Source of the DNA: a virus
Direction: 5' to 3' (one strand)
DNA length: 64,000 bases
IMG/VR virus record: IMGVR_UViG_3300009702_000785
Coordinates: 69,120 to 133,119 of that record
How positions within the stretch are numbered: the stretch's first letter is position 1; the number at the start of each line of letters is the position of its first letter. The translations under genes and the position numbers were made by a program. Below the pieces are notes generated by a model that saw nothing but the letters and a program-made list of their open reading frames with translations, did not search any database and was not told the DNA's origin. Below are positions 1 through 64,000 of the stretch, piece by piece.

Positions 1-2
1 TC

Positions 3-2153
3 TCTAATCTTGGTACGACCATGAAGGTTATAATTGGTTTAGGAGCCGGGTCAGCGCTATTACCTGGATTTGCTCCTGCATTGCTATCTATTGCTGGAGG
101 AGCGATCTCTCTAGGTAAGCATCTATTAGGGTTATCTAGCATTTTGTTAGGGCCAATCACCTCTTCATTCGCTAGTGTTGCAAAGTCGTTGCCGTTCGCA
201 ACTACTGCAATGAAAGTATTTGGCGTTGCCTCTAAGGTTGCTACAACCATTCTTGGGCCTCTGGGAATCGCCATAGGTGCAGCATATCTAGCCTTCGATC
301 AGTTTAAAACTTGGTACAGTAAAGGCCCTGACTCCACTTGGGGCGAGAAGCTTATGGACTGGTGGTCTGATTATGACGATAAACTCGATAAGATTAATAA
401 AAAGCACATTAAGTATGAACGGTCGTGGTTAGGATTTGGTAACAAAGAAGTTAGTAACGTAGATGCGGAGAAAGAAATCTTTAAGCGCAAAAAAGATATG
501 GGTACATTAGCTCCTGACGAGCAAACTTTTGAAGAGTTCTATAAGAAGCGCCAGAAGATATTACAGGACAGTGATGCTCGCAACATTAAAAGAAACAAAG
601 ATAGAATTGCGGCAGAGAAGAAGACACAAGAAGAAATCACAAATGCTGCTACCAAGGCTGCTGATGAACAAAATAAGCGTGCTGAAGAATCTCAGAAGAA
701 GATTCAGGGAAGTAAAGGCATTGATATTGGGGTAAAATTTGGTACTTCTGCTACTGCAAGTATGGATGAATTCAACCGGGCTTGGGCAAAAGCCCTGTCG
801 ATGGCAGACAAAGACGATTTGTCGCAGGCAGTGGCAACACTTGCCATTGCTGGTGACAAGTGGAAATCCATGCTACCTGATATGGAGGGAGCAGAAAGTT
901 CAGCCCAACACCTTAGTAGTTTAATAGAGACTATGGGGCCGAGTCCGCAGATGCGACAAGCCGCATCTGAGCAGGCAGCTTATATTACGTCGATGGTTCC
1001 GCAGTGGAAGAAGTTAGCTGATATACAAGTGGCTGCTGCCAAGGCTGAAGTGGCGGCGGCCGAAACGGGTATGGCTCGCGAAGCTGCTAAAAAACGACTC
1101 TCCGCAGAGATGGCAAAACAAGCCAAGGTTGCAGAGATGATACGAATCTCGACTGAGTTGACGACCAAAGCAAATGAAAAGAGTGCCGAAGTTGAAGACC
1201 TCAGAGTGCAGGCTTCTAAGACCACGCTTCAGATCGCTCAGGGAATATATGGAGCCGCAGGTCTATCGGTCAAGGCTCAAATGAATGTTGTCGAAGGTTT
1301 GCAGAAAGAGAAAGAATACCTCAAGGCCGCACATAGAGAAATCCTCAAGAAGATAGCTGATGGCGATCACACTATTGTCACTCAAGAAAAAGAATTAACA
1401 CTGCGTAATAAGATACTCAGTGTAACTGCTGATCAAGTTAACATGCTCAAGGAGCTACGTGACGGTTATCTGTCTGCCGTACAAGCACAGGCATTTGGGG
1501 CGGGTAAGTTTGAGAAGATCATCATAGCTCAGGAGAAAAACCTGAGAGCTGGTTTGGATAAAGGTATGGTAAAGGCCAACTTCCTTTTGGGTACTGTTGG
1601 TGAGGCTGCCAAGCTAAGTGATGTACCTATAGCCAGATTTAGCTCTGGTGGCTACGGACTAGAAAAACTTGGCGGCGGCATGATGACTGACGATGATACC
1701 AAGAAGTGGCAAAAAGAGCTTATAAAAAACATACCTGGTGCAATCAGTAAGGCTGCTGCTGCTGCTGCTACTCAAATTACTTTTGAATCTATGGACCAAC
1801 TCGATTCCTCACTTGGTCAAGTAGATAAATCTGTGGATGCATTTGATGCCGTAGTCAACAAGTCTATTGATTCGATGAAACGTTTTGGTGCTACTATGGA
1901 TCAGAATGCCAGTAGCTCTGTGGTCTTTGGTGAAGCCTTACGATCAGGTAAAGTTCCTGCTGCTGTAACTCCTACAAATCGTGGGCCAGAAACGACGGGC
2001 GGAAGGCATCCAACTGCCCGACCCAATTACGGTAATGCAAACGTGAGAAATGCAACTCCAGCGGGTGGACGTGGCTCTGGCCCTGGCCCTGGTGCATCTA
2101 CTGGAGCAGGCACACCACAAGCAGCCGGATACTCTGGTGCACCTTCTGGATAG
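3..2153 (+). CDS. Probable tail tape-measure protein, C-terminal part (5' end outside the window)
   Basis: The frame is open from the window edge. A hydrophobic Gly/Ala stretch (GPLGIAIGAAYLAF) is followed by long Ala/Lys/Glu helical segments, and the gene lies just upstream of tail-tip-like genes. It ends at TAG 2151-2153, with the same frame open downstream. Confidence 0.65.
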   Translation, partial: SNLGTTMKVIIGLGAGSALLPGFAPALLSIAGGAISLGKHLLGLSSILLGPITSSFASVAKSLPFATTAMKVFGVASKVATTILGPLGIAIGAAYLAFDQFKTWYSKGPDSTWGEKLMDWWSDYDDKLDKINKKHIKYERSWLGFGNKEVSNVDAEKEIFKRKKDMGTLAPDEQTFEEFYKKRQKILQDSDARNIKRNKDRIAAEKKTQEEITNAATKAADEQNKRAEESQKKIQGSKGIDIGVKFGTSATASMDEFNRAWAKALSMADKDDLSQAVATLAIAGDKWKSMLPDMEGAESSAQHLSSLIETMGPSPQMRQAASEQAAYITSMVPQWKKLADIQVAAAKAEVAAAETGMAREAAKKRLSAEMAKQAKVAEMIRISTELTTKANEKSAEVEDLRVQASKTTLQIAQGIYGAAGLSVKAQMNVVEGLQKEKEYLKAAHREILKKIADGDHTIVTQEKELTLRNKILSVTADQVNMLKELRDGYLSAVQAQAFGAGKFEKIIIAQEKNLRAGLDKGMVKANFLLGTVGEAAKLSDVPIARFSSGGYGLEKLGGGMMTDDDTKKWQKELIKNIPGAISKAAAAAATQITFESMDQLDSSLGQVDKSVDAFDAVVNKSIDSMKRFGATMDQNASSSVVFGEALRSGKVPAAVTPTNRGPETTGGRHPTARPNYGNANVRNATPAGGRGSGPGPGASTGAGTPQAAGYSGAPSG

Positions 2154-2960
2154 GGCATACCACAGGCAGTTGTTAATATGCTGCCGGAGTTGATAACCTT
2201 TGGAAAAACAATCGGGCATAAAGCGATCAATGCTCCGAGTCAATTGTCGAAAAAAGCTCAATCGTATAGTCAAATTGCCAAAGTTGGTGTAGACCTTACA
2301 GCCGCTTCCGCTCAATCCGAAAAGTTGGCAGCTTTGAAGAAAACCGTAGAAAGCACTAAACAATCCCAGATTGCTGCCAATGCAAAATATGGTGAACTTT
2401 CTGCTCATACATTGAAGTTATCTGAGCAGATTATAGATAAACCAAAAGAAACTGTCAAACTTGCGTTTGGATATTCTGACGACGAAACGCTCAAGAAATA
2501 TCAAGACGCCTTGGCTGCGGAGAAGGAATTATCCCATGCGCAGAGGAGAGAGGGTGGAGAACACGTACTTGCTCTTCGTGCAAACGCAAAATATGATAAA
2601 GCGCAGAAGGCATTAAGGGAGTTTCATCGTGAATACGGGTCGGACCAGCAGATCAAAGAGAATCTGAGGAGGGCTCAATCCGCATTACCCAAACCTATTG
2701 CTGAACCTACACTACAGACCGTAGCTGCTGCGTCAGCAGCGGAATCACAATCAAAGTCTCGAAGACCTCGTGGCAAAAAAGACTCAATTGGTGGGGGCAC
2801 GGGTGGGGGAAGAGCAACTCAACTCGTTAGGGAAGGCGTTAATGCCTTGTGGGGCAAGTTGTCTGAACTAGCTTCTATGGTTGATGAGTCAGAGGACGAC
2901 GATGCTCAGGTTGGAGATAACCGATCTGGCCGAGAAGGCATCACCACTATCCCCAGGTAG
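2154..2960 (+). CDS. In-frame continuation of the tape-measure-like gene (or a separate 260-aa ORF from ATG 2178)
   Basis: Same frame as 21..2153, with 8 sense codons (GIPQAVVN) between the TAG and ATG 2178. No convincing RBS precedes 2178, and the Ala/Lys/Gln-rich composition is similar to the upstream part. Confidence 0.6.
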   Translation, partial: GIPQAVVNMLPELITFGKTIGHKAINAPSQLSKKAQSYSQIAKVGVDLTAASAQSEKLAALKKTVESTKQSQIAANAKYGELSAHTLKLSEQIIDKPKETVKLAFGYSDDETLKKYQDALAAEKELSHAQRREGGEHVLALRANAKYDKAQKALREFHREYGSDQQIKENLRRAQSALPKPIAEPTLQTVAAASAAESQSKSRRPRGKKDSIGGGTGGGRATQLVREGVNALWGKLSELASMVDESEDDDAQVGDNRSGREGITTIPR

Positions 2961-2976
2961 GCAATAAAGGTAAATA

Positions 2977-5900
2977 ATGGCTACATTTGCTGGTATTTGT
3001 GGAACATCAGGCCGACCTTGCAAGCTGGTATGGGCAAGTAACTTCCCAGGTCGTGTCAAGTACGGTACATATCCTTCAGAATTACTTCCCTCAAGACGTA
3101 CCATCTGGCATGCCTCTGCGGGTGGAGGGTACGACTATCCCCCCGCAGGCACGGCCTTAGGCGGGACCGGTGGTGGTGGCTCAATCAGCGGATTGGGGAT
3201 CGTAGATGCTTTTGCTGGATTAGGTATATTCGGTACGGATATACAGATTTACACCTGGAGACCCAAGACACAAGTCACCGTAGTCTTTGCCCGAACCGAG
3301 TATCGCATCAACATACCTCACGTCCTTACTAGGTCTGAAGTTGAATCCGCCGACCCCAATACCGGTGAAATAGAGTTGGACTTGGGTGAGTACATCTTTG
3401 AGGCTGTCGCTGCTGTAGACCCGACCTACAAAGAATCTATAGACGAACTTTGGCAAGGCATACAGGATGAAACTAACAAGGCTGAAGGCGAAGGAGATGT
3501 TTTAACAGACGACTATGGACAGAAAGAAGAGAAAGAGGATAGAAATTTTCGCAAGCTGATCGAGGCTATCAGAGACATACCAGATGAACAGCAACGCCTT
3601 GAAGGTATAATACGCAATAAGACAGGAATTGAATATCGACTTGATAATGGTGGCCCAAAATCGACAACCATATTCGACTTACCCGGATTAGGAGACTTAA
3701 ACTCTCCTACTTATCGTGATGGTTCTAGTCGTAAGATTGGAGTAAACATTACCGCCTCCAAGACCGACGAAGGCCGTTTAGATGTCTCACTGGCACCAGG
3801 AACTATAGTCTATCTTACTTATATAGCTATCAAAGAGCATTATATTCGGCAAGTTGTTAATGTCTCTTGGTCTTTCTTAGGTCAATCCCTGCCACCTCAA
3901 TGCTATCCTCTGAGTGTGAAAGTAAAGGCAGCAAACTATAGGTTTTATGAATGGGAAGTTGCTAACGACGATCCGCAGGGACTACCAATAATTGTGGGAG
4001 GGTGGCGTGCAGTTGAGTCATTCAATATGCCGGTCAACCTCGCTGCCCTTGTCCCTCCTTTTAACGACGCCAACATAGCGGAATTTGGGTACGGGCCTGC
4101 AAGTGGACTAACCAAGATGACATATCTTCCAACGGATGTCACCGATAGTGAATTAAATGGATTCATCGACAATAGAGGAACGTTTCCTTCTTACAATTTG
4201 ATATTCAACGAAGATGATGTGGATGGAGCCAAGTATCTCATACCCGCAGATGATGAGTACAAGAAGTCCAACTGGTATCTAAGTGGCGTAGTTTCTAAGC
4301 TGAACCGATACACCGACATTACTCGTCATGATTTCTACAATGTACATCCAAAGGCACTCAAAAAGCGTGACGTAGATAAGTTTGCCATTGAACGATCATT
4401 GGCTCAGGCTGTTGAGACAGATGTGGGAGCAGGCAAACAGAGCTTTTTTCCATTCTTGGATGATGAATCTGTCAATGATCTGACAACAGACGCGATTAAT
4501 TTCTTAGACGCATCCAATACCAGGTTTGAGCCTATTCAGCCTATCAGCAGTGCATTCTTTGGTGAGATGCAATGCGGGTCGGTGGGTGGAACAGTCTTAT
4601 TTCCATCGGGCGGACCCTCACCTAACGGTGATGTGGTAACTTTTTTCCAGATAGAAAGTCCGATCATTACCGAAAAGTTTGCCAAGGAGACTAGAGTACT
4701 TGTGGAGAGGAACTTCACAACTGGACAGGTTGATCCTGCTGTTGTGGCTATTGAAGGAGCAGCGGGTGAAGTCGATGCTTTATCTTGTATAGGTGATCCG
4801 TCTGATCACTTTGCTTATACAGTACATTCTAATGAAGGATTTCTACAAATCAACAACTTTCATAATGAATATATTGAGGATGGCATGAGGGTTTTAACAT
4901 ACAGGCCAGACCAGCCGAACCCTTTAACGGCAGATAACCTAAATCCTGTACCTAGTGAGTACGATAGGTTTGTAGGATTCTCAGGTATGCTGGGTGATCA
5001 GTATGGTTACAAACCAGGAAGATACCTCAGCCTTTCACAATACGCTCCTAAAAATGCATTCCTTTACAAAAGTACTGCCAAGGATAAATTGGCTCGAATA
5101 CTAGATGTTGACGAAGGAGATATCGGAGACCTGATAGTTAAACACGAAGATGGGGTCATTGATATCGATTTGGGTGGGCCTGGATTCTACGGAATAACTG
5201 AAATAGAGTACATATACAAAGGTGATTCTAATATAGATGTTTTGATGAGACTTAAGAACGGAGAAAGTCTAAGTGGGATTGTTGACGAAATTGATATAGT
5301 ACGAGGCAATCACATTCTCAGGATAGATCATCGATGGATGCAGGGGAGTAAACTTGAGATAGTTGAAGTGCCAGAAGACAACTTCGAGTTAATTAGGGTC
5401 ACTGTAAATCAATTGGCTGAATCTTATGCAGATGATTTGCTTAGGAATGATACTTCTTCTACTGTCACTGATGCGGCAGGATCACTAACAGATAGGTTGG
5501 CAGATCGCAGTGTGCTTATAGAAACAGACATCATGAGCATCGGCGAAGATGGTCATAGTAGGTTATTTGTATTCTTCAACGACAAGGAAAACGGAATATC
5601 ATGTCTTGAGAGTGATGACTTCGGTATTTCATGGTATTTCCATTACGGTATCATAGAGCAGATATTTGGATACACGGCGTTGAATCCGTTTGTAGTCCAT
5701 AGTTTTTACCGCAATAAATGTTGGGTATTCTTCCAGTTTATGGGCGGAAAAATAATGTGCAAGCAGATCGATTATGATCTATTTGATACTCAAGATGCCA
5801 ACCTGATTGAAAAGACCGAAGATGTTTTGCAGGCAGCAGAGAATCAAGCAGCCGCCAAAGCAGTTTTGGGTTTGGGAGAAGGAGGAACGGCGCTGGTTGA

Positions 5901-7143
5901 ATTGCCCAGTTTGTACACTGAGAATGGTCAGCAAATGCGAAGAAAGACTGTGTCTCATATTGCTGCTGGTGATTTGACCGATGCAGAGTTTCTAAATTTA
6001 ACAGGCAGAGATGGCGAATCGTATGAATCACAAGAAAACAGATTGAAGCAGGCAGACGATGGCAGTGAAACAGTTGTGGTCAATTACAAATCACCTATTG
6101 CTATAGGGAGTAGTACGGCATTCACCAACAAGGACATCGAAGATATCTATTTCTCTGCCTATCGCAAACTCAATGGTGAGATGAAATTGTTCTTTATAGC
6201 TCCAACAAAGCCTGGTGGCGACTTAATGCTACAATCTCGATTCAGTGGCGATGATGGAATCAATTGGTATGACTTGTGGGAATATATTGAATTTGGATAT
6301 GATCGGCTAAGATTTGACCGGGACAGAAAAACGCAATTTATTAATACCACCGCAGGAGCAGGCAGAGGATCAACTTCTGGCACTGACCCTATTGAAAGCG
6401 GGCAGGATGCTGAATTTGGCATCAACCTACATTGGTCGAGGCTAAAAAAGCATAAAATAGGAGGTGAGGAAGACTTAAACGTCGAATCTGATTCAGAGGT
6501 GCTTCCTATTTCAGCCCCTTACGCCTTCTATCACAACGATACCGATACTGTTTTCTTGTTTTATATATATGAGGGCTGTCTGCTCTGCAAGCGATTTGCT
6601 GACCATGTCTTTGACCAAGCCGCTTCTAACAGGGATGCAACCGGTGGTGATGTATCTGAGACCCCTATGGATGGTCTTAAAAAATCTCTTGAAAAAAGGC
6701 TCAGGGCCAATTTTGTTGATGGGGAGTTAAACAGTATCAAAGAAGAGGTACACTTATTCTATAATAAGGAAACTAACGAAAGACTGCTCGAAGGCAATAT
6801 TATCTTTCCATATCCTCAAACTATAGAAACCTTTGATGACAATCGCCGTGTACCAGATCAAAGAGTGTGTGCTTACGCATTACGTAATGGAAATATAAGG
6901 GTTTTCTATAAGAACGATGATAAAGAACTTAAGGCAGCACTATGGGATGGCAGAATTTGGATGCCAGAGGATTTGATGAGGGATGCTTCAGAATTAGAGG
7001 CATTTGATTTTGAATCCTGGGACGATGCTGATGGTGTTATAGGTGGTTTTGGGGATGAAAAATTCAAAGGTAGTGCAGGAGGCCCAAGTGGCACAGCAGG
7101 AAGCTCCAGTGACAGCGGTGATACTGGCAGTGCGACAGGTTAG
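2977..7143 (+). CDS. Large virion/tail-associated protein with BNR/Asp-box-like motifs
   Basis: 1388-aa ORF with RBS-like AAAGG upstream, Asp-box-like SDDFGISW and SGDDGINW motifs, and a position between the tape-measure and hub-like genes. Confidence 0.6.
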   Translation: MATFAGICGTSGRPCKLVWASNFPGRVKYGTYPSELLPSRRTIWHASAGGGYDYPPAGTALGGTGGGGSISGLGIVDAFAGLGIFGTDIQIYTWRPKTQVTVVFARTEYRINIPHVLTRSEVESADPNTGEIELDLGEYIFEAVAAVDPTYKESIDELWQGIQDETNKAEGEGDVLTDDYGQKEEKEDRNFRKLIEAIRDIPDEQQRLEGIIRNKTGIEYRLDNGGPKSTTIFDLPGLGDLNSPTYRDGSSRKIGVNITASKTDEGRLDVSLAPGTIVYLTYIAIKEHYIRQVVNVSWSFLGQSLPPQCYPLSVKVKAANYRFYEWEVANDDPQGLPIIVGGWRAVESFNMPVNLAALVPPFNDANIAEFGYGPASGLTKMTYLPTDVTDSELNGFIDNRGTFPSYNLIFNEDDVDGAKYLIPADDEYKKSNWYLSGVVSKLNRYTDITRHDFYNVHPKALKKRDVDKFAIERSLAQAVETDVGAGKQSFFPFLDDESVNDLTTDAINFLDASNTRFEPIQPISSAFFGEMQCGSVGGTVLFPSGGPSPNGDVVTFFQIESPIITEKFAKETRVLVERNFTTGQVDPAVVAIEGAAGEVDALSCIGDPSDHFAYTVHSNEGFLQINNFHNEYIEDGMRVLTYRPDQPNPLTADNLNPVPSEYDRFVGFSGMLGDQYGYKPGRYLSLSQYAPKNAFLYKSTAKDKLARILDVDEGDIGDLIVKHEDGVIDIDLGGPGFYGITEIEYIYKGDSNIDVLMRLKNGESLSGIVDEIDIVRGNHILRIDHRWMQGSKLEIVEVPEDNFELIRVTVNQLAESYADDLLRNDTSSTVTDAAGSLTDRLADRSVLIETDIMSIGEDGHSRLFVFFNDKENGISCLESDDFGISWYFHYGIIEQIFGYTALNPFVVHSFYRNKCWVFFQFMGGKIMCKQIDYDLFDTQDANLIEKTEDVLQAAENQAAAKAVLGLGEGGTALVELPSLYTENGQQMRRKTVSHIAAGDLTDAEFLNLTGRDGESYESQENRLKQADDGSETVVVNYKSPIAIGSSTAFTNKDIEDIYFSAYRKLNGEMKLFFIAPTKPGGDLMLQSRFSGDDGINWYDLWEYIEFGYDRLRFDRDRKTQFINTTAGAGRGSTSGTDPIESGQDAEFGINLHWSRLKKHKIGGEEDLNVESDSEVLPISAPYAFYHNDTDTVFLFYIYEGCLLCKRFADHVFDQAASNRDATGGDVSETPMDGLKKSLEKRLRANFVDGELNSIKEEVHLFYNKETNERLLEGNIIFPYPQTIETFDDNRRVPDQRVCAYALRNGNIRVFYKNDDKELKAALWDGRIWMPEDLMRDASELEAFDFESWDDADGVIGGFGDEKFKGSAGGPSGTAGSSSDSGDTGSATG

Positions 7144-7155
7144 AATAAGGGATTT

Positions 7156-10100
7156 ATGATGGCAAGGAATACTTGCGGAGATTGTGAAGTTGGACCAAAA
7201 CAAGAAGCGGCTAGTTCTGTAGCTGGTAATATAGGAACATTATGCGCGAAGGTTGAAATATGGGAGAATGATCCTTTCTATGCCAGGCCGCATCAAACAA
7301 CCACCTTCCCTTTCAGCAACTTAGTTCCAGAACAACTGCCTGATGATACACCTGGATTGGAATGGTTGATGAACAGTGCTTTTTTGAAGCCTATATACCA
7401 ACCCCAAGACATGTTCATATGTTCTTATAATCCTAACATTGAAAAAGAATTTGTTAATCCTACTGCTGATGAATTCACCTTCAAAGGCAAGGCTCGTAAT
7501 CTGGATTTCGTGGGGTCTCTAGATTCTATGACAGGAAAGATCGCAGGTCCAAGATTGCCGGGTGGCATAGTATACGAAACACAATATACTAGGCTAGCTA
7601 CTGGTATAGGTGATTTCGCTGCTTCTGTTGCCGGATTGACCGACCTGCGTTTCGTTCCCAATTCTGGCAAAGACGTTTTTCCTCATCAGGTATGGATGCA
7701 TGTAGGCAGCATATTTAAGAGGGGCGTTGCTCTGCATCCCTCGGAATATGCCAAACCCCTAGATGAAATCATAGCAACTAGAAGTGTTGATGTCGCCATA
7801 GCAGCAGCAGCAGAGGAATCTATATCACTTGCAACACCTTTCTGTGAAGGTTTCACAGATGAAGAAATACATGGTGCTGTGAAATGGGACTACGTTAAAC
7901 ATACAGAAGAGGGGACTGACACAGTTTGGCCATACCAAATAACCAAACAAGCCCCTGGCAGGGGTGTCCCAGTACACTGGACGCTTGAAAAATTCACACC
8001 TGTTTATCAGGGTCAGGATTTTTTCGTAACCATCGAGACCAAGAAGGAGACCGACGAATCTCCAGATGTTTTGCTCGAAAATGAGTTTATAGGTAGTTGT
8101 GTTGAAGATTACAAATATCTGATGTACGACAATACGGTCCAGCCTGCTGAATGGATTAATGGGATTAGCAACTCGGCATTTTTTGTTGCTGCGGACAAAG
8201 AGGCAGATGGTACGGTAACGACAGAATCAGTCGATAAAGCCAAAGATGCTGCCCGTAAACAATACTGGTGGAAATACAAATCGTACATCTTGATTGAGAT
8301 TGGAACGGGGCATCCCGACCACAACTATTTCATTGAGCTAGTCAAAGGCCGTAATCCCAGGCTGCTACACCTTGGGTACATATGGGATAATCCGAAGCGT
8401 CGTATTGGCGGTGAAATCGAACCTAAAGAAGATGAACTGAACTGGCATTTTATGAAACAATGCAGAATGCTAGGAGAATTCGGCTCAGTATCTTGCAACG
8501 AACTGTTCAAGCAGGACAGTTTCAGGTTGTCAGTTAGAAACCATATAGGAAGATTAATTATCACATTCGAGGGATATGAGGGATCGCCTTGGGTTATACA
8601 GAGACGAGATAACGAACCTCATCAGTTTGATTTTAGAAAAACACTTATTCCTATGGTGGTTCCTTCGTCCAAGCTTCGCATACACGGGGGAAACCTATCA
8701 TGTGTTGTAAATTATAGTCCATTGCAGTATACCAAGACCGAAACTGTATACTTCAGAGATAGACAAGCAGACACCTCTAAGGCAGGTAATAATGATCTAT
8801 GGATGACATTTTCTCATATGGGTGGTAGTCAACTGTACCAAAATCCAGCGAGAGTCAAACGCATATTCAGCGATCCCCGTCTCAACAACAAGCAAGGTAA
8901 GTTCAGCTACGACATAGATGCTTATATTGCTGGGGAAATCCATCGCAATAAGAAAGAAGATGTCAATCTGTACAGAATATTTAGGCGACAGTATACTGAG
9001 TGGGGCAAGGGATGGGTCTTGGATGTTGATAGGGACGCGGATGGCGAGCCAAAGCGAGACCCTGATACTGGGCTCATATCTGAGAAAGGACTCAAATCTG
9101 GTTTTAATGGTGGCACACCTCATTCGCTTAGAATAGACAATGCCAAACAACCTGGACAGGAATTTCAATTCGGATTACGAGGACAGTCTAATGCAAACTA
9201 TCCATACAAGGAATATGCATCGAAATGGGATGTCCAAATTAAATTCAATGCGGGTACGGTATTGTTACCTGTTGCTGAATCCAAGGCTACGAGTGGTGCA
9301 TTTGATTCCGCTGAAGACCCGTCCATTATAATAGACGACAGGGCAAAACAGTATTTGATGGTAGATTCTGTTACTCCTATCGCTACTAGCTGGCGTTTGA
9401 TTGTATTGGGTGGTGAAAAACCTACCCGTAAAAGTAGCGGCACTCCCAAAATAAAACCGTTTGACATCGCACCACTGACAACTAAAATTACTGATGGTTG
9501 GACCAGTGAAGGATGGCACACTATACGTCACGAAGCTAAGGTACAATGCTATATACCACTTGATACGGCTATTGGCGATAACAAGGAATTGTATAGACTT
9601 GGTAAGAGAGTCAAAGATTTACATAACAAAGCCTTCTACGTAACCATATCGTACTGGTGGGCTGATGGAATAGGTGAGCGTGATGCTATCGCAAATAAGA
9701 TCAAGAGAAAAAATCCAGATGAAAATGATCTCCTGATACAGATGACTGGCATAGCCTATGGTGGTACGTTAAGTAGGTCTGTCAACAAAATATTCTTTGA
9801 TTTTGATGTTAAAGATTACATGTCAGTTCTTGAGAAACAATTTATTTTCAACTCACCATTCTTTGACGGAGTGGCTGACGCAGAAGCAGTATATGAGTTA
9901 GCCAGATTAGCAGGATTTGATGACGAAGACAAAACATCTAGCAGAATCAATAGGCAACCACTTGGTTTCTTGCAACACGTCATAAAGTTTAACAGAAGAA
10001 ATGCTGATGGTAAGTTTGTCTACAACGGCGAGACGGTACGCAGTCCGACATATGACTTGCCAGGATCATACGCCACCTTACAACAACCGGCTGTTAGGTT

Positions 10101-10884
10101 CCAAAACGGTGAGACGTATGAAGATGCCTTTACTAAAATTGCCCAGTTATCGACCAAGGTGATATATTTCGATAGGTGGGGGGTACTCAGATTAGAGAGC
10201 GTTCCAGCCATTGAGGCAGCATTCTTTGCCAAAGGTGATGACGTGGATAAGTTTGAATCTGTATTCGATTTTGTCACCTCACCATTCCCTGTGAAAGCTC
10301 GTGACCCAGGCGATGGGTCAGTGTCAACACGTAAATTCCAATTTGACCCTTGTAAGCACGGATCGCATCTGGTTTACGACGTTGTACAGTATAATAGAAG
10401 TGTAGAAGATTGCATCAACCAGATCGTCGTTTTTACAGCCAGCAACGACATACTTTTGCCTTCGGGCGAAAGAGTGGATGGCGGGTTTATTGTTGAAGGA
10501 TATACGTTTTTTGACCAGATTTGGAACCCTGAAGAAGAAGGGTTCTTAGGTTTCCGCAAGCCTTTCTATCAGTCGAATGGTGTATTTGGCGGGATACAGG
10601 GAGTACGCAGAGGTTTGCAGCATTATGCCAAAATGAAATACCCCATTGCTACGGTGCAATTTAGTACCTATGGCATACCAGGTTTGAAAGCATTAGACAT
10701 TATTACACTGGATGATAATCTATTCTATATCACGGAGATCAATCACGATCTTGATCCATCCACAAACAGATGGTGGATGAACATCACAGGCGAATGGCTA
10801 AAGCCATTTTTAGGAGACTTAGGTTTTCTTGAAGAGAGAGACGGTCCAGCAGATCAAGCCACAAAGGAAACAGAGGAACCATAA
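7156..10884 (+). CDS. Tail tip / baseplate hub-like protein
   Basis: 1242 aa with RBS-like AAGGGA. The C-terminal region has hub-like patterns: VIYFDRWGVLRLE, INQIVV and FSTYGIPGLKALDIITLDDNLFYITEINHDLD...WWMNITGEW. Confidence 0.6.
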   Translation: MMARNTCGDCEVGPKQEAASSVAGNIGTLCAKVEIWENDPFYARPHQTTTFPFSNLVPEQLPDDTPGLEWLMNSAFLKPIYQPQDMFICSYNPNIEKEFVNPTADEFTFKGKARNLDFVGSLDSMTGKIAGPRLPGGIVYETQYTRLATGIGDFAASVAGLTDLRFVPNSGKDVFPHQVWMHVGSIFKRGVALHPSEYAKPLDEIIATRSVDVAIAAAAEESISLATPFCEGFTDEEIHGAVKWDYVKHTEEGTDTVWPYQITKQAPGRGVPVHWTLEKFTPVYQGQDFFVTIETKKETDESPDVLLENEFIGSCVEDYKYLMYDNTVQPAEWINGISNSAFFVAADKEADGTVTTESVDKAKDAARKQYWWKYKSYILIEIGTGHPDHNYFIELVKGRNPRLLHLGYIWDNPKRRIGGEIEPKEDELNWHFMKQCRMLGEFGSVSCNELFKQDSFRLSVRNHIGRLIITFEGYEGSPWVIQRRDNEPHQFDFRKTLIPMVVPSSKLRIHGGNLSCVVNYSPLQYTKTETVYFRDRQADTSKAGNNDLWMTFSHMGGSQLYQNPARVKRIFSDPRLNNKQGKFSYDIDAYIAGEIHRNKKEDVNLYRIFRRQYTEWGKGWVLDVDRDADGEPKRDPDTGLISEKGLKSGFNGGTPHSLRIDNAKQPGQEFQFGLRGQSNANYPYKEYASKWDVQIKFNAGTVLLPVAESKATSGAFDSAEDPSIIIDDRAKQYLMVDSVTPIATSWRLIVLGGEKPTRKSSGTPKIKPFDIAPLTTKITDGWTSEGWHTIRHEAKVQCYIPLDTAIGDNKELYRLGKRVKDLHNKAFYVTISYWWADGIGERDAIANKIKRKNPDENDLLIQMTGIAYGGTLSRSVNKIFFDFDVKDYMSVLEKQFIFNSPFFDGVADAEAVYELARLAGFDDEDKTSSRINRQPLGFLQHVIKFNRRNADGKFVYNGETVRSPTYDLPGSYATLQQPAVRFQNGETYEDAFTKIAQLSTKVIYFDRWGVLRLESVPAIEAAFFAKGDDVDKFESVFDFVTSPFPVKARDPGDGSVSTRKFQFDPCKHGSHLVYDVVQYNRSVEDCINQIVVFTASNDILLPSGERVDGGFIVEGYTFFDQIWNPEEEGFLGFRKPFYQSNGVFGGIQGVRRGLQHYAKMKYPIATVQFSTYGIPGLKALDIITLDDNLFYITEINHDLDPSTNRWWMNITGEWLKPFLGDLGFLEERDGPADQATKETEEP

Positions 10885-10900
10885 GAGGTAAGGAGTTATT

Positions 10901-11101
10901 ATGTATGGTAGAAAGAAACGCAGGAGATCGATTCACAATCCTGCCAAACGTAGGCCGGTTACAAAATCGCAGGCAGTTCGCATTGCGAACGCAGAAACTT
11001 TTCAGAGAACGTTTAATCCAGACTACTATCAGGTAATGAAACGCATATCTGACGCTGAAACCGGTTTACGAAATGGGTCACCTCCACACACAGTGGAATA
11101 A
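10901..11101 (+). CDS. Small basic protein (possibly an N-terminal fragment of a longer gene)
   Basis: Strong RBS (AAGGAG) 5 nt before the ATG. 66 aa with an Arg/Lys-rich N-terminus, MYGRKKRRRS. Confidence 0.6.
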   Translation: MYGRKKRRRSIHNPAKRRPVTKSQAVRIANAETFQRTFNPDYYQVMKRISDAETGLRNGSPPHTVE

Positions 11102-11416
11102 GGATGCATCGCTGTTATTAGATATTTGGAAGCTATTGACGAAATTCCGAAAGCACTGATCTTTGTCGCTCCTTATATTGAGAACGAAAATAAGCAAAAC
11201 AGTCAAATCTTTTTCCATGGCCCGATTGCTTGGGATCAAATAAGAAAGTGCAAAGACATATATGCTATATTTTCTGATGATGATCCGTTTGTTTCTCTAG
11301 AACAGAAGAATATTCTTCGGAATAAAGTTGATGCTATAACCCATGTCGAGTATGGTCAAGGACATTTCGATGGAGATAAAGTTCCTGAAATATTAGAAAT
11401 TATTAAGAGTTTATAG
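11102..11416 (+). pseudogene. 5'-truncated YdeN/RBBP9-family alpha/beta hydrolase remnant
   Basis: Translation from 11102 reads GCIAVIRYLEA...ALIFVAP...SDDDPFV...GQGHF, the part that follows the HSLGC nucleophile elbow. The catalytic Asp and His motifs are present; the Ser and the whole N-terminal half are missing, and there is no RBS or ATG. Confidence 0.7.
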
Positions 11417-11451
11417 GAAATGACAACTACCTCAAAAATATTTCGGAATAG

Positions 11452-11497
11452 GCAGGAATTAGCAATCTCCTGGCACAATGTGTTGCTGGAGGATACT
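11452..11497 (+). promoter_or_regulatory. Putative RBS-sequestering / competing RNA hairpins upstream of the homing endonuclease
   Basis: CTCC (11467-11470) is complementary to the RBS GGAG (11488-11491) and encloses GGCAC/GTGTT. An alternative stem is CAGGA (11453-11457)/TCCTG (11468-11472). Confidence 0.3.
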
Positions 11498-12349
11498 ATG
11501 ATGAAGAAAAGATGGACTCAAAATGAACTTAGTTTTTTGAAGAAAAACCTACAATTGATGACTATTCAAGAGATAGCTGGCAAATTAGGCAGAACAAAGC
11601 ATGGCGTTTCAGGTAAGCTGAGGCGTCTCTATGGGGTCAATTTGGATAGAAAATCACCCAAAAGTGCGAACAGATACAATATGAATATTGACAAGTTACA
11701 TACAAAATCAGACGAGTTATTTTATTTACTGGGATTTATCGCTGCTGATGGAAATGTATCTCGGAACAGCAATACTATCACCATCCGGCTCAGCTGGAAA
11801 GACAAACGCCTACTGGAAGATATAAAGAATTGGCTTGAGTACACTGGGCCTATTCGCAGAGAGGTTCAAAACGGATATATACGGAGTGAAAGTGCTGTTT
11901 TATATATCACCAACAGGCATCTAAAAGACACTTTGCTGCATTACGGCATTGGACCAAATAAAAGTAAGACTATTAGGTTACTGAACCCAATGTCGGATGA
12001 GTTTGCTGGCAGCTTCATTAGAGGGGTTTTTGATGGTGATGGATCAGTATGTAAGTCTAAGGATAACCATTTTGTAATTTACATTTGTAGCAGTTCTATG
12101 GGTTTTCTTGAAGATTTACAAAAGTTAATGGGTTTTGGGAAAATTTCCACTAACAAAAATAAAATGCATCTGCTGTACATTCGATCATACGAAAAGAGAA
12201 GTTTTTTTGAACTTATGTATGATAATTCTAATCTGCATTTATCAAGGAAATACAAACGTATGAAAGAATCTTACGAATATGTCGTTCGACAGAATTGGAA
12301 ACACAGGGAACGCAATAACCTCGGTCAATTTGCAGGAAAGAGGGTATAA
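11498..12349 (+). CDS. Free-standing double-motif LAGLIDADG homing endonuclease with an N-terminal HTH/Myb-like domain
   Basis: Motifs YLLGFIAADG and FIRGVFDGDG; N-terminal RWTQNELSFLKKN...IAGKLGRT. RBS GGAGG lies 5 nt before ATG 11498 (the ORF track starts at 11420 in the same frame). Confidence 0.9.
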   Translation: MMKKRWTQNELSFLKKNLQLMTIQEIAGKLGRTKHGVSGKLRRLYGVNLDRKSPKSANRYNMNIDKLHTKSDELFYLLGFIAADGNVSRNSNTITIRLSWKDKRLLEDIKNWLEYTGPIRREVQNGYIRSESAVLYITNRHLKDTLLHYGIGPNKSKTIRLLNPMSDEFAGSFIRGVFDGDGSVCKSKDNHFVIYICSSSMGFLEDLQKLMGFGKISTNKNKMHLLYIRSYEKRSFFELMYDNSNLHLSRKYKRMKESYEYVVRQNWKHRERNNLGQFAGKRV

Positions 12350-12351
12350 AC

Positions 12352-15300
12352 ATTTCATCGAGCACTCGTTATTATGGTCTAGGATTCTTTGATTTCGGTG
12401 ACCCGCTCGGAACAGACTTTGCAGGTCAGGTAGAAATTGATCGCTTTGTCTTTATCGACAAGCAGCTATATGGCTTGATGAGTGTGTTTGGTAATGGCGT
12501 GCTGAGTGGTTGGACTGTAGAAGTAGATGAATTATTCACGGTCAACATCAGTCCCGGCGTTGGAAACATTAACTTCGTGGCCGCAAGGACGGAGTTTCCT
12601 GCCACGATCACCGAGTTGGTTCCCAACTCGATCAGCTATATCTATGCCAAAAAGGTGGAACGCACCCGGTTTGCAGAAGATGTTGATTTCATTGTATGGC
12701 CTACGTCAGATTTAGGTGATCCTAATTTCTTATTATTAGCCGAAGTTGTTGTAGGCTCAACAGCCATTGAGAGCATTAACAATGACATACGACAAAACAT
12801 AGGTTTCATCGAGCTAATCAAAGCAGCAATCAAACTACACAAACACAGAGGCGGTTCACTGAATCCGTCCAAAATAGATTTGTCATCTGAGGTGAAGGGG
12901 CAATTGCCCTCATTCCGAATAGCTGACTTTGATGCAGAGAAGGTCACCAGCGGCACGTTTGATCTTTCTAGGATGCCACTCATAGACCACCAAAATCTAG
13001 AGAATGTCGGCCTACTAACTCACCCACAACTTGACAGCTTCGTGAAAACACTGGAATCCAGCAACAAAGAGATTTTCGGAGAGATCAGTACATCGAACCT
13101 GTTGCAGTTGATTCTAGCAATGAAACTTTTATACGATGATAGCCAATCTGCTTTCCATATTAGTGACAGATGGGTAGATCAATACTTCATCAACGAGTTT
13201 GCAGTTATTCCTGGTATTACACCAGATACTTATATCGACTTCGATAATACTACTGCCGATGTTGATTTGGAACAGCATGTTATCAGCGGAGTTCCACCTA
13301 CAACTGGCACATCATTTTATGTCACGTATGATACCAATCTTGCTTGGAATTCAGCCTACTCGCTTAACAACCTAGTTATTGCTAATGATACAGTAACTTT
13401 GGCATTCAACGAAGATGACGAATCTAACATTATAACTATTGAAGGTTTTGAATCGGCCACAGCACCTGGAGAAGATTTAAGTGGTGGTGACCAAACCCTC
13501 TTCAAAAAAGAAACCGTCATCATCTCCGACAATGCTATGATAGAAGCACATGATAGTGCGACTAACGTGGTGGAAGGATTCTACTCAGGTAAATTTACTT
13601 ATCAGCAGGCATTCAGGGTACAGTATGTCAAAGAATTTTCCACTACCCAAGACTGGTCTACATATGACTCATTCGTACTATATATCAAAAGCCTTGATGT
13701 TGTCCACGGACCAGTCAAGATGTACTTTGAGGGTAATAGCAGTGATGACCGTAGCATAGATTACACCCTGCTGACGGAAAGCTCGGCATCAAGTCCACAG
13801 ATTACAACCAACCCGGATTCATCTGCAAATGACTTTGAAGCTAGGGTGGTTGATCTATCTACAATACCTTTCCGTGACAACATAAAGAAGATCGTCATCT
13901 ATACCGACGATATCGAGAATTCCTTCAGCTTCTTTGTAGACTATATAAACATTCAGAGGGCAATCTTGCTACCTGAGAGCGGCACCATGAAATTGCGTTA
14001 CGCAAGTGGTGCCAAAGTTATATTCTCGAACATTCAGTGGGATACAATCGAACCATCTGGCACAGAGATCACTGTACGAGCACGAGCAGCAGATGGCACT
14101 ACACTACTTAATAGAGCAGAATATACTCCGTTTTTGAGTAGTGGTGATTTAATAAATCTAGAAGGCACGGACATCGAAATCGAAGTTGAGTTTTTCCCAG
14201 ATACAGACAGAATCAGTTCCCCTGTTATGCAGTTGTTGCGCATACTGGTGGTGACCGAGGCCGAGATTGATGGTTTCCGAATCGATACAGATGAGGAGTT
14301 TAACAGAGGTGAAAAACAAAATATAGAGGTGGACAGCAATATCACGCTTGATACACCTATATATGTGGATAGCTACTATTTCGCTTTAGCTAACACTGTT
14401 AATCAAGTCCACGAAAATACCACTAATTTTGATACGTCGTTTACCGAGTCAGATAACGTAGCATTATTTGGAGCGAGTTCACCTATTGCACCTAATACTA
14501 TTTTTGCTGCTGTCGAAGATAATACCGGTGATTCCGCATCGGCGCGATTTTTCGAGCCACGATCAGCACGAAGAGAAAGTGGTCGGGTGTTTGTAGTGGC
14601 CGATACATACAATGACCGTATTCTAGAGTATAGTGAAGACGGAACCTTACTGGCAGGGTTTGGGTCAATCAACTACGAGCATTCAAATAAGGTATTCCCT
14701 ATCTCTGCAAGTTACGATGTTAGAACTGGAATTTTGTATGTCGTTTGGAGTAAGAAAATATCATTCAAAACGGTTGACGTAAGCCAAATTACCTTACAAA
14801 CAGCCACAAGTCAGATACAGTTGATAAAGAACTTTGATAAGATTCTAGGTCTGACGACGGATGAATTAGATCAGGTAAATGCTGAGGGGCAAATTATGCC
14901 CATCTATCTGTCTACGCAAAATGCAGGCTTGGCTCAACAACTACCTACAAATAACGCTGCTTTTATGCTTGCGAGTGACAATGTTCTATCATCAGGTATT
15001 CAAAATGATTCCGTCTTCTACTCGAAAATAGCAACTGCCATCGGAATACCGATGTTTGTAGGCAACTTCGCTTACATTGATGGTATATTCTCTCCTACTT
15101 GGGTAGAGAAGACAGACACAAATACTTATATAATCTGTAACGGAAAGATTGCGGTCAAAGAATGGGAGTTCCCTAGTGAGGCATTCCCTGGTAGTACAGA
15201 GAGCATAAACCTTAGTACTAACGTATCTAGTATTATCGAGGTGAATGAAAATAACCAGATCGTATACGGGTTAGATAGCGTGATGGAGTTTTCACCATTC

Positions 15301-15750
15301 ATACCTGGACGTGCCCAAAAGATGGATGAACATACATTACTAATTGGTGGACTAAAGCCAGGAGGTAGTATTGGCAATCCTACAGGAGATTTTGATTTTC
15401 GCAGCGTTGGAGGGCCATCTGAAACTCGTAAAGCACAACGAGATGTTCTGAATGAAATGTTTTTCACTCGGGCCGGGACTCCTTACGTTGGTGCAGTAAT
15501 TGTATATGATACAAGATCAGGGGCAACCTCTTTTGAATACAGAAGTGCTGAAGGTGTGGTGGTCACTGATGTTGATATAGACCCAATGTCAGGGTCGTAT
15601 GTGGTAGCAGAAAGCAGCTTCACAAAATCAGGCCGAGTTATTAAGCTTGACGCTTCTGGGAACATTACTTTCAGTTTTGGGGAGGGTTTATATAGTCTGA
15701 TTAACGACATAAATGTTCAAATTGATGGGTCAGTTGTTGTCTCAACATAA
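12352..15750 (+). CDS. Virion structural protein with NHL/beta-propeller-like C-terminal region; probable ATT start
   Basis: The frame is open from 12319. The N-terminus STRYYGLGFFDFGD...RFVFIDKQL...GNGVLSGW aligns with the N-terminus of the 59289 gene, and the HKH...P..IDL and LPxxxH motifs are shared with it. NHL-like FFEPRSA...VADTYNDRILEY is present. Confidence 0.7.
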   Translation: MSSSTRYYGLGFFDFGDPLGTDFAGQVEIDRFVFIDKQLYGLMSVFGNGVLSGWTVEVDELFTVNISPGVGNINFVAARTEFPATITELVPNSISYIYAKKVERTRFAEDVDFIVWPTSDLGDPNFLLLAEVVVGSTAIESINNDIRQNIGFIELIKAAIKLHKHRGGSLNPSKIDLSSEVKGQLPSFRIADFDAEKVTSGTFDLSRMPLIDHQNLENVGLLTHPQLDSFVKTLESSNKEIFGEISTSNLLQLILAMKLLYDDSQSAFHISDRWVDQYFINEFAVIPGITPDTYIDFDNTTADVDLEQHVISGVPPTTGTSFYVTYDTNLAWNSAYSLNNLVIANDTVTLAFNEDDESNIITIEGFESATAPGEDLSGGDQTLFKKETVIISDNAMIEAHDSATNVVEGFYSGKFTYQQAFRVQYVKEFSTTQDWSTYDSFVLYIKSLDVVHGPVKMYFEGNSSDDRSIDYTLLTESSASSPQITTNPDSSANDFEARVVDLSTIPFRDNIKKIVIYTDDIENSFSFFVDYINIQRAILLPESGTMKLRYASGAKVIFSNIQWDTIEPSGTEITVRARAADGTTLLNRAEYTPFLSSGDLINLEGTDIEIEVEFFPDTDRISSPVMQLLRILVVTEAEIDGFRIDTDEEFNRGEKQNIEVDSNITLDTPIYVDSYYFALANTVNQVHENTTNFDTSFTESDNVALFGASSPIAPNTIFAAVEDNTGDSASARFFEPRSARRESGRVFVVADTYNDRILEYSEDGTLLAGFGSINYEHSNKVFPISASYDVRTGILYVVWSKKISFKTVDVSQITLQTATSQIQLIKNFDKILGLTTDELDQVNAEGQIMPIYLSTQNAGLAQQLPTNNAAFMLASDNVLSSGIQNDSVFYSKIATAIGIPMFVGNFAYIDGIFSPTWVEKTDTNTYIICNGKIAVKEWEFPSEAFPGSTESINLSTNVSSIIEVNENNQIVYGLDSVMEFSPFIPGRAQKMDEHTLLIGGLKPGGSIGNPTGDFDFRSVGGPSETRKAQRDVLNEMFFTRAGTPYVGAVIVYDTRSGATSFEYRSAEGVVVTDVDIDPMSGSYVVAESSFTKSGRVIKLDASGNITFSFGEGLYSLINDINVQIDGSVVVST

Positions 15751-15804
15751 TGTGCATCGTAGTCATCAGGAAGTGTATAATATGAAATAATTTGAGGATA
15801 AATC
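15751..15804 (+). promoter_or_regulatory. Intergenic spacer with a perfect TATAAT (15776-15781) and RBS GAGG
   Basis: One of very few intergenic gaps. No good -35 box, so promoter status is uncertain. Confidence 0.3.
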
Positions 15805-16878
15805 ATGCAACTGAACTACAGTTTATATCTTAATTATTCTGGATATAGTATAAGTGCTCAAGATTACATTCTTTCCATCCTAAAAACAGACCCAGGTTTT
15901 CCGGTACGGGTACACTTCCTGAATAAACCGGATGGCCTGTGCGTAAGTAAAAACAGGCTTCAGTTATTTATGGGATTACAAAAGAAAAAGAATGTTCCAG
16001 AGCAGACCAATCTGTTCCATAGTATACCGAAGTTATTCCAGCGGCCTCTGAAATCGAAGAAGCACATTGGACTTGCTGTTTTTGAAACCATCACGCTACC
16101 TCCCGAATGGGCCAACTATATGAACAGTATGGATGGCATATTCGCTGCATCTGAATTCAACAAAAATATCTTCGAGAAGGGCGGTGTAAACCGACCCATC
16201 ACAGTGATTCCTCACTGTTTTGATACAGAGTTGTTTAACTCTGCTGTAAAGCCTGATGGGAGATATGCAAAGACAACGTTCTTTAGTATGGGGACATGGA
16301 AGAAACGCAAAAACTGGGAGACTTTAATCAAAGCGTTTTATGATGCTTTTGAAAACAAGGATAAGGTTTGTCTGCTAATCAAGACGGACAAGCCTAGGGA
16401 ATTAAAGTCGCTAGTATCTAGAGTAAAGCGTACTTGCGAATGGAGAACAAAACATACTGCTCCTATTTACGCTGAGGAAACTCATTGTGAATTTGAGGAT
16501 ATACCTAAGTTGATGAAAAAGGGAGACATATTCATTAGCACTAGTTTGGGAGAAGGTTTCGGGCTGCCAGGGTTGCATGCGATGGCTCTGGGGATGCCTG
16601 TGATTACTGTCAGATTTGGTGGAGCATTAGAATATGCTAAACCTGAACTATGTACCTATATCGAGCCAAAGAGCTACAAAACTTATATGGATATGGACGG
16701 ACTACCACAATTTAGAAAGAGCATTTGGCCTGTTGTAAAAATAGGTGACGTTCGTGATGCAATGCGCCGAGTCTGGGAAAATTACCCTGCTAATAAAGCC
16801 AAGGCTGCTTATCAGTACGTACACGATAACTTTTCTTACGAGGTAGTGGGTCCGAAACTCATCGAGGCTATACAATGA
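15805..16878 (+). CDS. Glycosyltransferase, GT-B fold, GT4-like
   Basis: Motifs SGYS (N-terminal loop), FET, ASEFNK, RKNWETLIKAF and DIFISTSLGEGFGLPGLHAMALGMPVI. Confidence 0.9.
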   Translation: MQLNYSLYLNYSGYSISAQDYILSILKTDPGFPVRVHFLNKPDGLCVSKNRLQLFMGLQKKKNVPEQTNLFHSIPKLFQRPLKSKKHIGLAVFETITLPPEWANYMNSMDGIFAASEFNKNIFEKGGVNRPITVIPHCFDTELFNSAVKPDGRYAKTTFFSMGTWKKRKNWETLIKAFYDAFENKDKVCLLIKTDKPRELKSLVSRVKRTCEWRTKHTAPIYAEETHCEFEDIPKLMKKGDIFISTSLGEGFGLPGLHAMALGMPVITVRFGGALEYAKPELCTYIEPKSYKTYMDMDGLPQFRKSIWPVVKIGDVRDAMRRVWENYPANKAKAAYQYVHDNFSYEVVGPKLIEAIQ

Positions 16879-18053
16879 TTGAATTCAAAGTCGATCCGCC
16901 AAGTGGGCACGCCGAGTCTTGCTTAGACATCCGATTTATGGTCAAAGTGGATAAAGCAGATCGAATGCAAATAGAAATATTTAATGAGACAATTAACACT
17001 CGACTAGAGTTATTATCTGTTTCAAAGGGGGTCATTTCTGAAGAAAGAACTGCCATAGTTAAGAGGGCTAACTTTGTCGAAGGATACGTCAACCTATTTA
17101 ACAAAGATAAGATGAACTCTAGATTAACCAATTTGGTTAAAGTTGATCTCAAATGCGTCGTCCAAATTGAGTTGGATGGCAAAACGACCACAGAGGAAGC
17201 TGTGCTGCCTTTCTATAATGAAAGCCAGTCATTGGATTCCCATATTATCCCGTTCGATTTGATTCTCGATAACCACGAGATCGACATCAAAAATAACATA
17301 CCGCTCAGTATGCAGATTGTGTGTGACGCTGAGGAAAAATATGAACTGGCAGTGAAATCAACGGCAGGGGAGATATGCACTTTTGAAGTTGTAACCAAGA
17401 AGGGAAGAAACCAAGTGATTCTGCCTTCTGAAATATTGTGGCATGAACTTGGAATACACAAGAATATTGGTGGCAAGTGTCAGTTATACTGGGTAAAGTT
17501 TGAAGGCATAGATCACATGAAGTACGTCAATAGAAAGTATGTACCGATTGCTGAATCTACTATCACATTTAACGATGTGTTGATGAGCCCGAGACCACAA
17601 CAGCGACTAGGGCCAACAGGAAAAGATTTAACACCTGATTTTGTTTTGAGTCACAGGTATTTTGTGCCAACTTTTCAAGACTTCACATCTTTGGGAGAGA
17701 TTGCCAATCAAAGCCGCACAGCCAGTGAAACGAATGTTAATCGTATCAGGTTTTTGCATGAAACCCAATCGCTCGAACGAAAAGAAGTAGAGAAAATCGA
17801 AGCAATGTCTTCTAGTGATTCGGAGCGTCTGGCAGAGAGGAAGAAGCAGATGGCAGCGATGCGATCAATACCACAACCTGATCCTCGACAGCGACTTCTG
17901 ATTAACGCATATAAGAAGGCATATACTCGTAAGTTGGCTATGCCACGTACTGATAAAGCATACGTCAAGTACGCACCGACCAATCATCCAGTTAAAACTA
18001 TGTCTGGGCCAAAATCTGGCGGATGTGGATGTTCTAGGACGAAGAATGCCTAA
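16875..18053 (+). CDS. Hypothetical protein, partner of giant protein A (paralog of 32801-33577)
   Basis: 392 aa with ATGA overlap upstream. Shares LELLSVSKG/IEILSASDG, VILPSEILW/IIVPKEIIW, YVPI/KVPI and GPTG/CPTG with 32801-33577. Confidence 0.75.
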   Translation: MIEFKVDPPSGHAESCLDIRFMVKVDKADRMQIEIFNETINTRLELLSVSKGVISEERTAIVKRANFVEGYVNLFNKDKMNSRLTNLVKVDLKCVVQIELDGKTTTEEAVLPFYNESQSLDSHIIPFDLILDNHEIDIKNNIPLSMQIVCDAEEKYELAVKSTAGEICTFEVVTKKGRNQVILPSEILWHELGIHKNIGGKCQLYWVKFEGIDHMKYVNRKYVPIAESTITFNDVLMSPRPQQRLGPTGKDLTPDFVLSHRYFVPTFQDFTSLGEIANQSRTASETNVNRIRFLHETQSLERKEVEKIEAMSSSDSERLAERKKQMAAMRSIPQPDPRQRLLINAYKKAYTRKLAMPRTDKAYVKYAPTNHPVKTMSGPKSGGCGCSRTKNA

Positions 18054-21000
18054 GCTGTCTAAAATAACAATTAACATGCTTCACACGATTGACCATGCAG
18101 CAAGAGCAAGCGGGTTTATTCCATACTTATATGGAGACTTGGCCCGCGCCATACAGTTGGATCAATATCCGGCAGATGGCAGGTTGGTCGAAGTAGTGTT
18201 ATCATACGAACATAGTAACTCGGTAGATGATTTCTACCAATCTTTGTCCAAGAAAATAACCATTAATAGAGAGATAGAGCATTTTAACGACTTGTACTCG
18301 TTCGTTTCCTCCCCCTATGTGGTTGAATGTCAATTGCGTCAGAACTTTAACGTATTCGACAACGACATAGCGGTATTCAATGTTGATGCACTGTTTATAG
18401 AGATGGGGCATAATGCAGACCCGGCCCCAGAGACAAATGAGTTATTGTGTTTTAAGCAACCGGATGAATGGGACATTACTCATGTCATTGGATTTGCTGC
18501 TAAACTTGGCGAGTACCCAGATCGAATTATTAATCCAGATCAGCGAGCAGCACTAGACGAAGTACAACTATTGAAAATGCGTCATCCCTTTGGTGTGAAT
18601 ATCGCTGAAAAATTAATTGATTTGCTTCTCACTGCAAATCCTGGCAACGCATTTTTGTTTCTATCGTCCTTCACCGATGGAAAAGATTGGCTGGCAACGC
18701 AATTTATAGAGTTGGCATCTCGGTATTCCATTGCTCTTAACGAAGATTTTGATTTACGTGAGATAATCTCGTCCAAAAAAGCGGAATTGCTTAACGTATA
18801 CAGTGAGTATTTCAAAGTCAAAAGAGAGGATTCTGAATGGAATAGACAGCACTCTATACTAACATATCTGAAGCTACTGTTTGATTCACCATCTTTAACT
18901 ATAGAAACACCATATATTGACAGAGTTTCTGTGTTTGCTGCCCCAGAGACTTTCACGGTTCCAGTGGAGAATGCAACTGTAACAACGTTTGCTGATGATA
19001 GGTGGGCATGTTGTCAGGAAGGTAATATTTGTACAGAGGTTGATAAAGCAACTTGCACTACATTACGAGGTATATGGCATGAAGGTTTGTTATGTGACGC
19101 AGTTAATTGTAGTGTCGATATCCCAGGAGACTGTGAATATCCTCCTTGTCCACCATGCGATCCAGCGGCATGTGGTGATCCTGAAAATGGTGGCGAAGCC
19201 TGCTGTTGCTGTTCAAGTGTAGATATTGTTTCGGCAACAGCATTGCAATGCCACAAGCAGATCATCATATCCTGTAACCGAGATGGCACCGGGCCTGGTC
19301 CTGATGCCGATGGTATAGAACAAGTTTTTAATTCAAACTGTAGCCAATGTACCGAAGTTTGTGAGATGATAATCAACTCGTCTGGCCCAGACGGGTGTAT
19401 TAACCCTCCTAACCCGGCATTACCCAAAGTTTGCTGTGGTGAGTTACCAACTCCTTGGTTTCTTGATCCTCCAACACCTTGCAGTTGTGATTGTGCTAGG
19501 TACGACGGTGACGGAGTTTGCTCATTACATTGCATGTCTTGCAGTGGAAAGCATGCATACTGTAGATCAATAGTTACACCGGGTGGACAAGATAACGATT
19601 GCGCTTATGATTTTACTATAGAGCCTGGGCCAGAATGCTGCGGATCACCAGCGGGATTTGATGTGATCTTTGTTATTGATGACACGGGCAGTATGGGTAG
19701 TGAAATCAAAGATGTTAAAAACGGCATTATTGGTTTTGTCCAAAACGGAATTAACCGAGGAATTCTTTCCCGTCTTGCCTTGGTAACTTTCAAAGATGAT
19801 GTGTGGGTCTATGGGTTTAACGATGATGGAACTTACAATACTAATAGCCAGGTAGGGCGTGGTGGAGATGAAAAGCCACGGCCTGGACCAGTAGATTTCA
19901 CAACCGATGCTACTGAGTTTGAAGCACTTGTAGGTTCTTTAACTGCGAGTGGTGGTGGTGACGGCCCTGAAAATATATATGACGGCTCTATGCAGGGTTT
20001 GCATTATAACATGCCAGGAGCATTTGGCAACATAATGATTACCGTGTGTGATAACTCGGCTCGCAGTGATACAACTCGTGAGCAACTCATCGACTTTGCG
20101 AATTCCGAAAATTATAAGATTTTCTTCGTGGGTCCAGCAACTGGTGCCGAGCAAATAGCCATACAGACTGGTGGTTTATATTATGACCTGACTGATGCTG
20201 ATTGGGATCAAATATTCCTCGATGCCTCATCTGCTGCGGGTATCTTCCCATCATCTTGTGCTTGCGTAGATTTTACTCCATTACCGATTATTCGAGCGGT
20301 TGGCGACCCATCAGACCCAGACAACTACTTCCCTCAATGTGCCTGTGATGATGTTAGTCAGTGCCTTCCCAATACTCCTGGTGAACTTCCATCAGAATGT
20401 TATGAATTTCCGATTCCTAAATGCGTTTCACCTGATACAGCAGAAGATTGCGATGGAATATGTGACATACCATTTGGAGTCAACGTATGTGGCACAACAA
20501 TTACTATTACTCCGACCGAAACCAACATGACATGTTGTGGAACTTTGGATGGGTTCGGATGTACTTGCCCTGGTGGTGGAGGAGAATGCCCAGATTATCA
20601 GTGCTGTGGAGCAGAATGTGATGAGTTATGTGATTGGCTTGCAATACCATTCCCAACTCCAATTCACAGTAGTGTCGGCGAGGCACAGCAGTTTGTCTGG
20701 AACAACTGCCTTGCTAAAGCAACAGGGTCGTGTGGGGACGACTGCCTGTTATTCCCTACAGGTGAATGCGAAGATGATGGGGTTACTCCTATTGAATATT
20801 TCAAGGAAAAGTCGGGGCTGTTTGATGAAGTAGCGACTATATATGCTAATTGTGGTGGCGAAGGTGGAGCTTGCTGCATAGGAATAAACTGCACCACGGT
20901 ATCTAGTGAATCGGAATGTGACGGAGTATGGATGGGCTATGGTACGCCATGTACTCCCAATCCTTGTGGTGGCCCAGGTGCAGTTGAGTTTGACTGCATC

Positions 21001-24000
21001 ACATCCGAATGCAATTATGATGATCAATGTATTGTCGGTGAACCTGTTGTCGGTGTTAATAGGGTACAAGACCAATGTGATGAAATATACAAAGGGTGTA
21101 GTAGTGTAGGAAAACCATCCATAGCCATTCTCAATAATGGTGTGGGACTGATTGCATATGAAACGATGGTAGATAATATTTCGACCATAAAATTACAACA
21201 GTTCCACACAAGCGTAGATTTCAAGTTATTAGCAAATAGAACTTTTGGATATGGTAGACTACAAAATAGCCTGAGATGGGAAGATGCTCCCGGTCTAACT
21301 CAGGTGTCAATAGCAACCATGTGGAGTTACGATGAGTTGCCCGTTGACATTATTCAGGGTACTGATGACCCAGCAGATTCAGATACCTGGAAAGATGTCA
21401 TCGTTTTTGCTTCTGGCCCATTGGCTGGAGCATGCTTCCCAGTATACCACTTAGACCCTGCGGGTGTTGACGATGAAAAAGTAGCATGGTATGTGAAGTT
21501 TTTAGTACAAGGTGATACTGAGTTAACTTCACCATTCTTTAGCTCAGATGACTACTATCAGTCTAGATGGTATATATATGACTACCAAACTGCCCTCAGA
21601 GATGCAGGTGGGGGCATCAACACTGATTACAAGAACTTGGTGGGTGGTGCAGGTGCAAGTGCTCAAGACTATCCATTCCCTGAATATCTATTCGGAAGTT
21701 CAAAAGATGTGGATAATATTCTTCTTGGTGACCGAATCACAGATCACATTTACAACGGTGAACGAGTCCCGATTGCTAATCCCAAGATAGACATAAGCAA
21801 AAACTATGCCCGTCCATACGAGAATTCACAATATGCTTATCTGACTTATCAGGCGCTAGAAGATGGAAAATGGAATGTATATCTGAAGCAAATAAGACTG
21901 TCAGAATATAGTAGAGATAAGCTTATTGATGCTGCTACTGGAAGTGACAATATAATACCAATAGCCAACCCGGTAGATGATCTAGTAGAGCCAGGACTTG
22001 GTTTGGCTGGAGTGGTATATCGCATTACTTGTGTCAGTGACAACTGTAGGGATATCGGTGGAAACGAGTTCTTGATGCAACGTACTGTAGTTATGGAGGT
22101 CTTACTACCTGATGGTCGTGAAGTTCTAAATCCCGACCCCGATGGCGGTAATCATGGCTCTCTATGTCCAGGCGTAAAAGCAGAAAGCTTCCCAGATGGC
22201 AAGGTGTTTGTGAAGTTTGTACAGTCTGCTGTAGGGGATAGATGTCCCGATCAGTTCCAGTTTGATGACATATTCCCAAATTGGGCTACAGGACAGGAAT
22301 ATTTCGTACCTCTCACTGCTGTTTCCGGTCAACAACTTTTTGATTACTTGCAGCGAGAGAGTGATGATGGAATATCGGTAGGACAATTTGATCCTCCGAT
22401 TGAGCAAGGCAGTACAATGATCAGTTCTAGCAGTGTTGGAGCGGATTGGTATGACGATTTTCACACAGATACTAACAACTGGTCCGTCATAGAGTCTGAA
22501 CCTTTTGACGTCCTGTCACAATTTAAGGGACTGGATATCAGTGGGCCTATACTAATTTCTACAAATGAAACAGGCCACTGTACTAACCCAAGAATCCAAG
22601 TAGATTACAATAATCACGTATTCATCGTATATGAGCACACTGATACCGGGATACAGAATATACGATTGGTTGGGACTAAAGAGGTTGAGGATGAGTTGCC
22701 TACGGGTGTAAGTCAGGTATTTAACCCAGATGACTCTCTGAATTACTTCTTTGACAAGGATGATTTCGTATACTCCGTTGATATAACATCGTCTGGTGAA
22801 GGCTCAAACCAGTTACCTGACCTGTACATCGACTTGAATAATGTACTACACTTGGCTTGGCAGTCCAACAGAGACAAGGTGTGGGAGATTTACTACGCGA
22901 ACTCTACCAATAACTTTGCGTACAAGCGAATCACTAAGCACGAGGGCAGATCACTTAAACCATCAATTACTTCCAACCCGTCTGGAAATCTGTTCATTAC
23001 TTGGCACGACAATAGATATGGCAACTACGAGATTATGATGGCGTATCACCCAGGAGTCAGGGTAATTCCGCTTTACCAGCAAGACCCATATCTGGCTTCT
23101 TTGCGTAACTTTCATGACGGATGGTCGCATACAACAGATGTTCTACCACTGAACGTAGTGAACGATAGTGATGGGCCGATATGCTACTCAAAATTTGATG
23201 TAAACTTCTATGAGGATAGAAATCTAGAACATCTGGCATTCACGGTATCCTCAAGTGATTATCCGTTTGCCTTTACTTTACCAGGGTCCGAGTCAGATGT
23301 AACCACAGCTGATCTGAGTGATATTGATACACAGTGGGTAACGACATACGACTATACATATTCTGGTCCGACTATAATAACTCAGAATTTTGTTGCAGTT
23401 AGCAACGAGATTGATACTTTCCTTGAGGACTCTACAATCAAGACCATATTGATACCAGAGTTAAATACTACAGGTGGTTGCTCGTTTGGTACTATTGAAT
23501 TAAGAGCCAGTAATTTAACGGATGACCCTGATGCAGATACTCAGTGGAGTGCTGAATATTCACTATCTGGTCGTGAAGGAGAATTGATCGATCTAGAAAC
23601 GCTCGGTGTTACGGAGACTGTTGCAGGTCGATACAAACAAATACGTTTGAAATGGGATTGTGATGTGTTTACAGACACATTCTCTGTAATTGATGGAGAA
23701 AGTGATGCTCACGTAGAAAGCGAATTAACATGGACCAACGATGCTGCTGAAGTGCGTCTTGGCCATGATTCTACAGCATCGTCTGCCACTTGGGGAGAGA
23801 TAACCACAAGTACTAATACTACTACTGCGAAGTCATCTGATCTGATAGACATTAGCGGCACGATGTATATGTCTTGGGCTGCCGGTGGAAATAGTATTAA
23901 ATTCGCCGAGTTTGATCCTTCTACGTCTTCATTCATTAACGAAGAGGTAGTCTTAGCAAGCACCCCGAATATATCCATTATTGAGATATCGATTGAGAAC

Positions 24001-27000
24001 ATATTTGGTATACCAGCCATAGCATATATTATCTATAGTACTACAAGCGGCACTTACGACGTAGCATATGCCACAAGGTTTGGTGGATCATGGAACAGCT
24101 ATACTGTGGTCACAGGTTTGCCGACGTTTGTATGGAGTCAAGTTTCACTATTTGACAACAACGACCAACCAGGAATTATTGTACACTTTGATGGTGGTGG
24201 AGCTTCCTCCATCAACTTTTATGCAAGTACAAGCCAAGGTCAATCATGGCAACCTGCTGAGTCAGTAGCAACTAACGTGGACGATACTGGGGAAATATCC
24301 GCGGTAATGATTTCTGGCGTGCCCGCTGTTACATATTTGGATACCACCACTGGTAACAGGGTATACAACACCAGAGCCGGTTCGTGGGGAGTCCCGGTTA
24401 CGATGTCGGTAACAACTCCCATATCAGCAACAAGATGTACAATAATGCAGTACAATACACATCCGTTATTCTTCTTCGGAGATAGCTCAGGGATCGGCAT
24501 GCGATGGTCCAGATACGATGGAGTGACTTGGACTGGTGACCAGATTATTGACGGTGCAGCAGAAATTGGGCATTACAAGCCAATGCTGGTTAACAGCATT
24601 CCAACTATCGCATACTATGAGGCATCAGGATCGGCCGAGTTTGACCTTAAGTATGCAGAGTTGACCAGTTTGCCTCTCAATACGTGGGACATCAACGTTA
24701 TTGACGCAAGCATTGTCGCTGATACATCTGCCCCGAATCACTGGGTTCCTAGCACCACTTGGACAGGTGAACCTCCGGGCGGAGAGACGGTAGCAGAACA
24801 TGCAGCCATCATGCCGCTTGTTGATACCAGCAACATTGTATACATCGAAGAATTTGATGTGGCAGGCTTAGAGAAGTTTGATGCATACTTCCGGTTTGAT
24901 AACTTTGACGTACCTGTAGATACCACGATCATTAGCTCTCATATGGAGATGAAGGCTAGAGTGGCAAGCGGTGCTGCCAAGTCAGTCATTCGTTTGTTAG
25001 ATGAGGTGGATACGAGAGAATTTGAAGATAACACCACTGTGCAAATACCAATAGCCGCAGCAGCAGACGATGCAGAATTAGAGATACCCGACCTATGGAG
25101 CATAGGGAGTAATACCATTAAGTTTGGTAGCGATGGCGGATCGGACTACTACGCATACTTGAGATTCCTACTAAATATACCTGTGAATTCTCGGGTCATT
25201 GAGTCCTACGTGGAGTTCACACCTGCGGCAACTGATACTGGTGACGCCCATGCAACAATAGCACTCGTAGACGGAAGTTCGGAATTCGCAGATACGCATA
25301 TTTATTCTGTTGCTATAGATAGTCAAAGCGGTGACGCTGATTATCGTATCAGTGATGAGCGATGGGAAAATAGCGCCGATACTATACGATTTGGCGAATC
25401 AGCAGGTGAGACATATGAGGCATACCTACGTTTCTACATAACCGGAATCCCGACTTATGCGTTGATCTCGTCTGCTTCCATCACGTTACAATCGGAATCC
25501 ACTGTTGTTGGAGATTCTGATGTCGCAATCAAGCTTTTGGATTATGGCAACATAGAGTCGTTCCCAGATACGACTGTGTTACAGTTCCAGATAGCAGCGG
25601 GTGCTGATGATGCTGATTTTAATACAGAGATTGAGGAATGGCGTAACGACCTAAGTTCTGTGCGATTCGGCGTGGATATCGACGACTATAACGCTTACAT
25701 GCGTTTCAATGTTGATATCGATCCAGATTTGAAGTATATTGCAGCACGACTACGAATTACACCTGCTGCTGATAGTTCGGGTACATCCTCAACGATGATC
25801 AAGTTATTGAACCGCAATGATGATTGGCCAAGTGCCGACCATACCGAATTCCCAACAATGCTGACTACTGATATATATGCTTCATCCAGTGATGATGATG
25901 CTATGGCAGAGGTTATCGATAACCTACCGAAGCGATGGGAAAATAGTGAGGGATATATTTGGTGGGGAACTGAGCACGCATCGGATGGAGACCACGTTTG
26001 GGATGGTTATGTCCGGTTTGACACCTTTACGGCTGGCATTGCAGATCAAGGTCTAGGTAGGCCAAAGATCAATCGTGCTCATATAGAGATGCAATCTGAA
26101 GGACCAACTTCTACCAGTACCACCATTATCCACGGCATTAACCGCAATGTAGAAAGAAGTGGTGGAGACGGATTCCCGCATTACACAAGCATAACTGCCG
26201 AAATACCTAGCGCTGCAAGTGACGCATTTTTAGCTGATGATGCGGATTGGACTATCAACGAAGGAACGGTACAGTTTGGTAATGATGGTTCTAACACATA
26301 TGACGCTATACTCAGGTTTATCCCAGAAGACAAAGATTCTTCTGTACGCCTAGAAAGATACGACTACATATCAGAATCGTATCTCAGCGTTATTGCTGTA
26401 AATAATACTTCAATTGGAGCAAATGCCCAAATCCAGTTGATTAATGATTGTTCAGTGGATGAGTTTGTAGAGTCTGATAGCGGAACGTTCATGATGGACA
26501 ACGAAACATATGTTTCGGATGGATTGAGTCCTGATGCCTACGTGCAAAATGATACGACGTGGTTTAACAAAGCAAACTTTGTTAGATTTGGTACGGATGG
26601 TGCAGATTACTATGATGGATACTTGAGGATCAGAGTTTACGGCATACCGGAAGGTTCGACTATCGTATCAGCCACATTATTCTCATACCCTTACGCTGCG
26701 GAATTGAATGCATCTGATATAGCAATCACTTTAATAGATGAAAATTCAGCCGCAGCATTTAAGGGTGCCGAGTCCAAGTCTACTTCTGCGAATACTACGG
26801 GAGATTTAGGTATAGCGGATATTGCGTATACCTATCAGGCTCAGTCAACATTAGACCCCAGCCTGGATTATGACGAGCCAGACGAAGAGGTTCTGGCTTC
26901 TGGATTCGCCATATATGGTGACTATAATGTTTGGACTGAATACGTTGTAGGTGATGGTTCAGCAGGGGGGGAAGACCCCGTATATCCATTCGAGACTCCA

Positions 27001-30000
27001 ACTACCTACACTGATACAAGATCATATGGTGCCGTCAGTGGTGGAACCGTACACCGCATCGGAGATTTAACTTGGACTACGGAAGGTCTGTACGTTGCGT
27101 GGGTAGATAACGACACCACCCCAGATGCTCCCAATTACAAGTTGATGGTTAGTAAGCTGGTTAAGAATGGAAGTGATTGGGAGTGGAAAGATTCTACAGA
27201 GGTTGATAGTGATGTATATGGCGATGTCACAATGCTCACTGTCGATAACGACCCATGCATAAGTTATCTACGTGACAACTCGGGGACCATGCAGTTATGC
27301 TTCGCACGCAAGTTTGGCGCTGGTGGAAGTTGGCCCACACACTCCACGGTTACAGTGGTTGCTGGTGCTTCTGGTTCCACAATCGGGTCACCACACTGCA
27401 TAGAGGACGATTCGTTACAGCCTAAGATTGCATATGTTATTGGGACTACCGGTGTGGATTCCACCAACAGCATCTTCGTAGCTTCATCGACGGATGGCGG
27501 AGCCACTTTCGTCAATATTAATACCGGGATAACAACTTATGGTGGTACCCAGGATGTCAAGCTCGACTGCTTGAGAATTACCCCAGTGAACAGTGAAATC
27601 CATATGGCTTATTCGAGGTACAATACAACATCAACTGAGATTGAGGTCTACTTCGCATACTACGATGGTTCTTGGAATGATGTTGGTCGAGTGTACGATG
27701 GTGCTACTGCAAACTTACAAAACAAGGTTGGTAATGGTTTTGATTTAATCAGTTACGACGATTTACAGACAAGTACAACACCTGTGCCCGTTTTATTTAT
27801 GCATTATTCTGTTGCAATTAATGATCGAATACTTTGGGCCAGATCAACTGATCGTGGAACTACTTGGTCTGGTGAAAGAGTTGTAACCGGAGTCACACTT
27901 GACCCTATTAATATCAGGGCAGTTGTTACTTATGAGCAAGATGCTGTATGGACAAACGTTGTTTTTGAGGAAAACACAAGTACATGGGATGTGCAAGTAC
28001 GTCGCCAATCAGACAGTCTGAATAATCTGCCCGCATCAGGGACATGGGTAGAAGAAACCGCTTTGAGCAATATCGGCACCGATGAAGCCGAGACTATCGC
28101 TATTGCTAACGTTAGGGATAAGCCTGCAATATTGTTCTTGCAGCCTGAATCATCTCCTACGTATGGCTGGGATAGTGCTCCTGTGGTTTACTGGGAGCAA
28201 GACTTCATTTATAGTGCTCTTGCGCGACATTACATTGAAGGCAGAAACTCAGCTAACGACTATGAAGCACCTTACTCTGATGCTATTATAACAGAAGCTA
28301 AGTTTACGGTCACACCACAGCTACAGGATGGAGCAGACAATGACAACGATGCCAATATTAAGATGTTTAATATATCGTCAATATCCTCTGCATGGTCTCA
28401 GTATGAGATGTTTGCCTGGTCTCTACCAGCATTATTTGAAACACCCATAACCGAGTTTACTCCTGACCCCGGTGACTGGACAGCAGTTACAGTAGATATA
28501 ACTGGTGCAGAGGAAACGGTACAAAATTATATTAACAACAGATCAGGAATGAGCAGTAGATACATTGGGTTCAAATGGGAGACTGCTGATCTAGACGATT
28601 TGAGAAGTGCATTTAATGCTCCTGATTTCTACTATGCATACACGTATCCGCAGCGGGATTTGGATTTATCAGCGCCAGAGGTTATATGGTCCATCCAGGC
28701 TGGCGAATGGACCGGCTCCAATCCTATTGGAGTTGATATAACTGATCTAGTAGACTACTGGGTTAACAACAAGGTTTCTAGCGGGTATATGGGCATCATA
28801 CTTCGAGATGCAAATTCAAGTGTTGACTCACTGAAAGAGCTAGTATCAGTTGAAGGGAATAGTACCAAGCGAGCATACATTGACGTGGTATGGAATGAAC
28901 TACCTAATATTGATTATAGATCAACAACCGTTAATTGGAGCCCGAATATCTGGACCGATTCAGATATAGTAACATCGCCTGATATACGACTGTTGATACA
29001 GGATTATGTTGACCGATGTGACCCAGGGGTATCGAGCGCAGCAATGGGATTCGGAATACAGCACGTTTCTGGATCGGTGCTGAAGACGTTTGCTGCTTAC
29101 GAAGGTTCGGGATATGGTGAGCCGTCGCAATTGTATATCGAGTATTCACCGTACATTAACGTAACTCCATACTTGCCGGATAAGCAAGTCAGTTGGTCTA
29201 CTGGAACTTGGGCTGATTTGGAGACTGTGACCACTCCTGATCTGCGGGGTATTGTGAAGCCGTGGTTTGATAGCTACTTTTCATTCTACGGGACTAAGTA
29301 TATTGGATTCAGGATATCGACTGCGACTGATATTCTTAAATCAGTCAAGTCGTCCGAGGGCGGAACTGACATCAAGCTACATATCGAGTACTCACCGGAA
29401 GGTACTAGGACGACGGATGGCAGTGGCATAAGCTGGGTTGATGCAACTGATTGGGATACTGTTGGCAGTGGTGACGCAGTGGAAGTCACTTCACCTGACT
29501 TGTTAACTCTAATTGATACGGTATTCACATCAGATTCCTGGCGATATCACTGGGACCAGTATGGATACGGAACGTCTGGCATAGGGTATTATCTGGACGA
29601 AGAGCATACTACAGTAAACCCAGATTTTACTGGGCAATATATTGGTTTTGTTATAGAAGAAGTCAGCAGCAGTGTTTTGAGGGAGTTTATCTCGAAAGAC
29701 ACACCTTTTGCTGCTGCCATATTAGAGATAGACAAAACTGAGGATGGACCGCGTAACCGATATATGATTGACTCTGCCACAGAGCATCCTGGTATACCGT
29801 GGACGGCCTCATCATGGGATGGTATTGAGAAAACAGCAGACATCACAGCCTTAGTAACCGAGTATATAGATTTACCGAGCTACTCGATGTCTGGATCATA
29901 TATGGGACTGGTGATCGAAAATCATACAGTCGGTAATCCATTGAAGTCATTCTTCGCTTACGACGCAGCGGGATATAGTGGAGCACAACTGGATATCGCA

Positions 30001-31860
30001 TGGACGACTGGGGGAGCACTACCGCCTAGTGGGTCGAGTGTTGACTGGTCTAATATTCAGGATTGGTCTGCATCTGTAGATCAGCAATCTGTTGACATTT
30101 CAACTATTGTGGAAGAATTCTTGGCATCCAGTGGATACTCTGGCTCTGGTTATATAGGGTTAGCAATTGAAGACAATAGTAGTAGTGATGTCAGAGAGTT
30201 TTATGCATATGAGTCTGGCTCTGATCCCGCTCAGTTGATTATTCATTATACTGGGCCAACCCGAAGCACTGTGAGTGGAATAGCTTGGGATAATACGTCA
30301 ACTCCTGCTCTTGATGCATGGGTGATAGATGAAGAAGTATCCACTCCAGAGTTGGCTACACTGGTGCAGTCATATGTGAATATGGATGGCTATAATTCCA
30401 CAGCATCATATGCTATTGGATTCGTGATCGAGGATAATGCAAGCACAAATCTAAAGAGGATAGTATCATACGAAACTGCCGCAGGATTAGATGCAGCTGA
30501 ATTGCTTGTATCTTGGCGTAACAACTTCGATTTCACAATAGAACTAAACTCCTTAGCAACAGCGAGACTATGTTTGGGTTCGGGCGAGTCATCTACGGGG
30601 TCATTGGATTTGACTCCTAATATCCGGCTAGATTCTCAAGGCAATAAGACTGTGGAAAGCCCACTACCTATTGATTATCATCCTAACTGGACTTACTTTA
30701 CTGCAATTGAAGCAACCACAGACAACAACGATAAGGTAATAATGGACCAAAAGAAGAGCATCTCTTGTGAATCTTGTAGTGCTCATTCGGTCGAAACCAG
30801 TTGGGACTTCGAGACATGTTCACTAACGGTAGAGATAAGTAATACTAACGTACTACCAATGAACGTAAATATTGCTGTACTCCTATATGCTGATGAAGAA
30901 CGAAATAGTCTGGCGGGCCAGTTGTCTACTTTTGCATGGGGTGATATAGACAGATTCACTATGGACGATTTACAACCAGCCAGTGATTTTCAGGAGAATG
31001 GAGAGTTTGTTATTGCGCCTGGAGGTGTACTCCGAATGCTGGCATGGCCCACGTTAGGCCCTAACAGTGGACTTGTATGCGGACTTAAATACTTCTACGA
31101 AATCAACATTAACAGTGATGGCGGAACGGTGCCTGATACGACCAATTCCACAGGTGAGTGGGTTTGTTCTTGTGGGTCCGAAAGGTGGTCGGGCAGGTTT
31201 GAAGAGCAGCAACAAGACTTAACAACGATGACACGTTGGAGAAGTAGTGGTGAGGGATTAGCTGATATTCGGTTGACTGAAACTAAGTCCGACAACTTCA
31301 GCCCTCATATCCAGATACGTCCTGATTTTGCTGGATTAGTAATGTATGAAAGCAACCGTGACGACAGTTGGAATTTATATGTATCTTCCTTTGCCTATCA
31401 ACCATCGCATAAGATGTATGCTTCTTCTGCTGAGTCTATAATCTCTCCGTGGTCAGAGCCAATTCACAAATCTGATATTACTGTGAAGAACTCAGATGGT
31501 GATCACATCGCAGGTTTGGGAGGAGAATTTAAGTTTGACCAGTACGGTAACCTATTTATGGTAGCATCAATGCCGTTTAATACATTCTTAATGGATGGAT
31601 CGCAGGAAGATTGTAACAGATTCTCGCCAGATACGATGCAGTATATACTTGTCCATCGGTGTGGGCTGGACGACTTCAGTTTTGAAGAAGTGAAGCAGGA
31701 TGACGTAGAGCGAGTTTGCGAGCAAGAGGACATTACCAAGGAAATTTACTCGATCAGTAGTCCAACATTCAATAAACTCATCCGAATGATACGAGTTCGA
31801 GAAGAGTTTGTGAAATACCACGTTAGCCGAGTGAAAAACTCATTACCAGTGGTGAATTAG
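18046..31860 (+). CDS. Giant virion adhesin/fiber protein A: dead NTase-like domain, Cys-rich region, vWA, propellers, nested DNRLRE-like stack (continues through the TAG to 32808)
   Basis: About 4,600 open codons; ATG 18046 overlaps the upstream stop. vWA MIDAS motif VIDDTGSM at about 19657-20230, repeated AY(L/F/M)RF and D(I/L)..L(V/I)...YIG motifs, and extensive collinear similarity to 33574-46155. Confidence 0.85.
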   Translation: MPKLSKITINMLHTIDHAARASGFIPYLYGDLARAIQLDQYPADGRLVEVVLSYEHSNSVDDFYQSLSKKITINREIEHFNDLYSFVSSPYVVECQLRQNFNVFDNDIAVFNVDALFIEMGHNADPAPETNELLCFKQPDEWDITHVIGFAAKLGEYPDRIINPDQRAALDEVQLLKMRHPFGVNIAEKLIDLLLTANPGNAFLFLSSFTDGKDWLATQFIELASRYSIALNEDFDLREIISSKKAELLNVYSEYFKVKREDSEWNRQHSILTYLKLLFDSPSLTIETPYIDRVSVFAAPETFTVPVENATVTTFADDRWACCQEGNICTEVDKATCTTLRGIWHEGLLCDAVNCSVDIPGDCEYPPCPPCDPAACGDPENGGEACCCCSSVDIVSATALQCHKQIIISCNRDGTGPGPDADGIEQVFNSNCSQCTEVCEMIINSSGPDGCINPPNPALPKVCCGELPTPWFLDPPTPCSCDCARYDGDGVCSLHCMSCSGKHAYCRSIVTPGGQDNDCAYDFTIEPGPECCGSPAGFDVIFVIDDTGSMGSEIKDVKNGIIGFVQNGINRGILSRLALVTFKDDVWVYGFNDDGTYNTNSQVGRGGDEKPRPGPVDFTTDATEFEALVGSLTASGGGDGPENIYDGSMQGLHYNMPGAFGNIMITVCDNSARSDTTREQLIDFANSENYKIFFVGPATGAEQIAIQTGGLYYDLTDADWDQIFLDASSAAGIFPSSCACVDFTPLPIIRAVGDPSDPDNYFPQCACDDVSQCLPNTPGELPSECYEFPIPKCVSPDTAEDCDGICDIPFGVNVCGTTITITPTETNMTCCGTLDGFGCTCPGGGGECPDYQCCGAECDELCDWLAIPFPTPIHSSVGEAQQFVWNNCLAKATGSCGDDCLLFPTGECEDDGVTPIEYFKEKSGLFDEVATIYANCGGEGGACCIGINCTTVSSESECDGVWMGYGTPCTPNPCGGPGAVEFDCITSECNYDDQCIVGEPVVGVNRVQDQCDEIYKGCSSVGKPSIAILNNGVGLIAYETMVDNISTIKLQQFHTSVDFKLLANRTFGYGRLQNSLRWEDAPGLTQVSIATMWSYDELPVDIIQGTDDPADSDTWKDVIVFASGPLAGACFPVYHLDPAGVDDEKVAWYVKFLVQGDTELTSPFFSSDDYYQSRWYIYDYQTALRDAGGGINTDYKNLVGGAGASAQDYPFPEYLFGSSKDVDNILLGDRITDHIYNGERVPIANPKIDISKNYARPYENSQYAYLTYQALEDGKWNVYLKQIRLSEYSRDKLIDAATGSDNIIPIANPVDDLVEPGLGLAGVVYRITCVSDNCRDIGGNEFLMQRTVVMEVLLPDGREVLNPDPDGGNHGSLCPGVKAESFPDGKVFVKFVQSAVGDRCPDQFQFDDIFPNWATGQEYFVPLTAVSGQQLFDYLQRESDDGISVGQFDPPIEQGSTMISSSSVGADWYDDFHTDTNNWSVIESEPFDVLSQFKGLDISGPILISTNETGHCTNPRIQVDYNNHVFIVYEHTDTGIQNIRLVGTKEVEDELPTGVSQVFNPDDSLNYFFDKDDFVYSVDITSSGEGSNQLPDLYIDLNNVLHLAWQSNRDKVWEIYYANSTNNFAYKRITKHEGRSLKPSITSNPSGNLFITWHDNRYGNYEIMMAYHPGVRVIPLYQQDPYLASLRNFHDGWSHTTDVLPLNVVNDSDGPICYSKFDVNFYEDRNLEHLAFTVSSSDYPFAFTLPGSESDVTTADLSDIDTQWVTTYDYTYSGPTIITQNFVAVSNEIDTFLEDSTIKTILIPELNTTGGCSFGTIELRASNLTDDPDADTQWSAEYSLSGREGELIDLETLGVTETVAGRYKQIRLKWDCDVFTDTFSVIDGESDAHVESELTWTNDAAEVRLGHDSTASSATWGEITTSTNTTTAKSSDLIDISGTMYMSWAAGGNSIKFAEFDPSTSSFINEEVVLASTPNISIIEISIENIFGIPAIAYIIYSTTSGTYDVAYATRFGGSWNSYTVVTGLPTFVWSQVSLFDNNDQPGIIVHFDGGGASSINFYASTSQGQSWQPAESVATNVDDTGEISAVMISGVPAVTYLDTTTGNRVYNTRAGSWGVPVTMSVTTPISATRCTIMQYNTHPLFFFGDSSGIGMRWSRYDGVTWTGDQIIDGAAEIGHYKPMLVNSIPTIAYYEASGSAEFDLKYAELTSLPLNTWDINVIDASIVADTSAPNHWVPSTTWTGEPPGGETVAEHAAIMPLVDTSNIVYIEEFDVAGLEKFDAYFRFDNFDVPVDTTIISSHMEMKARVASGAAKSVIRLLDEVDTREFEDNTTVQIPIAAAADDAELEIPDLWSIGSNTIKFGSDGGSDYYAYLRFLLNIPVNSRVIESYVEFTPAATDTGDAHATIALVDGSSEFADTHIYSVAIDSQSGDADYRISDERWENSADTIRFGESAGETYEAYLRFYITGIPTYALISSASITLQSESTVVGDSDVAIKLLDYGNIESFPDTTVLQFQIAAGADDADFNTEIEEWRNDLSSVRFGVDIDDYNAYMRFNVDIDPDLKYIAARLRITPAADSSGTSSTMIKLLNRNDDWPSADHTEFPTMLTTDIYASSSDDDAMAEVIDNLPKRWENSEGYIWWGTEHASDGDHVWDGYVRFDTFTAGIADQGLGRPKINRAHIEMQSEGPTSTSTTIIHGINRNVERSGGDGFPHYTSITAEIPSAASDAFLADDADWTINEGTVQFGNDGSNTYDAILRFIPEDKDSSVRLERYDYISESYLSVIAVNNTSIGANAQIQLINDCSVDEFVESDSGTFMMDNETYVSDGLSPDAYVQNDTTWFNKANFVRFGTDGADYYDGYLRIRVYGIPEGSTIVSATLFSYPYAAELNASDIAITLIDENSAAAFKGAESKSTSANTTGDLGIADIAYTYQAQSTLDPSLDYDEPDEEVLASGFAIYGDYNVWTEYVVGDGSAGGEDPVYPFETPTTYTDTRSYGAVSGGTVHRIGDLTWTTEGLYVAWVDNDTTPDAPNYKLMVSKLVKNGSDWEWKDSTEVDSDVYGDVTMLTVDNDPCISYLRDNSGTMQLCFARKFGAGGSWPTHSTVTVVAGASGSTIGSPHCIEDDSLQPKIAYVIGTTGVDSTNSIFVASSTDGGATFVNINTGITTYGGTQDVKLDCLRITPVNSEIHMAYSRYNTTSTEIEVYFAYYDGSWNDVGRVYDGATANLQNKVGNGFDLISYDDLQTSTTPVPVLFMHYSVAINDRILWARSTDRGTTWSGERVVTGVTLDPINIRAVVTYEQDAVWTNVVFEENTSTWDVQVRRQSDSLNNLPASGTWVEETALSNIGTDEAETIAIANVRDKPAILFLQPESSPTYGWDSAPVVYWEQDFIYSALARHYIEGRNSANDYEAPYSDAIITEAKFTVTPQLQDGADNDNDANIKMFNISSISSAWSQYEMFAWSLPALFETPITEFTPDPGDWTAVTVDITGAEETVQNYINNRSGMSSRYIGFKWETADLDDLRSAFNAPDFYYAYTYPQRDLDLSAPEVIWSIQAGEWTGSNPIGVDITDLVDYWVNNKVSSGYMGIILRDANSSVDSLKELVSVEGNSTKRAYIDVVWNELPNIDYRSTTVNWSPNIWTDSDIVTSPDIRLLIQDYVDRCDPGVSSAAMGFGIQHVSGSVLKTFAAYEGSGYGEPSQLYIEYSPYINVTPYLPDKQVSWSTGTWADLETVTTPDLRGIVKPWFDSYFSFYGTKYIGFRISTATDILKSVKSSEGGTDIKLHIEYSPEGTRTTDGSGISWVDATDWDTVGSGDAVEVTSPDLLTLIDTVFTSDSWRYHWDQYGYGTSGIGYYLDEEHTTVNPDFTGQYIGFVIEEVSSSVLREFISKDTPFAAAILEIDKTEDGPRNRYMIDSATEHPGIPWTASSWDGIEKTADITALVTEYIDLPSYSMSGSYMGLVIENHTVGNPLKSFFAYDAAGYSGAQLDIAWTTGGALPPSGSSVDWSNIQDWSASVDQQSVDISTIVEEFLASSGYSGSGYIGLAIEDNSSSDVREFYAYESGSDPAQLIIHYTGPTRSTVSGIAWDNTSTPALDAWVIDEEVSTPELATLVQSYVNMDGYNSTASYAIGFVIEDNASTNLKRIVSYETAAGLDAAELLVSWRNNFDFTIELNSLATARLCLGSGESSTGSLDLTPNIRLDSQGNKTVESPLPIDYHPNWTYFTAIEATTDNNDKVIMDQKKSISCESCSAHSVETSWDFETCSLTVEISNTNVLPMNVNIAVLLYADEERNSLAGQLSTFAWGDIDRFTMDDLQPASDFQENGEFVIAPGGVLRMLAWPTLGPNSGLVCGLKYFYEININSDGGTVPDTTNSTGEWVCSCGSERWSGRFEEQQQDLTTMTRWRSSGEGLADIRLTETKSDNFSPHIQIRPDFAGLVMYESNRDDSWNLYVSSFAYQPSHKMYASSAESIISPWSEPIHKSDITVKNSDGDHIAGLGGEFKFDQYGNLFMVASMPFNTFLMDGSQEDCNRFSPDTMQYILVHRCGLDDFSFEEVKQDDVERVCEQEDITKEIYSISSPTFNKLIRMIRVREEFVKYHVSRVKNSLPVVN
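23671..30528 (+). repeat. Nested array of 8 DNRLRE/CBM96-like beta-sandwich domains (7 N-halves, 1 complete core, 7 C-halves)
   Basis: Protein-level repeats. N-halves follow the pattern DA...W......(R/K)FG...AY(L/F/M)RF...IP....I.S; C-halves follow W...(SPD/VD)(I/L)..L(V/I).....Y(I/M)G(F/L).I.....AYE....QL.I.(Y/W). Confidence 0.8.
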
Positions 31861-32808
31861 TGTAGTATTGGATTTGATATTATCGGCACGCCTGAAAGTG
31901 TGGCGATTCGTATTCGTAATGGCAGTTCTGGAGATTGGAGCGATTGGCTTCCATTCGATCCTGATATTGGGTCGGAAGCAATCAAACTAGACCACGATTT
32001 GACCAGAGGCAGTGGTATAAAAACCGTGCAATTCCAGGTGGCTACACCAGCCGGTTTAGCTCCTACGGCGACGATGGAGGTCGTAGCAGACTTCAAACCG
32101 ATTGTACACCAAGTAAACTTTTACAAACCTCTAGGGGATTGTTCCACAGGCACTCCTTGTCCACCTGATCCAATTGAAACATCTCATTTGGAAGAATCGG
32201 GTATTTGGGTCGAAGACAACAAGCTCAACGTTATGGATAACATACCGATTGCATCAGTTAGAGCACCAGAGACAGAAACCTCAGAAGATAACGTGAAAGA
32301 GTTGGTAGTTCGAGAATCGGATTACATATTCATCGAAATAATCCCTGAAGAAAGCTATTTCGACCAGTTTACACAAGAGGAGATTGAAGAAAAGAATATT
32401 ACTCCAACCTTTGACTTCATCCATCAGGGTGGTCAAGATGGGTTTAACCTGCCAACGATATTCAATCTCGCTTCTCGATCCTTCCGAGGATGGATATCGA
32501 TCAACAAGGAAGATGAAGGGGCTTTTAGGGACGGTCTGGCATACATCGTGGTTCACTTTAAGAACGACTGCTCTGATCCAACGTCGGTTTCTGCGGGATC
32601 GGTCACTGAGAAGTTAGCAGCCTACACGAAAGATGAGTTTAATGCGTTGGCTCCAGGTAATGCGACTTTTAATACTGAGCAAACCGATGTATGGGCTAGC
32701 GACCGTGACAATGCTGGCAAGATAGAAAGCAAGATAGTAATTAGACCTAGTGAAGACCCTTACTTTATATTTGGTGACCCTAACTACAGGTTACGAGAGA
32801 ATGAATAA
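31861..32808 (+). CDS. C-terminal segment of giant protein A beyond the in-frame TAG
   Basis: Same frame. VVN*CSIGFDIIGTPESVAIR...LTRGSGIK...IRPSEDPYFIFGDPNY aligns with paralog B VVNTCEIGIEVIGTPEVIAVR...LTKGSGEK...VRPTDDPFLVFGDPDY. Confidence 0.85.
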   Translation, partial: CSIGFDIIGTPESVAIRIRNGSSGDWSDWLPFDPDIGSEAIKLDHDLTRGSGIKTVQFQVATPAGLAPTATMEVVADFKPIVHQVNFYKPLGDCSTGTPCPPDPIETSHLEESGIWVEDNKLNVMDNIPIASVRAPETETSEDNVKELVVRESDYIFIEIIPEESYFDQFTQEEIEEKNITPTFDFIHQGGQDGFNLPTIFNLASRSFRGWISINKEDEGAFRDGLAYIVVHFKNDCSDPTSVSAGSVTEKLAAYTKDEFNALAPGNATFNTEQTDVWASDRDNAGKIESKIVIRPSEDPYFIFGDPNYRLRENE

Positions 32809-33577
32809 AGCGACCTTAATGAAAGTTGATGATTCATGGCAGATAAAGGTTAATCTGTCTATCAAGTCTGCAAGTGAGATTAGTTTCTATGACAATATGG
32901 AGCCTATAGAAATATTGTCTGCTAGTGACGGGTTTATACAGGATGATATTTTGATTATGTCCAAGGGCGTAAGGTATTTAGAGGTCGTTTTGGATCATGT
33001 TCATAATATCAGGAATATCGAGTGTATAATTAATGGACGACACAATGGAGAGCAAGAGGTTGTAATGCTGAGTGTCCCATCTGTGGATTCGATGTCACAC
33101 ACCGTGCCTGAAATAAAGACTGTAAAGAGTATTGAATCGCCTGATGGGGTTAAAATATTCTATAAACCTGAGTGGCGAGTAAATCTGTCAGTGGTGGGGG
33201 ATTTGCGGGTTGCCGTAGTAGATAGTGGGGTAGATATTTTTGCAGCAGTTGGGGATGCATCCAAGATATCCAGTGCTTCTGATTTCGTTTTTCCTGTAAA
33301 CAAATATTGCAATCACATAATTGTTCCAAAGGAAATCATTTGGATGATGTACAAAGAATATAATGGGCACAAGTTGGGGTGCTATGAATTAGTAAAACTG
33401 GCTCATCGCCCCAATATCCTGTATAAAGTGCCCATATCCAATAACCTGGATTTTGCTGATCTTCCACAGAAAATACCAGTACAACTGAGATTCTTCAGAT
33501 GTCCAACAGGAACATCTTTTGATCCCTCTCATTGGTTTATTAACGAGAATTCTAATCTACCGGTATATACAAGATGA
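32801..33577 (+). CDS. Hypothetical protein, partner of giant protein B (paralog of 16875-18053)
   Basis: ATG 32801 overlaps the stop at 32806-32808, there is an ATGA overlap with the next gene, and motifs are shared with 16875-18053. Confidence 0.7.
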   Translation: MNKATLMKVDDSWQIKVNLSIKSASEISFYDNMEPIEILSASDGFIQDDILIMSKGVRYLEVVLDHVHNIRNIECIINGRHNGEQEVVMLSVPSVDSMSHTVPEIKTVKSIESPDGVKIFYKPEWRVNLSVVGDLRVAVVDSGVDIFAAVGDASKISSASDFVFPVNKYCNHIIVPKEIIWMMYKEYNGHKLGCYELVKLAHRPNILYKVPISNNLDFADLPQKIPVQLRFFRCPTGTSFDPSHWFINENSNLPVYTR

Positions 33578-36500
33578 ACGTTTGCTTAGGGCCATATCAA
33601 ATTGAAACACCTCATTTTAAGAATGAGGATGGTAGCAATATGTTCATCAATCCATTTGAGACCCGGCAAGTTGCAGTCACCACCTCACTAGGTATCAATA
33701 AACCACCCACAACTGACGCAGAGCTTCTTTATGAGGAATTTGGCGAAAAGTCTGTGACCAGATGGTATGAATGTCCATCTCAAAAAGGTCGAGTATATAC
33801 AATCATTCCTACTGCATGCGAAGTACTCATTACATCATTCGAGAATGGAATTGATGGTACGTCATTTGGCGTGAGTAAATTCTGCTTTGGTAAAGCCTAT
33901 ATCACTGACAAAGAGCCTCTAGATTCTGGTGATACTTGCACCACATCGTTTGAATTTGATGGACATCTCTTCAAAGTTGTGGGTACTTCAGCCCTAAACT
34001 CTGGTGAATACGATTGTGGTGAATGTGAGCCGGATATCTTCAGTGTTGAGAATTTTGATGCAGAGACGGGGACATTTGGATCAGAGGTTAAGGCATTTGC
34101 TTCTGTAGGTTCAGGAGCTTGTTGCTGTAGTCTGGGTTCTACAAAGATATGTATTTCACCATCATCTAGTGAGTTGTGCACATCATATTGCACAAGTACA
34201 TATGGTTCGATAGGACAGTTCTTTGTAGGGCAATCTTGTCCTGATTCGTCCACTTGTCCGGGGGCATCCACTGGAGCTTGTTGTAGACAACTCGTGTCCG
34301 CTCCATACACATATGCATGTCAGGATGGTACAACTGCCGACTTATGTGTGCCAGGGATTTCAATGACAGCAACATTCTACTTGGGGTCAGACTGTTCCAC
34401 TATACAAAGCGGTGGGCTATGCGGTGGGAGTGATGATACAAATCCTCCTACTCCTAATCCAATGACTTGGGATACAGAGCCTTTCGGCTTATCTACGGAT
34501 TCCATATCGATGTCTGCTTCACTGGCGACAGACCCAGAAGGAGACTCTGTAACTTACTACTTCAAGAACGAAACAATATCTGATGGTTCGCATGATAGCA
34601 ACTGGACAACAAACCAGTCCTGGTCTGACCAACTGCTTCCATCAGGAACATATATTTACAAAGTCAAAGCAAGAGATCAGCATAACAACGAAACGGGGTG
34701 GTCCGAGAGCCGATCATCTGCAACTATACCTATTGTAGATACGATTGCCCCAGAACCTAACCCATCAACTTGGCTACAATCTCCTTTGGCAATTGGCCCG
34801 AATGAAGTATATATGTCTGCTACTGTTGCAAGTGACACGTCGCCCGTGGAATATAACTTTGAAAATACATCCGGCGGCGGCTCTAACAGTGGGTGGCAGA
34901 CATCTAATGAATATTTTGACACATCGGTTTCTGGTGGGTCGGTTTATGCTTATCACGTTAAAGCCAGGGATGCGTCGGGCAATGTTACAGTTGCTTCTTT
35001 AACTAAGCAGGTAACTACCCCGGATGAGCCGATTGTAGATACAGCCCCGCCGACTCCCAACCCTGCTCAATGGATGCTGGAACCAATTGCTACTTCTCCA
35101 ACATCTATACGGATGCAGGCTAAAGTGGCATCGGACCCTAGCGGTGTGGAATACTATTTCGAGAGTGTCAGTGGAGGACATGATAGTGGTTGGCGCAGCA
35201 GCAGTGTCTATGAGGATACGAGATTAGAAACCGGTCAAACATACTCATACCGCGCAAAAACCAGAGATGGGGCATCACCTCCTAACGAGGGTGGATGGAC
35301 TAATATTAAGGAGGCTATAGCAGAAGAAGTAGAGGACAACGATCCGCCATCTCCTGATCCTCCCGGCTGGTCCAGTATGCCATACGCAACAGGCAGGACT
35401 TCAATTCGGATGATCGCAGAGCAATGTTTTGACTCTAACGGTGTACAATACAGATTTGATTGTACAACAGATGGAACTAAAAGCAGTGGTTGGCAGACCA
35501 GTCGGTCTTTCTCTGCTTCAGGTTTGACTGCGGCTACAGAGTACACATTCAAAGTCCAAGCCAGAGACATGTCTGACAATTATAACGAGACCGGCTTCTC
35601 AGCCGAGTCCCGAGCTAGCACGTTTGGTGGTACCGGAACTACTGGGGGTGGCATTATTGGTGCCCCCTTACTTGAAGAATGTGAAAGTCAGGATGATCCG
35701 CAAATAGTAGTTCGTCCGTCAGGCGACTCAATAACAGCATACACATACAAAGATGAGGATGGTGCAAGTCGGGTCAGGCTATATCAAGGTCCGACTTCAC
35801 AATCAAATTTGATAATCTACTATCGAGAGTTAAGTAGAGGCTGTCTGTTAAATCAAAATGAAGACGAGTTCGCCAGCGTGAATTTTGAAATCTATGATGA
35901 TTTAGTCGTACCACCTTCAGTAATTAACGCAGGTGTTGGATTTTTGTCTGGGCCATTGTCGGGCATGGTATTTCATATTAATTCCATTGAGCGTGGTTTC
36001 CAACCTAATGGTAAACCGAAACAAACTCTGAATGTTTCAGCCGCGTCAAGTGAATTGAGTTTCGAGGACTCAAATAATGTTTGTGACGTAGAATGGTATC
36101 TGTTTGATGAACTTCTTACTCCATTCGCAGCTAACGAACCCACTGTTTTTTCTGCATCTGTGCCTACCGAGTTTAGACAGGCCGAGACCCCCGCAATCAG
36201 CCTGATGGAATTCCCTTGTACTGATCTGGGTGGTACAGAAGTAGATGAAGTTACCTATCATAGATTTGTAGGCAACCATATTGAGCCGGACATTGATAAA
36301 GTTCTTACAGAGATAAGAATGCAGTTCCAGGTTGATGAACCTGCATTAGCTTTTTGGTATGTTTGGGAGCATACCGGAAGTTCATACTATCATATGCCCG
36401 TTATGCAGAAGGTTACAAGTATAACTGACACCACAATGACCACCCATTCTTCGGGTGAGATTAAGCAGTCAATGACGGCGAACAAATTTTACATTATTGG

Positions 36501-39500
36501 TGTTGTGGTGAAACATCCTAAAGTGGTATTTCGCAGAGAGACTGCAACGACCTCATACCATTCGGGCACTATGCCTGGTTGGGTGCACAAGAGCCAGATC
36601 GCTTATGTTGCTATGCCGCCATTCTATTCTCCTAGCCCAAATGGTCAGTATTGGAATCCACTTGGAACAGACACAGCTAGATACTGGCAGCAACTATGTT
36701 GGGATGATACGTATATTGGCGTAGATGTCCCAGGCCCACCCGATGGATCGTTTGAAACTGGTACTTTTGTGTTGGGTGATGTCGAATCAGCATCAAAGGA
36801 AGATAATGATTTCTTCTTCTACGGTAATGATTATGCGGTCAGAGCGCAATATTATACTGGTGGATCAACCAGTGAGAGTAGATACGTCAAAAAATACGAA
36901 CAATATATCAAAGCCAATGTTGGTCAAAAGTTATACTTTGCAATTTACTCTACGTCTCCCGAAGTGGCAACTGGCAATTACGTTGCTCCCATTTGGACAA
37001 AAACCGTCATAGCAGATTCGGATGAAGCCAAATGGTACTCATCAGGTGATATTAATTTAGAGATGGAGTTAAATGAAGACTACCTTTTAGGTGTTGCTGC
37101 AAGAGACCATGATACAGTGGGATGGAACCAGCAAGAGTTCTATTACACCGGAATGCCCAGCAGCCAGCAGCGCACATTCTTTGGATATAAGTACTACGAT
37201 GTAAAAGCGAAGATGATTGCAATGCCTAACCTTATCTTCACAAAATCATTCGGAGATAATAAGCGAATTTTCTTACAAAAAGTGACCATAGGCAATGACG
37301 ATAGCTCATCGTTGGAGACCCCCGTTTTTGGTGAAGATAGAGAGTGGATAGGAACTGGAAGCAAAGACTCTTATGATGGTGGGGCTGCAAGGCAAGGTCA
37401 TGGCGAGATGTTCTATCATTCCAACTCGAATACGCGGTTCTTCCCTCCTGAGCCTGGTCTTATCAAAAACTTGAGGGCTTGGGTGAAAGTCCCTGCCGGT
37501 TATGTTAATCCAGAAATATTCTTCTACATAATGCGTAAGCGTTCAGGAAATGCCTTTAGAAATGTATGGGAATCAGGTCCACATACAATATCAATACCTT
37601 TAGGAGACGGATACGAAGGTTGGGTTTACGCCTCTGATACAGACATGGATTTCACAGTTGAGTGGGCAAGCGGAGTCTATTGGCTTGCAACTATTGCTTG
37701 GGGCAACATTCCTATAGAGATAGGAAAAACCAACTCTGATACTTTCTTGTACTCCCCTTATTGTCAATTGGGTCGTGGATATACCAGCTCAGCCGAGCCG
37801 CCATATGGAGCAGATATAGATACTTACTTCTCCTATAACACTCAGCATACTATGGTGGAGATAGAGTTTGCTAACTCAGATATACCCGCATCTAATGTTG
37901 CAGCCTGTTGCTTCCCGTCATCAGCTTGCCAGAATCTAACCCAAGCGCAGTGTGAGGGTGTTGGTGCAGTATGGCATGACGGAGAGGACTGTGGTTCTGG
38001 ATTCTCCTGTGTTGTTGTTCCAACAGGCGCTTGTTGTCACGCTCCAACTCGTGGATCGGTTTATCAGAATCCTGTTTGTGAGGTTCTGAGTGAAGAGCAG
38101 TGTCACGCTGCGGGTGCATTTGGAATTGGACTAACTAACTCTACATATAAAGGAGATGGAACTACTTGCGGCCCATCAAGTTGTTTACTAGGTGCGTGCT
38201 GTCTTGACGCATCTACATGTTCTAATCTGTCTTATGCCGATTGTGAGAACCAGGAAGGTATTTGGAGGTGGCCTGGGAGTCAATGCGACCAACTCATTCT
38301 GTCTGATACAGAATGTGAATCCTATTTAACAGGGGCATGTTGCGTCCAAACATCTATTGAGCCTCACGGCTGTATAGATGTTGACCAAGCAACATGTGAT
38401 TCATTCGGGACTTACAAAGTTAATTGGGCTGGTCTAGGAACTAGATGTTCACAAATAGATTGCGCTATTGCAGGATTGGGAGCCTGCTGCTATGGAAACG
38501 CACAATGCGAGTTATTGTCCGAAATTGATTGCACTACATTACACGAAGATGACGGAGTGTGGCAAGGGGAGTTCACCACTTGTACTGAAGGATTATGCCC
38601 TAACAGGGGAATTTGCTGCCTCATAGATAATTCCTGCATATTTACCACCCAATTAGATTGCGAGAATCAGGGCGGAGTTTATGTGCAGGATGGTGGTTCG
38701 TGTGTAGGATTCTCCTGTACAGAAGAAAGAGGAGCCTGCTGCTTCCCGAATGGATATTGTGAAGAAAACTTTACCCAGGATGATTGCGAGACCAACAGTG
38801 GAACTTATCTTGGTGACAACACTACATGCGAAGGCGCTGAGTGTGAAGTCAAAACAGATGTTGGAGCATGCTGCCTTATAGATGGTACTTGTTTTGTAGG
38901 AACCAGGACAGAATGCGAAGCCTCTCTCATAGAGAGTGAATATCAGGGAGATGGGACATTTTGCAGCGGGTCGTCTGCCGTCGAATGTCCAGTCATCAGC
39001 CTAACGAGCGAAGAAGCCTTGGTATTGCCAAATCACACTTACAAAGGCGATGTTGTACCTGCTTCTAAACCATCTGTAGCAGTGGCTAAAAATCATTTGA
39101 TGATTGATGGATCACAGCATCAGTTTGTATCTTACCAAGCATTTGAAGATAACCAGTGGAATGTTTATTTGCGTCAAGTACGAACAGTACTAAACGATGC
39201 CGGGGCATCTGACCCGAATTACCAGTCACCATTCAATATACTAGAGAGACCGACATTCACTTTATCTGAACTTGAAGGTTCAGATTTTACACAAGTTAAG
39301 TATACCGTAGTGGACAATACGATTACTGAACCTCCATCGAACAGCCTATGTGCCATGTTTAAGGTGAGTTTACCAGACGGCAGAGCCATATTCAACTGTG
39401 ATGATAGTGCGTCTGGTGAGTGGTCTACAACATGTACTTATGGTGGTTCAACATCGTTCCCGCAAACGGAGGTATTTGTAGAGGCTCTGTACGACATTAA

Positions 39501-42500
39501 CACTTGTGGGTCTGGATTTAGCAAATGGTCAATAGGTTCGGTATTCCAAGGAACTTTCCCACCAACACCTGATGATTTAGGTGATGAGGGGGCCGGATGC
39601 GTGTCTATATCTTCCTTATATCCTGGTGTGGATGAGTGGTGTTATTTGGAGTCCAACTGCGTACAAACCAGCTTGATTGATGATCCTCTATGTCCGTCTC
39701 CATATTTGGGAGTTACTTATAAACCAGAAGATATGTGGCTGCTACGTAACGGTGACGATATTATTACTAGAGTAAAGTATAATCTTGCTATTAACATATT
39801 GTCTATTGCTTCTGAAACCGTTGTATCGGGTGCAGGTATTAGTGGAACAGTAGACTTTATGTTTGTAATAGACTACTCTTCAAGTATGCTTCCAAGGATT
39901 AACGCAGTACGTAGTGCAATTACACCATTTGCTCAAGACCTGGCAAACGCTGGTATTGATGTTAGATTCGGTCTGACTATATATGGTCGGGCTGATAGTA
40001 ACGAAAACCCGTTAGTTATACCACCACAGCCTGCTAACGCTGTGATTTGCTCAGATGCTACATCTATTGCCAATCAAGCCATGTTTGACGGTCTATCTGG
40101 CTTTGCGACAGGCGGATTCACTAATGATGTTTCAGCATTGTCTGCTGCTCTAAACCACTGGTTTAATGATGAAGGAGCACAGGCACCTGGATATTCGGCA
40201 GTACAGTTTGCATCCCTTGACCCACGATTTGAGTGGCGATCTTCAGCAGCACGGTATATTATGTTGATTACCGACGCTAACGATCATGAAAATAATGCCG
40301 TCTGTTCCACATATGCGAATACCCAAGGAGATGCGATTAGTATCGTGAGCAACGATGCTGCTGGAACTAACGCATCAGTTATTTTATCTATATGCGATGA
40401 AGATGATTCTAGTGGTTGTAAAGATGGCACCGGCTATGTACCAATGTCTGAAGCTTCGGACTGGGACAGCGATGAATACTTTAATGTTAAAGGTCCATAC
40501 AATATTGCATTCCAGAGCATCTTTAATAAGATTACCACAGACATATTACAATCCACTATAATAGAGCGTGACAAGACTGGGTTTGATCCCACCTTTTTGA
40601 AGGTAGCAGAAATGCTTGTAACCTATACTGGTGACCTGACGGATTACTGGACTCAGGACAAGCATCTTTTGTCTTTCGTTGATAACGCTCCTGCAACCAC
40701 TGGTATAACCAAAAGTCTGGTCAACATACCGTTCGAACTGGCAGGATCAATTTACGGAATTGATCCTGTACACTTGAATGGTCATTGGGAAAACTGGGTG
40801 CATTTTGCTGAACCGGGCAGCTTGCAATTGGACTGGCCGAATATCGGCGTGCCAGGAATATCAAGGTCTAATGCGATGCAATTGGCAACGAATGGGGTCA
40901 ACTCTAAAGTAGTTGTCAATAAAAGGAATGAATTGTTTATAGCATATGAGAGTTTGGAGTATGGTACAAACCAAATCGTCATCAAAGGTACCGGTGATTT
41001 TGCCCAAGATTCGATTACGGGTCCGAAAGGAACTAGATTAACTCGATTCTTTGAAGCTAGAGATTTTGCTTATGAGCATATGATAACATTGCCAGGCGAA
41101 GGAATCAACCAACTTTGTGATCTGGTCGTTGACAACAGCAACGTTTTGCATGTGGTCTGGCAATCAAACCGGGATAACTACTGGGAAATTTATTACGCTA
41201 ACGGCAAGAATTTGTTTGAGCCTGTTAGAGTAACATCGGCAGAGAGTAGATCAGGGCACCCCGCAATAGACATTGATGACAGTGGTAACATCTTTGTTGT
41301 CTACCACGACAACAGGTATGGACCATTTGAAGTAATGATGTCGTACAAGAATGAGAATAGAGTTCTTCCACTATTGGAACAGGATGCGTATCTTGGCGGA
41401 ATGCGATCTGGGTATGAACACTACACGAATATACTACCTGTCTTGGTTGAGAACCCACAAGAGCTAGCTCCTGTCCCTGGTCAATTATGGGGAACCCGAG
41501 CGAAATGCAAGGGGGCACGTTTCGACATTGTCGCTCGTAAGACATTACGTACTGGGGGGCAAACCATTACTAACCCGTTTAGTGGCCATCAGATTGATGA
41601 GACATCTGATCTGCCCGCCATCGGTAACAAAGTGTATATTGAAATTTGGGCGACGACTATCAACCCAAACGGTTTTGGTCCTATCGCTATCGATTTCCAG
41701 TACAATTCTTCGTACTTCACCAACCCAGTGATCCGAGGTGACACTGAATCAAGTTATGGCAGATGGTATAACAGCCCGCATCCACCGGCCATAAATATAA
41801 CCACTGGAGTTATTACAAACTTGGGTGGGTCATCTGCTCCCGATCAGTCGCTCATAACTCCTAACTGGGGAATGGTGGCTAACATAGAATTGACTTTAGC
41901 CGCTTTGCCAACAGAGGAGATCAGCTTTTCTGTTGCTGATGTTTTGGACCCAAGTGGCGGTATATCGCTGGGAGTCACGAATAGTAATGGGGATGATATC
42001 AGCGATGTGAGTTACGATACCTCTTATATTACAAATGATGCTGACAAGCACAAAAAGGAGTACGATTGTCTGCATCCATCTAACTTCTTGTTCGACATAG
42101 ATGAAGAAACGGCCATGATTGGGGAAGATGTGGATGGGACTAGAGATTGGACTCATGGCGGAGGTGATCTTGGGAATTACAATTTTGCTGCTATTGCAGG
42201 CTCAACTTTGGGTGATTTCTATGGCGTCACAACCTCTGGAACTTTGGTCCATATAACTTCACAAACTAACGATCCATACATATACATTGATACTTCGCTC
42301 ATAACCGAGGTTGGGGACATTAACCTGCCACTAGAAAACTATATTGTGACAGACGCATCTGTAGATACGCAAAGTTTCCATCTGTGGGTGATGCTGGCAG
42401 GTGTGGATGATGCCGGATTATCGAACATACTTGTTATGGAAGTTGACCCACTTACCGCTAATATCATCCGTGAGTCCACTGTATATATCAATATTGACGA

Positions 42501-45500
42501 ACTACGAGGCTCTATTGCTTGCACGTCAGGCGGTGATTTCCATATGATAACCTATCGAAATAATAAGGTGATCTACTCATCAGCAGAATTTCCAATCCTC
42601 GGTGCAACCTCGGCGGTCTTCGATTTTAACAATGTGAATGAAGATGTTGGTAGCTCATTGGACGGAACATTTGTGTCAGATTTCACTGCCGATTATGCTG
42701 ATACTATATATGTAACAGATGATTATTTAGTACTGTATACTATTGAAAAATACTCTGGAACAGTAACTAAAATAGCCACCATTACAGACCCGGACGATTT
42801 AATGACCAGCGATTCTGTTTTGCTGCTGTCATCTGTGGACGGATTAGGATATCAGTTTACAGGCAAATATGCAAATGTAGCTGACGAGGAATACTTCAAT
42901 GTGCTAATAGAGTTTTACGACAACAAAAACCTAGAGGGTGAGCCTTCTATTGTAATCGATAGTAGAGAAAACTCCGAAGCATTTATTAACGACCGAACGT
43001 TCCAGAGTGAATATATATCTGATGAATACGAATCCAGTGCCAGAGGTATCCGCCTAGATGCTGGTGAAACAGGGTATATGTTCTTCGAGGCAGCTCATTA
43101 TAGGCCAGGATATATCAATCTGGCTTACCCTTATGGTTTTGAAAAGAATAAAGCGTACTTCCCGAAAGCGTTTAGTATTGATTCTTTAGGCAATACCCGA
43201 GAGGTTACATCAACTCAGATGGTCACATTCTCATGTGGAAAATGTTCAGCTACAAGTGACAACAGTTTTGACTCTGGTGGATGCTCTTATTCGTTTATCG
43301 TTACTAATAACAGTTTCGACGCCAAGTATTTCAACTTCAAAGTTGATTTCTATGCTGATGAAGATAGGAAATCAATAGTTAGGCGATTCGAGTTGTTGCC
43401 TGGTCATGATGATCTAGCTTACTGCGAAGTTGACAATCAGGAGGCTGCACCGCTATGGACTAGCGGCAGAGGATTATTATTGCAGCCGAATGATGTCAAG
43501 TTTGTTCAGGTATATCCAGCATTGGACCCAACTGCTGGATTCTTGTGTGGTATCAATTACTACATGCGTGTTCTAAGTTGTACTTCAGACACAGGTATTT
43601 GCAGTGATGAAGAATTCGGTGTGACCTTCAGCGATGCCGAATGGGATCAATCCACTTTTGAGGGAAATCTGAGTAATGACGACCAGTCAACCGACATTAT
43701 GCAGGTTGGCGACGAGCTGGCTATAGCATTCCGAGATTCAAGTGGATATCTTAAGTATGGGGTATATAACGGATCATCGTGGAATATCGAATCAGTTGAT
43801 GTGTGCAATGCTTATGGTCTATCTTTGGCTGAATTTGATGGTCAGCCTGCCATATCGTATATATATAATGGAAGCCTACGCATAGCAATTAAAGATCACC
43901 TGACAAAAGAGTGGGATTTGGCTGTTATAGATACCCAGGGCGTTGCACAGTTGCGAGCACCGAGTTTAATTCCTAATGGGGATGGCCTGTCTGTATCGTA
44001 TTGGTCCTTGACAGGATCACACACGATATATTACGCATATAGTGATACTGGATTCTCATGGACATCTGAGGTTGTCGAAGTTACTTCGACAATATTCTCC
44101 AAAGTAAGTGAAATAGGACACGCTATCATCGGTGGCAAGCCCCGACTAACGTTTGCCTTTGATGATAACTGGTATTACTACACTAGATCAGATACCTCTT
44201 GGACTGGAAAAGCCATCACAGTAAACGGCCATACCACTAGGTTTGTCAGCTTGGTTAATTACAATGAAGCGCCGTTTATAACATACAGAGAGAATTACAA
44301 TGGAACTCGTGGCTTCCTTAGATGGGCTATATCTAGCGACGGCGGAGATAGCTGGTCACCCAATGGTACTCTTGATGGAACCGAAAATGGAGTCGGTGAA
44401 TATGCTGATCTGAAGATAATTAAAGGCAGACCGGCAGTGGCATACAGTAACTACTCCAGTCCTTATAACTTAAAATTTGCTAGAGAGATTGATATCGATC
44501 AAAATAGATGGGACATCACTGTGATAGACGATGACGTTCAGTGGACGAGCGGAAACCCACGAGATGTTAGGAAATCCTTGGCTGATTTCAACCAGCAGGC
44601 AGCAATCTTTGCCCCAATAGACCCTGCCAGAGTTTATCTATCTGATCCTGAAAAGGTCGTATCAGGAGTCAAACCGACATACTTCTGCGAATGTTCAAGC
44701 ACGATCTTCGGTGATAATAGACTTCTCCCATTATCAGAGATTGGAAAATGGAAGTCTAGTGGTCATGGGTTTGCAGACACTCGGTTAACGGACACTCCCG
44801 GCGACACTCTGAGGCCAGACATCGTGGTACGCAATACCGATAGTGCGATCATCACTTTCGAGGATCATTCTGGGAATGATGCGACAATCAAGGCTACTTC
44901 ATTCACTGCTTCTTCAGGAGAGTCTTTTGGTTCTGGGGCTAGAAACTGGTATGACTTTGACCCTGATCTGATCGGCAAAAACGTATCAACCGATCTGGAT
45001 TTTAACCAACTGATCGAGATTGCTTTTGAGCGTCACGTTGAAGAATCTACCCTCAATAGTCAGATACCAACGAACCAAGTATTATTGTCGAGTTACGATT
45101 ATAGGATTACGGATAATAGAGGTTCTGCTGGATCAGGACCAGGTGTAACTGCTGACAGATGTGACATAGAACAACTTGAAGATAACATTATCTCCAGCGA
45201 TCCCTTCCTTGCAAGCCAGGTTATCAAGCAAGTCAGGGTAAAAGAGGATTTTGTGCAATACTTTACCTATAATACTCAAGGAGTGCCTACTGCGGTAGTT
45301 AATACATGTGAAATCGGTATCGAAGTTATAGGAACTCCAGAAGTAATTGCCGTGCGTACCAAAAATTCTTCTGGCACAGTTTCTGATTGGTGTTCTTGGA
45401 ATCCAAGCGTTGGTGACTACATGACCGAATTACCTTATACGCTAACCAAAGGGTCAGGCGAAAAAGAGATTTGCATTCAGGCGATGACTTATGACGGAAT

Positions 45501-46155
45501 TACTACAGAATTCTGTGTGCCTGTATATGCAGACTATAAGAAAATAATTTTTGAGATCAAACTATACAGTGATGATGAGTACACTGAGCCGCTTTTACAG
45601 TACGATGGCTTCTATGTTGCTTCTATCACTGGCAGCAATGGAACTGTTGGCACGACTGGAGAGTTGTATAAAACTGTTTATATTGAGATCATTCCTGGTG
45701 AGGTCATTCCTGCAACAACTATCAGTTTCGATGTTATTCAGCAGGGTGTTGGTGATGTGCTCAACCAACCCGCCACTTGGAATGCGGAAAAGCAGATTTA
45801 TCAAGGAGAATTTCGGGTTTACAAGGAAGATAATATAGTCAACATCGACGGCATGGCTCGCATTAGAGCGAAACTTCCGGGTACCTGTGAAGAGGTACAA
45901 GAAACAGTGATTTCTACAGGTACTTTTGCTAGGGATGTCTTCAATGCGATGACTGACGAATCATCTCAGAGTGTTAAGCAGACTGAAGAAGATGTGTTTG
46001 AAGGTCATCGAGATTCCATTACAGGTCGTTTAGGCGTGAACGTTGTTGTGCGACCTACTGATGATCCATTCTTGGTCTTTGGTGATCCCGACTATTATTT
46101 CAAGAAAGATGAAGGGGCTGAACAGCCCGGCATAATGCCTGATGAGGATAAGTAA
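33574..46155 (+). CDS. Giant virion adhesin/fiber protein B (GACC Cys-rich repeats, FN3-like repeats, vWA, cohesin-like domain, propellers)
   Basis: 4193 aa with vWA motifs VIDYSSSM...MLITDAND at about 39850-40540. Scaffold segments such as WQSNRD.WEIYYAN and HDNRYG..E.MM.Y are shared with protein A. Confidence 0.88.
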   Translation: MNVCLGPYQIETPHFKNEDGSNMFINPFETRQVAVTTSLGINKPPTTDAELLYEEFGEKSVTRWYECPSQKGRVYTIIPTACEVLITSFENGIDGTSFGVSKFCFGKAYITDKEPLDSGDTCTTSFEFDGHLFKVVGTSALNSGEYDCGECEPDIFSVENFDAETGTFGSEVKAFASVGSGACCCSLGSTKICISPSSSELCTSYCTSTYGSIGQFFVGQSCPDSSTCPGASTGACCRQLVSAPYTYACQDGTTADLCVPGISMTATFYLGSDCSTIQSGGLCGGSDDTNPPTPNPMTWDTEPFGLSTDSISMSASLATDPEGDSVTYYFKNETISDGSHDSNWTTNQSWSDQLLPSGTYIYKVKARDQHNNETGWSESRSSATIPIVDTIAPEPNPSTWLQSPLAIGPNEVYMSATVASDTSPVEYNFENTSGGGSNSGWQTSNEYFDTSVSGGSVYAYHVKARDASGNVTVASLTKQVTTPDEPIVDTAPPTPNPAQWMLEPIATSPTSIRMQAKVASDPSGVEYYFESVSGGHDSGWRSSSVYEDTRLETGQTYSYRAKTRDGASPPNEGGWTNIKEAIAEEVEDNDPPSPDPPGWSSMPYATGRTSIRMIAEQCFDSNGVQYRFDCTTDGTKSSGWQTSRSFSASGLTAATEYTFKVQARDMSDNYNETGFSAESRASTFGGTGTTGGGIIGAPLLEECESQDDPQIVVRPSGDSITAYTYKDEDGASRVRLYQGPTSQSNLIIYYRELSRGCLLNQNEDEFASVNFEIYDDLVVPPSVINAGVGFLSGPLSGMVFHINSIERGFQPNGKPKQTLNVSAASSELSFEDSNNVCDVEWYLFDELLTPFAANEPTVFSASVPTEFRQAETPAISLMEFPCTDLGGTEVDEVTYHRFVGNHIEPDIDKVLTEIRMQFQVDEPALAFWYVWEHTGSSYYHMPVMQKVTSITDTTMTTHSSGEIKQSMTANKFYIIGVVVKHPKVVFRRETATTSYHSGTMPGWVHKSQIAYVAMPPFYSPSPNGQYWNPLGTDTARYWQQLCWDDTYIGVDVPGPPDGSFETGTFVLGDVESASKEDNDFFFYGNDYAVRAQYYTGGSTSESRYVKKYEQYIKANVGQKLYFAIYSTSPEVATGNYVAPIWTKTVIADSDEAKWYSSGDINLEMELNEDYLLGVAARDHDTVGWNQQEFYYTGMPSSQQRTFFGYKYYDVKAKMIAMPNLIFTKSFGDNKRIFLQKVTIGNDDSSSLETPVFGEDREWIGTGSKDSYDGGAARQGHGEMFYHSNSNTRFFPPEPGLIKNLRAWVKVPAGYVNPEIFFYIMRKRSGNAFRNVWESGPHTISIPLGDGYEGWVYASDTDMDFTVEWASGVYWLATIAWGNIPIEIGKTNSDTFLYSPYCQLGRGYTSSAEPPYGADIDTYFSYNTQHTMVEIEFANSDIPASNVAACCFPSSACQNLTQAQCEGVGAVWHDGEDCGSGFSCVVVPTGACCHAPTRGSVYQNPVCEVLSEEQCHAAGAFGIGLTNSTYKGDGTTCGPSSCLLGACCLDASTCSNLSYADCENQEGIWRWPGSQCDQLILSDTECESYLTGACCVQTSIEPHGCIDVDQATCDSFGTYKVNWAGLGTRCSQIDCAIAGLGACCYGNAQCELLSEIDCTTLHEDDGVWQGEFTTCTEGLCPNRGICCLIDNSCIFTTQLDCENQGGVYVQDGGSCVGFSCTEERGACCFPNGYCEENFTQDDCETNSGTYLGDNTTCEGAECEVKTDVGACCLIDGTCFVGTRTECEASLIESEYQGDGTFCSGSSAVECPVISLTSEEALVLPNHTYKGDVVPASKPSVAVAKNHLMIDGSQHQFVSYQAFEDNQWNVYLRQVRTVLNDAGASDPNYQSPFNILERPTFTLSELEGSDFTQVKYTVVDNTITEPPSNSLCAMFKVSLPDGRAIFNCDDSASGEWSTTCTYGGSTSFPQTEVFVEALYDINTCGSGFSKWSIGSVFQGTFPPTPDDLGDEGAGCVSISSLYPGVDEWCYLESNCVQTSLIDDPLCPSPYLGVTYKPEDMWLLRNGDDIITRVKYNLAINILSIASETVVSGAGISGTVDFMFVIDYSSSMLPRINAVRSAITPFAQDLANAGIDVRFGLTIYGRADSNENPLVIPPQPANAVICSDATSIANQAMFDGLSGFATGGFTNDVSALSAALNHWFNDEGAQAPGYSAVQFASLDPRFEWRSSAARYIMLITDANDHENNAVCSTYANTQGDAISIVSNDAAGTNASVILSICDEDDSSGCKDGTGYVPMSEASDWDSDEYFNVKGPYNIAFQSIFNKITTDILQSTIIERDKTGFDPTFLKVAEMLVTYTGDLTDYWTQDKHLLSFVDNAPATTGITKSLVNIPFELAGSIYGIDPVHLNGHWENWVHFAEPGSLQLDWPNIGVPGISRSNAMQLATNGVNSKVVVNKRNELFIAYESLEYGTNQIVIKGTGDFAQDSITGPKGTRLTRFFEARDFAYEHMITLPGEGINQLCDLVVDNSNVLHVVWQSNRDNYWEIYYANGKNLFEPVRVTSAESRSGHPAIDIDDSGNIFVVYHDNRYGPFEVMMSYKNENRVLPLLEQDAYLGGMRSGYEHYTNILPVLVENPQELAPVPGQLWGTRAKCKGARFDIVARKTLRTGGQTITNPFSGHQIDETSDLPAIGNKVYIEIWATTINPNGFGPIAIDFQYNSSYFTNPVIRGDTESSYGRWYNSPHPPAINITTGVITNLGGSSAPDQSLITPNWGMVANIELTLAALPTEEISFSVADVLDPSGGISLGVTNSNGDDISDVSYDTSYITNDADKHKKEYDCLHPSNFLFDIDEETAMIGEDVDGTRDWTHGGGDLGNYNFAAIAGSTLGDFYGVTTSGTLVHITSQTNDPYIYIDTSLITEVGDINLPLENYIVTDASVDTQSFHLWVMLAGVDDAGLSNILVMEVDPLTANIIRESTVYINIDELRGSIACTSGGDFHMITYRNNKVIYSSAEFPILGATSAVFDFNNVNEDVGSSLDGTFVSDFTADYADTIYVTDDYLVLYTIEKYSGTVTKIATITDPDDLMTSDSVLLLSSVDGLGYQFTGKYANVADEEYFNVLIEFYDNKNLEGEPSIVIDSRENSEAFINDRTFQSEYISDEYESSARGIRLDAGETGYMFFEAAHYRPGYINLAYPYGFEKNKAYFPKAFSIDSLGNTREVTSTQMVTFSCGKCSATSDNSFDSGGCSYSFIVTNNSFDAKYFNFKVDFYADEDRKSIVRRFELLPGHDDLAYCEVDNQEAAPLWTSGRGLLLQPNDVKFVQVYPALDPTAGFLCGINYYMRVLSCTSDTGICSDEEFGVTFSDAEWDQSTFEGNLSNDDQSTDIMQVGDELAIAFRDSSGYLKYGVYNGSSWNIESVDVCNAYGLSLAEFDGQPAISYIYNGSLRIAIKDHLTKEWDLAVIDTQGVAQLRAPSLIPNGDGLSVSYWSLTGSHTIYYAYSDTGFSWTSEVVEVTSTIFSKVSEIGHAIIGGKPRLTFAFDDNWYYYTRSDTSWTGKAITVNGHTTRFVSLVNYNEAPFITYRENYNGTRGFLRWAISSDGGDSWSPNGTLDGTENGVGEYADLKIIKGRPAVAYSNYSSPYNLKFAREIDIDQNRWDITVIDDDVQWTSGNPRDVRKSLADFNQQAAIFAPIDPARVYLSDPEKVVSGVKPTYFCECSSTIFGDNRLLPLSEIGKWKSSGHGFADTRLTDTPGDTLRPDIVVRNTDSAIITFEDHSGNDATIKATSFTASSGESFGSGARNWYDFDPDLIGKNVSTDLDFNQLIEIAFERHVEESTLNSQIPTNQVLLSSYDYRITDNRGSAGSGPGVTADRCDIEQLEDNIISSDPFLASQVIKQVRVKEDFVQYFTYNTQGVPTAVVNTCEIGIEVIGTPEVIAVRTKNSSGTVSDWCSWNPSVGDYMTELPYTLTKGSGEKEICIQAMTYDGITTEFCVPVYADYKKIIFEIKLYSDDEYTEPLLQYDGFYVASITGSNGTVGTTGELYKTVYIEIIPGEVIPATTISFDVIQQGVGDVLNQPATWNAEKQIYQGEFRVYKEDNIVNIDGMARIRAKLPGTCEEVQETVISTGTFARDVFNAMTDESSQSVKQTEEDVFEGHRDSITGRLGVNVVVRPTDDPFLVFGDPDYYFKKDEGAEQPGIMPDEDK
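34432..35625 (+). repeat. Four tandem FN3-like repeats of about 100 aa (DTxPPTPNP...W type)
   Basis: DTNPPTPNPMTW, DTIAPEPNPSTW, DTAPPTPNPAQW and DNDPPSPDPPGW, each followed by S(I/V).M.A...V.Y.F....(D/N/S)S(G/N)W and Y...V/AK.RD-type motifs. Confidence 0.85.
37900..38990 (+). repeat. Eight tandem six-cysteine GACC repeats
   Basis: Pattern (G/A)(A/I)CC-x-C-x-C-x-(W/Y)-x-G-x-C-x-C repeated 8 times. Two more copies lie at about 34114-34425 and two in protein A (about 19003 and 20866). Confidence 0.9.
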
Positions 46156-48215
46156 TGCTAATAGCACCTCAAATTACCACACCTGTTGAAAACGCACAGT
46201 TTAATCTGGGTTCGGTTTCGATCACCTGGGAGGCCGCTGCCGCTATAGATTTTACTGACTATGGTGGGGCTGAACAGTTTAGACTAGACTACAATGTTGA
46301 TGTGGACGACTCCCGGTGGGTAGAAATCCAAGCAATGCTGGAGGATGCTGCCGAAGATAGCGCTTATGGTGGTAAGGAATACATACAGGAATTATTCACT
46401 GATCCAGCATCAAAGTCGATATCTGTACCAATAGTGACCCCGACAGATTTTAGGGAAGATTTGGGTGATTTCTCAGTAACTCAGATCTCTTCAGTTTATA
46501 ATGACAATTTTGAGTTCACCATAGTAAGCGAAACCGGGAAGAGGTATAAGATATATGCCAATGGGTTGCCCACACATGATATTATAGTTGAGCTTGAAAG
46601 TCAGGCTGAGCCGCTTGATAGTTATTTCCTGACATATGAACTGGAATATACAGATGACTGGAAAGACGAAAACACTGTCTGGTCCACCATAAAACGTCGC
46701 ATCCCTGCCTCTGATACATCACTGACTTGGGCAGTTGGCAAAATGATTAAGAGTGATAAGGTGCGTCTCAGAATGCGCACCAAATACATGACTACCGAGG
46801 AAACTTCACCTTGGTCTGTAAGTCAACTATTCTCGATCAATGTTTTCAGGCTTGTGGCTCCCGCTATTGTAAGCCCGATGTCTGATATTTTGTATTCTGA
46901 TTTCTTGATGATAATCCTAGATGAGAGCCAGACCCAAAATACCTTCCATCAAAAGGTTAGATACACGCTTGAATACTCATCTTTGAAACAAGAGACAGGT
47001 TGGAATATGATTGTTAAGGATATTCCGCCAGGCCAAAATATCATACGATGGAACTTGGATGATGTGCAGTCGTCGGATGATTATACTTTGCGTTTAACTG
47101 TTCAGAACGTGTCAACTTCCTGCAATGATACTGAGAGCAACCCCGACCAGATAGATAGAGCTTTTGTACACAATATAAGAATCCAACAATCAGGGATGTT
47201 CATAGTGGATACTATACCGCCTCAAGCAGTATTGGAGATAGGAGATACTGGTCAGGTTACCAACCAGCTTAATCAGGTTTTAAGCATCTTTGCTGAAGAT
47301 GCTACTACTGATATTCGACAAATCCAATTAAGAGAATGTGATGTGGGAAACTCTTTGCTACTTGGTGAATTGGATGCCAACTCTGTCAAGGATTTGTCAG
47401 GTAGTAAAGAAGATGTCGGACTACCAGGAGAAGGAACTGTATCAGATGAGCAATGTCCAGCGCCAGTAGACCTGATGGATACAAGAAATTTTGAGACGCT
47501 GATTACAGATTCGCCGATTGGTAATCTTTCTAAGATGCAATGGGTATTTGATGAGCTTGATACAGATGGTAATCCAGTAAGTGCGGTCAAAAAAATCGAA
47601 GCCCTGTTAACAGATATGGGTGGAAATACATCGTTACAGGAAAGAACAAAAGTTTTCTTGCCTATTTACAACGATGCAGTTGCAATCAACGATTTTGCCA
47701 TCGTCATAGAGCAGCGAGAGCAGTTCTCTCTTGATGGCAGCACCACCATTAAGAGAGAAACAGCAGTTTATGAAGTAGCATACGTAGGTACATCGGCAGG
47801 CGAATTATGGGTCTTAGAACCTTATGCACGACTGTTATATACAATATCCGATCACCCTAACATAGTCAAATTATTTGAGTTCAGTGATTCACTGTATCTG
47901 TTTGCATACAACTCATCTACAGATAAAGGTGCTGTTTATCGCCATGATGGTAGCGAGCCTACGCTTATGAAGGAATTTGACGCTGGGCTTGGCTTGGCGA
48001 CTGGGATGGCAGAATATGGCGACTCTCTATACATCGGGCTGCAAAATGGCAATCTGTGGAAGTACAATGGATTTGCCTTCAGCTTGAATAAATCTTTCGA
48101 TGAGCCAATACAAACACTTTTCGGTGATAAAAACTACTTATACGTTGGCTTCCAGAATAGCAACAATCTGGTGCTGTATAATGGAACGGATTACATAGAA
48201 TTGAGTGTAGACTAA
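46155..48215 (+). CDS. Virion-associated protein with Ig/FN3-like domains and a C-terminal beta-propeller
   Basis: 686 aa with TAATG overlap, two Ig-like segments (YELEYT...W / YTLEYS...W), DTIPPQ, and propeller-like blades (LYLFA, LYIGL, LYVGF). Confidence 0.65.
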   Translation: MLIAPQITTPVENAQFNLGSVSITWEAAAAIDFTDYGGAEQFRLDYNVDVDDSRWVEIQAMLEDAAEDSAYGGKEYIQELFTDPASKSISVPIVTPTDFREDLGDFSVTQISSVYNDNFEFTIVSETGKRYKIYANGLPTHDIIVELESQAEPLDSYFLTYELEYTDDWKDENTVWSTIKRRIPASDTSLTWAVGKMIKSDKVRLRMRTKYMTTEETSPWSVSQLFSINVFRLVAPAIVSPMSDILYSDFLMIILDESQTQNTFHQKVRYTLEYSSLKQETGWNMIVKDIPPGQNIIRWNLDDVQSSDDYTLRLTVQNVSTSCNDTESNPDQIDRAFVHNIRIQQSGMFIVDTIPPQAVLEIGDTGQVTNQLNQVLSIFAEDATTDIRQIQLRECDVGNSLLLGELDANSVKDLSGSKEDVGLPGEGTVSDEQCPAPVDLMDTRNFETLITDSPIGNLSKMQWVFDELDTDGNPVSAVKKIEALLTDMGGNTSLQERTKVFLPIYNDAVAINDFAIVIEQREQFSLDGSTTIKRETAVYEVAYVGTSAGELWVLEPYARLLYTISDHPNIVKLFEFSDSLYLFAYNSSTDKGAVYRHDGSEPTLMKEFDAGLGLATGMAEYGDSLYIGLQNGNLWKYNGFAFSLNKSFDEPIQTLFGDKNYLYVGFQNSNNLVLYNGTDYIELSVD

Positions 48216-49846
48216 TGTCCGAAATTGTAACTAGAACTATAGCTATACCAGCAACGTATGCGGCAGGTGTCCAGCCTGCTAAGGTCATCACTTTTCCTAT
48301 CGAGCTTTTGGATAGTGCATCATCGGATTACGCTGTATTTGAGGCAGACTTGAGTTCCACAGAGTATATTAGATTTTTCCGATCAACAAGCAATATATAC
48401 GATATAACCAAAGTAAAATTGGAATTTTGGCATAACAAAATAGACGTTGATACCCCTATAACATCTTTTGAGTTTGTTGAACTTACTTCACAGCCCAGCA
48501 TTACAGCAGGTAGTATTGTTTATTCAGAAATAACTGCTAACGATGTATGGAAAACCCAGCAGCTACGTAGCACTGCCAAAACGAAAGAAATAGTCACACT
48601 CGGTAACGGGTCAACATCGGCGGCGTGTATGTGGTTTAACACCAAGATGTCAGCAGGGTCGTGGTTTGGAGTAGGCATTAAAGGAAGCCAAGGTTCCGGT
48701 GGAGGAACAGCAGAACTCGGCAATCTGTCCACTCTTGAAGATGAGGGTGAATATTGGAGAGAAGCAGACGCAGATGAAATTGCCGCGCCCCCAAGGTTTA
48801 TTATCACTTGGCAAGAATCTTTGAATGAGACTGACTTTTCATCCTTTGCAATGAGATATACTACAGCAGACCCAACAACGAGCCAGGGGACTCCCAGTAA
48901 CAGTACTGGTGGGTATGTCGCTCCTAACGAAGTGTACACAGCAGGCAAGATCGATGAATTTCTTGATTCTACTCAGACGTATATCCAACTATCAAGTGAT
49001 ACCACTATAGCAGAAAGTGCTGGCTTGGTTCAAGTCGGACCAGAAATTGCCAGATTCGCCAGCACTAACGAAAGCACTGACCAACTACTGGGGTTAACTA
49101 GGGGTGTGTCACCGGCAGCATTCCCGTCGAGTATAGTTCCAGAGAGAGAGAAAGTTAGGTTTCTAGAGATAGACAAACTCTTTGATACTAGACCCACAGA
49201 AGAGTTGACTCAATATAGGTGTGTGGCTTTTGTTGTGGAAAATACCTCAATGTCTAATGTGACTGTGAATTTGAGGCAGTCTGCTGATGCTAATGTACAA
49301 GTGGATGTAGGAATTGAAATTCCATTATACGATATCAGGGAAGATGAACTTGATGCAGCCGTTGCGTCTTCAAATGTATTTGCGATGTCTGGGGAATCTT
49401 TGATATACCCACGTACTGGGACTGATTTATTAGAAGCAGGCTCAGACCTATATGTAGGAGGGTATGCACTCATTGATTATGATGGCACTTCTGAGTTGGT
49501 TCAAATATTGAGTTACGATGTCAACGACGGGCAGACTCAGGGAACTTTTATATCAGACAGGGCTTTTACGAAACCTTCAGGCACTCTTGTAAGGATTTTG
49601 CCTGCTCCGTGTCAGCGGTTTTCAAATGATGCGACTATTCCTATCTCCAATTCTAACAGATTTCTGGGATTTTTCGGAGATGGCGGGCCGAATAGACCTA
49701 ATAGCGTAGACCGTGATGGTGGCAACCTATATAGGCCATACGACGCATTTTATCTATGGATCAAACGCACTCTAGCAGGTAACAATGCTTCGGAAAACAA
49801 CACGGGCGCAGTGATATATGTTAGATACACGGAGGAATCTTCATAA
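48215..49846 (+). CDS. Phage structural hypothetical protein
   Basis: 543 aa with TAATG overlap and motifs SNSTGGYVA, LFD...YRC and LWIKRTL, which recur in phage virion proteins. Confidence 0.6.
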   Translation: MSEIVTRTIAIPATYAAGVQPAKVITFPIELLDSASSDYAVFEADLSSTEYIRFFRSTSNIYDITKVKLEFWHNKIDVDTPITSFEFVELTSQPSITAGSIVYSEITANDVWKTQQLRSTAKTKEIVTLGNGSTSAACMWFNTKMSAGSWFGVGIKGSQGSGGGTAELGNLSTLEDEGEYWREADADEIAAPPRFIITWQESLNETDFSSFAMRYTTADPTTSQGTPSNSTGGYVAPNEVYTAGKIDEFLDSTQTYIQLSSDTTIAESAGLVQVGPEIARFASTNESTDQLLGLTRGVSPAAFPSSIVPEREKVRFLEIDKLFDTRPTEELTQYRCVAFVVENTSMSNVTVNLRQSADANVQVDVGIEIPLYDIREDELDAAVASSNVFAMSGESLIYPRTGTDLLEAGSDLYVGGYALIDYDGTSELVQILSYDVNDGQTQGTFISDRAFTKPSGTLVRILPAPCQRFSNDATIPISNSNRFLGFFGDGGPNRPNSVDRDGGNLYRPYDAFYLWIKRTLAGNNASENNTGAVIYVRYTEESS

Positions 49847-50914
49847 ATGGCACTGTTAAGTTCATCAAGAGGCTTATGGTTGTTTGATAGGGCTTTGGCT
49901 GATGAAGTCCAGAACAATGATTTCGTTGTGTCGGCAGGCACTGCTGAATATCAGTCTTTCCAAAAGTTTGATCTGCCTTCCAATACCACTGCCACAACGT
50001 ATGGTCTTGTTTTCCGTGATGGTATTACCTTTACCTCATCACAGTCGGGGCTTGTGCAGTTGTCCTCTGGGGGACAGTTCTCATTTGTTATTTCTTTTTG
50101 GTGGTATTCGCCTGGCGCAGTAGGTTATGTGCGAAACGCTAGAACTAGAAACAACACGTCGAGGGTTGCTCCTATTGTCGGCATTGGGACATCTTCCATC
50201 AGTGGTGACAACCTTGACAGAGAGTATGTCAGTGTGGGTGAGATTTTAATTTCTGAAGTTGCTGCTTCTGATACTCAAAACGCCATTCGATATGAGATTT
50301 GTAAGGATAATGTTGGTCCGAGCCATAGATTTGAGTCATCAGCGTACAATCCAGGTCTTAGGCATGTATTTATTAGCCACCACACGGAATCTAGCGTATC
50401 AGTAGTAAGAATGTTCATTGATGGAAAAATGGAGAAGGAGTTTGTTGGGCCGTCTCAGAATATTAATACTCCTACAAGTTCTCCAGTTCGACTGAATTCA
50501 CTTTATCATGGGCCTACCGATCACAAGGTAACTCAAGACGGTGCATATATTTCGGAGTTGGTTATTCGAGGGGATGCTTCATTGGGTAAAGACTCGAATG
50601 AAGCTGCTTTGGTTTTTAAGTTTGGCTGGGAAGCACTGCTTAATACCGATGAATCCGCTTACAAGTATGATTACTTCGGAGTTGGTTATGAACAGCCTTC
50701 CACGATCACAACTAACCAAATCTACTCGGAGGGCGGAAGTATATATGTTGCCCGATCTAACGGTGAGATCATGCGTGGCGAAAGCCCTATTTGGGATAAT
50801 TCGTTCAACTACACGACTGAAGGAAGTATTAAACACATAGCCATACGAGACGCAACCAAGGCAAGTCGATCATCGGCAGGGCTCCAGCTTACTGGGACCA
50901 CAGTAAGGATATAA
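49847..50914 (+). CDS. LamG/concanavalin-A-like domain protein
   Basis: 355 aa with GLWLFD, FVISFWW, RHVFIS, RMFIDGK and YISELVI, a pattern typical of LamG-like jelly rolls. Confidence 0.55.
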   Translation: MALLSSSRGLWLFDRALADEVQNNDFVVSAGTAEYQSFQKFDLPSNTTATTYGLVFRDGITFTSSQSGLVQLSSGGQFSFVISFWWYSPGAVGYVRNARTRNNTSRVAPIVGIGTSSISGDNLDREYVSVGEILISEVAASDTQNAIRYEICKDNVGPSHRFESSAYNPGLRHVFISHHTESSVSVVRMFIDGKMEKEFVGPSQNINTPTSSPVRLNSLYHGPTDHKVTQDGAYISELVIRGDASLGKDSNEAALVFKFGWEALLNTDESAYKYDYFGVGYEQPSTITTNQIYSEGGSIYVARSNGEIMRGESPIWDNSFNYTTEGSIKHIAIRDATKASRSSAGLQLTGTTVRI

Positions 50915-50915
50915 A

Positions 50916-53900
50916 ATGGTTCAAATAGGAAACATTAAGGTAAACGGACTAGATGCTGAGACATCTGTTCCAGTAGTCGCCCCTCAACCATACATTACAT
51001 GGACTTTTGAAGGAGACGCCGGAGCACCAGCCCAAGCTACGTACTCAATTCGCATTGGTTCCGAAACTGATAACTGGGGCAACAGCCTATTCAATGGCAC
51101 GGCTTTATCTATCAATGTGGACGGCAGTGAAAACTCATACAAGTATGAGGGATTCCAGCTATCAAGAGGTACAACGTATTACGGCCAGATCAGTGCAACC
51201 GATATTGATGAGGACGCAATAGTTTGGACCACATTCTCCTTTACTATTAATCGTCTACCTTTTATTACTGGGTATTCCTTGTCTCCAGACAACCCTTCGT
51301 CGGCGGATCATATCGACCTGATTTACACTTTTCAGGATGCGGACGGGCATAATCAAGCTGGCACGTTGATACGATGGTTCAGAAACAACCTGCCTATGAC
51401 AGCCTACGACAATCTATGTACCCTACCGTCTAGTGCCACCAATCCTAGTGACTATTGGAACGCTAAGATAATCCCATCAGACGGTATTGAATTTGGCACA
51501 ATGGTGGAAACTTCAACCGTCACAGTTGGAGCCGTAGATTCAAATATTACATCGGCACAAATACTTCCACCGGATGCCAACGTAGATGATATTCTTAAAG
51601 TTGTCTACACCGTGCAGGATGATGAGTACTTTACTTTCACAGGAAGCGTGCAAGTGGAGTGGTATATCAACGATACCTTATACACTACAGGTGATGAACA
51701 CATACGACCACAGTTAAGTGTAGGTGATTCAGTCTATGCAATAGTCAAATTACTAGACGGAACTTCGGTTATTTCACAGCGCACGAGTGATGCGCTGGTT
51801 ATAGAGGATTCGGTTTGGCACATAGATGACCTGACAATTAGCGGTCTGGTTGATACAGAGAATTTAACCAACCTTGATCCCATTATCGCCTGGACAGCCC
51901 ATAAATCCACAGCAGATGCTAGTGATGTACCTACATACTTCCGTCTTCTCATTACAAAAACTCCGTCTTTGGATGGCCCACTATACGACACTGGAATTAC
52001 TGAGTATGTGAAAGATTCGCATGCCATTTCGGACGGAATTTTGTCGAGAGGGCAAAGATACTACGTGCATATTGGGGCAAGTGATATATCACCTATACCT
52101 GATTCATCGTTTGTAACCAAAGAAATTCGCATGGCTGGCTCTAGTTGGGCCGAAACCGTCGATAACGCCACTGGATGGACCATAGAGTTCAAGGCAGGTC
52201 TGGCTCTAGATAAGGCTGATGGTACTCCCATGAGTCAACAAGATATAGATACACTTGATTACACTCCGAATTTTGGAGTTTATATACATGATGGTTCGAG
52301 ATTCTGCGCCATAACAGTTGGTCTCAGAGAAGTCACATTCCTATCAGACTCGGCGGTGACCTATACTTTTGGGCAACGACTTAGCAGCACCCAGATTACT
52401 TCAGCATCTAGTGGCAAGACATTTAGAATTGCTGCTCAAGGGAATGATATTCGCATCTTTATGAACAATGAACTTATTATTGAGGGTTCCGGCACTTTAA
52501 CTAACCCATCACTGCTGAAGATGATCGAATATGGTGACATAGATGGGAAAAACGAGAATATATGTCTATTCAAGTCATTCAGATACACGACAAGTGGCGC
52601 TTACAGGCTGGATGATAGTCTGACAGATACCGACACCTACTACTTTTCACGTATAGGGAAACTAGAGGGTGGTAGTATTGAGTTTGTGTTTGGAGATTTC
52701 CTATCTTGGACTCCAACAGATGCTACTGAATCCAGTAAGCTAATCAAGTTCGATGAAAACAACGAGGTTACCCGTCTTGCGACTGTAAGTCGAAACTTCT
52801 CACCTATTACTGCTATATACATTGACGAGTCTCGGAATAAGTTTATAGGTACAGCGAATGGTGTAACCCAGATCACTGGTGAAAAACATGATCCCGACTA
52901 TGAGTTTCTAACAGATTCGCTCGAAATAGAAATATCTCCTGAAGATTTTGACAGAATGAGTACTGTTACCTCAGACAAAATAGCTGCCGTAGAACCAAAC
53001 TATAGGCAGGGTTGGTTTACCATTGATACAACATATAGAAGTTTGGGTGCTATTGAAACTCAATCAGGGTTCTTTAGTGGAGACCCATATGATCCTTATA
53101 AGTTTGCATTATCTAGCCATGCAATTCATTACTACTCTCAAAGAACACATGGACACTCTTGGTATGACAATGTTGACAACGAGAAGGGTTGGCAAGTATC
53201 TTTTGGATTTGATCTGGAGTCCTTAGAGGCAGACGATTACGAAGATCAAAACTTGGATAAAACAGGATTCGGAGTGTATATTAATGACGGCACTAGACAA
53301 GAAGTTCTTTACTTCTATGAGGATAGAATACGACTGTTCTATGCTAATGTGTACGTACCTATTTCAACAGCCAATGCTCGTGATTATGTTATTTCAGGAA
53401 AGGGTAATAACCTACTAATTTACCAGAAATTACAGAGCAATAAATCATCTAGTTACAGTTTGATCGTGAATGCTTCAGGTCTATTCACAACATCTGCATC
53501 TATTTCGGGTAATAGTCGCAAGCCTGCTGTCGCAGTCGATAGTAGTGGCATGTATCACGCAGTGTGGCACGATGATGGCAATGGTCGATCCCAGATTCTT
53601 CATAGCTCGTTCGATGGTCAATCGTGGAGTAACCCAGAAACTATTACGGAATCCTTACAATTCAGTATGAAGAACCCAGCAATTACTATTGATAGCCTGG
53701 ACCGCATCTGGATTGCCTATGAGGATACTTCGTGGGGACAGAGTGAAATATCTGTGAGTGTCAAAGATTCTGGTGGGTGGAATCCAAAGACCCGAATAAC
53801 TAACGCCAGGAGCAATAAAGGACGACCTGACATCCAGGTGGATACAGAGGATAATGTTCATTTGGTTTGGGAAGATGACCGAGATGGTCATTACAAAATA

Positions 53901-56900
53901 TTCTGGGCACAATGGAATAACGCCCGCAAAGCTTGGGAATCTTCTGGGCAGGCTGGCGACGATGATGCCATTATGCAGTTTAACTCAACGGATGAGTACC
54001 AAGTTGATGAGGCAGTCGAATTCAAGAATCCTAAACTGGGGCTCATCTATCCGTATATCTATCTGGTATGTGAGGGCCATTACCAAGAGAGCCAGACATC
54101 TGCGATATACAGGGGATTCCGTGATCTGGTAGACAAGTTCTGGAACACCTCTGGATCGATTATCACAGATGATGGCGACTTTAGTGGCATTGGACAACCA
54201 CAACGAGTTAGTGATCCAACACGCAACGCCTGGAACCCTTCTATTGCCACAACACCAACCTCTAAGCAATATGTCATTGCTTGGGAAGATAGAACCGAAC
54301 CAGTAACTCATATTTACGGTGTATCCTATTACTATAATGGGCTGCCCCGTGCAGAGGTACAACCTTTAACTAGCTATGGAACTGATTGTACTAACCCTTC
54401 TGTCGGATTTGTTGCCACACAAGGTGTTGTTGCTTTTGAGCGAGACAATAATATTTATACCTGCTCATATAACCCGCTATCAAACGAGTTTGATTCGTCA
54501 TATAGTGGTGGTACAGATACGATTATAGATACCGGGACTAGATCAGTGTCCAACCCTGCCTTACCAAAATTATCTTCATCTTCAGCGTTCGTTATGCTGT
54601 ACGACTACAGTTTAACTCGAAATGATGGTACATTAGCAAGCAAGGAGTTCCCAGAATATCAGTTGATTGGCGATGCTACTATAGACCATACGGTAATTCA
54701 GACAGATGTTGGTGCTCCTGGCCCGACTGTATACGAATATACATACGTCACGACCACAATAGGGACCGATGCTGTTAGCAAAGTAGATACTAAGGAATTC
54801 GCTTTTGGTGACTTTGCTGAAAACGTTGGCATGGTGGCACACTGGCAGGACATCAAGATGTACTTTGGATACGATGCTCGACCGCAGAGTATTGTTATGT
54901 ACAACGGTGATACCGTCCAAAACTGGCCTGACCCGAGAATTAACGACTTGTTTGTTGATACTTTCGGAAATGTGGTGGCTGCCACTTTTGGTGGACTTGT
55001 ATACTATAACAAAGGGACTGGTCAATTACTACAGATTGAAGGGCATACCAGTGAGTATACTGGTACCTGTAGTTCATCTTCTTGCTTGCTCATGGATGTT
55101 GATGCTGATTCTGGTGAGACACGAGGCATATTGACCACAACAGTCAAATGGGGCGGAAACGGTATTTGGTATGTCGGCACCACTAACGGTGTGATTGTGT
55201 CACAGAACGCAGGCAAAGAATGGTCTACCCTAGACGCAGTAGCCCTTGGTGATTCTACCATAGGTTCAAAGATTGTTAATGACATCGCAGTGGATAAAGA
55301 TGGTAAGGCTTATATTGCCGCACATGAAGAAAGTGCAACATCTGGCTACATCTACATATCGATGCCCAATACGACTACTATTGAAATTGCTATGGATGAA
55401 GTGATTAAAACGATAGAAGTGGACGAAAATTACATTGTATGGGCTGGATCAGACAAAGGATTGTGGCGAGTAGAGAATGCCAGAAACAAAATCAAGTTCG
55501 ACCGAAGCAGCGGAATGAAATCTGCTGACGTAAACGATATCACCATTGTTAACAAGCACCTGAGATACTTATCTACAGCCAATGGTGTTGAAAGAATGAA
55601 CGGACTTACATTTAGCAACTTGAATGTCGATACTCACAACTTGGTCAATAATAACGTTAATACTGTTCTTTGGGATGCCAGCACCAACAGCTTGTGGGTT
55701 GGGGCATTGTATACTTTGCATGAGATTGTATTCAGAGATGAGGCACATGAGATTATCGATAATGAAACCGTCCATTACGATAATTCCGAAATATCAACTA
55801 AGGAACTGTACGATAAAAACATATATTACATTATCGATCCCGATGTGATTGAGGCAGAAAACCTCACCTCTGAATCTGCTGCGGTTTTCATTAACCGCAA
55901 CCCAATAGATTTCGGTTATGTAGTATCTGAGTCATCTATTTTCTTCTTGACGGATTTACTGGTTAGTGACCAAGTAGAGGTCGAGGTTTCAGAGCGTTTT
56001 GTCGAGTTTCATAATTTCAACCAGAAGTCTATCGAAGAGGAAGTCCTTGGCTCGAAAAGGTCTATCATCACTAAAGTCAATAAGACAAGCCAGGATCAGT
56101 TCATATTCTTATCCGGTGGTGATAAAAATTCCGTCTTGTTATATTCGGGTGAAACCAGTTTGCCGTTTACCACAATCACCCTAGATACCCGACCACCTGA
56201 AGGATGCATAGAGCAACTTGAAACACTTAGCAGGACAAAGATACGATTCCGCATTTTTGCTACTGATGATCTGTCAGGAGTGAATGGGTTTATGTTGTCC
56301 AACTATCCTAACTTCACCTCTGATGGTGAAACGCCATTAGATTTCCAGCCTGCACAATCTATATATGAGCATGATATTGGCGAAGGTATCAACAATGTTT
56401 TCGACAGTTTATCCATACCGAGTACGGTGACTATTGGACCAACCACGTATGATGTCGGTACTGGTGCTGCCTTGGCTCCGTGGTTTGACGAACGAAACAG
56501 TGTAACGTACCTGTTTATGGCCACAAGCGCTCCTGCCGTTGTCTTTAGGTACGATCCTACTACGGATGAGTGGACGGGTATACAAGTACTAGAAACTTCA
56601 GATGCTGATCGAATCGTCACTGGCATGAAAACTCTTGACAATATAGTATATCTCACCACTGGGTCACCTGCCACCGGGGCGGAGGGTAATATTTGGAGAT
56701 GTTCTGACGGCATTGCAGAGCAACCTTTCACCAAATTAGGAGGTACTCCCAGCGCTCAATACGCAAGAGGAATTACATCGGGCTCAGATCAGACAGTTTA
56801 CTTCGGGTCGAGCAACGGGACTATTTACCAGTATAATAATAACAACCTGTCAATCCTGTATCACAACATAGGCGATGAGGTAAACGATTTGGACGTGTTT

Positions 56901-59198
56901 GTGAATACGATGATAGTTGGAACTGGTCATGAAGGTCGTATATACTCAATTAATCTAGAGACCAATGACAACCTGATTATATTCGACTCATCAGATACTG
57001 ACATCAACAATATTCATATCAAAGATTCAAAGATCGTTGCGTCGCAGGATAAAGCATTACTATACGCAGGCTCTAGTAATTCCACAACGATATATCGAAC
57101 TAACTTAGACTCGCTGGACTTTGTGAAGAGCTATAGCTCCTTCGGCAAAGACATTAATCTAATTGGCAGCCCAGAAAGTATAGTATTTGAATCAGATCAG
57201 TCCCAGCCTGTGGCTGGAAGTTCGACAATAGCAGCCATCGGTGATTCACTATTTAGGCATGTTGTTCCAGCTTGGGAATTCTTCTATAAGCACGATGAGG
57301 ATATTAACGATTTCACGCAGTACCAGACGAATGGAGTCGAAGGTATATGGATAGTATCTAATACTAAGGTTACAAAATGGACAGCAGCATTCACTGAGAA
57401 GACTGTTTACCTCAGATTACGCGACAATGCTGGCAATATCAGTGCCCCACCTGTCTTGTTTGACGAACAGGGTCAAGCGATTATTTGCCCAGACCTGGAT
57501 GCTAACCCACCTGTAACATGCTGCTCTGCGTACTCGATCAAGATTGAGGATTTGGCGGATTTCGTGAATGAAGGTCGCATCGTAGATGTGGATAGCACGG
57601 GCAACATTGACTACGCTTACGAATCACCAAACAATCGAGTTTTCTACTCGGCAGATCAGATCGACCAGGAGGTGGGGATTTATACCTCAGAGATATTGAA
57701 TGGCTTTAACGATTTTGTCTCGTGGAAATCAATTGAGTGGGATTCGGATGAACCTACTGGAACAAGTATAAATGTGCAAATAAGGACTGGAGTTACTGAA
57801 GATAATGTGGAAGATGCAGATTGGAGTGCTAACGTTGTTTTAGGGTCAGACGGGACAGCTTCTCTTGAACATATTACTGATCAATATTTACAGTTTAGAA
57901 CAATACTTACGAGCCAGGTCAGGGATTTGTCACCCACTCTAACCTCTGTAACGATAAGAAGCATTACTTCACAAGCTAGTCACTTCTTTACAACTAATTT
58001 TGTCTTGCCTAGCAGACCAATTAAAGGGGTTTTGACTGCAAATACGTATATACCAGTATCATCTGATATTGTATTCGGTGTAAATACCAAAGACAGCGTA
58101 GACTTTGGTGACTACCAGATTATTGAGGATAATAGACTATTTACAACAACTCAGGGGCAGTTTGGAAGCGACTTGCGAATCGGTGCTAAATTGCTATCAC
58201 CTGGATTACCGCAGCTACAGCCGACTAACAACCCTGGTGACCCGTATGATGCCTCATCGTTTATCTGTACGATTGAATTCGACTATGAGAATATTGGTCC
58301 TACAGATAAAAACTATGATTTCAGAGTTCGATTCTATAATGATCTATTTAGAACTCAGTTGGGACATACGTTCTTTTCTGGAAATGACCAGTCGGGGTGG
58401 TCATATAGTGGGGGAGCGGACGATGTTTTCCCATCTGATGGGTTACTTATTACATCCGGCTCTACCAGGTCTATAGAATTCGTGCCTATGGGCATTAGCC
58501 AAAATCAGAAGTGGTATATTACAGTTGAGGCCATATCAACCGACGTGGGTGCATATTATGAGTCGATATTGGATAATACCTCTTTCATCTGTGCTGCTTG
58601 CAACGTTGATTATATAGCAGGACTGACTGCTCGTTACTTCTGCGGCTTACCGGGTCCACTAGAAGAGATGCCCATATTCTCCAGCTTCACCCCATCACAT
58701 ATTGGGACGGAGCCTGTTATTAATTTTCCAGCACACAACGGCGGCTGGCGTAGCGGTGACCCATCGTTAGGTACTATGAACGATTGTTGGGATAATTTTG
58801 CCGCCAGATTCCAAGGTTCTATCTATTGTCCTGTTACGGGAGAGTACACGTTTGCAATTGAGTCTGACGACGGATCGAAGTTGTTTATCGACAATGAAAT
58901 TTTGATTGACAACGATCACTTACAACCGATGACTAAGCTTTATGGTGACCCAATACAACTAAATATGGGATGGCATACTATCGAAATACACTACTTTGAT
59001 TCGTCGTTTGATCAAGGTTTGATTCTGTACTGGACACCGCCTGGTGAGACTGAGACCATAGTTCCATCCGACAATTTGGCTCACCCAGTTGTAGATGAGT
59101 ATTGCGATCTTAACGTGCCGCAAATATTCAACTTCATTGTACAGTTTGAATTGGAAAATGGCGAAACCGTGCAACTCAACCTAACGCCGCCATCGTAG
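50916..59198 (+). CDS. Giant modular virion protein with Ig-like repeats, two lectin-like repeats, several beta-propellers and a C-terminal PA14 domain
   Basis: 2760 aa. PA14 motif DNFAARFQGSI...GEYTFAIESDDGSKLFID...GWHTIEIHYF...LYW at about 58615-59085; duplicated SW..VDN..GW...F...FGVYI.DG.R; regulator-propeller-like blades (WYVGTTNGV, WAGSDKGL). Confidence 0.85.
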   Translation: MVQIGNIKVNGLDAETSVPVVAPQPYITWTFEGDAGAPAQATYSIRIGSETDNWGNSLFNGTALSINVDGSENSYKYEGFQLSRGTTYYGQISATDIDEDAIVWTTFSFTINRLPFITGYSLSPDNPSSADHIDLIYTFQDADGHNQAGTLIRWFRNNLPMTAYDNLCTLPSSATNPSDYWNAKIIPSDGIEFGTMVETSTVTVGAVDSNITSAQILPPDANVDDILKVVYTVQDDEYFTFTGSVQVEWYINDTLYTTGDEHIRPQLSVGDSVYAIVKLLDGTSVISQRTSDALVIEDSVWHIDDLTISGLVDTENLTNLDPIIAWTAHKSTADASDVPTYFRLLITKTPSLDGPLYDTGITEYVKDSHAISDGILSRGQRYYVHIGASDISPIPDSSFVTKEIRMAGSSWAETVDNATGWTIEFKAGLALDKADGTPMSQQDIDTLDYTPNFGVYIHDGSRFCAITVGLREVTFLSDSAVTYTFGQRLSSTQITSASSGKTFRIAAQGNDIRIFMNNELIIEGSGTLTNPSLLKMIEYGDIDGKNENICLFKSFRYTTSGAYRLDDSLTDTDTYYFSRIGKLEGGSIEFVFGDFLSWTPTDATESSKLIKFDENNEVTRLATVSRNFSPITAIYIDESRNKFIGTANGVTQITGEKHDPDYEFLTDSLEIEISPEDFDRMSTVTSDKIAAVEPNYRQGWFTIDTTYRSLGAIETQSGFFSGDPYDPYKFALSSHAIHYYSQRTHGHSWYDNVDNEKGWQVSFGFDLESLEADDYEDQNLDKTGFGVYINDGTRQEVLYFYEDRIRLFYANVYVPISTANARDYVISGKGNNLLIYQKLQSNKSSSYSLIVNASGLFTTSASISGNSRKPAVAVDSSGMYHAVWHDDGNGRSQILHSSFDGQSWSNPETITESLQFSMKNPAITIDSLDRIWIAYEDTSWGQSEISVSVKDSGGWNPKTRITNARSNKGRPDIQVDTEDNVHLVWEDDRDGHYKIFWAQWNNARKAWESSGQAGDDDAIMQFNSTDEYQVDEAVEFKNPKLGLIYPYIYLVCEGHYQESQTSAIYRGFRDLVDKFWNTSGSIITDDGDFSGIGQPQRVSDPTRNAWNPSIATTPTSKQYVIAWEDRTEPVTHIYGVSYYYNGLPRAEVQPLTSYGTDCTNPSVGFVATQGVVAFERDNNIYTCSYNPLSNEFDSSYSGGTDTIIDTGTRSVSNPALPKLSSSSAFVMLYDYSLTRNDGTLASKEFPEYQLIGDATIDHTVIQTDVGAPGPTVYEYTYVTTTIGTDAVSKVDTKEFAFGDFAENVGMVAHWQDIKMYFGYDARPQSIVMYNGDTVQNWPDPRINDLFVDTFGNVVAATFGGLVYYNKGTGQLLQIEGHTSEYTGTCSSSSCLLMDVDADSGETRGILTTTVKWGGNGIWYVGTTNGVIVSQNAGKEWSTLDAVALGDSTIGSKIVNDIAVDKDGKAYIAAHEESATSGYIYISMPNTTTIEIAMDEVIKTIEVDENYIVWAGSDKGLWRVENARNKIKFDRSSGMKSADVNDITIVNKHLRYLSTANGVERMNGLTFSNLNVDTHNLVNNNVNTVLWDASTNSLWVGALYTLHEIVFRDEAHEIIDNETVHYDNSEISTKELYDKNIYYIIDPDVIEAENLTSESAAVFINRNPIDFGYVVSESSIFFLTDLLVSDQVEVEVSERFVEFHNFNQKSIEEEVLGSKRSIITKVNKTSQDQFIFLSGGDKNSVLLYSGETSLPFTTITLDTRPPEGCIEQLETLSRTKIRFRIFATDDLSGVNGFMLSNYPNFTSDGETPLDFQPAQSIYEHDIGEGINNVFDSLSIPSTVTIGPTTYDVGTGAALAPWFDERNSVTYLFMATSAPAVVFRYDPTTDEWTGIQVLETSDADRIVTGMKTLDNIVYLTTGSPATGAEGNIWRCSDGIAEQPFTKLGGTPSAQYARGITSGSDQTVYFGSSNGTIYQYNNNNLSILYHNIGDEVNDLDVFVNTMIVGTGHEGRIYSINLETNDNLIIFDSSDTDINNIHIKDSKIVASQDKALLYAGSSNSTTIYRTNLDSLDFVKSYSSFGKDINLIGSPESIVFESDQSQPVAGSSTIAAIGDSLFRHVVPAWEFFYKHDEDINDFTQYQTNGVEGIWIVSNTKVTKWTAAFTEKTVYLRLRDNAGNISAPPVLFDEQGQAIICPDLDANPPVTCCSAYSIKIEDLADFVNEGRIVDVDSTGNIDYAYESPNNRVFYSADQIDQEVGIYTSEILNGFNDFVSWKSIEWDSDEPTGTSINVQIRTGVTEDNVEDADWSANVVLGSDGTASLEHITDQYLQFRTILTSQVRDLSPTLTSVTIRSITSQASHFFTTNFVLPSRPIKGVLTANTYIPVSSDIVFGVNTKDSVDFGDYQIIEDNRLFTTTQGQFGSDLRIGAKLLSPGLPQLQPTNNPGDPYDASSFICTIEFDYENIGPTDKNYDFRVRFYNDLFRTQLGHTFFSGNDQSGWSYSGGADDVFPSDGLLITSGSTRSIEFVPMGISQNQKWYITVEAISTDVGAYYESILDNTSFICAACNVDYIAGLTARYFCGLPGPLEEMPIFSSFTPSHIGTEPVINFPAHNGGWRSGDPSLGTMNDCWDNFAARFQGSIYCPVTGEYTFAIESDDGSKLFIDNEILIDNDHLQPMTKLYGDPIQLNMGWHTIEIHYFDSSFDQGLILYWTPPGETETIVPSDNLAHPVVDEYCDLNVPQIFNFIVQFELENGETVQLNLTPPS

Positions 59199-59285
59199 GA
59201 TTTAATTTTGAAGTATTTTTGTACAAGACCTAATAACATTCAACAAGGGCGTGCTTGCCCACATTGCGAACGAAGGGAGGATTAA
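59199..59285 (+). pseudogene. Short remnant of a zinc-ribbon (homing-endonuclease-associated type) coding sequence
   Basis: In frame after the TAG the sequence reads DLILKYFCTRPNNIQQGRACPHCERRED*. F..RP.N...G..CP.C resembles the Zn-binding repeats of phage endonucleases. There is no ATG. Confidence 0.45.
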
Positions 59286-59288
59286 GGA

Positions 59289-62200
59289 ATGCCTATACAA
59301 ACTGAACATTATTTGTTAGAGGCATTCCTTTAACTTGATGGAGATGCCTATTCATCATTGGCAGACCGTCGCAGATTTTCTACCATCGATAACCAAATGT
59401 ATCGGGTGTCGGAGATCATAGGCGATGGCATCATCGACGGGTGGGAAATCGTACCTCAGACGTTTCCTAATGTAGTTGTAACTGCCGGTGGTGGACTGAT
59501 TGATGGTTATTACGTTAACACGTTTGATGACCAGGCATTCACTCTATCTGATAATGGAATTTTCTATTTATATTCTCAACGCAGAGTTGGTATCATTGGA
59601 TCAGAAGGACCAAAATCTGACATTGCATCCGTGACATATATAGATTCTGGGCCTCCATCTAATCCAACTGGTCTTACAATAGCATCGCCTATACCATCGA
59701 GTACTAGGTATAAATTTACAATACCTCTCCAGTGGACTGGGATTAGTGATATTGACTTCAGCCATTACCAAATTCAGAGAAATAAGGATGGCGGCGATTA
59801 CGAAATTGTGGATACCATAAGTTCAACTTATTACGAAGATGAGATTGATGAGAATGCAATATATAATTACAGGGTTTATGCCATAGACCAGAGTGGGAAC
59901 AAATCTTCAGGTTATACTGGTGGTATGATATCGGTTCCGCTGTCTGATAGTTTACCACCCAACCCAATAGAGGTTGAAATGTACCAATCTGAGGCAGCTA
60001 TCAACGTATTATGGAAGCGTCACCCTGCGGGTGATTTTTCGATCATAGATCATTGGTTAATAACCTATATTGAATTAGATACTGATTACTCCCCTGTTGC
60101 TTCAACCTCCCTATCATTTATTGTAAATAAAGTTCTGTATTACAACCGCATTGACGATCTAACGGTCGGTAAAACTTATCAGGTTACTTTGCAAGCAGTC
60201 GATAGTCAGGGCAGAGAATCGACGGGTGTGGTACGCAACATAATACCACAACCTTCACCTGCTCCACGAGACCCCGAGGGTGTGGCATATACTTTTGATG
60301 TAGGAGAATTCGGTGTAAAAGTTGATATGTCGTGGACTAGCGGTGACACACCGTATGATCCCGCCATAAGCTACCGATACAAAATATATCCACGTATAGG
60401 CGATCTGGAAGAAGCACAGTCTATTGATATCCCTCCAGGTCTTACCGAAGAGCAAATTTCGCTATATACTTTCAATGGCTCTGAGTACTTTTCAATACCA
60501 GAGAACACTCTAATAACTTTCAGAATTACTGCATTGGATGTTAACGGCTTTGAGAGTGCTGGAACATACGTTAGATTCGTCACCGCCCAATTCTCATTGC
60601 CTCTCTCTTTAGGAAATGTGCAAACAGACTTTGATCTGGACACAAGCAACTTGGTTGTGACGTGGACCAACCAGGCTGATACCGATGATGTCAATGTAAG
60701 AATAGTGGAGGAAGAGATCACTGAAGATGCATATGACGCTCCTGTGGAAGTGATTAACGAAAATATAGGGCGGTCAGAACGATACGTCTATGAAGATGCT
60801 GAGACAGACAAAAAGTACACGGTATACCTGACACCTATCAACTCTGATGATGTTGAGGGTAACCCGTCTGTTAGTGTTGAACTTTCATTAGGATCGGGTA
60901 ATTTGCCATTGCCTGACCCACCGAATAACATTGAGTCCAAGGCGGGCGACAAGCAGATTCTACTTACATGGGATCGTAGCGACACAGCTTATACGAATTA
61001 CTACAATCTATATCGCAAGGAAGGTGATGTTACATTCAATTCTGAGGACTGGACCTTACTAGATACTATACAGGAATCAGTTACCAGATTTACCGACTAT
61101 GGACTTGAGAACGACCAGCCATATTCATATTTCATAACGGCAACCGACATTTATGGTAGAGAGTCGGACAATCTAGGGGAAGGTGCAGTCAACCTTAACT
61201 TCACTACTGCGGTGCCCAGAGCAGAAGGTGCCCTGACGGAGCCAACAGGCGTCACTGTCACTATAATCGGTGATGATATCGAGATTACTTGGGATGCACT
61301 TCTAGAAGAGTTTGATTCATATACCATATACCGAACAATTGACAACCTGCATAGTTGGGAGGTTATCGCTCATGTGGACAAAGATACGTTCACCTATATG
61401 GATGCGAATATACCCCTTATTGATGGTACGGTATTCCATTATATTGTAGACAAAACAATCAACGATGCTGATATAGTAGTGCAAAGTTCGGATATAACCC
61501 CGCCGAATTCAGTCTGCATAGGCGAAATCACTTTGTCTTCTGGAGCATTTGGGATTCCAGATATAACGTGTCGTCGTGACATTGCAGATATGGCAGACCC
61601 CTTAGCAGAATATACATTCTCTTTCATATTAGACCATAAGCATAAAGGCTTAAGACCGCTCGATCCTGATCGTATTGACCTGAATGCTGAACTAATCATT
61701 ACGGACTGGTTCACAGTTGATGGTCGCATATGGTTTACTCGGGAAAACATACTAGGTGGCACTTATATAGTAAAAGTAGATGGAAGGTTCCCTAGAGTTT
61801 TCTTTGAGGTAGATGAAGTTACTGGAAGAATAATTTTTTCGGAAGCAATCAATACTAGCTCCACTATTGAAATGAGAATATTGGGTATAGAAGAAGTCCA
61901 GAATGTATTAGACGAATTTAGATTCGACAATATTCATGCCAAACAAGTGCAGTTTGGAGAATTAAATTTTGAGCAACTTCCTGAATTGAATCACGAGGGC
62001 AGAATACGGGAGTTAGTATTTCCTAAGAGGTATCTATTAGAGAGATACAATAATCATAACTTCATTGTACCACAGGGGAATAATGATTCCACCAAGACAT
62101 TTGGAGACGGCACAACATTCTATGCGACCATCGATAGTGATGGTAGGATCAAAGAAATTATAGATTTTGATACTTACGATGATGGTCTAGTAGTAGGGTT

Positions 62201-64000
62201 CCAGGCACCGTCTTACTCGTCAGATACAATCTTGAATCTGAAGCAAAGTACATCGGCTAACACCAATATAGAAAACGGAGATAATGTTGCTAATAACTAC
62301 ACATTTGCAAGTAGCACATTATTATGTTATACCTCATCAGCCGCCACAACCTTAAAGGCTTACAACTGGTCTACTGACACATTCCATACAATACGTGACA
62401 TGACCAGTGATTTAGCTTCCAGTCTGAGCAACAGACTGATAAACCTGGACTCTACACGTAAAAAAATGTACATTGGCGGCGATGTCTCAGGAGGCGTAGG
62501 GGATGTACATTCTGTTGACCCTGCAACCGGTCGTGTGCTATATACGACACAAGTTAGCAGTATATTAGGTACTGACATGAATCGGGTTATATACAACCGT
62601 GATGATGACCTATTCTATATAATTGACCAGTTCAACGAGATAAGATATTTTAGCGAGGCAACGAGTTGGGTGGCAACCTCATTAGGTAACCCTTTATTTA
62701 TCAATATAAGTCCTTCTTATGTTGATTCATCGCAAACCATAGATAACCTTGCATCATCTACGGATATCAACCCTGGACTGTTTTATGGTACAGCATCACC
62801 AAACAGCTTAATTCGTATGCGTATTAGCCTGACAGGGGCTCATACTTTTGATTCTATCTGTATGCCGATATTATATGCTATAAGAGCATCAGCATACGAC
62901 CATGACACCCCTGGATTGCTGATTTCAACATTTGGAGTAGACTTAGTACGTCTCACCAACTTTTCTGACCCTGGATTTTCTGGCACGTGTACAGAGACTA
63001 TTCTGACGACACCATCTGAATCTATAACAGGAATGCTACAAATATCTGGTTCTTGGTGGCTTGGCAATCCAGATACACTCAAAGTGGGTCATTTTGGTGG
63101 ACTGTCATCAAATTCTTATCTGCGATTTTCTATTGATGTCCCGTCAGAGCATACTATATCAACCTCTACCCTAAACCTAACTGGGTACGGTTCAATTGGA
63201 AGTTTCAGCGTTAGAGTTTCGGTTTTAGACCCATCAGAGTATGCCGATTCTATTGAAGCTAGTGATGATGCACTAGCCACGATATCGAATCTGGCATCCA
63301 TGATTATAACTCCCGCAGCTGTTGGTGATGGTGATCAGATACAGATTAAGGTTCATAGCCTAATGGAAGCGTTTATTGCCAGTGATGCGTATTATCCTGG
63401 TAGGCATGTTATTTTCAAGTTTGAGGCATTGTCTCCATCTCCAGTAAACTATCGTGAATATTATGGATACGGGACGAGTAGTGCTCCCGGCCTTGATATA
63501 TCCTATGTAGTTGATACTGCTGAAGTGAGTAGTAATCCAGGCGGATTCCAAAGTGAAAAAGCATACAGACTCCAATGGGAGTTTGAGGATAGCAAAGAAA
63601 CCAGATGGGTGCGTATATCAACAAGAGAAACTGCCCTTAAACCCAATCCTGTGATTGATTTGGTTAAACGTCTACGGTTCAGGATTAAACTTAACACCGG
63701 ATCAGTATATATGGGATTTGGGATCAGAGAGATAACACAAACAGGCTTGGAGACGGGGGAGAACGGCGGAATTGTTGGTCCGATTGAATGGGTAAATGTA
63801 GATGAGATACTTACAGACGATGCGGGAAATGTTACACCAAAGGGGTCAACACTTGTCACAGCAAGTGACGAGTGGCAGGAAATTGATATTGACCTACAAA
63901 AAGCCTCTACAATCAGTTTGTTAGATGGCAACGGAATCCTTGGAAGAGGTTTAGGAGTACTAGAGCATATCGCATTTACTATTAACCCCGACAATCCCCC
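59289..64000 (+). CDS. Giant virion protein (runs off the window) with FN3 repeats, a propeller and a DNRLRE-like domain; in-frame TAA at codon 15
   Basis: RBS-rich GGGAGG...AAGGA before ATG 59289. MPIQTEHYLLEAFL*LDGDAY... is then open to the window end (absent from the ORF track because it has no stop). FN3 motifs (YRVYAIDQSGN, YFITATDIYGRES) at about 59640-61460, and SYLRFSIDVP...YREYYGY....PGLDISY near 63110-63510. Confidence 0.8.

Follow-up and report, generated by a model that had tools for sequence, protein, structure and literature searches.

A single in-frame amber codon (TAG) interrupts gene A, a giant virion gene of a huge uncultured phage, located on the 64,000-nt stretch of viral DNA analysed here (the window; positions 69,120 to 133,119 of IMG/VR record IMGVR_UViG_3300009702_000785). 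This stop is private among the known relatives, occupies the position of an ancestral Gln codon and is followed by a reading frame free of decay. Most likely it represents a recent one-off nonsense mutation or a base error and not a programmed recoding signal. Tentatively, we favour a private Gln-to-amber nonsense change outside any recoding or programmed-readthrough system. At present, the finding concerns annotation: the entry for gene A should note its interruption by one amber codon, and the downstream 302-aa database "gene" P0002 is the detached C-terminal module of gene A and not a gene of its own.

The upstream ORF including its stop extends from a GTG start at 18025 to 31860 and encodes 4,611 aa, while the database gene call for this part (P0162) starts at 18046 and comprises 4,604 aa (Table 1). 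As stated in an earlier sequence-only reading, the TAG is in frame within a gene of approximately 4,900 codons, with 4,611 codons on its 5' side and 315 open codons on its 3' side, up to a TAA at 32806-32808. Read through the TAG, gene A comprises 4,927 codons (4,920 from the called start), among which the TAG is the only stop. The codons at 31852-31869 are GTG AAT TAG TGT AGT ATT, corresponding to ...LPVVN*CSIGFDIIGTPESVAIR... in translation, and the base immediately following the TAG is a T. The same reading had noted the lack of an RBS or ATG at the junction, and this was borne out: the first in-frame GTG (31900) follows after 13 codons and has no suitably spaced Shine-Dalgarno-like motif, and 71 codons separate the TAG from the first ATG. 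An in-frame ATT at 31867 is preceded by a GGTGA motif (31852-31856) at a distance of approximately 10 nt. Neither a promoter nor a terminator was found near the TAG, and the RNA fold of 31840-31990 is not significant (z -1.27), since 22 of 200 shuffled sequences fold equally well.

Table 1. Features of gene A and its paralog in the window.
Feature	Position	Strand	Evidence or remark
Gene A upstream of the stop	18025..31857	+	ORF listing, database gene call
In-frame amber TAG	31858..31860	+	column with Gln in all but one of the 8 nearest relatives
C-terminal module, 315 open codons plus TAA	31861..32808	+	paralog B, 163 family hits, structure model
First in-frame canonical start (GTG) past the TAG	31900..31902	+	13 codons after the stop
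Paralog B (4,193 aa, no interruption)	33574..46155	+	ACA (Thr) at 45304-45306 aligned to the TAG

Gene A occupies 11% of the 133-kb contig, carries a VWA_4 domain near residues 618-702 and has orthologues of 4,950, 5,358, and 5,662 aa. Its paralog B is situated 1.7 kb downstream, ends in the same type of C-terminal module and contains no internal stop. The gapless alignment of both proteins over the TAG site, with ACA opposite the TAG, and the homology up to both C-termini were reproduced (E 7e-37, 29% identity, up to a common ...EDP[YF]..FGDP.Y tail). According to a structure model, the module consists of two beta-sandwiches of Ig-like type together with a conserved tail, ...RP.EDPYF.FGDPNYR, and the TAG is located at a domain boundary, in a short linker ahead of the first beta-strand. 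This strand comprises model residues 102-109 and GTG 31900 corresponds to model residue 114, so that initiation at this GTG would, in the model, drop the first and most conserved strand. A specific function could not be assigned to the module from its fold, which gave generic Ig-like matches only.

A phmmer search of a library of 1.84 billion protein representatives resulted in 163 family hits. Approximately 30 giant proteins (1,200-5,662 aa) match residues 1-715 of the query unbroken across position 400, which corresponds to the TAG. The TAG is not conserved: in all 139 family proteins aligned over this column a sense residue is present, and among the eight nearest relatives, which are 77 to 39% identical, seven carry Gln. 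In case of the nearest one, L005 (77%), which is the only relative with a known codon at the site, this codon is CAA; all others were compared as proteins. Gln also occurs in P0003 (68%), P0161 (61%, 4,950 aa), P0007, P0004, P0009, and P0163, these six being 68, 61, 48, 45, 39, and 39% identical at the protein level, and P0006 (54%) carries Glu. P0004, a protein of 330 aa, begins 25 codons ahead of the site and may be either a fragment from a contig edge or a further break close to this boundary. Except for the window's own ORF, no protein of 173-552 aa starting at the TAG point was found among 5.8 billion, and the site does not coincide with the start or end of any other database protein. Thus, a stop kept at the same site in relatives, a hallmark of programmed readthrough, was not observed. 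Instead, the stop is private to one lineage, the relatives' Gln codon would, as the presumed CAG, be one step away, and the downstream piece lacks an independent start signal, as is typical of a nonsense mutation. No match was obtained in INPHARED phages by tblastn and blastn, and nothing was found in IMG/VR, where four protein queries as well as one DNA pattern were used, or in GTDB genome contigs. The metagenome scan yielded a single relative, L005, and no second copy of the TAG-bearing genome was found in viral or metagenome collections.

Wholesale reassignment of TAG (code 15) had been rejected before, and rightly so. TAG terminates 26 of the 102 ORFs, about a quarter, four of them in the same structural (late) block; these terminators include window stops ending at 2153, 2960, 7143, and 59198. 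For two of them (2958 and 7141), their earlier assignment as true stops fits with the presence of an ATG, accompanied by an AAAGG or AAGGG motif, within 4-5 codons after the stop. Back-up stops are not enriched behind TAG, the median distance to the next stop being 27 codons versus 6 for TAA, and some TAG terminators of the late block have 151 to 1,246 open in-frame codons behind them. Gene A contains 69 CAA and 67 CAG codons, i.e., 136 Gln codons versus one TAG, and in-frame TAG is absent from gene B, in agreement with the claim that the codon does not otherwise occur in frame in these genes. Among all same-frame ORF pairs of the contig separated by one stop, the present one is the only real gene junction at which no ATG follows within 0-8 codons. 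Neither in-frame TAG in many genes nor avoidance of TAG as terminator, two hallmarks of code 15, was observed, and wholesale or late-gene recoding of TAG was rejected on the basis of stop usage, of the Gln codon counts and of the contig-wide scan for interrupted genes. A further in-frame TAG, likewise not accompanied by a Shine-Dalgarno motif, occurs at window positions 2151-2153.

The record consists of one linear contig of 133 kb from a metagenome and covers approximately 30% of the genome according to CheckV, from which a complete genome of about 440 kb would be expected. In this part of the genome, neither a CUA tRNA (8 tRNAs predicted by ARAGORN) nor release-factor genes (PF00472, PF03462) were found; a Pth2 module and an amber-gated Met-Ser/Thr-TAG leader module are likewise absent from the contig. 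A ninth, Rfam-predicted tRNA-like gene (contig 20495-20597, minus strand) was rejected as amber suppressor. Its 27-nt anticodon loop contains CUA, but no 5' prefix and 3' suffix can be joined to a 7-nt loop with U33 that yields CUA, and its class II body is consistent with Leu(UAA) carrying an insert of 20 nt. A putative suppressor-gated leader "MT*KGPP" (contig 27008, minus strand) was rejected too, as it is located within a gene of 317 aa but not in its frame. A ribosome hop or frameshift over the TAG was discarded as well, since both flanks of the TAG align in frame and without gaps and no matching AAT landing codon is present nearby.

In the 315 codons past the TAG, all family-invariant and near-invariant residues are retained. 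The number of amino-acid changes unique to the window (21) is close to that unique to L005 (23), and with a second outgroup both counts are 14. The absence of decay implies that the change is either recent or that the region is still translated, and with intact and unaccelerated downstream codons we infer a recent event. An ancestral Gln codon (CAA/CAG) would have been converted to TAG, the last step being a C-to-T transition from a presumed CAG intermediate. Gene A is a large mutational target, given its share of the contig and the fact that a stop results from 4.4% of the substitutions possible in it. As written, the product would be a protein of 4,611 aa without the two Ig-like domains and the C-terminal tail common to all family members. 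Such an allele may persist due to paralog B, which carries the same C-terminal module; alternatively, basal leakiness of UAG may provide a little full-length protein, or the assembled genome may be a defective or minor variant.

Of the two alternatives originally proposed, nonsense mutation or sequencing error is thus favoured, whereas gating by suppression or readthrough found no support, as the relatives carry a sense codon, which is part of what had been named beforehand as refuting it. Several observations nevertheless count against a nonsense change. Gln, the aligned residue, is also the very amino acid that code-15 phages and supE-type suppressors insert at TAG, and for this reason a mutated Gln codon and a TAG read as Gln are not separable. 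The undecayed downstream codons are equally expected under continued translation, a dominant nonsense allele removing the most conserved module should be costly, a suppressor tRNA could lie in the genome part beyond the contig, and the in-frame TAG at 2151-2153 may likewise count against it. Reading of the TAG as Gln with partial efficiency by a tRNA(CUA), encoded by the host or in the rest of the phage genome, would yield full-length gene A product, with the TAG acting either as a tolerated, near-neutral codon or as a gate of late infection; this could be a first step to code-15-like recoding. We consider this unlikely. It has to be taken into account because the contig represents only the smaller part of the genome, and it is in good agreement with Gln as ancestral residue, with the absence of decay or rate acceleration downstream and with the established use of suppressor tRNAs by phages that read TAG as Gln (PMC9523058, PMC10879173, PMC10607447). 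However, neither the 8 ARAGORN tRNAs nor the tRNA-like gene provide a CUA anticodon, release-factor and Pth2 genes as well as the leader module are missing from the contig, one gene alone is interrupted, and no known relative carries the TAG. Furthermore, efficient suppression would result in gross fusion proteins, due to the frequent use of TAG as terminator, in some cases with long open frames behind it.

Similarly doubtful is an origin of the TAG from an error of assembly or sequencing, or from a minority allele promoted into the consensus, the true dominant sequence being CAG in an intact gene A of approximately 4,920 codons. The evidence for privacy (Gln in the relatives, no split relatives) applies here to the same extent as to a private change, the region past the TAG is perfectly healthy, the readthrough length of 4,927 codons, or 4,920 if counted from the called start, agrees with that of the 61% identical orthologue (4,950 aa), and the record is one linear metagenomic contig. 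On the other hand, single-base substitution errors are rare in an assembled consensus, and no other obviously broken gene was observed across the 133 kb. A functional split gene, with termination at the TAG and re-initiation at ATT 31867 or GTG 31900, would provide a separate module that joins the 4,611-aa body. The GGTGA motif ahead of the ATT and the intact downstream frame would suit this arrangement, as would translational coupling, which is common in the contig, where the stops and starts of many genes overlap or abut. Yet it is very unlikely, considering that no relative is split here, ATT starts are rare, a start at the GTG loses the first strand, and ATG is lacking for 71 codons. Least probable of all, and hardly credible, is programmed, context-driven readthrough without a dedicated suppressor, by which truncated and full-length protein would be made in a fixed proportion. 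The position of the stop exactly on a domain boundary and the conserved, folded module that forms the extension point in this direction, but the stop is missing from all relatives and no significant structure is present 3' of it. In E. coli, a T immediately after the stop is not known to make it leaky.

TAG-to-Gln (genetic code 15) phages are known among crAss-like phages, Lak phages, and phAss-1 (PMC9523058, PMC10607447, PMC10879173, PMC11210395). As in these, a large phage is concerned, the affected gene is a late structural one, and its TAG takes the place of the relatives' Gln. Code-15 phages, in contrast, carry in-frame TAG in many ORFs together with suppressor tRNAs; for phAss-1, 41 such ORFs are reported (PMC10607447). 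In the present contig one TAG affects one gene that contains 136 CAA/CAG codons, and the visible 30% of the genome is devoid of a CUA tRNA. That a standard-code huge phage, equipped with an amber-suppressor tRNA in the rest of its genome, begins to tolerate or use TAG at Gln positions of late genes, this site and possibly also 2151-2153 being the very first step to TAG-to-Gln recoding, appears rather improbable. If true, i.e., with a fixed TAG and a phage suppressor tRNA, incipient stop-codon recoding would be documented in a standard-code megaphage, a stage of which we know no description.

Programmed stop-codon readthrough is exemplified by the minor coat protein A1 of Q-beta and by the retroviral gag-pol of MuLV. 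Similar to these cases, one leaky stop would give rise to a short and a C-terminally extended virion protein. Their stops are conserved in relatives, whereas the present one is private, and in MuLV a stimulatory pseudoknot is situated 3' of the stop, where no structure signal was detected in gene A. The classical amber mutants (CAG to TAG) in structural genes of phages, e.g., the am mutants of T4 and lambda, share with the present case one in-frame TAG that replaces Gln and truncates a virion protein in an otherwise unrecoded genome, and an allele that would be viable only with a suppressor, upon complementation or where the protein can do without the truncated part. Differences to the classical mutants are the natural occurrence in an uncultured, metagenome-assembled huge phage and the presence of a paralog with the same C-terminal module 1.7 kb downstream.

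The contig of 133,119 bp (43% G+C), whose final 64 kb form the window, is single, and its IMG/VR virus record is linear. Since CheckV rates it as approximately 30% complete, it is regarded as one part of a phage genome of very large size. Its phage character is supported by upstream PHROG matches to a minor tail protein, a connector, and homing endonucleases. On its plus strand, the window carries a series of giant genes whose products measure 4,611, 4,193, 2,760, and >1,547 aa; the first two are the virion gene A and its paralog gene B. Gene A contains a single in-frame TAG with an open frame on either side, gene B contains none, and both genes align without gaps across the site, their regions downstream of it matching as far as the C-termini (E 7e-37); the observation of the sequence-only reading is thereby fully confirmed. 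Including the TAG, gene A comprises 4,927 codons (4,920 from the database start), consistent with the 4,950 aa of its orthologue P0161. The lack of an ATG at the junction was likewise confirmed, since in-frame starts follow the TAG as GTG at 13 codons and as ATG not before 71 codons.

Positions of the features discussed (window coordinates unless marked as contig)
Feature	Position	Strand	Remarks
ORF of gene A up to the TAG	18025-31860		4,611 codons
TAG in gene A	31858-31860 (contig 100977)	+	in frame with the 4,611-codon ORF
In-frame GTG	31900		residue 114 of the structural model
TAA of gene A	32806-32808		preceded by 315 open codons
Gene B	33574-46155		uninterrupted
ACA (Thr) codon of gene B	45304-45306		aligned with the TAG
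C-terminal module (final ~330 residues in either gene, A and B)	31561-32808 and 45010-46155		family-defining
Second TAG	2151-2153		followed by 268 open in-frame codons
Ninth tRNA-like gene	contig 20495-20597 (contig DNA L002:1495-1597), outside the window	-	Rfam tRNA, 46 bits; missed by default ARAGORN

A query of 715 residues across the site, with the TAG entered as Q (position 400), was compared with 1.84 billion cluster representatives and gave 163 matching proteins (E of 0.001 or lower); approximately 30 giants of 1,200-5,662 aa cover it completely in one stretch ending at their own C-termini. Conservation of the TAG in related genomes, proposed as a check, was not found: in a local alignment around the site, all 139 proteins placed across the column carry a sense residue. 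Its surroundings are strongly conserved (P-V-V-x-x-C-x-[IV]-x-[FL]-x-[IV]-[IV]-G-x-P), whereas the residue in the column varies, with Asp in 40 proteins, Lys in 38, Thr in 13, Val in 11, Gln in 10, and further residues in the rest. Most of the nearest relatives carry Gln, namely L005 (metagenome contig Ga0075122_10003113, 77% identity), P0003 (68%), P0161 (61%), and P0007, P0004, P0009, and P0163 (~48-39%), the exception being P0006 (54%) with Glu. The codon was read from DNA in L005 only, where it is CAA, and the remaining relatives were compared as proteins. Among 5.8 billion proteins, no other free-standing C-terminal ORF of 173-552 aa starts at the TAG point; this search returned the 302-aa call of the window itself and three fragments with other starts. 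Judged from the sense residues in 139 relatives, Gln in most of the nearest ones, and the lack of a similarly split ORF, the TAG is derived and private to this genome, and its ancestral codon is Gln. P0004 (330 aa, on a 7,923-bp JGI contig), a ~45-49% relative of the module, is called as free-standing. Its Met is aligned to that in LIRMIRVREEF, which precedes the TAG by 25 codons; P0004 could be truncated by the edge of its contig, or this domain boundary could have been broken nearby a second time, independently.

The C-terminal module occurs in over 160 cluster representatives, for the most part giants (1,000-5,662 aa) encoded by contigs of 100-570 kb, and no Pfam or PHROG family was found for it. 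For the surroundings of the site (415 residues), an AlphaFold2 model built from a 13-sequence alignment (mean pLDDT 65, ~80 over the folded parts) predicts two Ig-like beta-sandwich domains and, after them, a tail (RP.EDPYF.FGDPNYR) that is highly conserved though poorly modelled. A Foldseek search returned generic Ig-like tandem domains only. The TAG corresponds to model residue 100, two residues ahead of strand 1 (102-109) of the first sandwich. Since the module is shared while the remainder of the proteins varies, it presumably represents the end that serves function or assembly throughout the family, and a truncated gene A product would probably be impaired.

When both strands of the contig were scanned from stop to stop, the TAG of gene A was the lone outlier, all other real same-frame gene junctions having an ATG 0-8 codons past the stop. 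The 102 non-overlapping ORFs are terminated by TAA (44), TGA (32), and TAG (26), the latter being unusually common; four of the TAG-ended ORFs are located in the structural block of gene A. Several TAG terminators precede open in-frame runs (151, 268, 310, and 1,246 codons) and back-up stops are not enriched (median 27 codons to the next stop versus 6 after TAA), so that efficient suppression would yield gross fusion proteins. The second TAG listed in the table is situated between a 1,055-aa protein with a Gly/Pro/Ala-rich tail and a 260-aa Ala-rich protein, with an ATG 8 codons on but no Shine-Dalgarno motif proper, the Shine-Dalgarno-like one there being the weakest of the block; homologues that might show a fusion there were not present in the collections searched.

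Suppressor tRNAs and release-factor homologs, proposed as a further check, were sought in the 133,119-bp contig, and with ~70% of the genome unseen the negative results are weakened: none of the eight tRNAs reported by default ARAGORN (five Leu, Cys, Asp, and Tyr) has a CUA anticodon, and RF-1 domain, PCRF domain, and Pth2 genes as well as short Met-Ser/Thr-TAG leaders were not found. A single look-alike of such a leader was rejected, being out of frame within a 317-aa gene. The ninth tRNA-like gene, 3 kb from the main array, is of class II in its body, as seen from the long variable arm, and has A73; its anticodon loop extends to 27 nt and encloses a small 5-bp hairpin. ARAGORN with introns allowed forced it into an Arg(UCG) model, and removal of internal segments to canonical 7-nt loops by inspection gave UAA, UCA, or UCG, never CUA; a role as amber suppressor is not evident. 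The best fit would be Leu(UAA), which the main array already includes, carrying an insert of 20 nt in or directly beside position 34/35, where cyanobacterial tRNA-Leu has its group I intron. The gene may be a pseudo-tRNA, a mini-intron case, or a decoy. Of all nine genes of tRNA or tRNA-like type, five are Leu isoacceptors.

On the most economical view, a Gln codon of gene A would have changed to amber privately in this lineage, be it real and recent or an artefact. We tentatively prefer a real and recent change, at somewhat below even chance. Gene A, like giant genes in general, is a large mutational target, as it occupies 11% of the contig and a stop would arise from 4.4% of the single-base changes possible in it. 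In the 315 codons after the TAG, 21 changes are unique to the window versus 23 to L005 with P0003 as outgroup, and 14 versus 14 with P0004, and the copy in the window retains every one of the 15 invariant and 19 near-invariant positions in the 13-sequence family alignment. Relaxed constraint is not apparent from these comparisons: either translation of the region continues, or the stop arose very lately or does not exist. The last option, an assembly or minor-allele artefact, is rather unlikely.

Still-translated codons would follow from reading of the TAG as Gln by amber suppression, an explanation to which we give a similarly small chance: it also predicts the Gln ancestry and the lack of decay, and the contig lacks most of the genome, but positive evidence for it was not obtained, and efficient suppression is at odds with the frequency of TAG as a terminator. 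Re-initiation after the TAG is quite improbable and has little support, as a start at the GTG would remove strand 1, in which the module is conserved most. Near the TAG, no site resembling a promoter or terminator is conspicuous. Context-driven programmed readthrough is hardly to be expected, the RNA fold of 151 nt from position 31840 being no better than that of shuffles (z -1.27). Of the two readings offered previously, nonsense mutation or error is favoured by the private TAG and Gln in relatives, whereas programmed readthrough is little supported.

The evidence speaks against TAG recoding in this phage. In agreement with the earlier exclusion of a wholesale code-15 reassignment, TAG regularly serves as terminator, and gene A encodes Gln by 69 CAA and 67 CAG codons versus its one TAG. 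Those defining features of the known TAG-to-Gln recoded phages (PMC9523058, PMC10607447, PMC10879173, PMC11210395) that were amenable to testing are absent in this genome.

What the first reader, a model, noticed from the sequence alone, without database searches (positions are those of the whole stretch)
59322..59342. CTT-TAA-CTT 'stop-hop'-like site at codon 15 of a giant structural gene
Seen: ATG 59289 with a strong RBS gives MPIQTEHYLLEAF-L(CTT)-TAA-L(CTT)-DGDAY..., followed by more than 1,500 open codons. The paralog N-terminus at 12352 (YGLGFFDFGD) aligns without gaps to YLLEAFLDGD only if 6 nt (TAA plus one CTT) are skipped. Established: matched take-off and landing codons flanking a stop define ribosomal stop-hopping (short translational bypassing). 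Inference: a programmed 6-nt hop could throttle expression of this protein. Alternatives are a 6-bp footprint of an excised element, an assembly error, or re-initiation at ATG 59397, which has no obvious RBS and would lose the conserved N-terminus.
Basis: partly seen in the sequence, partly recalled or inferred. Interest (0 to 1): 0.78.

Follow-up and report, generated by a model that had tools for sequence, protein, structure and literature searches.

The report
Conserved six-base ribosome hop cassette
After codon 14 of a giant phage structural gene sits a stop codon plus a repeated leucine codon; ten diverged phages carry this insert, often beside a homing-endonuclease gene, and the family's fixed N-terminus is restored only if ribosomes hop six bases, which would be the first natural "stop-hop".

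Summary
A GGGAGG ribosome-binding site and ATG 59289 open 14 codons, followed by CTT-TAA-CTT (59328-59336) and at least 1,554 open codons.

About 120 full-length homologues start with the same 14 residues and continue directly into the DGD motif. None has extra residues there, so the family sequence equals the hop product.

The interruption is not an error. Nine other alleles from independent metagenomes carry it at the same junction:
- All ten have a CTY take-off codon followed by a stop (TAA 3, TAG 5, TGA 2).
- Eight have a 6-nt gap with a CTT, CTC or CTA landing codon.
- Two are variants, of 9 nt and of 10 nt (+1 frame).

All ten also have a strong ribosome-binding site and a hairpin pairing the start region with the take-off codon; nine start at ATG. 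Sixteen uninterrupted close relatives lack the hairpin and mostly have weak initiation signals.

The cassette abuts a zinc-finger homing-endonuclease gene in six alleles, and the window keeps a 62-nt remnant. One allele pair is 100% identical downstream of the insert and unrelated upstream.

Best reading (about 0.65): a programmed stop-hop carried on a homing-endonuclease cassette, a minimal analogue of T4 gene 60/MobA. No protein-level evidence exists yet.

The parts
50916..59198 (+). Upstream giant structural gene (2,760 aa, PA14 domain near the C-terminus). It is the conserved left neighbour of the locus.
   Evidence: ORF list; Pfam PA14 E 4e-17. The same neighbour (2,722-2,863 aa, PA14) is seen in L007, L015 and L080.
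59226..59284 (+). Remnant of the 3' end of a zinc-finger homing-endonuclease gene: its last ~19 codons, including the CPxC motif and the stop TAA at 59282-84. The rest of the gene has been deleted.
   Evidence: tblastn with the intact 363-aa gene of L014 gives 65% identity over 17 aa, E 0.009. The DNA aligns closely (most columns identical) with L022, whose endonuclease gene is still present, from about 59224 onward, and homology stops upstream of that.
59275..59280 (+). Strong Shine-Dalgarno sequence (GGGAGG), 8 nt before the ATG.
   Evidence: All ten interrupted alleles have an equivalent strong site; most uninterrupted relatives do not.
59284..59330 (+). Hairpin with arms 59284-59297 and 59317-59330. 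The 5' arm contains the ATG. The 3' arm ends on the last base of the take-off codon.
   Evidence: an 11-bp perfect core within 14-nt arms, z -2.9 for the region. It is present in 10 of 10 interrupted alleles (-10.9 to -20.8 kcal/mol) and absent in 16 uninterrupted loci (0 to -7.4). Covariation support is weak.
59289..59330 (+). First coding segment: ATG plus 13 codons, encoding the family's conserved N-terminus up to Leu14.
   Evidence: homologues align from their residue 1.
59328..59330 (+). Proposed take-off codon CTT (Leu14).
   Evidence: CTT or CTC in 10 of 10 interrupted alleles. Codon 14 in uninterrupted relatives is mostly TTG, TTA or ATT.
59331..59333 (+). In-frame stop TAA, which would occupy the A site at take-off.
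   Evidence: The same position holds TAA (3), TAG (5) or TGA (2) across alleles and never a sense codon.
59334..59336 (+). Proposed landing codon CTT.
   Evidence: CTT (6), CTC (1) and CTA (1) in the eight alleles with a 6-nt gap.
59337..63998 (+). Second coding segment. It resumes at Asp15 (GAT), stays open for 1,554 codons and is cut by the contig end. It has a conserved ~120-aa N-terminal domain followed by fibronectin type III repeats.
   Evidence: Full-length relatives are 2,100-2,600 aa.

Best explanation
The site is a programmed short translational bypass (a 'stop-hop') built into a small mobile cassette.

Proposed steps:
1. Ribosomes start at the strong ribosome-binding site and ATG 59289 and read 14 codons.
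2. They pause with peptidyl-tRNA-Leu on CTT in the P site and TAA in the A site. Some ribosomes terminate there.
3. In the others the tRNA unpairs, the mRNA slips 6 nt and the tRNA re-pairs with the second CTT.
4. Decoding resumes at Asp15, giving the normal family N-terminus with no extra residues.

The cassette consists of the endonuclease 3' end, a strong ribosome-binding site, ATG, 14 recoded codons, a hairpin, a stop and a Leu codon. It is the right-hand edge of a free-standing homing-endonuclease element that inserts between the PA14 giant gene and this gene.

Three further points are inferred by analogy with T4 gene 60/MobA:
- The untranslated insert protects the carrier from its own nuclease without changing a protein segment that tolerates no insertion.
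- The strong initiation signals compensate for inefficient hopping.
- The hairpin, which can only refold as the take-off region leaves the ribosome, helps pull the mRNA forward.

In this window the endonuclease gene has since been deleted and the cassette retained.

Shown: the anatomy, the conservation, the mobility signature and the family consensus. Inferred: the hop itself, its efficiency, the role of the hairpin and the immunity function.
For: 1. Family consensus. phmmer of the read-through N-terminus against 1.84 billion proteins gave 232 hits. Most align query residues 1-124 to their own 1-122, so they are two residues shorter. Their N-termini run straight from the conserved Phe13 and residue 14 into DGD. 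The F13-to-RF spacing is fixed, and no sequence has an insertion at the junction.

2. Recurrence. A scan seeded only with residues after the junction returned 61 loci, 5 of them interrupted at the same junction. Four more came from truncated gene calls. Take-off is CTY in 10 of 10 and a stop follows in 10 of 10 (TAA, TAG and TGA all occur). Landing is CTT, CTC or CTA in 8 of 8 six-nt alleles.

3. Both sides are translated. Synonymous differences occur on both sides of the stop. The ORFs after it stay open for 2,279-2,529 codons where enough sequence is available.

4. There is no conserved re-initiation codon. The first ATG, GTG or TTG lies 6 to 78 codons after the gap.

5. The 10-nt variant (L015) changes frame, so readthrough cannot decode it.

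6. Cassette-specific signals. A strong SD and the hairpin are present in 10 of 10 interrupted alleles, and nine of them start at ATG (L033 appears to start at ATA). The hairpin is present in 0 of 16 uninterrupted close relatives, which use weak sites and often TTG, ATT, ATC or GTG starts.

7. Mobility.
- L019 and L021 are 100% identical over 712 nt from the first base after the insert and unrelated upstream.
- Interrupted alleles are scattered through the tree of the downstream domain.
- Their 42-nt first segment is 83-93% identical in most interrupted pairs compared, against 64-71% just downstream.
- The neighbouring ORF is a nuclease with four zinc-finger repeats that matches phage homing-endonuclease families. 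It lies between the PA14 gene and this gene.
- The window keeps only its last ~60 nt.

8. Precedent.
- Synthetic stop-hops with matched codons flanking a stop work in E. coli (PMC5009743).
- The gene 60 bypass insert rides on the MobA homing endonuclease, blocks self-cleavage, and is often kept after the nuclease is lost (bioRxiv 10.1101/2022.08.31.505936).
- Pairing of mRNA as it exits the ribosome has been proposed to drive forward bypassing (bioRxiv 10.1101/2024.12.09.627546).
Against: - There is no protein or ribosome-profiling evidence, and the host is unknown.
- The ten alleles share one homologous cassette, so they are not ten independent inventions. Part of the codon matching and hairpin conservation could be inheritance. 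Covariation in the stem is weak: two compensatory changes, with 14 of 500 shuffles doing as well.
- Two variants have imperfect landing triplets: CGT after 9 nt in L033 and ATT after 10 nt in L015. These need two-of-three pairing or another mechanism.
- From memory, unstimulated stop-hops in E. coli run at the percent level, which may be low for a virion protein unless stimulated.
- At take-off the 3' arm of the hairpin is inside the ribosome, so its role as a driver is geometric inference.
- Some uninterrupted alleles also have endonuclease genes upstream (L018, L020, L028, L030, L037), so the insert is not the only way to coexist with such genes.
- The same phage has another in-frame TAG inside a giant gene, so some readthrough capacity cannot be excluded. 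Only about 30% of the genome is held.
Confidence: 0.65

Rival explanations
1. Stop-codon readthrough. A suppressor or near-cognate tRNA inserts an amino acid at TAA, and the second CTT is read as an extra leucine. The protein then carries a two-residue insertion after Leu14.
For: The 6-nt and 9-nt forms are in frame. The same window has another in-frame TAG that replaces a sense codon of the paralog. Only about 30% of the phage genome is held, so a suppressor tRNA could be missed.
Against: - No suppressor is found among the 8 tRNAs held.
- All three stop codons occur at this site in different phages.
- No family member has a sense insertion at this junction among about 120 N-termini and 61 loci.
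- The stop never mutated to a sense codon in ten alleles.
- The extra codon is always a CTN match of the take-off codon in the 6-nt class.
- The 10-nt allele cannot be decoded this way.
Confidence: 0.13
2. The first 14 codons are a separate leader peptide. The large protein is made without them, by re-initiation at a downstream start (TTG 59358 or ATG 59397). The hairpin and mini-ORF act only as a translational regulator.
For: Gene callers choose such starts. The hairpin sequesters the ATG. A short upstream ORF with a strong ribosome-binding site resembles known leader arrangements.
Against: - The residues between the stop and those starts (DGD.YS...) are conserved with synonymous variation.
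- The first canonical start lies anywhere from 6 to 78 codons downstream. In L019 it lies beyond the invariant GDG..GW motif.
- The 14 leader codons encode the family's conserved N-terminus.
- L019 and L021 share an identical body, and L021 makes it with the N-terminus attached.
Confidence: 0.07
3. The interrupted alleles are defective. A selfish endonuclease cassette has knocked out the gene, and the phages persist by complementation, by the paralog, or because the gene is dispensable. Alternatively, function is restored at the DNA level in a subpopulation by deletion between the two CTT repeats.
For: Homing elements can be mildly deleterious. A 3-nt direct repeat flanks the insert. The alleles come from metagenomes, so viability is unproven.
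Against: - Downstream ORFs of 2,279-2,529 codons remain intact in diverged alleles, including lineages that have already lost the endonuclease gene (WIN, L013, L015, L024).
- The cassette keeps a strong ribosome-binding site, a start codon and the hairpin.
- The stop is retained through TAA/TAG/TGA changes.
Confidence: 0.1
4. Sequencing or assembly error in this contig.
For: It is a single metagenome-assembled contig with no reads available.
Against: The same insert occurs in nine other alleles from different projects. One was assembled identically from two samples. The closest relative has the identical nine bases.
Confidence: 0.01

Closest known systems
Phage T4 gene 60 translational bypass cassette on the MobA homing-endonuclease element (Huang 1988; Bonocora 2011; Manning & Atkins, bioRxiv 10.1101/2022.08.31.505936)
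   Same: - An untranslated insert sits in a highly conserved coding segment.
- The take-off codon is followed directly by a stop, with a matched landing codon.
- The insert forms one unit with a neighbouring free-standing homing-endonuclease gene and spreads among diverged alleles.
- The nuclease gene is often lost while the bypass is kept.
   Different: - The gap is 6 nt (variants of 9 and 10 nt) instead of 50 nt.
- The codon is Leu CTY rather than Gly GGA.
- The nascent chain is only 14 residues, so no gene-60-type nascent-peptide signal is possible.
- There is no take-off stem-loop inside the gap. Instead a hairpin joins the start codon to the take-off codon.
- The nuclease is an unrelated zinc-finger (DUF4379) type.
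- The target is a giant structural gene of jumbo phages, and the cassette supplies the gene's own ribosome-binding site and start.
Synthetic 'stop-hops' in E. coli (Weiss et al. 1987; O'Connor et al. 1989; reviewed in PMC5009743)
   Same: Nine nucleotides specify one amino acid, with matched Leu codons flanking a stop. From memory, the classic construct was CUU-UAG-CUA, which is exactly the arrangement in allele L019.
   Different: Those were engineered, low-efficiency events without stimulators. This one is natural, conserved across diverged phages and accompanied by conserved flanking signals. The 2016 review states that no natural in-frame stop-hop was known.
prfB (release factor 2) programmed +1 frameshift
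   Same: A Leu CUU codon in the P site, a stop in the A site with C as the next base, and an upstream Shine-Dalgarno-like element. Pausing at a poorly recognised stop drives re-pairing of the P-site tRNA.
   Different: prfB shifts by one base onto an overlapping codon and is autoregulated by RF2. Here a +1 shift leads to a closed frame, and the productive event is a 6-nt in-frame move.
Mitochondrial 'byp' bypass elements of Magnusiomyces capitatus, and candidate short bypasses in Streptomyces phage terminase genes (PMC5009743)
   Same: Short inserts are skipped by the ribosome, and two-of-three matches between take-off and landing triplets are tolerated. This is relevant to the 9-nt and 10-nt variants.
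   Different: They occur in a different system (mitochondrial ribosomes, unused codons) or are untested candidates. Neither has a homing-endonuclease cassette or a start-to-take-off hairpin.

Membership tests
Programmed translational bypassing / stop-hop | Take-off and landing codons that the same peptidyl-tRNA can pair with, flanking the skipped bases | tested here: met
   CTT/CTT in the window. Across alleles take-off is CTY in 10 of 10 and landing is CTT, CTC or CTA in 8 of 8 six-nt gaps. Two variants match in only two of three positions.
Programmed translational bypassing / stop-hop | A slow-to-decode A-site codon (stop or rare codon) immediately after the take-off codon | tested here: met
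   A stop follows directly in 10 of 10 alleles (TAA 3, TAG 5, TGA 2).
Programmed translational bypassing / stop-hop | One polypeptide joins both segments and lacks the residues encoded by the gap | not testable with these tools
   Indirect support only. About 120 homologues have exactly the joined sequence and none has an insertion. Mass spectrometry is needed.
Programmed translational bypassing / stop-hop | Evolutionary conservation of the arrangement, with intact coding sequence on both sides | tested here: met
   Ten alleles are scattered through the host-gene tree (about 83% down to roughly 50% identity in the N-terminal domain). Synonymous variation occurs on both sides, and downstream ORFs reach 2,529 codons.
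T4 gene 60-type bypass cassette (homologous family) | A gap of about 50 nt with a take-off stem-loop, an internal mini-SD and a nascent-peptide signal, located in the topoisomerase gene with MobA | tested here: not met
   The gap is 6-10 nt and the nascent chain 14 residues. The host gene and the nuclease family are different. It works like gene 60 but is not a member.
Free-standing homing-endonuclease element | A nuclease ORF adjacent to the site, with presence/absence polymorphism at the same locus | tested here: met
   A 363-aa ORF with 4 DUF4379 zinc fingers matches PHROG endonuclease and homing-endonuclease families. It lies between the PA14 gene and the target gene. It is present in 6 of 10 interrupted alleles, a remnant in the window and absent in 3. 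The L019/L021 pair is identical downstream only.
Free-standing homing-endonuclease element | Cleavage of the insert-free allele near the junction, and resistance of the insert-bearing allele | not testable with these tools
   Inferred from the MobA precedent (bioRxiv 10.1101/2022.08.31.505936). It needs an in vitro cleavage or co-infection assay.
Stop-codon readthrough / code reassignment | The stop is decoded as an amino acid, so relatives should show a sense codon at the homologous position or the phage should use the stop as sense elsewhere | tested here: not met
   Relatives have no codon at all at this position. ORFs of thousands of codons are closed by ordinary stops under table 11. No suppressor tRNA is found in the 133 kb held.

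The most novel reading that the evidence does not exclude
This is the first natural, evolutionarily conserved in-frame stop-hop. It would be a minimal 6-nt translational bypass cassette that a zinc-finger homing endonuclease carries into the start of a giant jumbo-phage structural gene.

In this reading:
- The unread stop plus duplicated Leu codon serves as the element's immunity mark.
- The strong ribosome-binding site offsets hop inefficiency.
- The start-to-take-off hairpin drives the 6-nt forward slip.

It would be a second, independent invention of the gene 60/MobA strategy.
Probability: 0.55. Interest if true: 0.9.

Novelty: new variant of a known kind. Interest (0 to 1): 0.86.

Why it matters
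Stop-hopping has been known since 1987 only from engineered constructs. The main review of the field states that no natural case is known (PMC5009743). The one efficient natural bypass in bacteria and phages, T4 gene 60, was still described in 2022 as unique (bioRxiv 10.1101/2022.08.31.505936).

A second, unrelated and much simpler cassette would matter in four ways:
- It would show that ribosome bypassing is a recurrent solution when a selfish nuclease needs to mark a protein segment that tolerates no insertion.
- It offers a 50-nt natural system (ribosome-binding site, hairpin, 14 codons, stop, landing codon) with ready-made natural variants: three stop codons, three landing codons, and 9-nt and 10-nt gaps. 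These can be used to dissect take-off, landing and the proposed role of mRNA refolding at the ribosome exit.
- It shows that gene callers systematically truncate such genes. All interrupted alleles that appear in the protein databases were called from arbitrary internal starts.
- It suggests that in-frame stops flanked by matched codons in phage metagenomes deserve a systematic search.

Tried and rejected
- DNA search of the phage record collection with 3 kb around the site found no match.
- A pattern scan of viral contigs with the window protein alone confirmed no relative. A scan with the exact cassette motif gave 0 hits apart from the window's own record, which is left out of such scans.
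- Pfam and PHROGs on the protein itself gave only fibronectin type III, so the function stays 'virion/adhesin-like giant protein'.
- The AlphaFold model of the N-terminal 125 residues was too weak to use (mean pLDDT 68, about 57 for residues 1-30). No fold search was run on it.
- Truncated calls P0120, P0136 and P0093 were checked as possible further cases. They are cut by contig ends or differ elsewhere and are not examples.
- P0013/L007 looked truncated but is an uninterrupted allele with a miscalled start.
- The first tree run used wrong frames for three loci and was discarded, then redone.
- An attempt to fetch more flank of L019 and L021 failed because the records are not held.
- The 11-nt direct repeat at 59289 and 59344 is not conserved in other alleles. 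I read it as a by-product of coding.
- No intrinsic terminator is present at the hairpin.
- Code reassignment was rejected, because long ORFs close normally under table 11.
- A +1 frameshift at CTT-TAA was rejected for the window, because the +1 frame closes after about 27 codons (read).
- The intact endonuclease protein finds no full copy in the 133-kb contig.
Full report
**1. What is in the window**

The window is the last 64 kb of a 133-kb viral contig judged about 30% complete, so the source is a jumbo phage.

At the site, GGGAGG (59275-80) lies 8 nt before ATG 59289. Fourteen sense codons follow, then CTT (59328-30), TAA (59331-33) and CTT (59334-36). The frame is then open for 1,555 codons from the landing codon (1,554 from Asp15) to the contig end. 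The first canonical in-frame starts after the stop are TTG 59358 and ATG 59397.

The gene lies directly after a 2,760-aa gene with a PA14 domain. Its own recognisable domains are fibronectin type III repeats.

**2. The family N-terminus equals the hop product**

I translated the start with the stop as X and ran phmmer against 1.84 billion representative proteins. This gave 232 hits, 111 of them at E <= 1e-10.

Most hits align query residues 1-124 to their own residues 1-122. The homologues begin at the same methionine, share the 14 pre-stop residues and are two residues shorter. Their sequences run from the conserved Phe13 and residue 14 straight into DGD.YS.

In about 120 full-length N-termini the spacing from Phe13 to the invariant Arg-Phe is fixed. 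One sequence has a deletion, and none has an insertion at the junction.

The window's own paralog (open frame from 12319) keeps the same landmarks at the same spacing.

**3. The interruption recurs**

Several top hits had gene calls starting 20-37 residues late. I fetched their DNA.
- One was an ordinary uninterrupted allele with a miscalled start (L007).
- Three had CTT-TAG-CTT at exactly the same junction (L006, L013, L014).
- One had CTC-TGA followed by a 10-nt gap that moves the body into the +1 frame (L015).

I then scanned metagenome contigs with an alignment that contains only residues after the junction, so the search could not favour either state. It returned 61 loci. Five are interrupted at the same place, all within the 22 closest loci:
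- CTT-TAG-CTC (L017)
- CTT-TAG-CTA (L019)
- CTT-TAA-CTT (L022 and L024)
- a 9-nt form, CTT-TGA plus two codons (L033)

L022 is the window's closest relative (83% identity over 235 aa) and comes from a different sample. The L014 allele was assembled identically in two samples. Assembly error is therefore excluded.

Across the ten alleles:
- The take-off codon is always CTY.
- The next codon is always a stop (TAA 3, TAG 5, TGA 2).
- In the eight 6-nt alleles the landing codon is always CTN.
- Codon 14 of uninterrupted close relatives is mostly TTG, TTA or ATT.

Codons on both sides of the stop differ synonymously between alleles. The frames after the gap stay open for 2,279-2,529 codons where the contig allows. 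The first canonical start after the gap lies anywhere from 6 to 78 codons downstream, so there is no conserved re-initiation site.

**4. A cassette, not just a stop**

| Feature | Interrupted alleles (10) | Uninterrupted close relatives (16 loci) |
|---|---|---|
| Ribosome-binding site | strong in all | mostly weak |
| Start codon | ATG in 9; L033 appears to use ATA | ATG 8, TTG 4, ATT 2, GTG 1, ATC 1 |
| Start-to-take-off hairpin | present in all | absent |
| Fold energy of the 52-nt segment | -10.9 to -20.8 kcal/mol | 0 to -7.4 kcal/mol |

Sources.

The hairpin's 5' arm contains the start codon, and its 3' arm ends on the take-off codon. In the window the arms are 59284-97 and 59317-30. The uninterrupted relatives encode the same amino acids without the hairpin.

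The stem is largely invariant. There are two compensatory changes, one of which tracks the CTC take-off codon of L015, and a few G-U changes. Covariation support is therefore modest, with 14 of 500 shuffles doing as well.

**5. The cassette is the edge of a homing-endonuclease element**

- *Breakpoint.* L019 (interrupted) and L021 (uninterrupted, TTG start) are 100% identical over 712 nt starting at the first base after the insert. Upstream they are unrelated. L021 has the end of the PA14 gene there and L019 has a different ORF.
- *The ORF.* In L014 that ORF is intact at 363 aa. It has four DUF4379 treble-clef zinc fingers (E 7.5e-28) around a central domain. It matches PHROG endonuclease and homing-endonuclease families (best E 8e-54). 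It lies between the PA14 gene and the interrupted gene.
- *Distribution.* The ORF or its C-terminal part is present in six interrupted alleles and absent in three. In the window it is reduced to its last ~60 nt, which align closely with L022 until homology stops abruptly upstream.
- *Tree.* In a tree of the 230 residues after the junction, interrupted alleles are interleaved with uninterrupted ones.
- *Identity contrast.* The 42-nt first segment is 83-93% identical in most interrupted pairs compared, against 64-71% for the next 150 nt. The L019/L021 pair shows the reverse, 76% against 100%.

The association with a nuclease gene is not exclusive. Five uninterrupted alleles carry other nuclease gene forms at the same intergenic spot. 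In addition, the window's paralog at 12352 is directly preceded by a LAGLIDADG homing-endonuclease gene. The conserved 5' end of this gene family is evidently a recurrent homing target.

**6. Mechanism**

The reading that fits all alleles is a short translational bypass. The ribosome pauses with tRNA-Leu on CTY and a stop in the A site. The mRNA slips 6 nt (9 or 10 in the variants), the tRNA re-pairs with CTN, and decoding resumes at Asp15. This yields the invariant family sequence.

Rival readings fare as follows:
- *Readthrough* would add residues that no family member has. It would require suppression of all three stops in different phages, and it cannot decode the frame-changing allele. 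No suppressor is among the 8 tRNAs held, five of which are tRNA-Leu, including a normal-looking GAG isoacceptor.
- *Re-initiation* lacks a conserved start and would discard conserved residues.
- *A dead gene* is hard to square with intact 2,500-codon frames in lineages that have already lost the nuclease.

Three points are inferred rather than shown.
- *Why a stop.* The segment tolerates no insertion, so an insert that marks the DNA must stay untranslated. This is the rationale given for gene 60/MobA (bioRxiv 10.1101/2022.08.31.505936).
- *Why strong initiation signals.* They would offset a low hop efficiency, whereas uninterrupted alleles reach low expression through weak starts.
- *Why the hairpin.* At take-off its 3' arm lies inside the ribosome. 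The stem can only zip up as those bases emerge, which would pull the mRNA forward. This matches the 'exiting-mRNA pairing as driver' proposal for gene 60 (bioRxiv 10.1101/2024.12.09.627546). While a ribosome waits at the stop, the start codon arm is also unpaired, so a second ribosome could load and collide (compare PMC6815119). I cannot discriminate between these roles.

**7. Comparison and novelty**

The site works like T4 gene 60 but is not homologous to it. The gap length, codon, signals, nuclease family and host gene all differ.

It matches the synthetic stop-hops of Weiss and colleagues in form. The 2016 review says of natural in-frame stop hopping that no occurrences are known (PMC5009743). 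Full-text searches found no later report.

I class it as a new variant of a known kind.

**8. Caveats**

- There is no protein evidence, and the host is unknown.
- The ten alleles share one cassette lineage.
- Two variants have imperfect landing triplets.
- The same phage has an in-frame TAG that replaces a sense codon in another giant gene (31858-60 against the paralog near 45304). This keeps some readthrough capacity on the table.

Noticed in passing
window 11420-12349 and 12352-15750: A LAGLIDADG homing-endonuclease gene (Pfam LAGLIDADG_3 E 6.5e-17; PHROG endonuclease E 2e-36) ends 2 nt before the paralog of the hop gene. The paralog's conserved N-terminus has no ATG, GTG or TTG. ATT 12352 sits 7 nt after an AAAGAGGG ribosome-binding site and aligns with Met1 of the family, so an ATT start is likely.
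   Followed up: partly
loci L021, L025, L026, L027, L030, L034, L035, L037, L044: Many uninterrupted family members have TTG, GTG, ATT or ATC at the position of the conserved Met1, with weak ribosome-binding sites. This looks like family-wide selection for weak initiation, or start-codon changes linked to the homing elements.
   Followed up: partly
window 31858-31860 (paralog position near 45304): An in-frame TAG (AAT-TAG-TGT) lies inside a giant gene of about 4,900 codons, opposite a Thr codon of the paralog, with homology continuing on both sides. It is a substitution-type stop with no matched flanking codons, so it would be readthrough or a true split rather than a hop.
   Followed up: partly
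G000:C1:23423-26145 (outside the window): A cluster of 8 tRNA genes includes five tRNA-Leu (anticodons TAA, TAG, CAG, CAA, GAG). The TAA and CAG ones are only 74-76 nt long and lack the long variable arm expected of bacterial tRNA-Leu.
   Followed up: no
L015:1128-1143 and L033 (about 377-394): Variant interruptions occur at the same junction. L015 has CTC-TGA plus a 10-nt gap leading to the +1 frame, with ATT as the triplet before the resume codon. L033 has CTT-TGA-AAA-CGT (9 nt), and its first segment appears to start at ATA. How these are decoded is unexplained.
   Followed up: partly
L018:1-380: In the uninterrupted sister allele of the window, a zinc-ribbon endonuclease-like ORF with a decayed CPxC motif runs into the first codons of the structural gene in another frame. 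This suggests a different resolution of the same insertion.
   Followed up: no
L078:1-40: A distant family member on a short contig has an in-frame TAG about ten codons further into the N-terminal domain (before the conserved Arg-Arg). It could be an error, a reassigned code or another recoding site.
   Followed up: no
window 59289-59299 and 59344-59354: An 11-nt direct repeat (one mismatch) lies 55 nt apart and could allow an alternative pairing of the 3' hairpin arm with downstream sequence. It is not conserved in other alleles.
   Followed up: partly
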